Assembly (NCBI RefSeq): GCF_032444005.1
Contig: NC_091291.1
Coordinates: forward strand, 43,586,001 to 43,650,000
Source: Ranitomeya imitator
Lineage: Eukaryota
DNA: 64,000 nt
Direction: 5' to 3'
Shown here: positions 1-64,000 of the stretch, piece after piece
Position numbering within the stretch: position 1 is the stretch's first letter
How the letters are laid out: each line of letters starts with the position of its first letter
Position numbers and translations under genes: made by a program
The notes under the pieces: model-generated
Told to the model about the DNA's origin: nothing
What the model saw: only the letters and a program-made list of their open reading frames with translations
Databases searched by the model: none

Positions 1-1951
1 ACGCACCCTTGACCAAGTAGCTCCCCTCACCCTCAGAACCTCCAAACACAGCGTGAAACAGCCCTGGCTCACTCTCCACATTCGATCTCATCACAGAAGA
101 AGCCTCCAGGCTCCTCTCCTCTTCTTGTCCGACTACATGCACCACCGACCCCATTACCTCACATCTTTTCCAGTCTCTCTCTCCAGTCATCACAGCTCAC
201 CTAACTACAATCTTTAATCTCACCCTCTCCTCTGGCATTATCCCCTCCTCCTTCAAACACTCTATCATTACTCCATTACTAAAGAAACCCACCCTCGACC
301 CATCCTGCACAAACAACTACAGACCGGTCTCCAATCTCCCCTTCATCTCTAAACTTTTGGAGCGCCTGATATACTTCCACCTTACCCGTTACCTCTCCAC
401 TCACTCCCTCCTAGACCCTTCACAGTCCGGTTTCCGCCCCCTACATTCGACAGAAACTGCACTCATGAAAGTGACCAATGACCTTCTGACAGCAAAACGT
501 AACGGTGACCACTCTCTGCTCATTCTTCTCGACCTTTCTTCAGCTTTCGACACTGTTGACCACCCTCTCCTACTCGCTACGCTCCAGTCACTTGGCATTA
601 AGGACACTGCTCTCTCCTGGTTCTCCTCCTATCTTTCTGACCGCTCCTTCAGTGTTCTGTTCTCTGGCTCCACTTCATCTCCTCTTCCTCTCACTGTCGG
701 GGTACCTCAGGGCTCAGTTCTTGGCCCCCCCTTCTCTTCTCTCTCTACACGGCCCCAATTGGACAGACCATTAGCAGATTTGGCTTTCAGTACCATCTTT
801 ATACTGATGACACACAACTATATACGTCATCCCCTGACCTTACCCCCGCTGTACTACAGAACGCCACTGACTGTCTGTCCGCAGTCTCCAACATCATGTC
901 CGCTCTCTATCTGAAACTCAACCTCTCCAAATCTGAACTTCTTCTGCTCCCGCCATCTACTAACCTCCCTAAACCTGACGTTTCCCTCTCTGTGGGTGGC
1001 ACCATAATAACACCCCGGCAGCAGGCGCGCTGTTTGGGTGTTATGTTTGACTCCTATCTCTCCTTCATCTCCCATATGCAATCTCTTGCCCGCTTGTGCC
1101 GCTTACACCTAAAGAACATCTCTAGAATCCACCCTTTTCTCACCATGGAAACAACAAAAACCCTCACTGTCGCCCTGATCCACTCCCGCCTGGACTACTG
1201 TAATGCTCTACTAATTGGCCTCCCCCTCACTCGACTTTCCCCTCTCCAGTCCATCCTTAATGCAGCAGCCAGGGTCGTCCATCTGGCTAATCGTTACTCG
1301 GACGCGTCCGCTCTTCGCCAGTCGTTACACTGGCTGCCCATTCATTACAGGATACAATTCAAAGTACTTGTTCTCACCCACAAAGCTCTCCACAGTGCGG
1401 CACCCCCATACATCTCCTCCCTCATTTCGGTCTACCAGCCTAGCTGACCACTGCGCTCTGCAAATGACTTTCGACTAACCTCTGCACTAACCCGTACCTC
1501 CCACTCCCGACTCCAAGAGTTCTCCCGCGCTGCACCAATCCTCTGGAATGCTCTACCCCAAGATATTAGGACCATCCACAATTTGCATAGTTTTAGGCGC
1601 TCGCTCAAAACACATTTGTTCAGAACGGCCTATCACATTCAGTAATCAAAGTCATGTTATGTTTGTGTGTGTAGCCCATTCACTATCTCCATCTATCCCC
1701 CACCCCCTGAAGATGGCTGGACCATCATTGTAAATACATCATTGTAAATACACACCTGTACTTTGTATCTCCCCCACCTCATTGTAGATTGTAAGCTCTC
1801 ACGAGCAGGGTCGTCTTATTTTGTCTTATTTTGCTTTATTACTGTATTGTTAACGTTGTTACCTATGACTGTTGTGTTTGAAACTGTTCAACTGTAAAGC
1901 GCTGCGGAATATGTTGGGGCTATATAAATAAAGATTATTATTATTATTATT
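1..1951 (+). mobile_element. L2-clade LINE (family A), 3' portion, cut by window start
   Basis: RT-like peptides ([36 protein letters not shown]). 3' UTR ends in TGTAAAGCGCTGCGGAATATGTTGG...AATAAAG(ATT)n at 1893-1951. Highly similar to the split copy at 41499-53768. Confidence 0.93.
357..1447 (+). pseudogene. L2 ORF2 reverse transcriptase, frameshifted
   Basis: ORFs 357-914 and 896-1447 carry consecutive RT and C-terminal motifs. The frame breaks in the C-run just after GSVLGP (~725), and a stop ends the second ORF at 1447. Confidence 0.88.
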
Positions 1952-2704
1952 CTTTCCCTCCACTGATGATTTGAGAAATGAAACACGTTTGGAGACTATG
2001 GGGATATGGTCCAACATCTGGGACTCCTAATGGTGGGCTTTGAACTATACGGGGATCTCTGATTATCCACCCCCCACCCTCGGACTACCAGGAAAATCTT
2101 TGGAGTCATCTCATAAGACCGGGATGTTATGATGAACATGAACCCGGGCGAGATTGCTCCATTATAATTACAGGCATTTTGTTCACAGATTGTTTGTTTC
2201 ACGTGTGTGCACTTATGGGACTTACTGTATACAGTGGTAAAAGTTGTTATAGTGGCACTACTCAGCTTGCACAATTTTAGTACTAGACAGACTAATGAGG
2301 AATTGAGATTGTGCGGTATTGGATTTGATATTCATAGGATTCTGTGTGCCTGCTCTTGACATTTTATGTTAGTGTTGGTGTGTTGTTTCTTTGTCAGTCT
2401 TCCTTTTTTTTAACGAATTATTAATAAAAGGTATATTTTAAATACTTTATTAATTTCACCTCTACCTTGCTAAATTTTCAGTACTGGATTGGTAGATATT
2501 TTTGTATTATAACAGATTCCCTTTAAATACATATTGGCCTAGGGAGCAGAAGTTATTGTCCCTGGGGGACTGGGGTGTTTGTGGTTTGGAGAATGGTCCT
2601 AAAAAGATTTATTGGTGGATACAAAATGGATTTGTTTGTGAGTTGCAATGTATCCACACGATATGCCTCAACTTTTACCTCCAATTTGAGGATACAAAGA
2701 CTAG

Positions 2705-3242
2705 AAACACCTAAGTATATCCACCATATAAGGCCATGAAGTACATAGCAATAAATCACCAAATAAACACCTTCACACTGGACCAGTAAAATATACATAA
2801 TCTTTATTAAACACCATAAAAACAAGTATAAAAGGCTAGGTATATTACCACAAACACAGGCAGAAACGATGGGTAACCCAGGCTATAACCCCAACATGTA
2901 TACAATTAATCAAAATCTCTCTCTATATGTAGGACGAAGCATTTCAGTGCGAAACGCGCGTCGGGTGTGGTGGGTCCCCAGGAGTACTCCATTGGTAACT
3001 ATACCTATAATTATCATGCTATAATCTATATATTGTTATACTCATCAATATTGGTGCTTTTTGTACATGGTCGCACAACATTATCATATATATATAGATT
3101 TTGATTAATTGTATACATGTTGGGGTTATAGCCTGGGTTACCCATTGTTTCTGCCTGTGTTTGTGGTAATATACCTAGCCTTTTATACTTGTTTTTATGG
3201 TGTTTAATAAAGATTATGTATATTTTACTGGCCTAGAGTGAA
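2705..3242. mobile_element. Non-coding Penelope-like insertion with inverted pseudo-LTR segments
   Basis: 136-bp inverted repeat (2783-2918 / 3096-3231), hammerhead-like motif at 2933-2965, flanking 14-bp direct repeat GATACAAAGACTAG (2691-2704, 3243-3256). Confidence 0.7.
2933..2965 (+). ncRNA. Minimal hammerhead ribozyme remnant (5' of core truncated)
   Basis: GACGA-A-GCA tttcag TGC-GAAA-CGCGCG-TC-GGG: 3-bp stem II, palindromic stem III, GTC triplet. The CT of CTGANGA and the 5' strand of stem I are missing. Confidence 0.6.
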
Positions 3243-3801
3243 GATACAAAGACTAGTTTCTTGAAAAACCATTACCAAAAATATAGTATAATTCTACTCC
3301 CACTGAGTGACTACTGGTCACATGTGAGAAAAACTGACCGAGTTCCTATAGTGATTTCGATCACAGTTTGGCACGAGTTTCATCAGTTTTTCTCACGACG
3401 AAAAAAAAAATGTCACAATCTTTTTCCATCTAAGGGCGAAGTTAGACGGCCTTATAAATCGGGCCGAGAATGGACCTCATTGCACGGACTGGCCGGCGGC
3501 TCTCCTCACCCGAACGTTAAAGCTGCACAGAAATACATGAAGCTGTCACACTCGAGTCGGGAGAGCCGCGGCCAGTCCGAGGATTGTGGTCTGATTTATA
3601 CTGCCTGTCTGACTGTACCGTAACAGTTTGTGAAAATCGGAACGCACTTGGAAGTCATCCGAGTGTGGGCCAATTTTTTTTCATTGACCCGTAGACTTGC
3701 ATTGTTGATTTTGATCCAACACTTGGATCAATATCAGACATGTCTCAGCATTTTAGTGCAGCTCAAAAAATCGTGGGCATGGGAATGACCCCCTTCACTA
3801 G

Positions 3802-5600
3802 TATTATTATTATTATTATTATTTATTATTATAGCGCCATTTATTCCATGGCGCTTTACATGTGAGGAGGGGTATACATAATAAAACAAGTACAATAATC
3901 TTGAAAAATACAAGTCACAACTGGTACAGGAGGAGAGAGGACCCTGCCCGCGAGGGCTCACAATCTACAAGGGATGGGTGAGGATACAGTAGGTGAGGGT
4001 AGAGCTGGCCGTGCAGCGGTTTGGTCAATCGGTGGTTACTGCAGGTTGTAGGCTTGTCGGAAGAGGTGGGTCTTCAGGTTCTTTTTGAAGGTTTCGATGG
4101 TAGGCGAGAGTCTGATATGTTGTGGTAGAGCATTCCAGAGTAGGGGGGATGCACGAGAGAAATCTTGTATGCGATTGTGGGAAGAGGAGATAATAGGGGA
4201 GTAGAGAAGGAGATCTTGTGAGGATCGGAGGTTGCGTGCAGGAAAGTACCGGGAGACGAGGTCACAGATGTATGGAGGAGACAGGTTGTGGATGGCTTTA
4301 TATGTCATGGTTAGGCTTTTGTACTGGAGTCTCTGGGTGATGGGGAGCCAGTGCAGGGATTGACAGAGGGGAGAGGCCGGGGAATAGCGGGGGGACAGGT
4401 GGATTAGTCGGGCAGCAGAGTTTAGAATAGATTGGAGGGGTGCAAGAGTGTTAGAGGGGAGGCCACAGAGCAGGAGGTTACAGTAGTCAAGGCGGGAGAT
4501 GATGAGGGCATGGACTAGGGTTTTTGCAGATTCTTGGTTTAGGAATGTGCGGATCCGTGAAATATTTTTGAGTTGGAGGCGGCAGGAAGTGGAAAGGGTT
4601 TGGATATGTGGTTTAAAGGAGAGATCAGTGTCAAGGATTACCCCAAGACAGCGGGCTTGTGGGACTGGGGAGAGTGGGCAGCCGTTTACTGTAATGGATA
4701 GGTTCGTTGGGGAGATCGCGTGAGATGGGGGAAAGATGATGAATTCTGTTTTGTCCATGTTAAGTTTTAGAAATCTAGTGGAGAAGAAGGATGAAATAGC
4801 AGACAGACATTGAGGGATTCTGGTTAGTAGGGAGGTGATATCTGGTCCAGAGATGTAGATCTGTGTGTCGTCAGCATAGAGATGATACTGAAAGCCGTGA
4901 GATTCTATGAGCTGTCCCAGGCCAAAGGTGTAGATGGAGAAGAGCAGGGGTCCTAGAACTGAACCTTGCGGGACTCCGACAGATAGGGGGCGAGGTGAGG
5001 AGGTGGTGTGTGAGTGGGAGACGCTGAATGTACGGTCAGTTAGGTATGATGAGATCCAGGATACGGCCAAGTCTGTGATGCCAAGGGATGAGAGGGTCTG
5101 CAGCAGCAGGGAATGGTCCACTGTGTCAAAGGCAGAGGACAGGTCCAGGAGGAGGAGGACAGAGTAGTGTCGCTTGCTCTTGGCGGTTAATAGGTCATTG
5201 GTGACCTTAGTTAGGGCAGTTTCAGTGGAGTGGTGTGACCGGAAGCCTGATTGAAAGCGGTCGAAGAAGGAGCAAGAAGATAGATGGGAGGACAGTTCAA
5301 TATGGACATGTTGTTCCAGTAGTTTTGAGGCAAAGGGGAGAAGTGATATAGGGCGATAGCTAGATACAGAGGATGGGTCAAGAGAGGGCTTTTTGAGGAT
5401 AGGTGTGATTGTGGCATGTTTAAAGCTTGAGGGGAAAATGCCAGTTGTTAGTGATAGGTTAAAGAGATGGGTTAGGGTTGGGATGAAGACTGTGGTGAGG
5501 TTTGGGATGAAGTGGGATGGGAGTGGGTCAAGTGCACAGGTGGTGAGATGCGATCTTGAGAGTAGAGTGGAGAGTCCGTCTTCTGTAATGGTGGAGAAGT
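3802..5600 (-). mobile_element. L2-clade LINE (family B), 5'-truncated
   Basis: Minus-strand RT peptide, (AAT)n tail at 3802-3832, terminal stem-loop AGCGCCAT-GGAATAA-ATGGCGCT (3833-3855). Upstream sequence translates to [30 protein letters not shown]. Confidence 0.93.
4036..5121 (-). CDS. L2 ORF2 RT plus C-terminal domain (partial, 361 aa open)
   Basis: [48 protein letters not shown] motifs. The 5' part of ORF2 is absent or disrupted. Confidence 0.85.
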
Positions 5601-8600
5601 TGGTATAGGTACAGGTGCTACTGTGAATAACATAGATAGTACTCGTACGAAAAAAGCTGACATGAGAATGAGGCCTTGGTTAATAGCATATGCCGTAAGG
5701 TGAACAGTGAGGGCACAGAGCCTCAGGGGCAATGCCGTATGTATTATCATGTCCCCTTGAAGCGATCGATGCGCCCCCATTAATTCAGCGCTGATGAGGT
5801 TGTAGGTGTATTAGGAAGCATGTGAATATTCATAAGGCCTGTATTAATTTATGACTAGATCTGTTAGTACTCTGCACAGTAGCAAATGTCACCTTTGTAA
5901 TAAATAACTTTTTTTGCTGTAAAGATCTAACTTTCTTCTTATCTCTCTATGTTACCATTCATCACTTAGAGTTTTAACATAACCTCTGGTGGTTTGGAAT
6001 ATATGTTTTGTTCTGAACCTGATGTCCTTGAAGATTACACTTGCGTTACATTGACTATGTGTCCCTCATTTATGCAGAAGAAAAAAGGTTATTCTTTAGT
6101 TAGAGAGCAAGAATCCTTAAAATACAAAATACCTGGATATACAACGCCCTTGAGTTGTCCTTTTGTTTGAAGTTTTCTAATACTCTACTCGAGCACATAA
6201 ATTAGGCATTAAAGCGGTTGTCCGGTTTCAAAGAAAAAGATATCCCAGAGGCTGTATATGCTGTAGAAGAACACAATTAGCATTACTTACTGAAGCCATT
6301 GACACTCCAGCGGCGCCTCGCCGCTACTCCCGTGAGTCCTTATTGAAATGGCTGCAGTGGTCATGTCTCGTGGACCACCAATTACCACTCTCTGCATTGT
6401 CAATGTGATTGGTTGCAGTGGTCATGTGCTGTAGACAGCATGTCACCACTTTATCTATGTCAACCAAGACCAACAGCGAGACGGTGCCGGAGCAGCAGGA
6501 ATCTCAGTAGACAAGTTTTAAGGAGCTCCAGCCTTTGGGTCATTATTTTTAGGACTGGGATTTTTCAAGTTTGGAAGTTATCCAAGGGAAATGGGATATC
6601 TTCCAGATTACTGGGGGTATGATCACAGTGAACACCATCGTTCCTAAGCAGCATGGCTCTGAAGAACCCCGTGTGAATGGAGCGTTGGTTAAACGTGTTC
6701 ACCTCCACTCCATTCTTTCTTAATGGGACAGCCGAAGATAGAGGAAACCTGAGCTTGGCTGGTCTTCAGCAGCACTGAAGAATGAGTGGTAGAGGTAGGG
6801 AACCTTCTTCTTTGTTTTTTCTTGTTCTTATAATGAAACTTGGATCAAACTTTGATTTTCTGATTTAACTCTGAACAAAATCACTGATGAAACTAGGACC
6901 ATTTTCTCATACATGAAAAAAAAAACGGGCATCAGAATGAGCCCAAAGAAAGTAGTCACGTGGTTCCCCTTAAATGAAACAGTGGCTGACTGTATTGGTT
7001 AAAAAAGAGCAACTTAATTTTTACCTTTTTTTTATACAACAGTAGCACAACATGCTTGATGGTTACAGTTTTCTGTAGAGCACAAGAACTTGGTGGTTGC
7101 ACTTCGCTCTAAGTGGCACCATTGGTTGTAACATAAATATAAGACCATTTTTTATTAAATAAAATAGTACTTTTTATAGATCTAGGCACACCTGTAGGTT
7201 ACAATATAATTAGATGAGAGAATCTCCAGCTAATTATGGGGTAGTTTACTGATCAAATTGACAGCAACATTATTGGATAAGGCATAAAAAATGCATGTAC
7301 CTAAATGACCTGCAAAATAAAACTCTGGTTACATGGCTGTCAATTCTCTCATGCATGCCAGATCGGCATGAGAAAAAAAGGGGCCCCATAGTATAGCATT
7401 GGCCGAGTGCTATTCGATAAAACATCAGCTCTTAGCAGTGTTATACGGTCGTGTGAGTGAGTCCTAAAGCATACACTCAACATACAACTTTTATGAGCAA
7501 CAAAAAAAGTCAGCGTCAAAAGAGGACGATAACACCAGCTACAAGAACACAATACTCTTACTCAGGGGAACTTCTGTGAAATGTGTCTTGGAAATGAACC
7601 GTGGTGGGCATCATGTTTGGAGGCAGTCCCATAGAGAATGAATGGAGTGACGGTAAAGCATGTGAACTGTGGTGAATTTCAGATAATAGTGCCCCGTTAG
7701 GGCAATAAATAAGGTCTCAGCAGTAGGATCCTTCTTGTGACCAGAATACCACTTTAAGATGAATATATTTAGGGGAGAACCTCAGATCACCTGCTTTTCT
7801 TGTCCATGCTCATTTTAAAAATTGATATGGCTTTACTTAAGGAATCCTTTGTTTTTTTGTGAAAAATCTGTGTACATGGAATTGGCCTCCAAAGTCAAAG
7901 TCAAAGTCAAAGATACCTCCAAAGTCAAATGAAAAGAAAGAGGTGCTATATACTAAAAAAGAAAGGTGATGCCCGATCAATTTGAATATTTCAGCCAGAT
8001 ACACCCTCATTTGTTCTTCTGGGGAAAAACAAGATTTCCAATATCTGATTATGCCTTCAACCTGACCAATGAGCTGTTGTTTCCTGAAGGAAATTACGCC
8101 TGACCACTAGTAACTTGCAGATCGATTTCCAGAATCTGGAGCTAAATGGAACTCCTCTGTCCGACATGATGTGCTTAAGATGGCCATTTGGGAAGAAAAT
8201 GTGCTTTACTAACAGGAAGCCAGACAAGTTGCAGAAGAAAGGTCAGTCAGTGGAATAAAGTGTGCCATTTTGAAGAATCAATAGGGAGTAGTAAGCCAGC
8301 AGTTATTTTCTTTAGGCACAAAAGTGACAATTTGCTAAAAAGCTGTTGGCTTTACAAGTTAGAGAAGACCACCGGCAATGTTGAGAGATCCAGTCCAACG
8401 TTAGACCACTTGGAGGTGGCCAGACTGGCCCAAGTGTGTGTCTCTTCTCTCCAGGAACAATATTTTTACCGGGGGGAATATATTTGAGTATGGCTAGATC
8501 TGTAGGTAGAATACAAATAGATTTTAAAATGTATTACAGCTCAGTAGCTTGATGTCCTGGGATTAAGAAAAATGGGAAGGAGCAACTACCTTTGAAATTT

Positions 8601-9482
8601 TTGTCAAACAGGTGATAGTGTAAGAAAGCGTCAAACTGGATGAAAAACAATGACCATGTGTTTGGTGATGATTCAAACAATGTGAGGTTCTGCGATAAAA
8701 AAAAAAATATGATCATTGTAGATCACCGAATGTTAAGAGCCCTTTGGTCGATTCTGCCACCGAAGAACAAGAAGGAGTGATGGCAGGCAAAGTGCCTTCA
8801 CAACGGTAAATGTGCAGAATGTCAGAGTGCACGTCCGGTGCACTGATGTGATCAGTACAGACCGGTCAATACGATACAGAACAGGAACCTACTAGAACTT
8901 ATTCCTTATCTTGTTGGAAACAACAGCAAAATGCCTTGCTTAAATTTGTGGCTGCACATCTAAATAATCTCTCCTACAGGTAGGTGAGTGTAGACAATAA
9001 ATAAAACTAGGAAAAGCTAGCTCTCAGGTATTGATGCTCTTTGTAAAATGTATTTAGGTTACAACCAGCAGGGTGATATAGGGTCTGTCTACTATATACT
9101 CAAAACATTGCATATGTATGTGATGCACATTTTCTTGGCAGGATAATCAAATTAAATATCACAAAATGCATCAATATCGGAGTGCCATCTCTTTTTTTTA
9201 CATTATTGTGCCTTATTGATCAGGCCCAAAGCAATTGGGGGAGGATTCCTTATAAAACCAAGAACAAGAGATAATTGGAGGGTGAAAAGGGTTTTTGGTG
9301 CTACTGGTCCTTTTAGAAGAGAAATGCAAGTGTCAAGAGAGATGTGAATAGAAGCACATGGGGCAGCTCTCAGGAGAATGCCACCCTTTGGTGGATGGAA
9401 GGTGAATGCAACATTGCATTCTCAAAGGTCAAACTTTAGTGGCCTCAGATCTCTATTTCTGTGAGTAGACCATCCCAGTCCA

Positions 9483-9568
9483 TTTCTGCAGTTAGATTAT
9501 CACTGTTCACTTCTGCAGGTAGAATATCACTGTTCACTTCTGTGGATAGAATATCACTGTCTACTTCT
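9483..9568. repeat. 27-bp tandem repeat, about 3 copies
   Basis: CACTTCTGCAGGTAGAATATCACTGTT-like units. Confidence 0.7.
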
Positions 9569-9680
9569 ACTTTTAGGGGCCTTCACATTGCACGTAGGCA
9601 CCTGTTCAGCGGCTCATGTCAGGGCTTACATCTGAACCACCCGCAAAATGTGATTCAGAATATGCACCGACTGGGCCATA

Positions 9681-10465
9681 CAGGGCCGGCGTCAGCACCC
9701 GGCGTACCCGGGCAAGTGCCGGGGCCCTGGCGAGACAGGGGTGCCCATTCAGGGCTGGCATTAGGGGCAGGCTGCCCGCATGCGGCCTCTGAGGCAGGCA
9801 TCTGCAGTCCGAGGTGCATGCTAGAAGAGAGGAGGCAGAGGCAGCACGGAGCTCTGGGACTTTTGCAGCTGCTGGAGAGCCGCCCACAATCCATCGCCAT
9901 GGATACGCAGAGTAGAGTGACTTCCGACCATCCAGTGCCCGGAGAATGAGCCGAGCGTTGCCAAACAGGAAGTGTGCAGCACCTGCCACCTGGAACAAAG
10001 GATTGCGGGGGGATGCAGAGCCTGGCTGGGAGGACAAGGTATGGGCTCTTATATACTGGTTGTGCTGTGTTATATACTACGTGGGCTGCTATATGCTACG
10101 TTGGCTGCTATATACTACATGGACTGCGCTGCTATATACTACGTGGGCTGGGCTGCTATATGCTACGTGGGCTGCTATATGCTACGTGGGCTGCTATATA
10201 CTACGTGGGCTGGGCTGCTATATACTGCGTGGGCTGCTATATGCTACGTGGGCTGCTATATGCTACGTGGGCTGCTATATACTACGTTGGCTGCTATATA
10301 CTACATGGGCTGCTATATACTACGTGGGCTGCTATATACTATGTGGACTGTGTTATATACTACATGGCTGTGTTTATATGCGATCATGAATCGTGGTATG
10401 TGTTAAAGGGGGGGCCCACTGAGACTCTTTCGCCCGGGGCCCTCAAAAACCTGGAGCCGGCCCTG
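9681..10465. mobile_element. Non-autonomous hAT-type element
   Basis: Perfect 10-bp TIR CAGGGCCGGC / GCCGGCCCTG. Flanks share GCCATA (GGGCCATA left, GCCATA right; an 8-bp TSD with two G lost would fit). Contains an internal minisatellite. Confidence 0.8.
10070..10375. repeat. Minisatellite of 18/23-bp units (CTATATACTACGTGGGCTG)
   Basis: About 15 variant units inside the hAT element; explains the overlapping YTTWAA-type ORFs. Confidence 0.92.
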
Positions 10466-10479
10466 GCCATAGACTATAA

Positions 10480-10884
10480 TTGTTTACCTCGACGGATGGC
10501 AGGGTATTTAAAATCACACATACCATCACCTGCACTACCACGGTTGTGGTATATTATGCCGTATGTCCCTGTGTGAAAATCTATGTGGGTTTGAAGACAC
10601 GTGCCCTGAAGGTTAGAGTAAGGGAACACATAAGGGACATAGTAGCGGCTAAAGAGGAGAACAATATTGATGTACTTAAAAGTGTACCTAGGCACTTCAA
10701 ACAATTTCATGGCTGTGATCCTAGTGTCTTCCAGGTTAGAGGTATTGATTGTATCCGTATGGACCTTCTGGGGGGAAATATTGGTCGCCTTTTAGCCCAG
10801 AAAGAGGCCCGTTGGATTTGGAAATTACGTACTATGCAACCGCAGGGTTTAAATGAGGTTATAAGTTATGCCCCGTTTATTTGA
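10480..10884 (+). CDS. Penelope-type GIY-YIG endonuclease domain (fragment)
   Basis: ITCTTTVVVYYAVCPCVKIYVGLKTRALKVRVREH...HF...KEARWIWKLRTMQPQGLN matches the GIY-YIG pattern VIY-C-C-YVG-T-R-L-R-EH...E-WI-L-P-GLN. Confidence 0.85.
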   Translation: MFTSTDGRVFKITHTITCTTTVVVYYAVCPCVKIYVGLKTRALKVRVREHIRDIVAAKEENNIDVLKSVPRHFKQFHGCDPSVFQVRGIDCIRMDLLGGNIGRLLAQKEARWIWKLRTMQPQGLNEVISYAPFI

Positions 10885-11690
10885 ACTAATTCCCCGCCAG
10901 AGTTTTAAATGGCCTCGTCAGGGTTTTTTTTAATGTATGTATGCTTTATGTTTTTAATATTATTTTTTCTTTTTTTTTAGTTCATTTATATTGTTCACTA
11001 TTCATTATTGCCGTTCATGGTGGAACTTCGGATGATTTGGAGCATGAAGATCAGTATCCGAGTACAGGATTGAGGGATATATAATAAGAGGACTATTATA
11101 TTATCTATATAATTTTATAATTGTATGTATCTTTTAATATTGCACTAGGCACTTTTATATATAATCATATAATGTGCACCTTAATAATAATATTGTTGCT
11201 ATAGGCACTAAGTACTCATTTATGTATTTTTATGATATTGTATTTGAATAATGTGTGTATATATTTATTTATATGAAGTACATCACTCATATTTTCACTT
11301 ACATTGGCATTATCTAACTTATATTGTATATTATTACTTATTCAGCCATTCACATGCAACTTACATATAACGATTTATGTTTAGTTTAAATCTTCCCCCA
11401 TCCTTTTAAGTTTTCCCTTCTGAGCTGTGCGCATGCGCGCTGTTGGTAGGTTGCCTGGCATCGCTGACGGTGTCTCTATTCCACTGCCTTTGTGCGTACA
11501 AGGACCTTCCCACGTGATTGTGGGCGGTTTCCTATTTTCTGCACTGGCATAGGCTAATGACGCCCATGGTGTTGCGGCAGGCGCCAGACTTCAGCAGCGC
11601 ATGTGCCGTTACAAGCCAGATCGCTCTCCTTATTTCCTCCTGATTGGTTAGCCTGTGTATTTAAGCTCCACAGGATCTGACGATGCCATT

Positions 11691-11726
11691 CCCCCGGAAG
11701 AAGGCACGTAAGCCGAAACGGCCGTT
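11691..11726 (+). ncRNA. Degenerate minimal hammerhead ribozyme in Penelope pseudo-LTR
   Basis: C-GGAAGA-A-GGC acgtaa GCC-GAAA-CGGCCG-TT. Core CTGANGA has T>G; stem III is the palindrome ACGGCCGT. Confidence 0.62.
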
Positions 11727-11950
11727 ATATCTCAGTGATCAAAATGCACTTTGGAACGAATCTGCCGGCCGGCAGATTCGGCGGGCGCACTGCGCCAGCT
11801 TTCCTTCATCATAACCAAACTGCTCTTAGAGACGGGATGGCACAATTCACTTTCCGTTCTCTAAATAGCCAATGGCACCTGCTTTCTCACCGCTGGATAT
11901 CCCACATAGCTGCTTTGCCTTTCCCTGGGTGGGGTTTCATCCAGCAAACC

Positions 11951-12690
11951 TGTTATGGCTGGCAATCAGGCAACACAGCGTGCAGTAATCAGCGCACATA
12001 CAGAGATCTGGCAATAACCAAAAACAATAGGACGAGCTCTGAGACGTGGAATCTCTGTAGACTGCAGTACCTGATCTATCCTCACACAACTATAAGCAGC
12101 AGTGGATTGCGCCTAACAACTACCTATGCAACTCGGCACTGCCTGAGGAGCTGACTAGCCTGAAGATAGAAATACAAGCCTGACTTACCTCAGAGAAAAA
12201 CCCCAAAGAAATAGGCAGCCCCCCACATATAATGACTGTTAGCAAGATGAAAAGACAAACGTAGGAATGAAATAGATTCAGCAAAGTGAGGCCCGATATT
12301 CTAGACAGAGCGAGGATAGCAAAGAGAACTATGCAGTCTACAAAAAACCCTAAAACGAAAACCACGCAAAGGGGCAAAAAGACCCACTAACAGCACGGCG
12401 GTGCACCCCTCTGCTTCTCAGAGCTTCCAGCAAAAGACAATAGCAAGCTGGACAGAAAAAAACAGAAAACAAACTAGAAGCACTTATCTAGCAGAGCAGC
12501 AGGCCCAAGGAAAGATGCAGTAGCTCAGATCCAACACTGGAACATTGACAAGGAGCAAGGAAGACAGACTCAGGTGGAGCTAAATAGCAAGGCAGCCAAC
12601 GAGCTCACCAAAACACCTGAGGGAGGAAGCCCAGAGACTGCAATACCACTTGTGACCACAGAAGTGAACTCAGCCACAGAATTCACAACA
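11951..12690 (-). repeat. Gypsy-1 3' LTR (740 bp)
   Basis: Matches 16883-17632; adjacent to polypurine tract. Confidence 0.95.
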
Positions 12691-15600
12691 GTACCCCCCC
12701 CTTGAGGAGGGGTCACCGAACCCTCACCAGAACCCCCAGGCCGACCAGGATGAGCCACATGAAAGGCACGAACAAGATCTGGGGCATGGACATCAGAGGC
12801 AAAAACCCAGGAATTATCTTCCTGAGCATAACCCTTCCATTTGACCAGATACTGGAGTTTCCGTCTAGAGACACGAGAATCCAAAATCTTCTCCACAATA
12901 TACTCCAATTCCCCCTCCACCAAAACAGGGGCAGGAGGCTCCACAGATGGAACCATAGGTGCCACGTATCTCCTCAACAACGACCTATGGAATACATTAT
13001 GTATGGAAAAGGAGTCTGGGAGGGTCAGACGAAAAGACACCGGATTGAGAATCTCAGAAATCCTATACGGACCAATAAAACGAGGTTTAAATTTAGGAGA
13101 GGAAACCTTCATAGGAATATGACGAGAAGATAACCAAACCAAATCCCCAACACGAAGTCGGGGTCCCACACGGCGTCTGCGATTAGCGAAAAGCTGAGCC
13201 TTCTCCTGGGACAAGGTCAAATTGTCCACTACCTGAGTCCAGATCTGCTGCAACCTGTCCACCACAGAATCCACACCAGGACAGTCCGAAGACTCAACCT
13301 GTCCTGAAGAGAAACGAGGATGGAACCCAGAATTGCAGAAAAATGGAGAGACCAAGGTAGCCGAGCTGGCCCGATTATTAAGGGCGAACTCAGCCAACGG
13401 CAAAAATGACACCCAATCATCCTGGTCAGCGGAAACAAAACATCTCAGATATGTTTCCAAGGTCTGATTGGTTCGTTCGGTCTGGCCATTAGTCTGAGGA
13501 TGGAAGGCCGAGGAGAAAGATAGGTCAATGCCCATCCTACCACAAAAGGCTCGCCAGAACCTCGAGACAAACTGGGAACCTCTGTCAGAAACAATATTCT
13601 CAGGAATGCCATGTAAACGAACCACATGCTGGAAGAACAAAGACACCAAATCAGAGGAGGAAGGCAATTTAACCAAGGGCACCAGATGGACCATTTTAGA
13701 AAAGCGATCACAGACCACCCAAATGACCGACATTTTTTGAGAAACGGGAAGGTCAGAAATAAAATCCATCGAAATATGTGTCCAAGGCCTCTTCGGGACC
13801 GGCAAGGGCAAAAGCAACCCACTGGCACGTGAACAGCAGGGCTTAGCCCTAGCACAAATTCCATAGGACTGCACAAAAGCACGCACATCCCGTGACAGAG
13901 ATGGCCACCAGAAGGATCTAGCAACCAACTCCCTGGTACCAAAGATTCCTGGATGACCGGCCAGCACCGAACAATGAAGTTCAGAGATAACTTTACTAGT
14001 CCACCTATCAGGGACGAACAGTTTCTCGGCCGGACAACGATCAGGTTTATTAGCCTGAAATTTCTGCAACACTCTCCGCAAATCAGGGGAGATGGCAGAC
14101 ACAATGACTCCTTCCTTGAGGATACTCGCCGGCTCAGATAACCCCGGAGAGTCGGGCACAAAACTCCTAGACAGAGCATCCGCCTTCACATTTTTAGAGC
14201 CCGGAAGGTATGAAATCACAAAATCAAAACGAGCAAAAATAACGACCAACGGGCCTGTCTAGGATTCAAGCGCTTGGCAGACTCGAGATAAGTCAAGTTC
14301 TTATGATCAGTCAATACCACCACGCGATGCTTAGCACCCTCAAGCCAATGACGCCACTCCTCGAATGCCCACTTCATGGCCAGCAACTCTCGGTTGCCCA
14401 CATCATAATTACGCTCAGCAGCAGAAAATTTCCTGGAAAAGAAAGCACATGGTTTGAACACTGAGCAACCAGAACCTCTCTGTGACAAAACCGCCCCTGC
14501 ACCAATCTCAGAAGCATCAACCTCGACCTGGAACGGAAGAGAAACATCAGGTTGACACAACACAGGGGCACAGCAAAAACGACGCTTCAACTCCTGAAAA
14601 GCTTCCACGGCAGCAGAAGACCAATTAACCAAATCAGCACCCTTCTTGGTCAAATCGGTCAATGGTCTGGCAATGCTAGAAAAATTACAGATGAAGCGAC
14701 GATAAAAATTAGCAAAGCCCAGGAATTTCTGCAGACTTTTTAGAGATGTAGGCTGAGTCCAATCCTGGATGGCCTGAACCTTAACCGGATCCATCTCGAT
14801 AGTAGAAGGGGAAAAGATGAACCCCAAAAATGAAACTTTCTGCACACCGAAGAGACACTTTGATCCCTTCACGAACAAGGAATTAGCACGCAGTACCTGG
14901 AAAACCATTCTGACTTGCTTCACATGAGACTCCCAATCATCTGAGAAGATCAAAATGTCATCCAAGTAAACAATCAAGAATTTATCCAGATACTCACGGA
15001 AAATGTCATGCATAAAAGACTGAAAAACAGATGGAGCATTGGCAAGTCCGAACGGCATCACCAGATACTCAAAATGACCCTCGGGCGTATTAAATGCCGT
15101 TTTCCATTCATCTCCCTGCCTGATTCTCACCAGATTATACGCACCACGAAGATCAATCTTAGTAAACCAACTAGCCCCCTTAATCCAAGCAAACAAGTCA
15201 GAAATCAATGGCAAGGGATACTGAAACTTAACAGTGATCTTATTAAGAAGGCGGTAATAAATACACGGTCTTAGCGAACCATCCTTCTTGGCTACAAAAA
15301 AGAACCCTGCTCCCAATGGTGACGACGATGGGCGAATATGTCCCTTCTCCAGGGACTCCTTCACATAACTGCGCATAGCGGTGTGTTCAGGTACGGACAA
15401 ATTAAATAAACGACCCTTAGGGAATTTACTACCAGGAATCAAATCGATAGCACAATCACAATTCCTATGCGGAGGTAGGGCATCAGACTTGGACTCTTCA
15501 AATACATCCTGAAAGTCCGACAAGAACTCTGGGATGTCAGAAGGAATGGATGACGAAATAGACAAAAATGGAACATCACCATGTACTCCCTGACAACCCC

Positions 15601-16750
15601 AGCTGGTTACCGACATAGAGTTCCAATCCAATACTGGATTATGGGTTTGTAGCCATGGCAACCCCAACACGACCACATCATGCAAATTATGCAGTACCAG
15701 AAAGCGAATAACTTCCTGATGTGCAGGAGCCATGCAAATGGTCAGCTGGGCCCAGTACTGAGGCTTATTCTTGGCCAAAGGTGTAGCATCAATTCCTCTC
15801 AACGGAATAGGACACCGCAAAGGCTCCAAGAAAAATCCACAACGTTTAGCATAATCCAAATCCATCAGATTCAGGGCAGCGCCTGAATCCACAAACGCCA
15901 TGACAGAATACGATGACAAAGAGCACATTAAGGTAATGGACAAAAGGAATTTGGACTGTACAGTACCAATAACGGCAGAGCTATCGAACCGCCTAGTGCG
16001 TTTAGGACAATTAGAAATAGCATGAGTAGAATCACCACAATAGAAACACAGTCTGTTCAGACGTCTGTGTTCTTGCCGTTCTACTTTAGTCATAGTCCTG
16101 TCGCACTGCATAGGCTCAGGTTTACTCTCAGGCAGTACCGCCAGATGGTGCACAGATTTACGCTCGCGCAAGCGACGACCGATCTGAATGGCCAAGGACA
16201 TAGACTCATTCAAACCAGCAGGCATAGGAAATCCCACCATTACATCCTTAAGAGCTTCAGAGAGACCCTTTCTGAACAAAGCCGCTAGTGCAGATTCATT
16301 CCACAGAGTGAGTACTGACCATTTCCTAAATTTCTGACAATATACTTCTACATCATCCTGACCCTGGCATAAAGCCAGCAGATTTTTCTCAGCCTGATCC
16401 ACTGAATTAGGCTCATCGTAAAGCAATCCGAGCGCCAGGAAAAATGCATCAACATTACTCAATGCAGAATCTCCTGGTGCAAGAGAAAACGCCCAGTCCT
16501 GTGGGTCGCCGCGCAAAAAAGAAATAATAATCAAAACCTGTTGAATAGGATTACCAGAAGAATGAGGTTTCAAGGCCAAAAATAGCTTACAATTATTTCT
16601 GAAGCTCAGGAACTTAGTTCTGTCACCAAAAAACAAATCAGGAATCGGAATTCTTGGTTCTAGCATCGATTTCTGATCAATAGTATCTTGAATCTTTTAT
16701 ACATTTACAACGAGATTATCCATTGAGGAGCACAGAGCCTGAATATCCAT
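12570..16750 (-). pseudogene. Gypsy-1 gag-pol with one premature stop and one frameshift
   Basis: ATG at 16750 (MDIQAL), in-frame TAA at 16697-16699, then 816-aa ORF (CFYCGDSTHAISNC knuckle, VDSGA protease, YLDD RT, RNase H). A 1-nt loss in a T-run near 14236 shifts to the integrase/chromodomain ORF 12570-14249. Confidence 0.92.
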
Positions 16751-16882
16751 GTCCACAGCTGTGTCCTGAAGCACTCTAATGTCTAGGGGAAAAAAAAGAC
16801 TGAAGACAGAGCTAAGAAAAAAAAATGATGTCAGGATTTCTTTTTTCCCTCTATTGGGAATCATTGGTGAGGCTCCTTGTAC

Positions 16883-17632
16883 TGTTATGGCTGGCAATCA
16901 GGCAACACAGTGTGCAGTAATCAGCGCACATACAGAGATCTGGCAATAACCAAAAACAATAGGACGAGCTCTGAGACGTGGAATCTCTGTAGACTGCAGT
17001 ACCTGATCTATCCTCACACAACTATAAGCAGCAGTGGATTGCGCCTAACAACTACCTATGCAACTCGGCACTGCCTGAGGAGCTGACTAGCCTGAAGATA
17101 GAAATACAAGCCTGACTTACCTCAGAGAAAAACCACAAAGAAATAGGCAGCCCCCCACATATAATGACTGTTAGCAAGATGAAAAGACAAACGTAGGAAT
17201 GAAATAGATTCAGCAAAGTGAGGCCCGATATTCTAGACAGAGCGAGGATAGCAAAGAGAACTATGCAGTCTACAAAAAACCCTAAAACGAAAACCACGCA
17301 AAGGGGCAAAAAGACCCACCGTGCCGAACTAACAGCACGGCGGTGCACCCCTCTGCTTCTCAGAGCTTCCAGCAAAAGACAATAGCAAGCTGGACAGAAA
17401 AAAACAGAAAACAAACTAGAAGCACTTATCTAGCAGAGCAGCAGGCCCAAGGAAAGATGCAGTAGCTCAGATCCAACACTGGAACATTGACAAGGAGCAA
17501 GGAAGACAGACTCAGGTGGAGCTAAATAGCAAGGCAGCCAACGAGCTCACCAAAACACCTGAGGGAGGAAGCCCAGAGACTGCAATACCACTTGTGACCA
17601 CAGAAGTGAACTCAGCCACAGAATTCACAACA
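16883..17632 (-). repeat. Gypsy-1 5' LTR (750 bp)
   Basis: TGTTGTGAATTC...CCATAACA on the minus strand; TATTTA box at plus 17523-17528. Confidence 0.95.
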
Positions 17633-18291
17633 CAAACCATACTATTTTACCAACACCTCCTCCCATTTTTCTTCATCATACTTTACTAGGCGGTCCTTCT
17701 GTCTCCACTTCACCCTACGGGGGACTACATCTCACACTGCGGGCTGGCACCTCAAGACATGTTACTCCCCTCAGTAGGAAAAATCTCTAGAGGTCTGGAC
17801 AGTTCTTTGTGCCCTTTTCATATCTTCTATGCCCATCATGGGCAGATTCTTCTTGTACTATGCCACTAACTGACATTTTTAAGTTTGTACTTGGTGCCAT
17901 TTTTGACATCGTAATGCTTGCCATCCTCCATTGCAATTTGAGTCTTCCCCGCATCCCTTGGTTCTTTCTTGTGCGAGATTCGATCCTACTGATTACACCA
18001 AGAATAACGTGGCATGACACAGTAGCTGCAGGAAAGGTAATTGTCTCTTACGCCCGGGCACGTTACTTGAAGGTTGGGGTCCTGGATGGGTGTGTGGACT
18101 TTGTCTAACGGGGTGTTACGCTATATGCTGCCGGTGACTTTGGCTGGCCAGGACTAGATGTTGAGGATTTCAATGAGGTAGATCACCAGTCAAAAATAAA
18201 CTTTTCATTTAACGATAACTTGTTGCGGATTATGTACTAGAAATAGCAAGTACTTCGCTTAATGAACATTTTCTGCAATACACTGAGCATT

Positions 18292-18329
<38 letters not shown>

Positions 18330-18331
<2 letters not shown>

Positions 18332-18626
18332 TACAGAGGAAAACAGAGCAGCACAACAGACAAAATAGAGAGTCCGGGTGCAAAAAAAGCTCCCAAAGGC
18401 AAAGACCAAACCTTATATGCAGAAATCCAAAAAACAGGAGCAGTAGTTAGAGGAAAAAAGGAGCTTCTTTTATTTAGCCCATGACAGCAACGTTTTGGTC
18501 CAAGAAAGTGAACCTTTTTCAAGCAGTGCTCACTTTCTTAGACCGAAACGTCGCTGTCATGAGCTAAATAAAAGTAGCTTTTTTTATCCACTAACTATGA
18601 TGTGCTGCTCCTGTTTTTTGGATTCT
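18330..18626. mobile_element. Fold-back fragment resembling a Penelope pseudo-LTR, between (AAT)n tracts
   Basis: Imperfect inverted repeat ~18423-18514 / ~18530-18626 containing GACC-GAAAC-GTC, the 3' half of a hammerhead. Confidence 0.5.
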
Positions 18627-18863
18627 TAATGATAATAATAATAATAATGATAATAATAATAATCTTTATTTTTATATAGCGCTAACATATTCCGCAGCGC
18701 TTTACAGTTTGCACACATTATCATCGCTGTCTCCGATGGGGCTCACAATTTAAATTCCCTATCAGTACGTCTTTGGAATGTGTGAGGAAACCGGAGAACC
18801 CGGAGGAAACCCACGCAAACACGGGGAGAACATACAAACTCCTTGCAGATGTTGTCCTTGGTT
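18627..18863 (-). mobile_element. V-SINE, 5'-truncated (no tRNA head)
   Basis: Reverse complement of 31413-31690: V-domain GTTTGTATGTTCTCCCCGTGTTTGCGTGGGTTTCCTCCGGG, L2-type tail, (ATT)n. Confidence 0.88.
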
Positions 18864-21236
18864 ACACACAATCTCATTTCCTTTCTTTTAACTCACTTAT
18901 TTTTTGACTCTACAAGTTCACCTGCCTCATCACAGCCCAGTCCAGTAATTGAGAGTCCTATTCTCAACCTGTGGTTCCGTGTCCTCTTCCCTCTTAAGAG
19001 AACTAGTTTGCCAATGTGGTCGGTACTTAGCTTCCTGATGCCTTGGAACTCCAGCCTAGGGCACTCTCTTCTTCTCACGCTCTCTGTTCCATCTTGGCCC
19101 ATTACCTCTCTCAGTTATAAACTTGGGGCCTGTCCGACCCATCTCCAGTGCATCACTCTGTACTTTTGTCACTTTTCTCTTTCCTTCTCTCTACTCAAGA
19201 TCATGCTATCCATTGCCTTGGTCTCGACTCACGTCAGGAACACCCACGTCATGCGGCTCTGCTCAGAAGTCAGACCATAGGTCCTCTTTACTGCACGCTG
19301 GGCTCTACCTAACTTTCTGATAGGAAACTGTTTCTGTCCCTTCACCTTAGCCCCTCTCACTCAGGGCTAGTCCCAAATAATAACCCTAACTCTCCCTACT
19401 GTCTGGCAAAATACAATCCAATAACGCCTCACAATGCACATTATACAGCATAACAATACTCATGTCTTCAAGGGGTAACTTGGGCAGTATGTCCATCTCC
19501 TTACATTGTCAAGGGACACTTCTTTTCTAGCATAGATTGTACAAAGCAAAAAAAAAAGCCTTTAAAAAAAAACTGAGTTCTGACTGGTTAGTATGGAGAA
19601 CAAGGCCAATTTTTGTGAAGGGATTTTTTGATGTTTGAATGCATGTATTTTTAGCTTAGAATCATTTTTATAATTGGGCTTCATTAAACGTATTGCACCG
19701 TTTTCCTCCTGTAACCTTGATGCTGATGAGTTAACTAATAATCTGTCTTTGACCTCATTCTGATGACTCTTTTATCAGTATTTTTTTTAGCTTCTTTCAT
19801 CTGATATAGGACCACAGACAATGTTCAGGAAAACACAGAGGATGAAAAAGCCAAAATGTGCAACATTTTTAATGAATCCCAATTGTAAAAATGTTTTTTT
19901 TTTTTTAACTCCAAATACATGCATTTAAGTTAAAAAAAATAGTCCCCAAAGGTTTTAACAGTACAACACAACATAAACGTCCATTATTTAGTGCCAATAA
20001 TTATCCAACTGTATATATTAATTAATATAAGCAGAATTTACAATCAAATATTTTGGGTTAAGCAATAGCACGTCCTTCGTCCACAGTGAAGCCTCAAGCA
20101 GAAGGTATATTCTATTTTTTTTCTCAGCAGGATGAACTTTACGATACAATAATGAAGTATAATGATGTTTTTTTCTAAATTGCTCCTGTTCATTTTTAAT
20201 CATCTGTGCTTCATTGTTCTATCACAATATGCCATCCTATTACCTTTCAGTGTTATGCAGCGGAATAATATGGTCATGATCATAGTTTATGGCTGTAGTT
20301 CAATCCTAAACGAACTATCAATACAGTTGTGTTTCCTTCACAATGAAAAACAGATCATGATTGGAATTTCATTTGCATAAACCTTTCCGGGCCGCACGTC
20401 ATTTTTTATTGTATGGTATTTGGGAGTTTTCTGCCAAGATTCCAGAATGGATGAAGAGGGCACCAGAGAAGCACAAAACCTTAGTTCGGTGACATTTCCG
20501 CACTCATTGATTATAATGAAGTTGGCAAGCTGTTGACAGTTTGATGGTGGTCACAGCTGGCATCGCATACGCATGCCGCAATTCATTAAAAAATGGACTC
20601 CTGTAACTCATAAGCGTCTAAATGTGAGACGTGAAGTTGGCGCGACCCAATGTCACTGCAACCATTTCTATCATATCCATATCAAAGCATTTCCTTGGCA
20701 CGTTGGTGGGCGCGTTATGCCGAATAGAATCAGATCTATTGTAGATGGATTTATCAGGTCGTTCTGAAATAGAACTCGAAAGTGGCACCATTTGACCCCC
20801 TAGGATTCGCTCTGAAAATTTTGGGTTTTGTCTTTTTTTCTATCATACTCATGGTTAAAAGCCTAGTCTTCGAAATTCTAATGCAACAAGCAATGTGCCC
20901 ATTATCTATTGTGTCCCGAGGCGCTTCTCGTTTTATTGCCTCTTTTAAACCTGAAGTTACATAACTATCGAAAGCAACTGAGAACAGAAGCACAAAGCTG
21001 GGTTGTAAATGTATTATTTATTTCTTCGCTTTAACGCCTGCAAACCATTTTCCTTTTCTCATTTTACAAGCTGGCAATAAAATTCTCGAGTAAGACAAAT
21101 TTTTAGATTTTGTTACCCTTCCTCTGTAAGGTCAAGTTGGCAACGGCGCATTTTAAGTCCAAGTGTTGTCCGTGAAAAAACGGACTGCACATGGACAGTA
21201 CTAAGACCAATGATGGGAGGGGTGTAGTATGATAAT

Positions 21237-21720
21237 TGTCACAGTTCCACCCTTCATGGTGTTTGGGATGCAGTTACTGACAGCACGGCCGTCCTATCCG
21301 GTACAGGGGCATGCTGGAGCTGTCAGTACTTTGATGGATAGCATGGCCATCCAATCTGGGATTGTGTTGATTGACAGCTTGACTATCCAATCTGTGACAG
21401 GGAGGCGTCGGCTGTCTCCAGGTGTTCACTACCCCATGTGATTGCCATGTCTACTCAACTGAGCAGCTTCTCCCAGACCACTGCCAGACGTACATTCAGC
21501 CTGTGATGTTTGTTCTCCTGTGCCTTGAGTTCTGCATGCTTGATCTGTTGCCTGACCTTGGACTTTGTTCTGACTACTCGCCTGTTTAATCCATTCAACT
21601 CTGATCCTTTATCCTCCCAGTACTCTGACCTCGGAACTTTACCTGACTATGCCTTTGTCTCTTCCTTCTGTTTGACGTACCCTCCTGGCTTCTGACCTAT
21701 GACTTCTTGACACCGCTAAC
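21237..21720 (+). mobile_element. Old LTR-like remnant (same family as 57296-57905)
   Basis: Starts TGTCACAGTTCCACCC and aligns by eye to the reverse complement of 57296-57905, including TGACAGC / CCAATCTG repeats. Confidence 0.55.
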
Positions 21721-22789
21721 TCATGGCTTGGCCGTGAGAAGTGACTAGCGTCACAATAATGAAGAAAGAGGCAGAGATTTATTCCAGGCACCGTACGTCC
21801 CAAAATACGATTTCTCAACAACCAGACCGCAAATGTGAGGCAGACAGGTAGCATTAGTTTAACATTTCTATCACCTCTATGCTCATATTGATAGGTCATA
21901 TACGTCCCGTGGGGGGGTCACAGATTTCCTTTAGTGTTCTGTATTTTTAACTGATTTACCGTAGTTAGCCAAGACATTTTTTGACTTTAAGTATAAAATC
22001 TGTTCTGCCACTTTGATAACACATTATAAATGTCAAATCCCTTGTTTCCTCTTTACAGACAGTTTTCTTTAAAAATAAGACCTTGCAAAATCATAGGACT
22101 GTAATGGCAAATTCATGTAGTAACCTTTCTTCAACAACTATTGAGATACATGCAAGATAAGAAATAAGAGGCAGAATGTATTTTCTAAACAGTGCTTATC
22201 AAATGTCAAAAGAAAATACTCGAACAGCGGACCTTTTTGAGAATAGCCTTCCATCGCTTGACGCTTGTTGCTTACTAGGAATAAATACTGTAAGTCTCTT
22301 ATATGTCTCAGAATGATGATGAGCAAGTGCAATATTCCTGCAAACTGACCCAGGGGCGGATTATCAGAGGGTCAATATGGGCGGTAGCCCAGAGCCCAGT
22401 GGTCTGGGGGGGGCCCTGGGCTACCGCACAGATTGACCCTCCGCTAATCGTCTGAATGCCCGCCGGCATTTATGTGCCCCCGCCGTACCTGGTGGGCAGA
22501 GAGAGGGGGCCCGCATTGGGCCCCTTCTCATCTGCTCACCGGGCCCTTTCCGGCGCTGCGGCGGTTTTCTATTGACGTGCGGGCGCGTGCCCGCACGTCA
22601 ATAGTTAACAACAACAGCCGCCAGCCAATTGGAGGCTGGCAGCTGATGTCGGCCACAGCGCACACGTCGCCGGCGTCTGACGTCATTGTCAGTCGCCGGC
22701 GAGTGTGCGCTGCTGAAGGGAGCTCACCGCCTGGAGCGCGGACAGGTGAGGAGACTGTTTGTTTTTTTTGTTTTTTTTATCAGTTAATG

Positions 22790-24330
22790 GTGGACACACT
22801 GGGGGGCAATGCAGGACACACTGGTCTGGGGGCAATGCTGGAGACACTGGGGCAGATTGCTAGAGACAGTGGGCAGATTGTTGGAGACAGTGGGGCAATG
22901 CTGGAGACAGTGGGGCAATGCTGGAGACAATGGGGCAATGCTGGAGACAGTGGGGCAGATTGCTGGAGGACACACTGGGGCAATGCTGGAGACTCTGGGA
23001 CAGATTGCTGGAGACACTGGGGCAGATTGCTGGAGACACTGGGGCAGATTGTTGGAGACAGTGGGGCAATGCTGGAGACAGTGGGGCAATGCTGGAGACA
23101 GTGGGGCAGATTGCTGGAGGACACACTGGGGGCAATGCTGGAGACACTGGGGCAGATTGCTGGAGACAGTGGGGCAGATTGTTGGAGACAGTGGGGCAAT
23201 GCTAGAGACAGTGGGGCAGATTGCTGGAGGAGACAGTGGGGCAGATTGCTGGAGACACTGGGGCAGATTGCTGGAGACAGTGGGGCAATGCTGGAGACAG
23301 TGGGGTAGATTGCTGGAGGACACACTGGGGCCAATGCTGGAGACACTAGGGCAGATTGCTGGAGACAGTGGGGCAGATTGCTGGAGACCGTGGGGCAGAC
23401 TGCTGGAGACAGTGGGGCAATGCTGGAGACAGTGGGGCAGATTGCTGGAGGACACACTGGGGGCAATGCTGGAGACAGTGGGGCAGATTGCTGGAGACAG
23501 TGGGGCAGATTGCTGGAGACAGTGGCGCAGATTGCTGGAGACAGTGGGGCAATGCTGGAGACAGTGGGGCAATGCTGGAGACAGTGGGGCAATGCTGGAG
23601 GACACACTGGGGCAATGCTGGAGACAGTGGGGCAGATTGCTGGAGACAGTGGGGCAGATTGCTGGAGACAGTGGGGCAATGCTGGAGACAGTGGGGCAAT
23701 GCTGGAGACAGTGGGGCAATGCTGGAGGACACTGGGGCAATGCTGGAGGACACACTGGGGCAATGCTGGAGACACTGGGGCAGATTGCTGGAGGACACAC
23801 TGGGGCAATGCTGGAGACACTGGGGCAGATTGTTGGAGACAGTGGGGGCAATGCTGGAGACAGTGGGGGCAATGCTGGAGACAGTGGGGCAATGCTGGAG
23901 ACAGTGGGGCAATGCTGGAGACAGTGGGGCAGATTGCTGGAGGACACACTGGGGGCAATGCTGGAGACACTGGGGCAGATTGCTGGAGACAGTGGGGCAG
24001 ATTGCTGGAGACAGTGGGGCAGATTGCTGGAGACAGTGGGGCAGTGCTGGAGACAGTGGGGCAGTGCTGGAGACAGTGGGGCATATTGCTGGAGGACACA
24101 CTGGGGGCAATGCTGGAGACAGTGGGGCAGATTGCTGGAGACAGTGGGGCAGATTGCTGGAGACAGTGGGGCAGATTGCTGGAGACACTGGGGCAATGCT
24201 GAAGACACTGGGACAATGCTGGAGACACTGGGGCAGATTGCTGGAAACACTGGGGGTAATATGCTGGACACACTGGGGGTAATATGCTGGACACACTGGG
24301 GGTAATATGCTGGACACACTGGGGGCAGGA
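22790..24330. repeat. G-rich minisatellite, 20-25-bp units (TGGGGCA[GAT/A]TGCTGGAGACAG)
   Basis: About 1.5 kb of variant units; source of the long low-complexity ORFs on both strands. Confidence 0.96.
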
Positions 24331-25350
24331 CTGGAGGCATGGGCAGAATGGAGACACAGGGTAGAATGAAAGACATGGGGCAGGATTGGATCATGGGGCA
24401 GGATGGATACGATGGAGACAGATGGGGCAGGATGGGGAGATCATATGGTGTAGAATGGATACTCATGAGTGCAGGATGGGAGAACATATGGCTGGAGCCA
24501 GGAATGAGACACACGGGGCCAGGATGGGGAATATTATTACCATAGGGGCTAATTAAGGGATATTATTACTGCAGTGATGTATTTATTTTATTTTTTGAGT
24601 ATACTGTTTTAAATGGGGGGGGGGGGCGGTCCTGTTACTGTGCAGAGTGACACTATATCGCCTTTTTTTCTTCATGTGGTGTAATTTAGAAGTTGTGAAA
24701 AATTAAGTAATGTGTTCTGCAAGCGGAGCTCAAGGTAACTGTGTTATTTCCTGCAGAAACGAGTCCTGGCTGGAAGAAATGATGGCGGTCTGTGCTGGAT
24801 GAAAGATGAAGGACTTCACCTAGAGACGTCACTGGTGAGTCAGTGTTACCTATACACTGACACTATACACTGTATACTATATACAGAGGTCCTGTGTACA
24901 ATGTCACCAGTGATCTCTGTATTACCTCTACACAGACACTGCATACTAAGTACAGATCTCCTGTGAACACTGGCACTTATGGTGATAGTATTGTGTTTTG
25001 TTTTTTATTTTATTACTGATCAGTATTGTAGTATTCAGTCACTATGTGGTGGTAATATGTGGTCTGGAAATGGTGTTGTGGTATTTGTCCCTTGTATGTG
25101 CTATTTGGTCACCAAGTGGTAATGTGTGGTCTTGACATGGTACGGTGGTATTTGTTCCTTGTATGTGATATTATTCGATCACTGTGGTTGTAATTTGTGG
25201 TCTGGTCATGGTGCGGTGGTATTTGTTCCTTGTATGTGATATTATTGGTCAAGATATACCTAAATTGTATTGCAGATTTTAACAAATATTTAATAGGTTA
25301 CAGTAGAGTAGGGCCCGGCCCTTTTTCTGGAATAATCTGGTTCGGGTATA

Positions 25351-25414
25351 TCATGACCCCCGTCACATGACCCCCGTCACATGACCCCCGTCACATGACC
25401 CCCGTCACATGACC
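25351..25414. repeat. 14-bp tandem repeat (GTCACATGACCCCC) x4
   Basis: Direct reading; subterminal in the hAT element. Confidence 0.9.
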
Positions 25415-27501
25415 GGGGGGGCCCACAGTGTGTGAACAGCCCGGGGCCCTGGCTACCCTTAATCCACCCCTGAACTGACCAGTTCAAAAATTCAGTTTAG
25501 TTTGGAAATGGCAAATACTAAATTATAGAAGGTAGCCCGTATTATTATATGCCATGTGAGACCTCCAGTTGGGATTTCACATTAGCTAAAGGCAAAGGAA
25601 AAACAGTCAGGACTTCAGACTCCTTAAAACTTAAAAAATTGCCTCTGATGCCATTGTTATAGAGAAAACAATCAAATGGTTCTTCTGCCAAAAACAACCA
25701 GACTTCCTTGACCAGATCCTGGTAGGTCATCTGCAAAATACAGGCTGCCTACTGATACATAAGGCCTACGCAGTTTGACTTAAACTTCCAACATGTTGTC
25801 ACAGATGTAGTGACAGCACCAGCCATAGGTTGGGGACTAATGCCCTATAGTCTGCCTATTGAGTATGCTACACATTAGGGCAACCTGTAACCTCAATCGT
25901 GCTGCCCAAAATGTGGACAACATGAATCAGAGCCTGGCTGCACGTTTACAAAACATGAAAAACATAACCTACATCTGTTAACATTTGGTTTATTTTATTT
26001 GGTGAAGCAAACAACAAGCGGTACAAAAGAACTGAAAACTTCAGTGTGCATAACTGTTTACCCCCCTAAAGTCAGTACCCTGTAGAGCCTTCTTTTGCTG
26101 CAATTACAACTGCAAGTTGCTTCGGATAAGTCTCTATAAGCTATTCACATCTTGCCACTGGGATTTTTTTTACCAATTCCTCTAGGCAAAACTGCTCCAG
26201 CTCCTTCAAGTAATAGTCCTTCTAGATAGTTTCCTCTAGTGAACAGCAATCTTCAAGTCTGACCATAGATTGTCAATTGGATTAAAGTCTGGACTTTGAT
26301 TAGGTAGCTCCAAAACATTTACACGTTTTCTGTTAAACCATTCGAATGTTGCTTTAGCAGAATGCAGTGGGTCATTGTCTTGTTGGAAGGTGAGCCCAGT
26401 CTCAAATCATTGACAGACTGAAACAGGTTTTGCTCAAGAATATCTCAGTATTTCGCACCATCCGTCTTCCCCTCGACTCAGACCATTTTCCCTTTCCCTG
26501 CTGCTGACAAACACTCCCACAGCATGATGCTGCAGCCATCATGCTTCATTGTGGGGTCGGTGTTCTTGGTGTGATGAGCTGTGTTGGTTTGGCACCAAAC
26601 AATGTGTTACGCCACCTAATACTTACCTGTCCGGCCGGCGCGCTCCCGACGCTCCTTCTCGCTCCCCTTCGTCTGGGTTCTCAGGCGCTCGTCCTTTCTG
26701 CGGTCCGTGCATGCGCAAACACGCTCCTTTCGCCACTGTGGCTCCTTGGAGTTCGTGACTCGGTGGCTCCGCCCCCAGTATGGCAGCGCCCGTCGGGTAC
26801 TTCTTTCCTGCATCTGTACAGGTAAGACGCCTTTGCGTTTATTGAGTTCGCTGGCTTCTTGCTGACGTCTTTAAGTTCTTTGGCTCCTGTCTCTGGTCCT
26901 CACACTTTGACTCTGTCTTGACTCGTTACTAATTACCATTGTCATTCTTTTCAGCCCTTGGTCCCTGCCATCCCTGCCAGTTCTGTGTTCCAGCCGTCCC
27001 TGCCTGTCCTGTTCCTACCGTCCCTGCCAATCCTGTGTTCCCGCCATCCTTGCCAATCCTGTGTTTCCTGCCATCCCTGCCAATCCTGCGTTTCCTGCCA
27101 TCCCTGCCAGTCCTGTGTTCCTGCTATCCCTGCCAGTTCTGTATTCCTGCCGTCCCTGCCAGTCCTGTGTTCCTGCCGTCCTTGCCAATCCTGTGTTCCC
27201 GTCGTTCCCCGGCAATCGTGTGTCTTTGCCATACCGTACTTTGTCTTTGCTGCCTCTGTCCGTCCTGTGTCTCCGCCGTTCTGGTCACCTCAGTGGCTCC
27301 GTCTCTCTTCCGTCTTCCGATCTTCTTTGGTCCAGCCCACAGTCACCCCTTTGGCTCCGGCAGTTGTGGCTTCACCCTCCTTGGGCCTGTCCCAAACACT
27401 CCCTGTACAGGGGTAGCACTATCTGGTCCGCTCATCCTTGGGGGCTCTGAAGCCGCGACCCAAAGGGTCCACTTCTCGGGTTCTTATAGTACGCAAAGGC
27501 C

Positions 27502-28644
27502 ATGGATCCCGCTGGAGCTGCTCAGAAAGAACTTGTTTTCCTGCGGGAGAATCAGACCTGGATGATATCCTGTTGGTGTCCCCTGTCCCTCCTCCATTCC
27601 CCTTCCAGGTTGCCCTCTGTTTATTCTTCCTATGCAGATGTTTTTGACAAAAAGGAAGCGGAGACTCTTCCGCCACATCGACCCTATGACTGTCCTATAG
27701 ACCTCGTTCCTGGTACCACTCCTCCTAGAAGAAGAATCTATCCTCTCTCTCCTGCAGAGACTCAAGCTATGTCGGACTATGTTCAGGAGAACATCGCCAG
27801 AGGCTTCATTCGAAAATCTTCATCTCCAGCTGGGGCAGGTTTCTCTTTTGTGAAAAAGAAGGATGGTACTCTTCGTCCTTGTATTGACTACAGAGGGTTA
27901 AACAACATTACTATGAAGAATAAATACCCATTGCCTCTTATTTCAGAACTCTTCGACCGCCTGAGGGGAGCACAAATTTTTACCAAACTTGATCTTCGGG
28001 GAGCCTACAACTTGGTCCGTATCCGTGCGGGGGACAAGTGGAAGACCGCATTCAACACTCAGGGCGGTCACTATGAGTATTTGGTTATGCCATTTGGACT
28101 TTGTAATGCTCCTGCTGTATTCCAAGAGTTCGTCAATGATATCTTTCGAGATTGCCTCTATACTAGTGTTGTGGTCTACTTGGACGACATCCTCGTCTTC
28201 TCTCCAGATTTATCTACTCATCGACGAGATGTTCGCCAAGTCTTACTTCGTTTAAGGGAGAATCATCTCTTTGCGAAGATTGAGAAATGTGTCTTTGAAC
28301 AGTCTTCCGTACCCTTCCTGGGTTATATTGTCTCTAAGGATGGCCTGGAGATGGATCCTGAGAAGGTGTCTGCCGTTCTAAATTGGCCACGTCCTTCGGG
28401 AGTAAAGGCTATTCAGCGATTTCTTGGCTTTGCTTATTACTATAGACAATTTATCCCTCATTTCTCCTCCTTGACTAAACCGATTCCTGCTCTGATTCGC
28501 AAGGGAGTCGACCCTAATCTTTGGCCTCCGGAGGCCGAAGCTGCCTTCCAAACCCTGAAGCAAGAATTTGCTTCAGCACCAGTGCTTTATCGACCGGATA
28601 CCAATAGACCATTTATTCTTGAATTGGATGCGTCCTCTATTTGA
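27502..28644 (+). CDS. Gypsy-3 gag N-terminus fused in frame to RT (380 aa, ends at a nonsense codon)
   Basis: MDPAGAAQKELVFLRENQT is followed directly by the pre-RT linker (YADVF...[13 protein letters not shown]), then [11 protein letters not shown] and YLDDIL. TGA replaces GGA in DASSI-G-AGAVL. Confidence 0.8.
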   Translation: MDPAGAAQKELVFLRENQTWMISCWCPLSLLHSPSRLPSVYSSYADVFDKKEAETLPPHRPYDCPIDLVPGTTPPRRRIYPLSPAETQAMSDYVQENIARGFIRKSSSPAGAGFSFVKKKDGTLRPCIDYRGLNNITMKNKYPLPLISELFDRLRGAQIFTKLDLRGAYNLVRIRAGDKWKTAFNTQGGHYEYLVMPFGLCNAPAVFQEFVNDIFRDCLYTSVVVYLDDILVFSPDLSTHRRDVRQVLLRLRENHLFAKIEKCVFEQSSVPFLGYIVSKDGLEMDPEKVSAVLNWPRPSGVKAIQRFLGFAYYYRQFIPHFSSLTKPIPALIRKGVDPNLWPPEAEAAFQTLKQEFASAPVLYRPDTNRPFILELDASSI

Positions 28645-28858
28645 GCTGGAGCAGTTCTTTTACAGAGGTCTAACTCTGGTCGATTAGTCTCCTGTGGGTT
28701 TCTCTCTAAAGCATTTTCTCCTCCTGAGCGTAATTATTCCATTGGTGACAAGGAATTATTGGCCATTAAATTGGCCTTGGGGAGTGGCGGTACCTCCTTG
28801 AAGGGGCTGTACATCCTTTCATTATTTTTACGGATCACAAGAATCTAGCCTATGTTCA

Positions 28859-30272
28859 AAAACAAATAAAAGAGAGAAAATAGCATATGGACAGCACTGC
28901 CCCAACTAAATCCATAATCTTCAGGAAAGCCGGTACTAGAAAGCTATATCATGTCAGCAACAGCCATGGCAAAAAAGATATTGGGTGCAAAACCATGAAA
29001 TAACATATGTGTCCCAGGTAGCAAAAGAAAAAAAGCAGGATGCACTCACCAATCTTCAAAGTAGCAAATTTTATTGAGTCTTCACAATTAAAACTTCATG
29101 GCCGGGGGAGAAGAAAAGGAGCTCGTGCGAGCAGGGGAGACGACGGCCGTTTCGCGCGGTCCTTGCGCTTCAACGGGTCTGCATGAGTGAGGGCAGAGTG
29201 GTGGATGGGATATGGTGGCCAATAAGCCCACCCCCAACATGAACCCGCCCACACACCTACAACCTCGCTCATGTTAAGAAATACAAACTAAACACATGCA
29301 CTCGGCTGACATCCGAGTGCAGCCTGAATAAAAACAAGATAAGTTATATATAGTGTTGAGCGATACCATCCGATACTTGAAAGTATCGGTATCGGATAGT
29401 ATCGGCCGATACCCGAAAAGTATCGGATATCGCCGATACCGATATCCGATACCAATACAAGTCAATGGGACACCAAGTATCGGAAGGTATCCTGATGGTT
29501 CCCAGGATCTGAAGGAGAGGAAACTCTCCTTCAGACCCTGGGATCCATATTAATGTGTAAAATAAAGAATTAAAATAAAAAATATTGATATATTCACCTC
29601 TCCGGCGACCCCTGGACATCACCGCGCGTAACCGGCAGGCTTCTTTGTTTAAAATGCGCGCGTTTAGGACCTGAGGAATGACGTCGCGGCTTCTGATTGG
29701 TCGCGTGGTGGTCACATGGGCGGCACGCGACCAATCAGAAGCCGCAACGTCATTCCTCAGGTCCTAAACGCGCTCATTCTAGGAATTTAGGACCTGAGGA
29801 ATGACGTCGCGGCTTCTGATTGGTCGCGTGGCGGTCACATGGGCGGCACGCGACCAATCAGAAGCCGCGACGTCATTCCTCAGGTCCTAAACGCGCTCAT
29901 TTTAAACAAAGAAGCCTGCCGGTTACCCGCGGTGATCTCCAGGGGCCGCCGGAGAGGTGAATATATCAATATTTTTTATTTTAATTCTTTATTTTACACC
30001 TCACTATGGATCCGATACCGATACCCGATACCACAAAAGTATCCGATCTCGGTATCGGAATTCCGATACTGCAAGTATCGGCCGATACCCGATACTTGCG
30101 GTATCGGAATGCTCAACACTAGTTATATACTATTAATCCACATAAATTATGATTAGGGAAAGAAGAAAAGTTTTTTTTTACAAAAAACAGCCGCGATATA
30201 AACAATTGTAAGATATCCTGCAGTCGGTATTTTAAGCATTATGCAAAAAAGATTTTTTTTTTCTTTTGCTAC
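28859..30272 (-). mobile_element. Non-coding Penelope-like insertion in Gypsy-3 RNase H
   Basis: 14-bp TSD CTAGCCTATGTTCA (28845-28858, 30273-30286). Hammerhead-like motif on the minus strand ~29144-29180. Terminal ~17 nt is an inverted copy of 29018-29034. Confidence 0.7.
29351..30121. mobile_element. hAT-type palindromic MITE
   Basis: TIR TAGTGTTGAGC / GCTCAACACTA; exact 8-bp TSD GTTATATA (29343-29350, 30122-30129). Confidence 0.93.
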
Positions 30273-30286
30273 CTAGCCTATGTTCA

Positions 30287-31530
30287 GTCCGCCCAAAGGC
30301 TGAACCCTCGACAAGCCAGATGGTCCTTGTTCTTTGGACGTTTCGACTTTGAGCTACATTTCCGACCTGGAAATAAGAACACCAAAGCTGTTGCTCTATC
30401 AAGATCTTTTCAACCACTGGATGAAGAGGAGAGGCCTGCGCATATTCTTGATCCTGCTAACATCGTTTCTTTAGCTCCCCTGGATGTGACCACTTCTCTG
30501 GGGAAAACCTTGGTGTCAAATCGTGACAAGATGAAAGTTTTACATTGGGGTCATTCCTCCTGGTTTGCTGGACACGTTAGGGGCAAGAAGATTCTCTCCC
30601 TGATTTCTCGCCATTATTGGTGGCCTTCACTTTGCCAAGATGTCCTGGATTTCGTTGCTTCCTGTTCCTCGTGTGCTAGGAACAAAGTTCCTCGACAGCT
30701 TCCTTCGTGATCTCTGCATCCACTTCCTGTGCCTTCTGTTCCCTGGAGTCATATTGTGATGGACTTTGTCACAGATTTACCGCAGTCCTCTAATTGCACT
30801 GTAATTTTGGTGGTGGTGGATAGATTGTTCCAAAATGGCCCACTTCATCTCTTTACCTGGTTTACCTTTTGCTCCTGACCTAGCGAAGATCTTTTTACAT
30901 CAAGTATTTCGACTTCATGGATTCCCTCAGCATATCGTGTCCGACCGAGGAGTTCAGTTTACCTCTCGTTTTTGGAGAGCGCTTTGTGGACTTATGAAGG
31001 TATCGCTGAATTTTTCTTCTGCATACAATCCCCAGTCCAACTGTCAAGTGGAGCGTGTAAATCAAATTCTCACATCTTATCTTCGACATTTTACCAATGC
31101 TCATCATGATGACTGGGTGTCTCTTCTTCCCTGGGCAGAATTCACCTATAATAATCACACTAGTGAATCTTCGTCTAAATCTCCTTTTTTTTTATTGTTT
31201 TTGGGCAACATCCCAGCATTCGTCTCGCTGTTCTCCCCACCTTAGGTGTACCGGCAGTGGATTCCTTTTCCTTGGAATTTTCCAAGATTTGGCAGGAGGC
31301 TAAGGAGGCGCTTGAGAGGACTAGTAGCAGAATGAGAAAGTATGCTGACAGGAGGCATTTAGATGTTCCTCCATATCGTCCTGGCGATAAGGTCTGGCTA
31401 TCCTCTTGCTACGGGGCGGCACGATGGCGCAGTGGTTAGCACTGCAGCCTTGCAGCGCTGGAATCCTGGGTTCGAACCCCACCAAGGACAACATCTGCAA
31501 AGAGTTTGTATGTTCTCTCCGTGTTTGCGT

Positions 31531-31561
<31 letters not shown>

Positions 31562-32090
31562 ACATTCCAAAGACATACTGATAGGGAATTTAGATTGTGA
31601 GCCCCATCGGGGACAGTGATGATAATGTGTGCAAACTGTAAAGCGCTGCGGAATTTGTTAGCGCTATATAAAAATAAAGATTATTATTATTACATCAGAC
31701 TCAAGATTCCCTCTCAAAAGTTAGGTCCACGTTACATCGGCCCCTTTCAGATTTCTAGCTGTATTAATGACGTAGCTTACAAGTTGAAGCTGCCCGCTTC
31801 GTTACGCATTCCTAACGCTTTTCATGTATCGCTCCTCAAACCCGCAATTTTAAATCATTTTCATTCTGCTCCATCGCGTTCTCATCTACCCTTTACTTCC
31901 GATGCTTCTTTTGAAGTTAAGGATATTCTTTCCAAGAAATCTGTTAAAGGTAGGACTTTTTATTTAATTGATTGGAATGGGTTTGGTCCCGAAGAAAGAT
32001 CTTGGGAACCCCTAGAGAATATCAATGCTCCTCTAATCTTGAGGAGGTTCCTTTCCAGTTTTAAAGAGAGGGGGGTAAGAGAGGGGGTAC
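30287..32090 (+). pseudogene. Gypsy-3 RNase H end, integrase and chromodomain (multiple lesions)
   Basis: HAHYWWP-like HYWWPSL...CSSC zinc finger region, IVSDRGVQFTSRFW, FEVKDIL...YLIDWNGFGPEERSWEP. Broken by stops, frameshifts and the SINE. Confidence 0.88.
31413..31690 (+). mobile_element. Full-length tRNA-derived V-SINE with L2-type tail
   Basis: A box TGGCGCAGTGG, B box GGTTCGAACC, V-domain, tail TGTAAAGCGCTGCGGAAT...AATAAAG(ATT)n. Inserted in Gypsy-3 with TAC duplicated. Confidence 0.92.
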
Positions 32091-35000
32091 TGTTATGCCG
32101 CCTAATACTTACCTGTCCGGCTGGCGCGCTCCTGATGCTCCTTCTCGCTCCCCTCCATCTGGGTTCTCAGGTGCTCGTCCTTTCTGCGGTCCGCGCATGC
32201 GAGACGTGCTCCTTTCCTTTCGCCGCTGTGACTTCTTGGAGTTTGTGACCCGGTGGCTCTGTCCTCAATATGGCGGCGCCCGTTGGGTACTTCTTCCCTG
32301 CATCTATACAGGTAAGACGCCTTTGCGTCTATTGCGTTTGCTGGCATCTTGCTGGCGTCTCTTTAGGTTCTTTGGCTCCTGTCTCTGCTCTTCATGCTTT
32401 GACTCTGTCTTGACTCATTACTAATTGTCGTTGTCATTTTTTTCAGCCCTTGGTCCCTGCCGTCCCTGCAGTTGTGTTCCAGCCTTCCCTGCCTGTCCTG
32501 TTCCTACCGTCCCTGCCAATCCTGTGTTCCTGCTGTCCTTGCCAATCCTGTTTCCTGCCGTCCCTACCAATACTGCGTTTTCTGCCGTCCCTGCCAGTCC
32601 TGTGTTCCTGCCGTCCCTGCCAGTCCTGTGTTCCTGCCGTCCTTGCCCATCCTGTGTTCCCGTCGTTCCCCACCAATCGTGTGTCTTCACCATACTGGTC
32701 AGTACTTTGTCTTTACTGCCCCTGTCCGTCCTGTGTCTCTGCCGTTCTGGTCACCTCAGTGGCTCCGTCTCTCTCCCGTCTTCTGATCTTTTTTGTCCAG
32801 CCCACAGTCACCCCTTTGGCTCCAGCAGTTGTGGCTTCACCCTCCTTGGGCCTGTCCCAAACACTCCCTGTATAGAGGGTAGCACTATCTGGTCCACTCG
32901 TCCTCAGGGGCTCTGAAGCCGCGACCCAAAGGGTCTACTTCTCGGGTTCTTATATATAGCATTTACCTTGGTGTCCAAAAAGTTCAATTTTTATCTTATC
33001 AGATCACAGCACCTTCCTCCATACATTTGAGAAGTCTCCCACATGTCTTTTCGCAAACTCAAAGCTAGTTTTACTTATTTTTTGTGTAAGTAAAGGCTTT
33101 TTTTCTGCTCACTCTTCCATAAAGGCCACCTCTAAGGAGCGAAAGGTTTATTATGGTCGTATAGTCAGACACTCTAGTCTCTGCTTGGGATCACTGCAGC
33201 TGATGGTTACCTTTGTTCTCTGTGTGGCCTCTCTGACTAATGTCTTCCTTGCCCAGGCTGAGAGTTTTGGTGGGCGCCCTCTCTTGGCAAGTTTGTTGTG
33301 GCACCAGGTTTTTCCATTTGATGATAATGGATTTGATGGTGCTCCGTGGAATCATCAGAGATTGGGATTTTTTTTATAACCCAACCCTGACTTGTACTTC
33401 TTAACGACTTTGTCCCTGACTTGTTTGGAGATCTCCTTGGTCTTCATACTGTTGTTTGGTTAGTGATGCCTCTTGCTTAATGCTGTTGTAGCCTCTGTGG
33501 CCTTTCAAAAAAGGTGTGTATATACTGACAGACCATGTACACTTAGATTGCACACAGGTGGACTTCCTTTCACTAAGTATTTGACTTATTAAGGTAATTG
33601 CTTGAGTTAGAACTTTTTAGGGGCTTCATCGCAAAAGGGGTGAATATGCATGCCAGTTTTTAGCTATTTGATCCAATAAATTTAATAAATGCCTATATTT
33701 TTCTCACTTCACTGACTTATAGTACTTACTGCTGATGCATCACACACAAATCGGATTCCAAATATATTTAAACACAGTTTTTTTTGTAACAAAATAGGTA
33801 AAAAGCCAAGGAAGGGGGGATACTTTCACAAGCCACTGTATATTATAAAGATCCTTCTCGAAACCGTAGCTGGAGACAAGATTAGTCCGGCACCACCCAC
33901 TGCATTTGATTGACAGGTCTTTCCCATAGCAAGATATTTGTTACTCACATAGAGGTGTGCCGGGAAAAGCCGTACGAGTGTAGCTCTGGACTAATCTTAT
34001 CTCCAGCAATCATGCAACCAGGCTTTAATTCATACTGTCCGCTATTTGGGCAGCATCAATCAAGTGACAAGTTTTGCAGCCCCAATGAAAAGAAATAAAC
34101 TACAAAAGGGTCCATCAGTGCCAAATATCAGGAGGACGGTTGATGCAGTTTTTCTGTTAGCTGAATCAGACTGTTTTCCTTTAGTTAAATCAAACTCGAG
34201 ATTTTGGGGGAAAACTGTGATAATGAATCTGTTTAGCGCGTTATTTAACAGTATCTTCACTCGTTATTTCATCATCATCTGTTGATGGGTAAACATATTG
34301 AAACTATATATATCTGCTCAGAAATTCAACTTTGTCACTTAAGAGGGAAAATGATCAAAGTGCAGACTGAGGCAAGGTAAGTATAAAGGGAATTATGGAG
34401 ACATCTGTGAGATTATTCATAGATGCGCAGCTTGAAAATCTGCTTTACACTGACACTAATTATGGTGTTTGCAAAACAATGTTTCTGTTTGTAAATGTTG
34501 AATACAAATATAATTGTGAAATTCTGAGTCATTGTACTGTCTTTTCATGTCCTTGGAGAAAGTGAGTAATATTTTGCAGATTGCTTTTTAACTTTTGCTT
34601 TACAGTCAGTTTCCTTAAGACTAAATGCATATGGTGTGTGTTTGGTGCGGATTTTCTGGATAGATGTGCATGCAGAAAATCCGCGGAGTAACACTGGCTT
34701 TGCATCAAGCATACCTCTTGGAATTGTGTCCAAAAAGATGAACGTTGGTGTCATCAGAGATAATGTGTATTACAGCATAATCTGCATATAAACATGTCTA
34801 TAAAGCATTAGTATAATTGTCATGATTACACTTACCTTAACCCATGCTCAGCAACCACAAATAAAAATTGAAAGCTCAGCCCCGACCTCTAGGCCTTTTC
34901 CATTGTTACTAATAAGAACCACCCCTATACCAGCAGACTTGAAAGCTTGATGTTTCTTCTTATGATGTGTTTTGTAGTGTCGCAGAGCCTCTGACACACT

Positions 35001-35639
35001 GATTGAACAGGAGTAATAAACAGACCGTGGCTTTGACTGCAGTAATGACAGCACTGGCCCCAGGCAGTAAGATACTGAGCTTGGAAAAAAAACAGAACTA
35101 GTTCCATTTCCGCTAGATGTTCTGCCAGCAACAGTCCGACTCCACAGCAGTGCTAGTGTGCATTGCAGGAGCTGTGGGTGGAATTGGTGGTGGGGGTGTG
35201 GCTGTGGAATCGGGAAGCCCACTATGGATTCATGAAGTGCGGCCCACCGGGAATCTGGCTGGTTGGGCAGATGGTCAGTCCGGGAATAATACGTATATAG
35301 TATATAGCTTAGAATTGTATATATAAAATGTAGTATATACTGTGGAGCTGTATAAATACTATATAGACTATACAAGTGTGTGTATAGTATATAGCGTGGA
35401 GATGTGTATATAGTACACTGATGAGCAAAACCTAACCATGAATTGAGCTTTTGAATTTCAGGCTCCATATCTCATTATCCACTTCTGCTTTGAACGTAAG
35501 ACTGCCATCATTTTATAGACAATCATCTTGGCTCTCAAACATAAATAGGACTTTCAAATGATTGGTTATGCAAATTCTTGTCATGTTACTGCATTATTAC
35601 TGTTTTGCTCCTAAAAATCTAAATTAAAATTTTTATTAT

Positions 35640-36330
35640 TTTGTTAATCCTTCTGAGCATGCTCTCAATCAGATTAAAGCATGTCTTGACTGAAATCTGA
35701 TCCCAAGACTTTTCTACATGTTCCCAAAGTTGGTGCATACTTGTCGACTTACTTGGGTTTGTATACAGCTTTTTCTTCAACTTTACTCACAAGTGTTCAA
35801 TTGCATGGAGGTCTGGTGACTGTGCAGGCCAATCCAGCACCTTTACTTTGTTGTCATCGAACCATTTCTTCTCTAATCTCAACGTTTGATTCAGGTGGTT
35901 GTCCTGCTGGAGCACTATGTTGTCCTTTTCAAAGTACTCAAATATAGGTAGTAATTCATCTTGTGGGATACTCACATATAGCTCAGCATTGAGACCACCA
36001 TCGATACTAGTCAAGTATCCAACGCCTTTGGCTGTGAAACAGCCCCATATCATCAGTTCCCTCAATTTCTCGATCTGTTAGCCCTTTTTTTCCCTTGTAT
36101 CTTCCAGACCCGTTTGTACCCATCAGAGCCTAGTCTGCTGACTTTCATCTCATCACTTGAGATCACACGTTTCTAATCTTCTGTTGTCCACTTTTCTTAC
36201 TTTTTTGCAAACTCGGGTCAAAGTTTCTTATGACAATATTGAAGGCTTCTTCATCTTATTTTGTGCCACCATTCCAGACTTGTGTAACTTGCGATACAGG
36301 ATCTGTCTAGTCTGTTAGACCTTTCAACAA
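35640..36330 (-). mobile_element. Tc1 transposase remnant
   Basis: ORF 35787-36065: MIWGCF...LQQDN...VLDWPAQSPDLHAIEHL (DD34E region). Boundaries approximate. Confidence 0.85.
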
Positions 36331-36559
36331 CTCTGACACGGTGTGCTGTTTATGACCTAAACATATGAGTTTAAGCAGAGCCTGTTGTTGCTTCGATCAT
36401 GCATTGCTGCAGTTCTTCTAACTTGCGACTGATAATTCTGAGATGGAGAATGAGGAGGAGGATGGGGAGCAGGAACTGGTGTAGGAGAATGGGGAAACAC
36501 TGATGTAACTGGGACCCACAATGCTAGGAGTTTGAAGCATGTGTGCAGTCCCACAGTCC

Positions 36560-37400
36560 CACGGTCCCAGGGTCCGACTCGGTTCTGACCTTCAGCAGGT
36601 TCACCCAGTGTGCCATCAGGGAAATGTAGCATTCATGGCCACAAGCACTTGTCCACGTGTCGATTGTTAACTAGACCTTCACACTTATTGCGTTGGTCAG
36701 GGCACGGGTTATGTTATGGGACACGTGTTGGTGTAAGGCAAGGATGGCTTTCCGGGAGAAATAGTGTTGACTGGGGAGTGAATATCATGGGACAGCAACC
36801 GCCATGAGGTTACGGAAAGCCTCTGTGTCCACAAGCCTGAATGGCAACATATCCAGGGCAAGAAATCTGGAAATGTGGCCGTTTAGTTTTTGGACCTGTG
36901 GGTGGCTACGTATTTCTGCTTGCAGTCCACGGCCTGTTGTAGGGAAATATGAAGGCTGCGCTTGATATGACAAGTGCAGGGTGAGAGGGATCCATGCTTG
37001 CGTCCTGAACAGGGGATTGGCAAGCATGTAGCAAAGGAAAAAAGACAGTGGTGTCATCTGCAGACACTGATTGGTGACCCAGGTGTTTGTCCCACCAAGT
37101 CGGGTGCTTGGATGCCCTGTGCCTGAAGCTTGCTGGTGGTGGTCAGACTGGCCCCTGCTTATTTTGGTACGGCACAGGTTGCTAATGATCATTTTCTTAC
37201 CTTCTGCACTTTCTGTAAAAAAGCGCCAGATTGGGGAACACCTAACCCTTGATCTGGGATCTGGCCACGTAGGGGTGCTCTGGGGAACAGTTGACTGCTT
37301 TCTCCCTCTGTCAGGTTCACTGCCTTCTCCTAATGGTTTGTCGCTGCGGATCTCTCCTGCTCTGTGCTGCTGTGCTCATCATTATCTACCTCTTGAGACA
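36560..37400 (-). pseudogene. hAT transposase remnant (BED-finger region through first catalytic Asp)
   Basis: Minus-strand peptides NLCRTKISRG, LALDMLPFRLVDTEAFRNLMAVAVP, PSQHYFSRKAI and LTIDTWTSACGHECYISLMAHWV, with stops and frameshifts. Boundaries approximate. Confidence 0.75.
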
Positions 37401-38104
37401 GTAATTACTTTTCACTATTGTCAGCTTCTTCTGACCATGGCTGCTTAAATATTTGGGTATCAGCGCACACAATCTCCTCAGGTCCCTCTTGTAACTTGCA
37501 AGGTGACAGGCCAGAAGAAGCCATAAATGGAAAAGTTTAGAGCTCCTCAGAGTGTCTAAGTATGGTGTTACTTGTCTTCTAGGAATGGAATGTGGTGAAT
37601 ATTCATTTCTCTTAAGTAGCGGCACACCTGACCGTCGGCAGCTGCTGACACTGTGCTTGCTATTAAAGAACAATGAATACTCACTGCTCTCCACGCACAC
37701 AGTCCCGGTGTGCAGAGCAGTGAGTATCCCGGCAGCAGCCCTTCGGTTTGCAAGCAGCCCATGACATCCCTGCCATGCACTGCTTATAAGCATAAAGCAG
37801 CTGCTGCCATCAAAACAAGACGCTGCAAGGGAGCGCCGGGAAGGTAAGTGTAATGGTTTTGTTTTGTTAATGTTTTCTGATGGGGCCATGCACACCAGGA
37901 CGAAGAAGGGGGCCAATCATACCAGGATGCTATTAAAGAGAAATGAATATTCTTTGCCCTCGATGTCCATGGGCATGCAATGCAGTGAATATTAATTTTT
38001 CTTTAGCCGCGGGCACAGGAGTTAGTCACAGCAGCCTGCCTTTGTGACCTGCTGCTCCGCTGATGCCACTCCCCCACCTCCCCACCACAGACAGAGCTGG
38101 TACA

Positions 38105-38183
38105 TCCGGACTATAAGATGCACCCCCATTTTCCTCCACATTTTTGGAGAAAAAAAGTGCGTCTCATAGTCTGAAAAATATGG
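38105..38183. mobile_element. Terminus of a pogo/Tigger-like non-autonomous element
   Basis: GTGCGTCTCATAGTCTGAAAAATATGG|TA plus an internal inverted copy GGACTATAAGATGCAC. The other end was not found. Confidence 0.45.
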
Positions 38184-38718
38184 TATATATTGTAGAACTT
38201 TGGATATTCAGTGCCTTGAAAAAGTATTCATATCTTTTCCACATTTTTGTCACATTACACTAACAAACTTAAATGTTGTTAGGATTCGAGTTTCCTCTGC
38301 TGCACAGGGGGAATCTCGATCCATGTCTGCTGCGGTCTCCCATTCGGTATCGGCCGCAGTGGGCTCTGCTCAGCGGAGACGTCGCTCCCAGCGTCTCGCT
38401 GGGGCTGATTCGGTGCATAGGGTCACTACTGCCTTTTCTGGCTTTCCTATGGTACCCTGCACTGATCTGCGGCGAGCGAGCCTCTCTGGGACTAAGTCCT
38501 TGTTTACTCACACTGAGCATGCCCAGGGCAGCGTCTCCCATTGGAGGTCGAGGGCCACATGTTCGGTCACATGCTCAGGTGCTGCAGTACATTCCATTGG
38601 TCCTTCTGGAAGGTCCTGTAAGGGCAAAACATGCTCAGGTACTGCAGCACTTTCCATTGGTCCTTCTGGAAGGTCCTGAAAGGGCAAAAACTTCAGTAGC
38701 AGCTTCCTGTGCTGCAAC

Positions 38719-38759
38719 TATATAAACTGCGCATGACCGCACGGCCATGCGCTAGTATT
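38719..38759 (+). promoter_or_regulatory. LTR TATA box and inferred transcript 5' end / self-primer
   Basis: TATATAAA at 38719-38726. GCGCTAGTATT at 38749-38759 is the reverse complement of the PBS at 39179-39189. The same block is conserved in the Gypsy-5 LTR (~60651-60690, minus). Confidence 0.75.
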
Positions 38760-39206
38760 GTCTTATGTTATGTGCTTTTTGCCAGTGTGGTCACATGTAT
38801 GTGTGTTCAGGGACCCGGCTGAAATAAGCCCCTAGAATGCTGGCTCCTCCGGCGAGGAGATTGAGTCTGAATGTATTCAGGGACCCGGCTGAAATAAGCC
38901 CCTAGAATGCTGGCTCCTCCGGCGAGGAGTTTTGTGTGTTTGTGTGACCACTGACTGCTCTCTGTTTGGGCAGTTAGCCTGTGCCTCTGTGGAGTCTAAC
39001 AGGGCACAGTGCTTTCCTTTCACGGCTACTCAGTGAATTAACTGAGTTAGTCTATACCGCCATATAGCTCCGCCGTTTGCTAGCAGCAGGTACTCCTGCA
39101 CGGTGGACCCCGGGCTGCGAACGCACCAATATCAATAAACATCTCTATTTACTCGGTGCGTTCCGCTAGCCCTAACAGAATACTAGCGCCAGGGTCTGGC
39201 TAGTAA

Positions 39207-41023
39207 ATGGCGGACATTCAGCAATCTTTGCGGTATATCCAGCAGCTGGAGGGTAGGTTGGCGGCTCTCGAGAGCTCAACCTCAGCTGTGGATGTTACCG
39301 CAGTTGCTGTACAGGCTGCTAGCGTGGCTGCAGCAACCTTGTCCACTGCCACCCCTGTTCCGACGTTATCTCGCCTCCCGCTGCCAGAAAAATTTTCTGG
39401 AAATAGCAAAACTTGTAGGGGATTCGTGAGTCAGTGCTCTATTCACCTCGAGCTCCTGGCTGCACGTTTTCCTACAGTGCGGGCTGAGGTGGGATTTATT
39501 GTGTCTCTTTTGTCGGACAGGGCGTTGGAGTGGGCTACGCCGCTGTGGGAGCGTGGTGATCATGTGGTGCAGAGTGCTCCGTTGTTCCTGAGCACTCTGA
39601 AAAAGGTCTTTTTAGGACCTCAAGTCACCCATGACACAGCACTCCAACTACTGGCATTAACTCAGGGTGAGTCCTTGGTCAGCCATTTTTCCGTCCGCTT
39701 CCGTACTTTAGCTTCCGAGCTGGATTGGTCGGATAAAGCCCTTATCCCCATATTTTGGAGGGGCCTGGCTGACCACATTAAGGACGCTCTGGCCACTAGG
39801 GAGATTGCTGCCACACTGGAGGAGTTAATAACTGTCTCTACTCGTATTGACCTCCGTTTTAACGAGCGGAGGTTGGAGCGAGCCCAGTGTAGGCAGAGGT
39901 TTCGGCTGGCTCCAACCTTCGCCAAACCTTTGGAATCTCCAGTCCAGGCATCCGAGTCACATGAGGCCTTAGAGGTGACACGAGCAGGATCCAAGTCTCA
40001 GTCTGCCCGTGCACATAAGGTCCGTCATGTTTGCCAGCAGTCAGGACACCTTGCCTCCAAGGGTCCTCAGCGGTCAGGGAAACGTCAGCGTCTAGTGGCA
40101 GTTGGAGGAGGTACACTAGACACGGCGACGTTTGCCTCAAAGTTGTCCTTCAAGGGGACAATTACCATAGGCCCATCCACTCTTATGGTCGAGCTATGCG
40201 TGGATTCTGGGGCAGAGGGTAACTTTATGTCTTCCGCTTTTGCCCAGCGTCACGCAATACCCTTGGTGATGCTCGCCAAGCCGGTAACCGTTCGAGTCGT
40301 AAATGGGTCAACACTACCTTCACAGATTACCCACCAAACCATTCCTTTCACGCTATCTGTGTCTCCATCACATCAGGAGATAATCTCCCTATTAGTCATT
40401 CCTGAGGGAATTGATGAGGTCCTGTTGGGGATACCATGGCTTCGCTACCATTCTCCTCATATTGAGTGGTCCTCTGGGAGAATTCTGGGATGGAGTAAAT
40501 CCTGCGAGGGTAGATGTCTGAGGGAGTGCATTCAGGTTGCTACTACACAGGTACCCGCAGATCTTTCCTCTCTCCCCAAGCACTATTGGCCCTATGCAGA
40601 CGTGTTCTCCAAAAGAGCTGCGGAGACCCTTCCGCCTCACCGCCCCTATGACTGTCCTATTGACCTCTTGCCTGGTGCTGAGCCTCCCCGGGGTCGAGTC
40701 TATCCGTTATCTCTCCCGGAGATGGAGGCAATGTCCCAGTACATCCAGGAGAATCTGGCAAGAGGATTCATTAGGAAGTCAGTGTCACCGGCAGGGGCTG
40801 GGTTCTTCTTCGTACAGAAGAAGACTGGAGACTTACGTCCATGCATAGACTACAGGGGTCTTAACGCCATCACCGTTAAGAACAAGTACCCACTACCCCT
40901 GATATCTGAGCTGTTTGATAGGCTACGGGGAGCGAGGGTATTTACAAAGTTAGATCTGCGGGGTGCTTACAACCTGATTCACATCCGTGAGGGGGATGAA
41001 TGGAAGACGGCTTTTAACACCAG
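39207..41023 (+). CDS. Gypsy-4 gag-protease-RT(N-terminal), truncated by deletion
   Basis: LPEKFSG gag motif, decayed zinc knuckle, VDSGAEGNF protease, [11 protein letters not shown]. Coding stops at WKTAFNTR, before YLDD; the ORF track runs on into flank to 41105. Confidence 0.88.
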
Positions 41024-43426
41024 GGTGCGTTCCGCTAGCCCTAACAAATGTATTCTATTGGAATTGTATGTGACATACCAACACAAAGTAGCAAGTATTT
41101 GTTAAGTGTAAAGGAAATGATGCATGTTTTGGTAACTTTTTTTGAAAATATAAATCTGTAAATTGTGGCATGAATTTGTATATAGATGTAAGGGTGTGAC
41201 AGAGACTGTTTTTTACCTGCCCCTGAAGACATCTATTATAGTGTGAATATTAACTTGGGTTTTAGTGCATGTTATTGTATGATGTGAAATGTATAAAATG
41301 TAATGTAAAATGCATAGAGTGTTGTAGGTACCAAAGCTGCTGTGTGTACTGTATTGGTAAGGCCTAAGGTAACCTGGTGCATTCAGCTTAGGGGTAGGTA
41401 AAGTATAGAATATGTGCTAGTACTTAGGTAGTGATATGTAGGAACACTGGAACAAATAGGTAGTTGAGGGTCTCAGTAGTGTGTAGAAATAGGAATAGTA
41501 CATGCACCACCGAACCCATTCCCTCACATCTCCTCCAGTCTCTCTCTCCAGTCGTCACAACTCACCTAACTACAATCTTTAATCTCTCCCTCTCCTCTGG
41601 CATTTTCCCCTCCTCCTTCAAACACTCTATCATTACTCCATTACTAAAGAAATCCACCCTCGACCCATCCTGCAAAAACAACTACAGACCAGTCTCCAAC
41701 CTCCCCTTCATCTCTAAACTCTTGGAGCGACTGATATACTCCCGCCTTACCCGTTACCTCTCCACTCACTCCCTACTAGACCCTTCACAGTCCGGTTTCC
41801 GCCCCCTAACATCAAACAGAAACTGCACTCATCAAAGTGACCAATGACCTTCTGACAGCAAAACGTAATGGTGACCACTCTCTGCTCATTCTTCTCAACC
41901 TTTCTGCAGCTTTCGACACTGTTGATCACCCTCTCCTACTCTCTAGGCTCCAGTCACTTGGCATTAACCCCTTTCTGACATCGGACGTATTATCCCGTCC
42001 ATGTGGGGTGGGCCCCTATGACCATGGACGGGATAGTACGTCCAGCGCGATCGGCGGCGCTCACGGGGGGAGCGCCGCCGATCGCGGCCGGGTGTCAGCT
42101 GCCTATCGCAGCTGACATCCGGCACTATGTGCCAGGAGCGGTCACGGACCGCCCCCGGCACATTAACCTCTGGCACACCGCGATCAAAGATGATCGCGAT
42201 GTGCCGGCGGTGCAGGGAAGCACCGCGCAGGGAGGGGGCTCCCTGCGGGCTTCCCTGAGCCCCCCGCAGCAACGCGATGTGATCACGTTGCTGCGAGGGT
42301 TTTACCTCCCTCCCTCCCTGCTCGAGCCCCGGATCCAAGATGGCCGCGGATCCGGGTCCTGCAGGGAGGGAGGTGGCTTCACAGAGCCTGCTCAGAGCAG
42401 GCACTGTGAAGGCTGCAGCGCTGCATGTCAGATCAGTGATCTGACAGAGTGCTGTGCAAACTGTCAGATCACTGATCTGTGATGTCCCCCCCGGGACAAT
42501 GTAAAAAAGTAAAAAAAAAAATTTTCAAATGTGTAAAAAAAAATAAAAAAAAATATTCCAAAATAATGAAAAAAAAAAAATATTATTCCCATAAATACAT
42601 TTCTTTATCTAAATTAAAAAAAAAACAATAAAAGTACACATATTTAGTATCGCCGCGTCCGTAACGGCACGACCTATAAAACTGGCCCACTAGTTAACCC
42701 CTTCAGTAAACACCGTAAGAAAAAAAAAAAAAAACGAGGCAAAAAACAACGCTTTATTATCATACTGCCGAACAAAAAGTGGAATAACACGCGATCAAAA
42801 AGACAGATATAAATAACCATGGTACCGCTGAAAACGTCATCTTGTCCCGCAAAAAACGAGCCGCCATACAGCATCATCAGCAAAAAAATAAAAAAGTTAT
42901 AGTCCTGAGAATAAAGCGATGCCAAAATAATTATTTTTTCTATAAAATAGTTTTTATCGTATAAAAGCGCCAAAACATAAAAAAATGATATAAATGAGGT
43001 GTCGCTGTAATCGTACTGACCCGAAGAATAAAACTGCTTTATCAATTTTACCAAACGCGGAACGGTATAAACGCCTCCCCCAGAAGAAATTCATGAATAG
43101 CTGGTTTTTGGTCATTCTGCCTCACAAAAATCGGAATAAAAAGCGATCAAAAAATGTCACGTGCCCGAAAATGTTACGAATAAAAACGTCAACTCGTCCC
43201 GCAAAAAACAAGACCTCACATGACTCTGTGGACCAAAATATAGAAAAATTATAGCTCTCAAAATGTGGTAACGCAAAAAATATTTTTTGCAATAAAAAGC
43301 GTCTTTCAGTGTGTGACGGCTGCCAATCATAAAAATCCGCTAAAAAACCCGCTATAAAAGTAAATCTAACCCCCCTTCATCACCCCCTTAGTTAGGGAAA
43401 AATTAAAAAAATGTATTTATTTCCAT

Positions 43427-43653
43427 NNNNNNNNNNNNNNNNNNNNNNNNNNNNNNNNNNNNNNNNNNNNNNNNNNNNNNNNNNNNNNNNNNNNNNNNNN
43501 NNNNNNNNNNNNNNNNNNNNNNNNNNNNNNNNNNNNNNNNNNNNNNNNNNNNNNNNNNNNNNNNNNNNNNNNNNNNNNNNNNNNNNNNNNNNNNNNNNNN
43601 NNNNNNNNNNNNNNNNNNNNNNNNNNNNNNNNNNNNNNNNNNNNNNNNNNNNN
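43427..43653. other. Assembly gap (227 N)
   Basis: Run of N. Confidence 1.
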
Positions 43654-43800
43654 GGCTAAAGTTACAGTTAGGGTTTAGATTACATTTACGGTTGGGAATA
43701 GGGTTGGGATTAGGGTTAGGGGTGTGTCTGGGCTAGAGGTGTGGTTAGGGTTACTGTTGGGATTAGGGTTAGGGATGTGTTTGGATTAGGGTTTCAGTTA
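43654..43800 (+). repeat. Degenerate TTAGGG-like tract inside the TTAA element
   Basis: TTAGGG / GATTAGGGTTAGGG / GTTGGG units interspersed with other sequence. Confidence 0.7.
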
Positions 43801-46150
43801 TAATTGTGGGGTTTCCACTGTTTAGGCACATCAGGGGCTCTCCAAACGCGACATGGCGTCCGATCTCAATTCCAGCCAATTCTGCGTTGAAAAAGTAAAA
43901 CAGTGCTTCTTCCCTTCCGAGCTCTCCCGTGTGCCCAAACAGGGGTTTACCCCAACATATGGGGTATCAGCGTACTCAGGACAAATAGGACAACAACTTT
44001 TGGGGTCCAATTTCTTCTGTTACCCTTGGGAAAATACAAAACTCGGGGCTAAAACATATTTTTTGTGGGAAAAAAAAGGATTTTTTATTTTCACGGCTCT
44101 GCGTTATAAACTGTAGTGAAACACTTGGGGGTTCAAAGTTCTCACAACACATCTAGATTAGTTCCCTGGGGGGTCTAGTTTCCAATATGGGGTCACTTGT
44201 GGGGGGTTTCTACTGTTTAGGTACATTAGGGGTTCTGCAAACGCAATGTGACGTCTGCAGACCATTCCATCTAAGTCTGCATTCCAAATGGCGCTCCTTC
44301 CCTTCCGAGCTCTGCCATGCGCTCAAACGGTGGTTTCCCCCAACATACGGGGTATCAGCGTACTCAGGACAAATTGGACAACAACTTTTGCGGTCGAATT
44401 TCTCCTCTTACCCTCAGGAAAATACAAAACTGGGGGCTAAAAAATAATTTTGGGGGGAAAGATTTTTTTTTTTTAATTTTCACGGCTCTGCGTTACAAAC
44501 TGTAGTGAAACACTTGGGGGTTCAAAGCTATCACAACACATCTAGATGAGTTCCTTAGGGGGTCTAGTTTCCAAAATGGTGTCACTTGTGGGAGGTTTCT
44601 ACTGTTTAGGTACATTAGGGGCTCTGCAAATGCAATGTGACACCTGCAGACCATTCCATCTAAGTCCTCATTCCAAATGGAGCTCCTTCCCTTCCGAGCC
44701 CTCCCATGTTCCCAAACAGTGGTTCCTCCCCACATATGGGGTATCAGCGCACTCAGGACAAATTGGACAACAAATTGTGGGGTCGAATTTCTCCTGTTAC
44801 CCTCGGGAAAATACAAAACTGGGGGCTAAAAAATAATTTTTGTGGGAAAAAATTTTTGTTTTATTTTTACGGCTCTCCATTATAAACTTCTGTGAAGCCC
44901 TTGGTGGGTCAAAGCGCTCAGCACACATCTAGATAAGTTCCTAAGGGGGTCTACTTTCCAAAATGGTGTCACTTGTGGGGGGTTTCTACTGTTTAGGTAC
45001 ATTAGGAGCTCTGCAAACGCAATGTGACACCTGCAGACCATTCCATCTAAGTCTGCATTCAAATGGCACTCCTTCCCTTCTGAGCCCTCCCATGTGCCCA
45101 AACAGTGGTTCCCCCCACATATGGTGTATCATCGCACTCAGGACAAATTGGGCAACAAATTTTGGGGTCCAATTTCTCCTGTTACTCTCAGGAAAATACA
45201 AAACTGGGGGCTAAAAAAATAATTTTTGTGGGAAAAAATTTTTGTTTTATTTTTACGGCTCTCCATTATAAACTTCTGTGAAGCCCTTGGTGGGTCAAAG
45301 CGCTCAGCACACATCTAGATAAGTTCCTAAGGGGGTCTACTTTCCAAAATGGTGTCACTTGTGGGGGGTTTCAATGTTTAGGCACATCAGTGGCTCTTCA
45401 AACGCAACATGGCGTCCCATCTCAATTCCTGTCAATTTTGCATTGAAAAGTCAAACGGCGCTCCTTCCCTTCCGAGCTCTCCCATCCGCCCAAACAGTGG
45501 TTTACCCCCACATATGGGCTATCAGCGTATTCAGGACAAATTGTACAACAACTTTTGGGGTCCAATTTCTTCTCTTACCCTTGGGAAAATAAAAAATTGG
45601 GGGCGAAAAGATAATTTTTGTGAAAAAATATGATTTTTTTATTTTTACGGTTCTACATTATTAACTTCTGTGAAGCACTTGGTGGGTCAAAGTGCTCACC
45701 ACACCTCTAGATAAGTTCCTTAGGGGGTCTACTTTCCAAATTGGTGTCACTTGTGGGGGGTTTCAATGTTTAGCCACATCAGGGGCTCTCCAAACGAAAC
45801 ATGGCGTCCCATCTCAATTCCAGTCAATTTTGCATTGAAAAGTCAAATGGCACTCCTTCGCTTCCGAGCTCTGCCATGCGCCCAAACAGTGGTTTACCCC
45901 CACATGTGGGTTATTGGCATACTCAGGACAAATTGTACAACAATGTTTGGGGTCCATTTTCTCCTGTTACCCTTGGTAAAATAAAACAAATTGGAGCTGA
46001 ATTAAAATTTTTGTGAAAAAAAGTTAAATGTTCATTTTTATTTAAACATTCAAAAAATTCCTGTGAAGCACCAGAAGGGTTAATAAACTTCTTGAATATG
46101 GTTTTGAGAACCTTGAGGGGTGCAGTTTTTAGAATGGTGTCACACTTGGG
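43800..46150. repeat. ~388-bp tandem array, about 6 units
   Basis: Anchor CACTTGTGGG at 44194, 44583, 44970, 45356, 45748 (spacings 389, 387, 386, 392), with partial units at both ends. Confidence 0.92.
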
Positions 46151-47253
46151 TATTTTCTATCATATAGACCCCTCAAAATGACTTCAAATGAGATGTGGTC
46201 CCTAAAATAAAATGGTGTTGTAGAAATGAGAAATTGCTGGTCAACTTTTAACCCTTATAACTCCCTAACAAAAAAAAATTTTGGTTCCAAAATTGTGCTG
46301 ATGTAAAGTAGACATGTGGGAAATGTTACTTATTAAGTATTTTGCGTGACATATCTCTGTGATTTAATTGCATAAAAATTCAAAGTTGGAAAATTGCGAA
46401 ATTTTCATAATTTTCGCCAAATTTCCGTTTTTTTCACAAATAAACGCAGGTACTATCAAAGAATTTTTACCATTGTCATGAAGTACAATATGTCACGAGA
46501 AAACAATGTCAGAATCACCAGGATCCATTGAAGCGTTCCAGAGTTATAACCTCATAAAGGGACAGTGGTCAGAATTGTAAAAATTGGCCCGGTCATTAAC
46601 GTGCAAACCACCCTTGGGGGTAAAGGGGTTAAGGACACTGCTCTCTCCTGGTTCTCTTCCTATCTTTCTGAACGCTCCTTCAGTGTTCTGTTCTCCGTCT
46701 CCTCTTCATCCCCTCTTCCTCTCACTGTGGGGGTACCTCAGGGCTCAGTTCTTCGCCCCCTTCTCTTCTCTCTCTACACGGCCCCAATTGGACAGACCAT
46801 CAGCAGATTTGGCTTTCAGTACCATCTTTATGCCGATGACACACAACTATACACTTCCTCCCCTGACCTTACTCCCGCTGTACTACAGAACGCCACTGAC
46901 TGTCTGTCTGCAGTCTCCAACATCAAGTCTGCTCTCTATCTGAAACTCAACGTCTCCAAAACTGAACTTCTTCTGCTCCCGCCATCTACTAACCTCCCTA
47001 AATCTGACATTTCCTTCTCCGTGGGTGGCACCATAATATCACCCCGGCAGCAGGCTCGCTGTCTGGGTGTTATGTTTGAGTCCAATCTCTCCTTCACCTC
47101 CCATATGCAATCTCTTGCCCGCTCGTGCCGCTTACACCTAAAGAACATCTCTAGAATCCGCCCTTTGCTCACCATGGAAACAACAAAAACCCTCACTGTC
47201 GCCCTGATCCACTCCCGCCTGGACTACTGTAACGCTCTACTAATTGGCCTCCC

Positions 47254-50200
47254 TGTTATGACCCCAATGGCGAGGGTCTCAGAGGAACGTGGAAGTCTGC
47301 AAGATACAAAAATCCAGCTCATAGGGCAGTGGTAACTGGGTTGACCATATATCTACTCCTAACGCCAACACTAGAAGTAGCCGGGGGTCATACCTACGTT
47401 GATCCTAGATGACTCGCGCCAGCCGGAGAATCTAAATACCCCTAGTAGAGGAAAACAAAGACCTCTCTTGCCTCCAGAGAAAGGGACCCCAAAGCAGGAT
47501 AGAAGCCCCCCACAAATAATAACGGTGAGGTAAGAGGAAATGACAAACACAGAAATGAACCAGGTTTAGCACAGAGAGGCCCGCTAACTAATAGCAGAAT
47601 ATAGAAAGGTAACTTATATGGTCAACAAAAAACCCTATCAAAAATCCACACTGGAAATTCAAGAACCCCCGAACCGTCTAACGGTCCGGGGGGAGAACAC
47701 CAGCGCCCTAGAGCTTCCAGCAAAAGTCAGGATACAGATTAGGAACAAGCTGGACAAAAATACAAAACCAAAAACAAATAGCAAAAAGCAAAGTAAATGA
47801 CTTAGCTGAATAACCGGACCAGGATCAGTAGACAAGAGCACAGCAGATTAGCTCTGATAACTACGTTGCCAGGCATAGAACTGAGTGTCCAGGGAGCTTA
47901 TAAAGCAACGCCCCTAACTAACGACCCAGGTGCGGATAAAAGGAAAGACAGAAAAACCAGAGTCAAAAAACTAGTAACCACTAGAGGGAGCCAAAAAGCA
48001 AATTCACAACAGTACCCCCCCCTTAGTGAGGGGTCACCGAACCCTCACCACGACCACCAGGGCGATCAGGATGAGCGGCATGAAAGGCACGAACTAAATC
48101 GGCCGCATGAACATCAGAGGCGACCACCCAGGAATTATCCTCCTGACCATAGCCCTTCCACTTGACCAGGTACTGAAGTCTTCGCCTGGAGAGGCGAGAA
48201 TCCAAGATCTTCTCCACCACGTACTCCAACTCGCCCTCAACCAACACCGGAGCAGGAGGCTCAGCAGAAGGAACTACAGGCACAACGTACCGCCGCAACA
48301 AGGACCTATGAAATACATTGTGAATAGCAAACGACACAGGAAGATCCAGACGAAAAGATACAGGATTAAGGATTTCCAATATCTTGTAAGGACCAATAAA
48401 ACGAGGTTTAAATTTGGGAGAGGAGACCTTCATAGGAACAAAGCGGGAAGAAAGCCATACCAAATCCCCAACGCGTAGTCGGGGACCCACACCGCGGCGG
48501 CGGTTGGCAAAGCGCTGAGCCCTCTCCTGTGACAACTTCAAGTTGTCCACCACATGATTCCAGATCCGCTGCAACCTATCCACCACAGAATCCACCCCAG
48601 GACAGTCAGAAGACTCCACATGACCTGAAGAAAAGCGAGGATGGAAACCAGTGTTGCAGAAAAAAGGCGAAACCAAGGTGGCGGAACTAGCCCGATTATT
48701 AAGGGCAAACTCAGCCAACGGCAAGAATGTCACCCAATCGTCCTGATCAGCAGAGACAAAACACCTCAAATAAGCCTCCAAAGTCTGATTGGTTCGCTCC
48801 GTCTGTCCATTAGTCTGAGGATGGAAAGCAGAGGAAAACGACAAATCAATGCCCATCCTACTACAAAAGGATCGCCAGAACCTGGAAACGAACTGGGATC
48901 CTCTATCTGACACAATATTCTCAGGGATGCCGTGCAAACGAACCACGTTCTGGAAAAACACAGGAACCAGATCGGAAGAGGAAGGCAGCTTAGGCAAAGG
49001 AACCAAATGGACCATCTTGGAGAAGCGATCACATATCACCCAGATAACAGACATGCCCTGAGATAGCGGAAGATCAGAAATGAAATCCATGGAGATATGT
49101 GTCCAAGGTCTCTTCGGGACAGGCAAGGGCAAGAGCAACCCGCTGGCACGAGAACAGCAAGGCTTAGCTCTAGCACAAGTCCCACAGGACTGCACAAATG
49201 ACCGCACATCCCTTGACAAAGAAGGCCACCAAAAGGACCTGGCCACCAGATCTCTGGTGCCAAAAATTCCCGGGTGACCTGCCAACACCGAGGAATGAAC
49301 CTCGGAAATGACTCTGCTGGTCCACTTATCCGGAACAAACAGTCTGTCAGGTGGACAAGACTCAGGCCTATCAGCTTGAAATCTCTGCAACACACGTCGC
49401 AGATCCGGAGAAATAGCTGATAAGATAACTCCATCCTTAAGAATACCAACAGGATCAGCGACTCCAGGAGCATCAGGCACAAAGCTCCTAGAAAGAGCAT
49501 CGGCCTTCACATTCTTTGAACCTGGTAAATACGAGACAACAAAATCAAAGCGGGAGAAAAACAATGACCAGCGGGCCTGTCTCGGATTAAGGCGTTTAGC
49601 AGACTCGAGATACATCAGATTTTTGTGATCAGTCAAGACCACCACACGATGCTTAGCACCCTCGAGCCAATGACGCCACTCCTCAAATGCCCACTTCATG
49701 GCCAACAACTCCCGATTGCCCACATCATAATTTCGCTCGGCAGGCGAAAACTTCCTAGAGAAAAAGGCACAAGGTTTCATAACAGAGCAACCAGGGCCTC
49801 TCTGCGACAAAACGGCCCCTGCTCCAATCTCCGAAGCATCCACCTCAACCTGAAAGGGAAGTGAGACATCGGGCTGGCACAAAACAGGCGCCGAAGTAAA
49901 CCGGCGTTTCAACTCCTGGAAAGCCTCCACGGCAGCAGGAGCCCAGTTAGCTACATCGGAGCCCTTCTTGGTCATATCCGTCAAAGGTTTCACAACGCTA
50001 GAAAAATTAGCGATAAAACGACGGTAGAAGTTAGCGAAACCCAAGAACTTCTGAAGACTCTTAACTGACGAGGGCTGAGTCCAATCAAGAATAGCTCGGA
50101 CCTTGACCGGGTCCATCTCCACAGCAGAAGGGGAAAAAATAAACCCCAAAAAGGGAACCTTCTGTACACCAAAGAGACACTTTGAGCCTTTGACAAACAA

Positions 50201-53043
50201 AGAATTTTCACGCAAAATTTTAAAGACCAACCTGACCTGCTCCACATGCGAGTCCCAATCATCAGAAAAAACCAAAATATCATCCAGATAAACGATCAAA
50301 AATTTATCCAGATACTTCCGGAAAATGTCATGCATAAAGGACTGAAAAACTGAAGGCGCATTGGAGAGCCCAAAAGGCATCACCAAGTACTCAAAATGAC
50401 CTTCGGGCGTATTGAATGCGGTTTTCCATTCATCACCTTGCTTAATGCGCACAAGGTTGTACGCACCACGAAGGTCTATCTTGGTGAACCACTTGGCACC
50501 TTTAATTCGGGCAAACAAGTCAGACAACAGCGGCAGAGGATACTGAAATTTGACAGTGATCTTATTTAAAAGCCGATAATCAATACAAGGCCTCAAAGAT
50601 CCGTCCTTTTTAGCCACAAAAAAGAATCCTGCACCAAGAGGGGAAGAAGACGGACGAATATGTCCTTTCTCCAAAGACTCCTTGATATACGAACGCATAG
50701 CGGTATGTTCAGGTACCGACAGATTAAAGAGTCTTCCCTTAGGAAATTTACTGCCTGGAATCAAATCTATAGCACAGTCACAGTCCCTATGAGGAGGCAA
50801 TGCACTGGACCTGGACTCGCTAAAGACATCCTGATAATCAGACAAATACTCCGGAACTTCCGAAGGCGTAGAAGAAGCAATAGACACAGGCAGGATATCC
50901 CCATGAATACCACGACAGCCCCAACTAGAAACTGACATAGCCTTCCAGTCCAGGACGGGATTATGGGTCTGTAACCATGGCAGCCCTAAAACAACCAAAT
51001 CATGCATTTTATGTAAAACAAGAAAACGTATCACCTCGCGGTGTTCAGGAGTCATGCACATGGTAACCTGTGTCCAATACTGCGGTTTATTTGCTGCCAA
51101 TGGCGTAGCATCAATACCCCTAAGAGGAATAGGATTTTCTAATAGTTCAAGAGTAAAACCACAGCGCTTAGCAAATGACAGATCCATAAGACTCAGGGCA
51201 GCACCTGAATCTACAAACGCCATGACAGGATAAGACGACAGTGAGCAAATCAAAGTTACAGACAGAATAAATTTAGGTTGCAAATTTCCAGCGGTGACCG
51301 GACCAACAACCTTAGCTATACGTTTAGAGCATGCTGAGATAACATGTGTAGAATCACCACAGTAGTAGCACAAGCCATTCCGGCGTCTATGAATTTTCCG
51401 CTCATTTCTGGTCAGGATTCTATCACATTGCATTAAATCAGGTGTCTGTTCAGACAACACCATGAGGGAATTTGCGGTTTTTCTATCACATTGCACCGAA
51501 TTAGGTGTCTGTTCAGACAACACCATGAGGGAATTTGCGGTCTTGCGTTCCCGCAATCGCCGGTCAATTTGAATAGCCAGTGCCATAGCATCATTCAGAC
51601 CTGTGGGAATGGGAAAACCCACCATAACATCTTTAATGGCATCAGAAAGACCATTTCTAAAATTAGCGGCCAGTGCACAGTCGTTCCAATGTGTCAGCAC
51701 GGACCATTTCCGAAATTTTTGGCAATACACTTCAGCCTCGTCCTGCCCCTGAGACATAGCCAGCAGGGCCTTTTCTGCCTGAATCTCAAGATTGGGTTCC
51801 TCATAAAGTAAACCGAGCGCCAGAAAAAACGCATCAATATCAGCCAATGCCGGATCTCCTGGCGCCAGCGAAAAAGCCCAATCTTGAGGGTCACCCCGTA
51901 AGAACGAAATAACAATTTTTACTTGCTGAGCGGAGTCTCCAGATGAACAGGGTCTCAGGGACAAAAACAATTTACAATTATTCTTGAAATTCCTAAACTT
52001 AAACCTGTCTCCGGAAAACAGTTCAGGAATCGGTATCTTAGGTTCTGACCCAGGACTTCTGATAACATAATCTTGTAAGCCCTGCACACGAGTAGCCAGC
52101 TGGTCCACACTTGTAATCAAGGTCTGGACATTCATGTCTGCAGCAAGCATAAGCCACTCTGAGGTAAAGGGGATGAAGAAAAAAAAAAAAAAATGAGAGA
52201 GGAGAAAAAAAAAAAAACTCAGAATCTTCTTTCTTATAATCCCTCTTTTGCAATGCATTAAACATTTAATATTGGCCTGGCAAACTGTTATGACCCCAAT
52301 GGCGAGGGTCTCAGAGGAACGTGGAAGTCTGCAAGATACAAAAATCCAGCTCATAGGGCAGTGGTAACTGGGTTGACCATATATCTACTCCTAACGCCAA
52401 CACTAGAAGTAGCCGGGGGTCATACCTACGTTGATCCTAGATGACTCGCGCCAGCCGGAGAATCTAAATACCCCTAGTAGAGGAAAACAAAGACCTCTCT
52501 TGCCTCCAGAGAAAGGGACCCCAAAGCAGGATAGAAGCCCCCCACAAATAATAACGGTGAGGTAAGAGGAAATGACAAACACAGAAATGAACCAGGTTTA
52601 GCACAGAGAGGCCCGCTAACTAATAGCAGAATATAGAAAGGTAACTTATATGGTCAACAAAAAACCCTATCAAAAATCCACACTGGAAATTCAAGAACCC
52701 CCGAACCGTCTAACGGTCCGGGGGGAGAACACCAGCGCCCTAGAGCTTCCAGCAAAAGTCAGGATACAGATTAGGAACAAGCTGGACAAAAATACAAAAC
52801 CAAAAACAAATAGCAAAAAGCAAAGTAAATGACTTAGCTGAATAACCGGACCAGGATCAGTAGACAAGAGCACAGCAGATTAGCTCTGATAACTACGTTG
52901 CCAGGCATAGAACTGAGTGTCCAGGGAGCTTATAAAGCAACGCCCCTAACTAACGACCCAGGTGCGGATAAAAGGAAAGACAGAAAAACCAGAGTCAAAA
53001 AACTAGTAACCACTAGAGGGAGCCAAAAAGCAAATTCACAACA
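47254..53043 (-). mobile_element. Gypsy-2: apparently intact chromodomain Gypsy LTR retrotransposon (5790 bp)
   Basis: 758-bp LTRs (47254-48011, 52286-53043) with no difference found by eye; the ORF track gives identical peptides at offset 5032. TSD CCTCCC. Single gag-pol ORF. Confidence 0.98.
48023..52150 (-). CDS. Gypsy-2 Gag-Pol polyprotein (~1375 aa; gag, PR, RT, RNase H, IN, chromodomain)
   Basis: Likely ATG at 52150 or 52135. CYYCGDSTHVISAC, FVDSGA, YLDDIL, TDHKNL, SMDF / VSDRG / QTER (D-D-E), YVVEKILD...YLVKWKGY...SW. Stop lies in the PPT. Confidence 0.95.
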   Translation of the reverse strand: MLAADMNVQTLITSVDQLATRVQGLQDYVIRSPGSEPKIPIPELFSGDRFKFRNFKNNCKLFLSLRPCSSGDSAQQVKIVISFLRGDPQDWAFSLAPGDPALADIDAFFLALGLLYEEPNLEIQAEKALLAMSQGQDEAEVYCQKFRKWSVLTHWNDCALAANFRNGLSDAIKDVMVGFPIPTGLNDAMALAIQIDRRLRERKTANSLMVLSEQTPNSVQCDRKTANSLMVLSEQTPDLMQCDRILTRNERKIHRRRNGLCYYCGDSTHVISACSKRIAKVVGPVTAGNLQPKFILSVTLICSLSSYPVMAFVDSGAALSLMDLSFAKRCGFTLELLENPIPLRGIDATPLAANKPQYWTQVTMCMTPEHREVIRFLVLHKMHDLVVLGLPWLQTHNPVLDWKAMSVSSWGCRGIHGDILPVSIASSTPSEVPEYLSDYQDVFSESRSSALPPHRDCDCAIDLIPGSKFPKGRLFNLSVPEHTAMRSYIKESLEKGHIRPSSSPLGAGFFFVAKKDGSLRPCIDYRLLNKITVKFQYPLPLLSDLFARIKGAKWFTKIDLRGAYNLVRIKQGDEWKTAFNTPEGHFEYLVMPFGLSNAPSVFQSFMHDIFRKYLDKFLIVYLDDILVFSDDWDSHVEQVRLVFKILRENSLFVKGSKCLFGVQKVPFLGFIFSPSAVEMDPVKVRAILDWTQPSSVKSLQKFLGFANFYRRFIANFSSVVKPLTDMTKKGSDVANWAPAAVEAFQELKRRFTSAPVLCQPDVSLPFQVEVDASEIGAGAVLSQRGPGCSVMKPCAFFSRKFSPAERNYDVGNRELLAMKWAFEEWRHWLEGAKHRVVVLTDHKNLMYLESAKRLNPRQARWSLFFSRFDFVVSYLPGSKNVKADALSRSFVPDAPGVADPVGILKDGVILSAISPDLRRVLQRFQADRPESCPPDRLFVPDKWTSRVISEVHSSVLAGHPGIFGTRDLVARSFWWPSLSRDVRSFVQSCGTCARAKPCCSRASGLLLPLPVPKRPWTHISMDFISDLPLSQGMSVIWVICDRFSKMVHLVPLPKLPSSSDLVPVFFQNVVRLHGIPENIVSDRGSQFVSRFWRSFCSRMGIDLSFSSAFHPQTNGQTERTNQTLEAYLRCFVSADQDDWVTFLPLAEFALNNRASSATLVSPFFCNTGFHPRFSSGHVESSDCPGVDSVVDRLQRIWNHVVDNLKLSQERAQRFANRRRGVGPRLRVGDLVWLSSRFVPMKVSSPKFKPRFIGPYKILEILNPVSFRLDLPVSFAIHNVFHRSLLRRYVVPVVPSAEPPAPVLVEGELEYVVEKILDSRLSRRRLQYLVKWKGYGQEDNSWVVASDVHAADLVRAFHAAHPDRPGGRGEGSVTPH

Positions 53044-55168
53044 CCTCCCCCTCACTCGACTTTCCCCTCTCCAGTCTATCCTTAATGCAGCAGCCAGGGT
53101 CGTCCATCTGGCTAGTCATTTCTCAGATGCATCCGCTCTTCGCCAGTCGTTACACTGGCTGCCCATTCATTACAGGATACAATTCAAAGTACTTGTTCTC
53201 ACCCACAAAGCTCTCCACAGTGTAGCACCCCCTTACATCTCCTCCCTCATTTCGGTCTATCGGCCTAGCCGACCACTGCGCTCTGCAAATGACTTTCGAC
53301 TAATCTCTGCACTAATCCGTACCTCCCACTCCCGACTCCAAGACTTCTCCCGCGCTGTGCCAATCTTCTGGAATGCTCTACCCCAAGATATTAGGACCAT
53401 CCATAATTTGCATAGTTTTAGGCGCTCGCTCAAAACACATTTGTTCAGAGCGGCCTATCACATTCAGTAATCAAAGTCATGTTATGTTTGTGTGTGTGTA
53501 GCCCATTCACTACTTCCATCTATCCTCCACCCCCTGAAGATGGTTGGACCATCATTGTAAATACATCATTGTAAATACACACCTGTGCTTTGTATCTCCT
53601 CCACCTCATTGTAGATTGTAAGCTCTCACGAGCAGGGTCGTCTTGTTTTGCTTTAATTATTGTATTGTTAACGTTGTTACATATGACTGTTGTGTTTGAA
53701 ACTGTTAAACTGTAAAGCGCTGCGGAATATGTTGGCACTATATAAATAAAGATTATTATTATTATTATAGCATAGGATACAGTTAAATCTTTGGGACCAG
53801 CCCAGCCTGCAATGGGACAAGGTCAAGTAAAAAGGGGAAACACTTCCTGGTTGAGTTAGAGAAAGTGTGAGGTTTGTGTGTAGTTCAGGTTCAAGTTGCA
53901 GTGGACTAAGGGCATGTAGAGTACATATCGTTCTGGCAGTATGAGGTTATACCAGATTTCATGCGGACATTCTTGTAAAATCCGGAGCCTATGGGGCAAA
54001 CTAGGCACTGAGGAGTGTGCCTTAATCTCTTCCATACAGAGGAAACCGAATGGGGAAATGCGTGAGGGAAATGTAACGGATCTCGGGAGTGCTATGGTAC
54101 CGGACGGAAAATCCCTGGGGCTGTCAGGAGGATCAAGGGATAGTCCGAGCTGAACATAAGCAAGAGCTTGAAATGTACTGTGTTGATGGAACTGGGACTG
54201 GAGGGTGCTGTGTCGAATACTGCATGTTAAAGACTGATGTACTTGAACTGTCCCGTAAATTTGAACTTGTTATAATGAAGTGGGTGTTCCCGCATATGTG
54301 TGTGGCTGATCCTGCTGATCCTGGATCTAAGGACGTGGATGCAGAGTAGACCTCCAGCCTGCAAGTGAGTACAATGCAATGTACACACCACAACACTAAT
54401 GGCCAAGAACACTTTGTTTGTGGGGTACCAGGGTGTGGAAAAGCAGCAGCTCACCCACGGCTACCGCCATGGGTACCTTATTCAGCCCCCTGTAGTATGA
54501 AACCCCTAAGTATAATCCTGAATGGCCAATTGCCTCCAGAAGTCACATAATTAGTAAATTGCATCCACCTGTGTATAATTTATTCTCAGTATAACTACAG
54601 CTGTCCACTGAAGGGCTCAGATGTTTTTTTTTTGAGAATATTAGGTATCAAGCATCATGAAACACAAGGAATTCACCAGATGGGTCAGGGATAATGTTAT
54701 GGAGAAGAGTAAAGTGGCCCATGGCCTCTCTAGAGGAACTGCAGAGACCCACAGCTCAAGCTGGAGAATCTGTACACAGCTACTATTACTTGTATACTCC
54801 ACAAATCTGGTCTTTATAGAATAGTAGCAAGAAGATAGCCATTTCTGAAAGTAAGCCATAAGAAGTCCTGTTTGCAAAATCCTTGTCGAGGTCACAGCTA
54901 GCATGTGGAAGAAGGCGCTCTGGTCAGATGAGACCAAGGTAGAACTTTTTTGGATAAATGCAAAATGCTATACAATCCCAACCATCAAACATGATGGTGG
55001 CAGCATTATGCTGTGCAAATGCTTGCCTTGAGCAGTGACAGAGAAGCTGGTCAGAGTTGATGGGAAGATGGATCAAAATACAGAGCATTCCTGGATGAAA
55101 ACCTGTCAGAACCTGCAAAAGACTTGAGACTGGGGCATAGGTTCACGTTCCAAGAGAACAACTACCCA

Positions 55169-57190
55169 CGGTGAGTCATTGGACGTGGTATATCTCGATT
55201 TTTCCAAAGCGTTTGATACCATGCCGCACAAGAGGTTGGTACACAAAATGAGAATGCTTGGTCTGGGGGAAAATGTGTGTAAATGGGTTAGTAACTGGCT
55301 TAGTAATAGAAAGCAGAGGGTGGTTATAAATGGTATAGTCTCTAACTGGGTCGCTGTGACCAGTGGGGTACCACAGGGGTCGGTATTGGGACCTGTGTTG
55401 TGAATTCCGCTCTTGGGCTCCCTCCGGTGGTTGTAAGTGGCACTTTTGTGAGTTCTGCTCTTGGGCTCCCTCTTGTGGTTTCAAGTGGTATGGCTGCTCC
55501 TTGGAGTTAGCTGTCATCAGCTGCCTCCACTGATTGTCTATTCTGCTCGGCTATTTAGGCCTGGCTGTTCCTTCAGCCAGTGCCACTTGTAAATGGTTCC
55601 TGGTTGGATTCACATCTCTTTGGATTTCCCTGTTATCCTGACCGGTTCAGCAAAGCTAAGTTTTTGCTTGCGCTATTCTGTTCAGATTGTGGACTTATCC
55701 ATTCAGTGCTTTCTATGTTTGTTCAGCGTTATCAGTATGAATTAATTCTGTATAGCTGGAAGCTCTGGGAAGCAGATTTACCCTCCACACCTTTAGTCAG
55801 GTGTGGAGATTTTTTGTAAACTCTGCGTGGATTTTTGTAGTGTTTTATACTGACCGCACAGTATTCCATCCTGTCCTATCTATCAAGCTAGACTGGCCTC
55901 CTGTGCTCATCCTGTTTTCATTCTGTGTATGTCTTTTTCCTCTCCACTCACAGTCATTATTTGTGGGGGGCTAATCTATCCTTTGGGGATTTTCTCTGAG
56001 GCAAGATAGTTTTCCTGCTTCTGTCTTTAGGGGTAGTTAGCTCTTAGGCTGTGACGAGATGCCTAGGGAGAGTTAGGAGCATTCCACAGCTACTTCTAGT
56101 GTTGTGTTGAGCTTAGGGACTGCGGTCAGTACAGTTACCACTTCCCTCAGAGCTCGTTCCATGTTGCTCCTAGACCACCGCATCATAACAGACCTGTTCT
56201 CTTCAACATATTCATTAATGATCTGGTAGAAGGTTTACACAGTAAAATATCGATATTCGCAGATGATACAAAACTATGTAAAGCAGTTAATACAAGAGAA
56301 GATAGTATTCTGCTACAGATGGATCTGGATAAGTTGGAAAATTGGGCTGAAAGGTGGCAGATGAGGTTTAACAATGATAAATGTAAGGTTATACACATGG
56401 GAAGAAGGAATCAATATCACCATTACACACTGAACGGGAAACCACTGGGTAAATCTGACAGGGAGAAGGACTTGGGGATCCTAATTAATAATAAACTTAC
56501 CTGGAGCAGCCAGTGCCAGGCAGCAGCTACCAAGGCAAACAGGATCATGGGGTGCATTAAAAGAGGTCTGGATACACATGATGAGAGCATTATACTGCCT
56601 CTGTACAAATCCCTAGTTAGACTGCACATGGAGTACTGTGTCCAGTTTTGGGCACCGGTGCTCAGGAAGGATATAATGGACCTAGAGAGAGTACAAAGGA
56701 GGGCAACAAAATTAATAAAGGGGATGGGAGAACTACAATACCCAGATAGATTAGCGAAATTAGGATTATATAGTCTAGAAAAAAGACGACTGAGGGGCGA
56801 TCTAATAACCATGTATAAGTATATAAGGGGACAATACAAATATCTCGCTGAGGATCTGTTTATACCAAGGAAGGTGACGGGCACAAGGGGGCATTCTTTG
56901 CGTCTGGAGGAGAGAAGGTTTTTCCACCAACATAGAAGAGCATTCTTTACTGTTAGGGCGGTGAGAATCTGGAATTGCTTGCCTGAGGAGGTGGTGATGG
57001 CAAACTCAGTCGAGGGGTTCAAGAGAGGCCTGGATGTCTTCCTGGAGCAGAACAATATTGTATCATACAATTATTAGGTTCTGTAGAAGGATGTAGATCT
57101 GGGGATTTATTATGATGGAATATAGGCTGAACTGGATGGACAAATGTCTTTTTTTCGGCCTTACTAACTATGTTACTATGTTACTATGTT
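55169..57190 (+). mobile_element. CR1 LINE, 5'-truncated, interrupted by a solo LTR
   Basis: DVVYLDFSKAFD...[10 protein letters not shown] (55179-55395) resumes as LFNIFINDL...FADDTKL (56191 onward); ORF 56319-57077 with YKSLVR, LERVQRRATKLI; (ACTATGTT)n tail. Confidence 0.95.
55396..56190 (+). mobile_element. Solo LTR (795 bp) related to Gypsy-1 and Gypsy-2
   Basis: TGTTGTGAATTC...CATAACA; TSD GACCTG (55390-55395, 56191-56196); TATTTA at 55552. Confidence 0.93.
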
Positions 57191-57295
57191 ACCCTAAACA
57201 TACTGCCAGAGCTACAATGGATGGAAGCATATTCATGTATGTAAATGACCCTTTCAAAGTCCAGACCTAAATCCCATTGAGAATCTGTTATAAGA

Positions 57296-57905
57296 TGTAA
57301 CTGGCTGGGTGATGGAACCACTGTGCTGGGGCCCAATGAAAGCCTGAAGAGGCGTAACTAGGAGCCTCACCCAATCTGACCTTGGATATACGACGGCATA
57401 CGATCCGAGGAGAGACAAAGGTGGTGGACCAGGTGCTACACCAGGACTGTCCTTGGGTAGAAGGCAGCTAAGCCCCTAGGGACAGGTAGCTGGGATGGCT
57501 CGAAGGAAGGTTCAGTAGATGCAGGCAAGTGCTGTAAGAACACAGGATGGTCAGAACGAAGTCCAAGGTAAGGCAACAGAGCAAGCATACAGAACTCAAG
57601 GCACAGACGAGCACAGCACAAACCTCACAAGCTGAATGTACGTCTTTCAGAGTTCTGGGAGACACAGCTCAGTTAAGAAGCATGCCAATTAACTGGAATA
57701 ATGAACACATGGAAACAGCCAATGCTTCACAGTCTCAGATTGGATAGTTGAGCTGTCAAGTAACATTCTGACAGCACACCCCTGTACCAGATTGGATGGC
57801 CAAGCTGTCAAAGTACTGACAGCTTCAGTACACCCCTATACCAGATTGAGCGGCTATGCTGTCAGTTGCTGCATACCAGACACACTGAGGGGTGGAACCA
57901 TGACA
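57296..57905 (-). mobile_element. Solo-LTR-like element (family of 21237-21720)
   Basis: TG...CA ends and homology to 21237-21720; three internal CAGATTG...GCTGTCA repeats; no TSD seen. Confidence 0.55.
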
Positions 57906-58789
57906 ACTGGGACCTGAGAACTAACAATAGTGTTTAGAAACAAACTTACAATCTTACACAGGCACCTCCCTTAAGGTGGAGGTGCCTTAACCTATTACTT
58001 ACCAAATTAGCAATTTTCATTTTTTTTTTTAATGATAGATTTTTAATGATTTGGGTCCTAATGAATCAGAAACATAATTTGTAACATTTTTACAAGTACG
58101 GATTTTTCAGGAAAGGGCGTCCCAATATACAATTAAAAATGACAATGACATGATTTCCTATTTTGAAAACATTCATTTTACAAACACAACACGAAAAATT
58201 GGGCCTAAGTATAAAAATTATAAAATCATAGCTGCTAGAAGCTAAAGATTAGGCATCCCAAAAAAGGACATTGGTAGATAATGGGTTAAATAATGAGTGT
58301 CTCCCAGCTTTCGGCAGCAGCCGATGCAGGAAGTGAGGGACGGGATCAGCCATGGTGGGTAAGTCAGCGTCTCTATCGGGGAAGAGGGGCAGCAGGCAGA
58401 GACACCATCGCTACATAAGACTTAATAATCGCTGTTGACGGATGCCTTCATCCAATCTCACTGACCTAGCGCTAGTTTGTAAAGAAGAATGAGAATAATT
58501 GTCAGCCTCTAGATGGCTGGGATACAAGGTATAACTTTCTCCTTGCGAAGAGTGACATGTCAAGATGAGGAGAATTTGAGCCGCAATGCTCCTCTGGTAA
58601 ATATGCAAATTGTCTCTTCCGAGATGAAGAGAACTAGAACTCTAGTGCCACCTATGTGTAGCAGGGATACTAAAAGTCAATGTTGAACCTTTAACGAGCC
58701 TTATCGCATGACTTAGGATAAAAGCCAAGACCAGAATCTCAATTTGCAGACACTGTACAAAATCAATGTAACATCACTCTGTTGGTGCT

Positions 58790-59125
58790 CCTGCAATGAA
58801 GAGTCAAGCTACCAGAAATCATGCCACCTGACACCATCATTTTGAGAGTAGGACCGGTGTGACATTCAACCGGTGAAAGCCTCATCATAATTTTACCCAT
58901 GTGTTCTCCAGACCAATCTCTGGTATCATTGTGTTCAAGACAAATTTGGGACTCATTGCTGAAGAGAATAGACCTCCATTACAGCTTTGCATGGCTGTCT
59001 TGCTCTGCACCTTGATAGGCTTTGAGAGTGGTAGCATGAGGTCACCTGTAGCTTGTCTGGCTGGTAGCCTTATGTTGTGCAAATGCTTTCTGATGGCTTG
59101 TGTAGACACTGTTGTTACCATTGCC
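58790..59125 (-). mobile_element. Tc1 transposase fragment
   Basis: TVSTQAIRKHLHNIRLPARQATG...LFSSAMSPKF resembles the Tc1 second HTH through the SDESRF region. Boundaries approximate. Confidence 0.6.
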
Positions 59126-60009
59126 TCAAAAGTTTACGGACTTGTCTGCCCTCATGAACATCTGGGAATTGACTAGTTGGCAAATACATATTCCTCAGAT
59201 GACCATTACCAACCTCATTGACAGTGGCCGAGACTGTAAGTGCCGGGATTTCTCCGGTGGCGCTCATACTCCAGAGGGAATAACTCAAGATGATTTGAAA
59301 CCTTTGTTTCCATTTTTTCATCATTTTCAGATCATTATCATGTCTATCCATAATGTTATTTTCATAATTCCATGACTTTTTCTTCTTGGCGTTGAAATTT
59401 CTATGTTGGGGCTTGCATATAAATGAGAATTCATAACATGCTTTTCAATAAAATGGCAACACATAGTGATTAGTGAATTATTCTAGTAACAAAGATGATG
59501 CAGTTTGTGCATGTACCATAAATGAAAATATAGGTTGCATTATGATTTATTCTTTTCGTCTATTTTGATGACTTCACAATTATCTTTATATTCATGTGCA
59601 GGTTGTGCTTTATTGTTTTGATGTCAAAATATAGTTTGTTTTATTGTGGTGATTCATTTATAAGATTTTTTTTGTCAATTTGTTTATAGACAGAATTATA
59701 TGATAATTTGATTGATACTCTAATCTTTCCCTTTATTCTTTGGCTGTGCTCTATTATTATAATGTAACATTAGTGTTTTTCATTATTCCTCTTTTTTGTT
59801 ATATTGTTATGATTGTACACTTGTTTGTTGTCACAATAGTGTCAGTCCTGATGATGTCTTGATGTTGATAATAATGATGGTGTTACACCAAATTGTGCAT
59901 TTTTTAATTGCGAGTAATCTGTTGAAATATCATAATAGTGTTTTAGTCTTTATTCCTGCACAGAATTGTAATGAGGTTGTGTCATATAAAGTCTCTTATT
60001 AATTGAGAG

Positions 60010-60064
60010 TAGGGTTGAGCGACTTTTCTTTTTATAGGATCGGGTCGGATTTCACGAAACCCGA
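60010..60064. mobile_element. 5' end of a hAT-type MITE interrupted by Gypsy-5
   Basis: TAGGGTTGAGCGA terminus, similar to TAGTGTTGAGCGA at 29351. Confidence 0.55.
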
Positions 60065-63000
60065 TGTTATGGACAGGCGGAACGCACCAAGTATAGATGA
60101 CATGAAACTAGGTGCGTTCGCAGTCCGAGGTCCACCGTGCAGGTAAAAACCCCGCTGCTAGCAAAGACGGACTATATGGCGGTACTATAAGAATACACAC
60201 ATGGGTTAACTTCACCCTGCGTGAAGGAAGCGACCCTGTTGCGTCACAGGACCGCGGTACCGCACATAGAGCGCAAGCAAGAAGTCAGCGAACACAACCC
60301 CAACTCAGGATTGAAGTCCGATTAGACCACTTGCTGGCACAACACCGCAACTGGGTGTGTTAGGAAACTATTATAATAGAAAATAAAGGCACGAGAGTGC
60401 GTGCGGTGCCGCACTGACGGACGCCACTAACCACCCAGGCTTGGGTAAGGAAAGCGCAGAGGAAGCGCACGGCGCCGTACTGGCGGACACAGCAACTGGA
60501 CGCTGTGATGTGTGTTACGTGCAGATGGCTAGTCGGGCGCTAGATAGCTACCATCATCCGCGAGCAGTCAACAACACTAGGGAGGGATACTTAGGAGCTT
60601 TCATCCATCGACATACATCCATCTACACACACACATAATATCAAGACAATACTAGCGCATGGCCGTGCGGTCATGCGCAGTTTATATAGTTGCAGCACAG
60701 GAAGCTGCTACAGAAGTTTTGCCCTTTCAGGACCTGCCAGGAGGACCAATGGGATGTGCTGCAGTACCTGAGCATGTGACCCTTGATCTCCAATGGGAGA
60801 TCTTGCCCTGGGCATGCTCAGTGTGTGCAAATAAGGACTTAGTCCCAGAGAAGCCTGCTCGCCGCAGATCAGTGCAGGGTACAACAGGAGAGCCAGAAAA
60901 GGCAGCAGTAACCCTTTGCACAGAATCAGTCCCAGCGAGACGCTGGGAGCGACGCCTCCGCTGAGCAGAGCCCACTGCGGCCGAAGCAGAATGGGAGACC
61001 GCAGCAGACACTGATCGAGATTCCCCCTGTGCAGCAGAGGAAACTCGACTCCTAACATTACCCCCCCTCCAAGGGCCCCCCCCTCCTTGGGCCTCGCTAC
61101 GTTCGAAGGCAGCAATAAGCTGCGGAGCCCGAATGTGCTCAGCAGGCTCCCAGGACCTATCCTCAGGGCCGTAACCCTTCCAGTCCACCCAAAAAAATTT
61201 TTTGCCCCGTACCACCTTGCACCCCAAGATAGCGTTCACCTCGAAATCGTCCGTAGACGAACCCGATGTCTCGGCAGATGACTCAGAAAACCGGGACATG
61301 TATACGGGCTTAAGGAGGGACACATGAAAGGTGTTGGTGATACCAAGGCGTGGAGGAAGGGCCAGACGGTAGACCACAGGATTAACCTGTTCGAGGACCT
61401 TGAAGGGACCCAAGTAGCGAGGAGCAAACTTAGTGGACTCAACTCGCAGCCTGATGTTACGGGTGGAGAGCCACACCAAGTCGCCAGGAGCAAAGGTCGG
61501 AGTGGGGCGCCGATGAGCATCGGCGGAGGACCTCATTCTCTCCTTAGAGGCCCGAATGGCATCCTGAGTGCGGTCCCAAATATCCCGTGCCTCCACAGCC
61601 CAGTCTGCCACCCTGGCGTCGGCGGAAGACACGGGCATAGGCACAGGTACCCATGGATGCTGACTATAGTTGAGGAGGAATGGGGTTTGTCCAGTGGAGT
61701 CGGCTACGGCGTTGTTCAGCGCAAACTCTGCCCATGATAGCAAGGATGCCCAGTCATCCTGCCTGGCTGAAACAAAATGTCGCAGGTATGTGACCAAGGT
61801 CTGGTTGGCCCTCTCTACCAACCCATTCGTCTCGGGATGATAAGCAGAAGAGAGATTCAACTCAATACTGAGAAGACGACAAAGCTCTCTCCAGAACCGA
61901 GACGCAAACTGGGGACCCCGCTCACTGACAATTTTGTCAGGCATACCATATAGGCGGAAGATGTGTTTAATGAACAACGCTGCCAAGGCCCGTGCAGAAG
62001 GTAACCGTGGTAGCAGCACCAAATGCACCATTTTTGAGAAATGATCGGTGATGACCCAAATGATGGTACAGCCGCGAGACTTGGGTAAACCCACGACAAA
62101 GTCCATCCCGACCATCTCCCAGGGCCTATTTGCCACCGGCAAGGGATAGAGCAACCCAGCTGGCCTTTGACGCGGAGATTTATTTTTGGCGCAGGAGATA
62201 CACGCCAGAATATAATCCCTGACATCCCGGACCATATGCGGCCACCAGTACGTCCTCGCCAGTAGCTCAGATGTCCTTTTTGTCCCAAAGTGTCCACCCA
62301 CCCTGGACGAATGAGCCCAAGAGAGAACCTCCGGTCGCAAATTAATGGGCACAAAAGTCTTGCCCGGAGGCACAGACTCTAGCGAAACCGGCGCAACGGT
62401 TCTCAGGCTCTCAGAAGGGACAATAAGCCGAGGCTCCTCTTCCTCCTCCTCAGTTGACATAAGGGAGCGAGAGAGAGCGTCGGCACGAATATTCTTCTCC
62501 CCGGCGAGATAATGCAGAGTAAAATGGAACCGGGAGAAAAATAAGGACCATCTGGCCTGACGAGAATTCAGCCGCTGGGCTGTGTGTAAATACACCAAAT
62601 TTTTGTGGTCCGTGAAGACCTGGAAGGGAAACCGTGCACCTTCCAGAAGATGTCTCCACTCTGAAAAGGCCAACTTCATTGCTAGCAACTCCCTATCCCC
62701 GATGGAGTAATTTCTCTCCGCTGATGTGAAGGTCTTAGAGAAGAAGAAGCATGGATGCTTCCGACCTTGAGCGTCCTTTTGATAGAGGACTGCTCCAGCA
62801 CCAACGGATGAGGCATCCACCTCCATTAGGAATGGCTTATCCACATCGGGGCGATGTAAGATGGGAGCGCTAGCAAAATGAGACTTAACAGAAGTGAAGG
62901 CCTTGGAGACCTCTTCCGACCACAATTTGGGATTCGCTCCCTTCTTGGTGAGGGCCACCAAGGGAGCTACCAGAGTTGAGAAGTGGGGAATGAACTGGCG

Positions 63001-64000
63001 GTAATAATTAATGAACCCCATAAAGCGCTGCACCGCCTTAAGAGAATGGGGCTCTTGCCAGTCCATCACAGCCTGTAGTTTGGCAGGATCCATAGCCAAT
63101 CCCTGGGCGGAGATGATATAGCCCAGGAACGGTAAAGACTCCTGCTCAAACATACACTTCTCCAACTTTGCATAGAGAGAGTTTGCCCGTAGGAGGTCGA
63201 AGACTCTGCCAACATCTCTCCGGTGGGAGTCAATATCTGGAGAAAAGATGAGAATATCATCCAGATAGACTACAACCGAGGTGGAAAGCATATCCCGGAA
63301 GATGTCGTTGACAAAGTCTTGGAAAACGGCTGGGGCATTACAGAGCCCGAAGGGCATCACCAGATACTCATAGTGCCCATCTCTGGTGTTAAACGCCGTT
63401 TTCCATTCGTCCCCCTCACGGATGCGAATCAGGTTGTAAGCACCCCGCAGATCTAATTTAGTAAACACTCTAGCTCCCCGAAGCCTATCGAAGAGCTCAG
63501 ATATCAAGGGCAAAGGATACTTGTTCTTAACGGTGATAGCGTTAAGACCCCTGTAGTCTATGCATGGACGTAGTTCCCCATTCTTCTTCTGCACAAAGAA
63601 GAACCCTGCCCCAGCAGGTGACACTGACTTCCTGATGAACCCTCTTGCCAGATTCTCTTGAATATACTGAGACATGGCCTCCGTCTCCGGGAGAGATAAT
63701 GGATAAACTCGACCCCGGGGAGGCTCTGCACCAGGCAAGAGATCGATGGGACAGTCATAAGGGCGATGGGGCGGAAGGGTCTCCACCGCCTTTTTGGAGA
63801 ACACGTCTGCATAAGACCAGTATTGCTTGGGGAGAGAGGAAAGATCTGCGGGTACCTCAGTAGTAGCAACCTGAACGCACTCTCGGTGACACCTACCCCC
63901 ACATGATTCACCCCATCCCAGAATTCTGCCTGAGGACCACTCGATGTGAGGAGAGTGGAACCGTAACCAAGGTATCCCCAACAGGACCTCATCAATCCCC
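60065..64000 (-). mobile_element. Gypsy-5 (same family as Gypsy-4): 3' LTR and pol, cut by window end
   Basis: LTR at 60065-61057 homologous to 38277-39177; PPT next to 61058; continuous pol. Confidence 0.96.
60727..63981 (-). CDS. Gypsy-5 pol (RT, RNase H, integrase, chromodomain), partial; reads into the LTR
   Basis: [31 protein letters not shown] (catalytic D>E), FEVNAIL...VDWKGYGPEDRSWEP. Confidence 0.92.
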   Translation of the reverse strand: MGIPWLRFHSPHIEWSSGRILGWGESCGGRCHRECVQVATTEVPADLSSLPKQYWSYADVFSKKAVETLPPHRPYDCPIDLLPGAEPPRGRVYPLSLPETEAMSQYIQENLARGFIRKSVSPAGAGFFFVQKKNGELRPCIDYRGLNAITVKNKYPLPLISELFDRLRGARVFTKLDLRGAYNLIRIREGDEWKTAFNTRDGHYEYLVMPFGLCNAPAVFQDFVNDIFRDMLSTSVVVYLDDILIFSPDIDSHRRDVGRVFDLLRANSLYAKLEKCMFEQESLPFLGYIISAQGLAMDPAKLQAVMDWQEPHSLKAVQRFMGFINYYRQFIPHFSTLVAPLVALTKKGANPKLWSEEVSKAFTSVKSHFASAPILHRPDVDKPFLMEVDASSVGAGAVLYQKDAQGRKHPCFFFSKTFTSAERNYSIGDRELLAMKLAFSEWRHLLEGARFPFQVFTDHKNLVYLHTAQRLNSRQARWSLFFSRFHFTLHYLAGEKNIRADALSRSLMSTEEEEEEPRLIVPSESLRTVAPVSLESVPPGKTFVPINLRPEVLSWAHSSRVGGHFGTKRTSELLARTYWWPHMVRDVRDYILACISCAKNKSPRQRPAGLLYPLPVANRPWEMVGMDFVVGLPKSRGCTIIWVITDHFSKMVHLVLLPRLPSARALAALFIKHIFRLYGMPDKIVSERGPQFASRFWRELCRLLSIELNLSSAYHPETNGLVERANQTLVTYLRHFVSARQDDWASLLSWAEFALNNAVADSTGQTPFLLNYSQHPWVPVPMPVSSADARVADWAVEARDIWDRTQDAIRASKERMRSSADAHRRPTPTFAPGDLVWLSTRNIRLRVESTKFAPRYLGPFKVLEQVNPVVYRLALPPRLGITNTFHVSLLKPVYMSRFSESSAETSGSSTDDFEVNAILGCKVVRGKKFFWVDWKGYGPEDRSWEPAEHIRAPQLIAAFERSEAQGGGGPWRGGNVRSRVSSAAQGESRSVSAAVSHSASAAVGSAQRRRRSQRLAGTDSVQRVTAAFSGSPVVPCTDLRRAGFSGTKSLFAHTEHAQGKISHWRSRVTCSGTAAHPIGPPGRS

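What the first reader, a model, noticed from the sequence alone, without database searches (positions are those of the whole stretch)
52275..52936. Gypsy-2 (intact copy): 9-nt self-primer, again exactly 30 nt from a TATA-like box
On the minus strand the LTR is followed by GT then TTGCCAGGC (plus 52275-52283). The LTR contains the complement GCCTGGCAA (plus 52898-52906), beginning 30 nt downstream of TTTATAA (plus 52930-52936). The sequence is unrelated to the Gypsy-4 primer but the layout is the same. A 9-bp duplex is shorter than the 11 bp of Tf1, so either shorter primers suffice or extra RNA structure helps. Because this copy looks intact, it is the best experimental substrate.
Basis: partly seen in the sequence, partly recalled or inferred. 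Interest (0 to 1): 0.7.

Follow-up and report, generated by a model that had tools for sequence, protein, structure and literature searches.

The report
Self-priming frog gypsy retrotransposon
A young, uninterrupted gypsy-type jumping gene in a poison-frog-like genome has no tRNA primer site; its primer site pairs with 9 bases at the predicted start of its own RNA, the self-priming habit already known from yeast Tf1 and its vertebrate relatives, so this is a clean new example of a known mechanism.

Summary
On the minus strand, a 5,790-bp Ty3/gypsy chromovirus (47254-53043) has two identical 758-bp LTRs and a 6-bp target duplication. It carries one open gag-PR-RT-RNaseH-IN-chromodomain frame.

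Two bases (GT) after the 5' LTR lies TTGCCAGGC. Its exact complement GCCTGGCAA sits once per LTR, starting 30 nt after TTTATAA.

Alone, the 9-mer is only modestly unlikely (p about 0.03). Three other chromoviruses in the same window show the same layout with unrelated sequences (combined p about 2e-5). In the sister family Gypsy-1 the primer occupies the homologous LTR columns. It differs at 7 of 9 positions, each matched by a compensating change in its PBS.

No canonical tRNA site (TGG...) lies within 129 nt of the LTR. Folding predicts that the 5' end pairs with the PBS across about 620 nt.

This is Tf1/sushi-type self-priming, already described for fungi and vertebrates. Earlier follow-ups of this scan reached the same conclusion on other DNA of this genome.

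The transcription start, the RNase H cut and the extra 'pretzel' duplexes remain untested.

The 9-bp duplex is GC-rich and predicted to be as stable as the 11-mer of Gypsy-4. Interest is low: a new member of a known kind.

The parts
47254..53043 (-). Full-length Ty3/gypsy chromovirus ('Gypsy-2'), 5,790 bp
   Evidence: The LTR pair is 100% identical. There is a single open frame with all domains.
53044..53049 (-). Target-site duplication GGGAGG, upstream copy
   Evidence: Contigs of the uninterrupted site share 6 letters across the joint 47247->53044.
47248..47253 (-). Target-site duplication GGGAGG, downstream copy
52286..53043 (-). 5' LTR, 758 nt, TGTTG...ATAACA
52907..53043 (-). Inferred U3 (137 nt)
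   Evidence: Follows from the predicted start at 52906. This is inference.
52930..52936 (-). TATA-like box TTTATAA, 30 nt before the primer's first base
52898..52906 (-). Predicted self-primer GCCTGGCAA, taken as the first 9 nt of the RNA (predicted start at G 52906, preceded by T)
   Evidence: It lies in columns homologous to the Gypsy-1 primer.
52286..52906 (-). Inferred R-U5 (621 nt), a structured RNA domain closed by the primer-PBS helix
   Evidence: The MFE and centroid structures both pair nt 1-9 with the PBS, with z = -3.1. Pair probabilities are 0.68-1.0.
52284..52285 (-). 2-nt spacer GT between the LTR's CA and the PBS
   Evidence: Gypsy-1 and Gypsy-3 have the same GT spacer.
52275..52283 (-). 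Primer-binding site TTGCCAGGC
52136..52274 (-). U-rich leader with no tRNA-type PBS; the only TGG is 130 nt after the LTR
48023..52135 (-). gag-pol open frame from the likely start ATG (52135) to the TAA stop. It holds a Gag zinc knuckle, PR (DSG), RT (YLDD), RNase H, IN, a Tf2-type SH3 domain and a chromodomain.
48015..48024 (-). Polypurine tract AAGGGGGGGG. It overlaps the stop codon and is followed by TAC (48014-48012) before the 3' LTR.
   Evidence: Gypsy-1 has the same G-run plus TAC, and Gypsy-3 has GGGGGTAC.
47254..48011 (-). 3' LTR, identical to the 5' LTR, with its own primer copy at 47866-47874
16872..17528 (-). Comparison pair in Gypsy-1: TATTTAG 17528-17522, primer GCTCCTTGT 17498-17490, spacer GT, PBS ACAAGGAGC 16880-16872
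26829..27500 (+). Comparison pair in Gypsy-3: primer GCCTTTGCGT 26829-26838, spacer GT, PBS ACGCAAAGGC 27491-27500
38719..39189 (+). Comparison pair in Gypsy-4: TATATAAA 38719-38726, primer GCGCTAGTATT 38749-38759, spacer G, PBS AATACTAGCGC 39179-39189

Best explanation
Gypsy-2 is a recently inserted Tf1/sushi-type chromovirus. It starts reverse transcription with its own RNA and not with a tRNA.

Proposed steps:
1. RNA polymerase II starts at or next to G 52906, about 30 nt after the TATA-like box. (Inferred.)
2. The first 9 nt fold back over the roughly 620-nt R-U5 domain and pair with the PBS, which lies 2 nt beyond the LTR. (Complementarity shown; folding predicted.)
3. The element's RNase H cuts the RNA at the end of the duplex. 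(Inferred from Tf1, where the cut falls between nt 11 and 12.)
4. The freed 3'-OH of A9 primes minus-strand DNA, which copies GT, then U5 and R. (Inferred.)
5. The polypurine tract AAGGGGGGGG primes the plus strand. The spacers TAC and GT leave 2-3 extra bases beyond TG...CA, and integrase trims them. Integration makes a 6-bp duplication. (Duplication shown; the rest inferred.)
6. The plus strand copies the RNA primer while it is still attached. A change in the primer can thus be written into the PBS of the progeny. This would explain why the pair can drift freely yet stay complementary between families. (Inferred from Tf1 cDNA data.)
For: - The letters and spacing are exact.
- The longest LTR complement of the post-LTR sequence is this 9-mer, at a spacer of 2 nt.
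- Four families in one window share the layout with unrelated sequences. All four primers begin GC and follow a pyrimidine. Fisher combined p is about 2e-5.
- The Gypsy-1 and Gypsy-2 LTRs align without gaps from the TATA-like box through the primer. The primer differs at 7 of 9 positions, and the PBS changes to match at all 7.
- There is no TGG within 129 nt after the LTR, so no canonical tRNA PBS. There are no tRNA genes in the window and no Rfam match.
- The MFE and centroid folds of the RNA from the predicted start pair nt 1-9 with the PBS. Pair probability is 0.68-1.0 in Gypsy-2 and 0.84-1.0 in Gypsy-1.
- Duplex energies run from -13.9 to -16.1 kcal/mol whatever the length.
- The protein is a chromodomain Ty3/gypsy polyprotein in one frame. 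Its fish relatives at 57-58% identity are named Tf2 polyprotein by their sources.
- Literature: self-priming is a common feature of Tf1/sushi elements, including vertebrate ones (PMC10085805, PMC6317226, PMC4600332). In Tf1 the first 11 nt pair with the PBS and RNase H cuts between nt 11 and 12 (PMC7175516). About half of Tf1 cDNA keeps a single-stranded copy of the PBS (PMC11042837).
- Contigs from three separate studies carry the primer and PBS unchanged.
Against: - No RNA data: no run on record as RNA held the element, and contigs cannot show a start. The start at G 52906 is therefore unproven.
- The single 9-mer has p of only about 0.03.
- Gypsy-3 lacks a TATA-like box at -30.
- In Gypsy-3 and Gypsy-4 the fold does not favour the primer-PBS helix (pair probability 0 and 0.1).
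- The two extra 'pretzel' duplexes that Tf1 needs were not found above chance.
- No canonical polyadenylation signal was found in the LTR, so the end of R is unknown.
- Clade membership was not tested with a tree that includes Tf1 or sushi-ichi.
Confidence: 0.8

Rival explanations
1. Self-priming occurs, but the transcript starts upstream of the 9-mer. The primer is then internal, and the RNase H cut leaves a short 5' flap. The 30-nt spacing from the TATA-like box would be incidental.
For: The start site is untested. Gypsy-3 has the pair but no TATA-like box at -30.
Against: Three of the four families place a TATA-like box exactly 30 nt upstream. All four have a pyrimidine/G step at the primer's first base. 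In Tf1 the primer is the very 5' end of the RNA (PMC7175516).
Confidence: 0.1
2. The 5'-end/PBS pairing is real but serves another purpose: closing the leader for packaging, dimerisation, strand transfer or translation control. Priming would then use another molecule, such as an internal tRNA fragment.
For: The R-U5 domain is strongly structured (z = -3.1). Many of its helices are kept between Gypsy-1 and Gypsy-2. Priming itself was not observed.
Against: The paired site sits exactly where a PBS must be, 2 nt after the CA. This mirrors the conserved TAC spacer after the polypurine tract. No tRNA-type site exists in the leader. The pair differs completely between families, which no shared cellular primer could follow.
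Confidence: 0.06
3. The complementarity is a chance match of a 9-mer in a 758-nt LTR.
For: About 3% of shuffled LTRs give a match of 9 nt or more within 0-6 nt of the LTR end.
Against: The layout recurs in four families, with a combined p of about 2e-5. The spacer is the same, the LTR position is homologous, and Gypsy-1 versus Gypsy-2 shows 7 compensatory changes. Controls on the 3' flanks give only 6 nt.
Confidence: 0.03

Closest known systems
Tf1 / Tf2 of Schizosaccharomyces pombe, the founding self-primed LTR retrotransposons
   Same: Both are chromodomain Ty3/gypsy elements with gag and pol in one frame. In both, the PBS is complementary to the start of the element's own RNA and not to a tRNA. 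The primer sequence lies in the LTR just after the promoter.
   Different: Tf1 uses 11 nt and this element uses 9. The frog element has a 2-nt spacer between the LTR and the PBS. In Tf1 the PBS appears to follow the LTR directly (PMC11042837). Here about 620 nt separate the primer from the PBS. Tf1's three-duplex 'pretzel' could not be shown here. Cleavage and priming are experimentally proven for Tf1 only.
Vertebrate Tf1/sushi group (sushi-ichi of pufferfish and the fish and amphibian elements of Butler et al. 2001, as cited in PMC6317226, PMC4600332 and PMC10085805)
   Same: The host group is vertebrates, the architecture is a chromovirus, and self-priming is predicted from 5'-end/PBS complementarity. 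Xenopus and fish polyproteins are 55-58% identical over RT-IN.
   Different: This is a separate, very young family of dendrobatid frogs. It is 88-92% identical to Ranitomeya imitator proteins. I could not read Butler et al. 2001, so I cannot say how its primer lengths and spacers compare.
Tj1 of S. japonicus and the Tcn1 clade of fungi and non-seed plants
   Same: Self-priming is predicted from the same sequence signature (PMC4600332, PMC6317226).
   Different: These have distant hosts. [quoted passage not shown]
tRNA-primed Ty3/gypsy elements and retroviruses
   Same: They share the LTR-PBS...PPT-LTR layout, TG...CA ends, a 2-nt spacer before the PBS, and the PPT.
   Different: Their PBS begins TGG and pairs with 8-18 nt of a tRNA 3' end. 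No such site exists here.

Membership tests
Tf1/sushi self-priming chromoviruses | Ty3/gypsy domain order (PR-RT-RNaseH-IN) with a C-terminal chromodomain | tested here: met
   Pfam finds RVT_1, RT_RNaseH, Integrase_H2C2, rve, SH3_Tf2-1 and Chromo in one 1,443-codon frame. The best solved relative is Ty3 Gag-Pol.
Tf1/sushi self-priming chromoviruses | The PBS next to the 5' LTR is complementary to a sequence in the same LTR and not to a tRNA 3' end | tested here: met
   A 9-bp perfect complement lies 2 nt after the CA. There is no TGG within 129 nt.
Tf1/sushi self-priming chromoviruses | The complementary LTR sequence is the very 5' end of the mRNA | not testable with these tools
   No run on record as RNA was found, and the runs laid were contigs only. 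The only support is indirect: a TATA-like box at -30 and a T/G step at -1/+1.
Tf1/sushi self-priming chromoviruses | RNase H cuts the RNA at the end of the primer-PBS duplex to free the primer | not testable with these tools
   This is a biochemical step, known for Tf1 only (PMC7175516).
Tf1/sushi self-priming chromoviruses | Three-duplex 'pretzel': two more duplexes between PBS-adjacent sequences and LTR sequences downstream of the primer (PMC10085805) | tested here: inconclusive
   In the Gypsy-2 fold a short GUUAU/AUAAC helix extends the primer-PBS helix. By eye, similar GUU/AAC pairs can be drawn in Gypsy-1 and Gypsy-4, though the MFE folds do not show them. Duplex searches on both sides of the PBS were no better than shuffles.
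Tf1/sushi self-priming chromoviruses | Primer and PBS co-vary between related elements | tested here: met
   Gypsy-1 versus Gypsy-2: 7 of 9 pairs changed on both sides and none broken, at homologous LTR columns. Gypsy-3 and Gypsy-4 have further unrelated pairs.
Tf1/sushi self-priming chromoviruses | Placement inside the Tf1/sushi clade in an RT/IN tree with reference elements | not tested
   No Tf1, Tf2 or sushi-ichi sequence could be obtained with these tools. The only hint is that fish relatives at 57-58% identity are named Tf2 polyprotein by their sources.
tRNA-primed LTR retrotransposons | A PBS beginning TGG, complementary to a tRNA 3' CCA end, within a few bases of the 5' LTR | tested here: not met
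   The post-LTR sequence starts GTTTGCCAGG. The first TGG is 130 nt downstream, just before the gag ATG.

The most novel reading that the evidence does not exclude
The primer/PBS pair may act as a fast-changing private 'address'. The plus strand copies the attached RNA primer into the new PBS, so primer changes are self-fixing. Co-resident chromovirus families in this repeat-rich frog genome may thereby be driven apart: the primer is 2 of 9 identical between Gypsy-1 and Gypsy-2, against a mean column identity of 77% over the LTR alignment. That would prevent cross-priming between families. It might also let the elements escape host small RNAs that target primer-binding sites. A 9-bp GC-rich helix spanning about 620 nt would then be the minimal working unit.
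Probability: 0.12. Interest if true: 0.5.

Novelty: new member of a known kind. Interest (0 to 1): 0.2.

Why it matters
This adds a well-resolved, very young amphibian example to the self-primed Tf1/sushi group. It shows four different primer/PBS pairs side by side within 64 kb.

That gives natural compensatory-change evidence for the mechanism in a vertebrate. It also shows that primer length (9-11 nt) trades off with GC content at roughly constant duplex stability.

Gypsy elements make up a large and expressed share of dendrobatid genomes (PMC6278860). Knowing that the families seen here do not depend on a tRNA primer is useful for annotation, because PBS-based LTR finders that expect tRNA sites will miss or misplace them. 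It also bears on ideas about host control through tRNA fragments.

It does not change what is known about the mechanism.

Tried and rejected
- RNA evidence for the start site. The run search returned no run on record as RNA. The four runs laid were contigs, which cannot show starts. They gave only the uninterrupted-site joint, other insertion sites, and unchanged primer and PBS letters.
The other collections hold no animal genomes, so only the window's own four families were used.
- Original papers. Levin 1995, Lin & Levin 1997 and 1998, Atwood-Moore 2006 and Butler 2001 are not held. I relied on later papers that describe them.
- Pretzel duplexes. Duplex searches around the PBS were no better than shuffles.
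- RNAalifold on Gypsy-1 and Gypsy-2. MAFFT misaligned both ends, so the primer-PBS helix was not scored. The internal helices look conserved, but with two sequences there is no valid control.
- Rfam gave only a sub-threshold snoRNA-like hit, taken as chance.
- The PDB search showed only general Ty3 and retroviral relatives and says nothing about the clade.
- A Pfam scan of Gag alone gave a weak DUF4939 hit (E = 0.023), which was not used.
- No AATAAA or ATTAAA was found in the LTR, so the end of R is undefined.
- A tree for clade placement was considered and dropped. Without reference or outgroup sequences it could not decide anything.
Full report
**What is there**

The finding lies in the 5' LTR and leader of a complete LTR retrotransposon on the minus strand, 47254-53043. 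The two LTRs are 758 nt (TGTTG...ATAACA) and identical at every base. The element is flanked by a 6-bp duplication, GGGAGG.

Contigs from public runs of the same organism include an uninterrupted version of the site. In it, the joint 47247->53044 shares 6 letters. They also include other junctions of the same LTR with unrelated flanks. The flanking DNA is itself repeated, so these uninterrupted sites are probably paralogous copies. Even so, they confirm the ends of the insertion.

One contig shows T, not G, after the terminal CA at another insertion. This favours TG...CA ends with a 6-bp duplication over CAG ends with 5 bp.

Between the LTRs lies one open frame of 1,443 codons. Pfam finds a retrotransposon Gag, an aspartic protease, RT, RNase H, the integrase zinc and core domains, a Tf2-type SH3 domain and a chromodomain. 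The DSG and YLDD motifs and a CX2CX4HX4C knuckle are present. The likely start codon is at 52135.

The stop codon TAA overlaps the polypurine tract AAGGGGGGGG. TAC follows it, and then the 3' LTR.

The nearest proteins in the public collection come from Ranitomeya imitator (88-92% identity) and Dendrobates tinctorius (78%). Xenopus and many fish follow at 55-58%, and some of the fish proteins are named Tf2 polyprotein by their sources. The host is therefore a dendrobatid-like frog.

**Checking the observation**

Every coordinate in the finding is right.
- The LTR ends at 52286. GT follows, then TTGCCAGGC at 52283-52275.
- The exact complement GCCTGGCAA is at 52906-52898, which is LTR nt 138-146.
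- TTTATAA is at 52936-52930, so the spacing is 30 nt.
- The duplex is exactly 9 bp, with mismatches on both sides.
- The 9-mer occurs nowhere else in the window except in the 3' LTR copy.

I asked without prior assumption for the longest perfect complement between the LTR and any segment starting 0-6 nt after it. The answer is this 9-mer, 2 nt after the LTR. About 3% of dinucleotide-preserving shuffles of the LTR do as well. On its own the match is only suggestive.

**Why it is nevertheless real**

A protein search of the window with the Gypsy-2 polyprotein found four more chromovirus bodies. Three of them have a 5' LTR and leader inside the window. The same unbiased search gives the following.

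| Family | Primer | Length | Spacer | PBS | TATA-like box at -30 | Shuffle p |
|---|---|---|---|---|---|---|
| Gypsy-1 | GCTCCTTGT | 9 | GT | ACAAGGAGC | TATTTAG | 0.05 |
| Gypsy-2 | GCCTGGCAA | 9 | GT | TTGCCAGGC | TTTATAA | 0.03 |
| Gypsy-3 | GCCTTTGCGT | 10 | GT | ACGCAAAGGC | none | 0.012 |
| Gypsy-4 | GCGCTAGTATT | 11 | G | AATACTAGCGC | TATATAAA | 0.001 |

The Fisher combined p is about 2e-5. This does not count the shared spacer or the shared GC start after a pyrimidine, nor the TATA spacing seen in three of the four families. Host flanks after the 3' LTRs, used as controls, give only 6 nt.

The strongest single piece of evidence comes from Gypsy-1, the sister family.
- Its polyprotein is 77-87% identical to Gypsy-2, and its pol DNA is 79% identical.
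- The two LTRs align without gaps from the TATA-like box through the primer, so the two primers occupy homologous columns.
- The primers differ at 7 of 9 positions, and the PBS carries the matching change at all 7. There are seven double changes, no one-sided change and no broken pair.

**Ruling out a tRNA**

A canonical PBS begins TGG, because every tRNA ends in CCA. In Gypsy-2 the first TGG after the LTR is 130 nt away, just before the gag ATG. None of the four families has TGG at the PBS position. ARAGORN finds no tRNA gene in the window and Rfam finds nothing credible in the element. A shared cellular primer also could not follow four unrelated PBS sequences.

**Folding**

I folded the RNA from the predicted start to 25 nt past the PBS (657 nt).
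- Both the minimum-energy and the centroid structures pair nt 1-9 with the PBS, closing the whole R-U5 domain. The domain is more stable than shuffles (z = -3.1).
- Pair probabilities of the nine pairs are 0.68-1.0 in Gypsy-2 and 0.84-1.0 in Gypsy-1.
- The older, decayed Gypsy-3 and the truncated Gypsy-4 do not favour the helix (0 and 0.1).
- Predicted duplex energies are -16.1, -13.9, -16.1 and -15.6 kcal/mol for the 9-, 9-, 10- and 11-mers.

The short primers are GC-rich and no weaker than the long one.

**How it most likely works**

The mechanism is as set out under Best explanation. Four things are shown: the complementarity, its position, its co-variation and the target duplication. Four things are inferred: the start site, the RNase H cut, the priming itself and the trimming of the ends.

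The conserved spacers are what one expects if both primers define the ends of a linear cDNA that integrase then trims to TG...CA. These are TAC after the G-run in Gypsy-1, -2 and -3, and GT before the PBS in the same three.

About half of Tf1 cDNA keeps a single-stranded DNA copy of the PBS at its 3' end (PMC11042837), which means the plus strand copies the attached self-primer. By the same logic a primer change here would be written into the next PBS. That is a simple route to the paired changes seen between families. This last point is inference.

**Comparison with what is known**

- Self-priming was discovered in Tf1. Its first 11 nt pair with the PBS, and RNase H cuts between nt 11 and 12 (PMC7175516).
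- It is described as a common feature of the Tf1/sushi group of chromoviruses, which includes vertebrate elements. The source is Butler et al. 2001, as cited in PMC10085805, PMC6317226 and PMC4600332.
- Tf1 also needs a three-duplex 'pretzel' (PMC10085805). Here I found only a short helix next to the primer-PBS helix (GUUAU/AUAAC in Gypsy-2). A duplex search on either side of the PBS was no better than shuffles, so that feature is undecided.
- Clade placement by a tree with Tf1 or sushi-ichi could not be done, because no reference sequences were obtainable.

The element therefore works like a Tf1/sushi element. It meets every membership feature that sequence alone can test except the undecided pretzel. 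Three features remain open: the 5'-end mapping, the cleavage and the tree.

**Novelty and earlier work**

Earlier follow-ups of this scan, on other pieces of the same genome, reached the same reading: s1-294759, s1-288117, s1-294765 and s1-271789. The notes on this window's Gypsy-4 and Gypsy-1 (s1-307372, s1-307507) describe the pairs that I re-derived independently.

The dendrobatid genome paper that I checked reports abundant, germline-expressed Gypsy elements but does not discuss priming (PMC6278860). The verdict is a new member of a known kind, with low interest.

**Limits**

- No RNA runs were available.
- Several original papers are not held.
I describe the copy as uninterrupted but do not single it out for mobilisation.

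Noticed in passing
window 51418-51544 (-): An in-frame tandem duplication of 63-64 nt (92% identical) inside gag. It repeats a 21-residue stretch (RKTANSLMVLSEQTP...QCD) just before the zinc knuckle.
   Followed up: partly
window 52136-52274 (-) and 16800-16871 (-): The leader between the PBS and the gag ATG is very U-rich in Gypsy-2, with T-runs of 13 and 15. Gypsy-1 has similar T-runs. Their function is unknown.
   Followed up: no
window 52136-52354 (-): The long frame stays open for 73 codons upstream of the likely gag ATG. It begins at an ATG inside U5 (52354) and reads through the LTR end, the PBS and the leader. This is probably chance, but it was not tested in relatives.
   Followed up: no
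window 11951-17632 (-): Gypsy-1 is the sister family of Gypsy-2. Its LTRs are 98.4% identical with a 10-nt indel, and its 6-bp duplication is GGTTTG. The frame is broken by at least one stop in gag and a frameshift near 14243.
   Followed up: partly
window 26605-32954 (+): Gypsy-3 is an older element with LTRs about 86% identical and no clear target duplication. Its LTRs end TA, not CA. They hold arrays of a 26-nt repeat (26952-27220 and 32491-32760). Homology to pol starts only about 80 nt after the PBS, so gag seems to be missing. The body has a gap in homology at 28806-30273.
   Followed up: partly
window 61105-63993 (-): A fifth chromovirus body, 50% identical to the Gypsy-2 polyprotein, runs off the end of the window. 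Its 5' LTR and PBS are not available.
   Followed up: no
window 52286-52906 (-) versus 16883-17498 (-): The R-U5 domains of Gypsy-1 and Gypsy-2 share many predicted helices. In 27 of 112 consensus pairs both sides have changed, including an 11-bp hairpin near 52698-52725. With only two sequences there is no valid control.
   Followed up: partly
window 52898-52906 versus 17490-17498: The primer is much less conserved between the sister families (2 of 9 identical) than the LTR alignment as a whole (mean column identity 77%). This hints that the pair drifts or diversifies faster than its surroundings.
   Followed up: partly
window 43898-46038 (+), gap 43427-43653: A satellite with units of about 388-393 bp lies next to an N gap. 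The gap was left untouched.
   Followed up: no
window 22829-24347 (+): A minisatellite of 20-22-nt units (GGGGCAATGCTGGAGACAGT-like) with higher-order periods of about 130 nt.
   Followed up: no
window 47150-47253 and 53044-53140: The DNA flanking Gypsy-2 is itself a high-copy repeat, with contig depths up to about 1,200. Uninterrupted versions appear in all four runs laid. The element therefore sits inside another repeat.
   Followed up: partly
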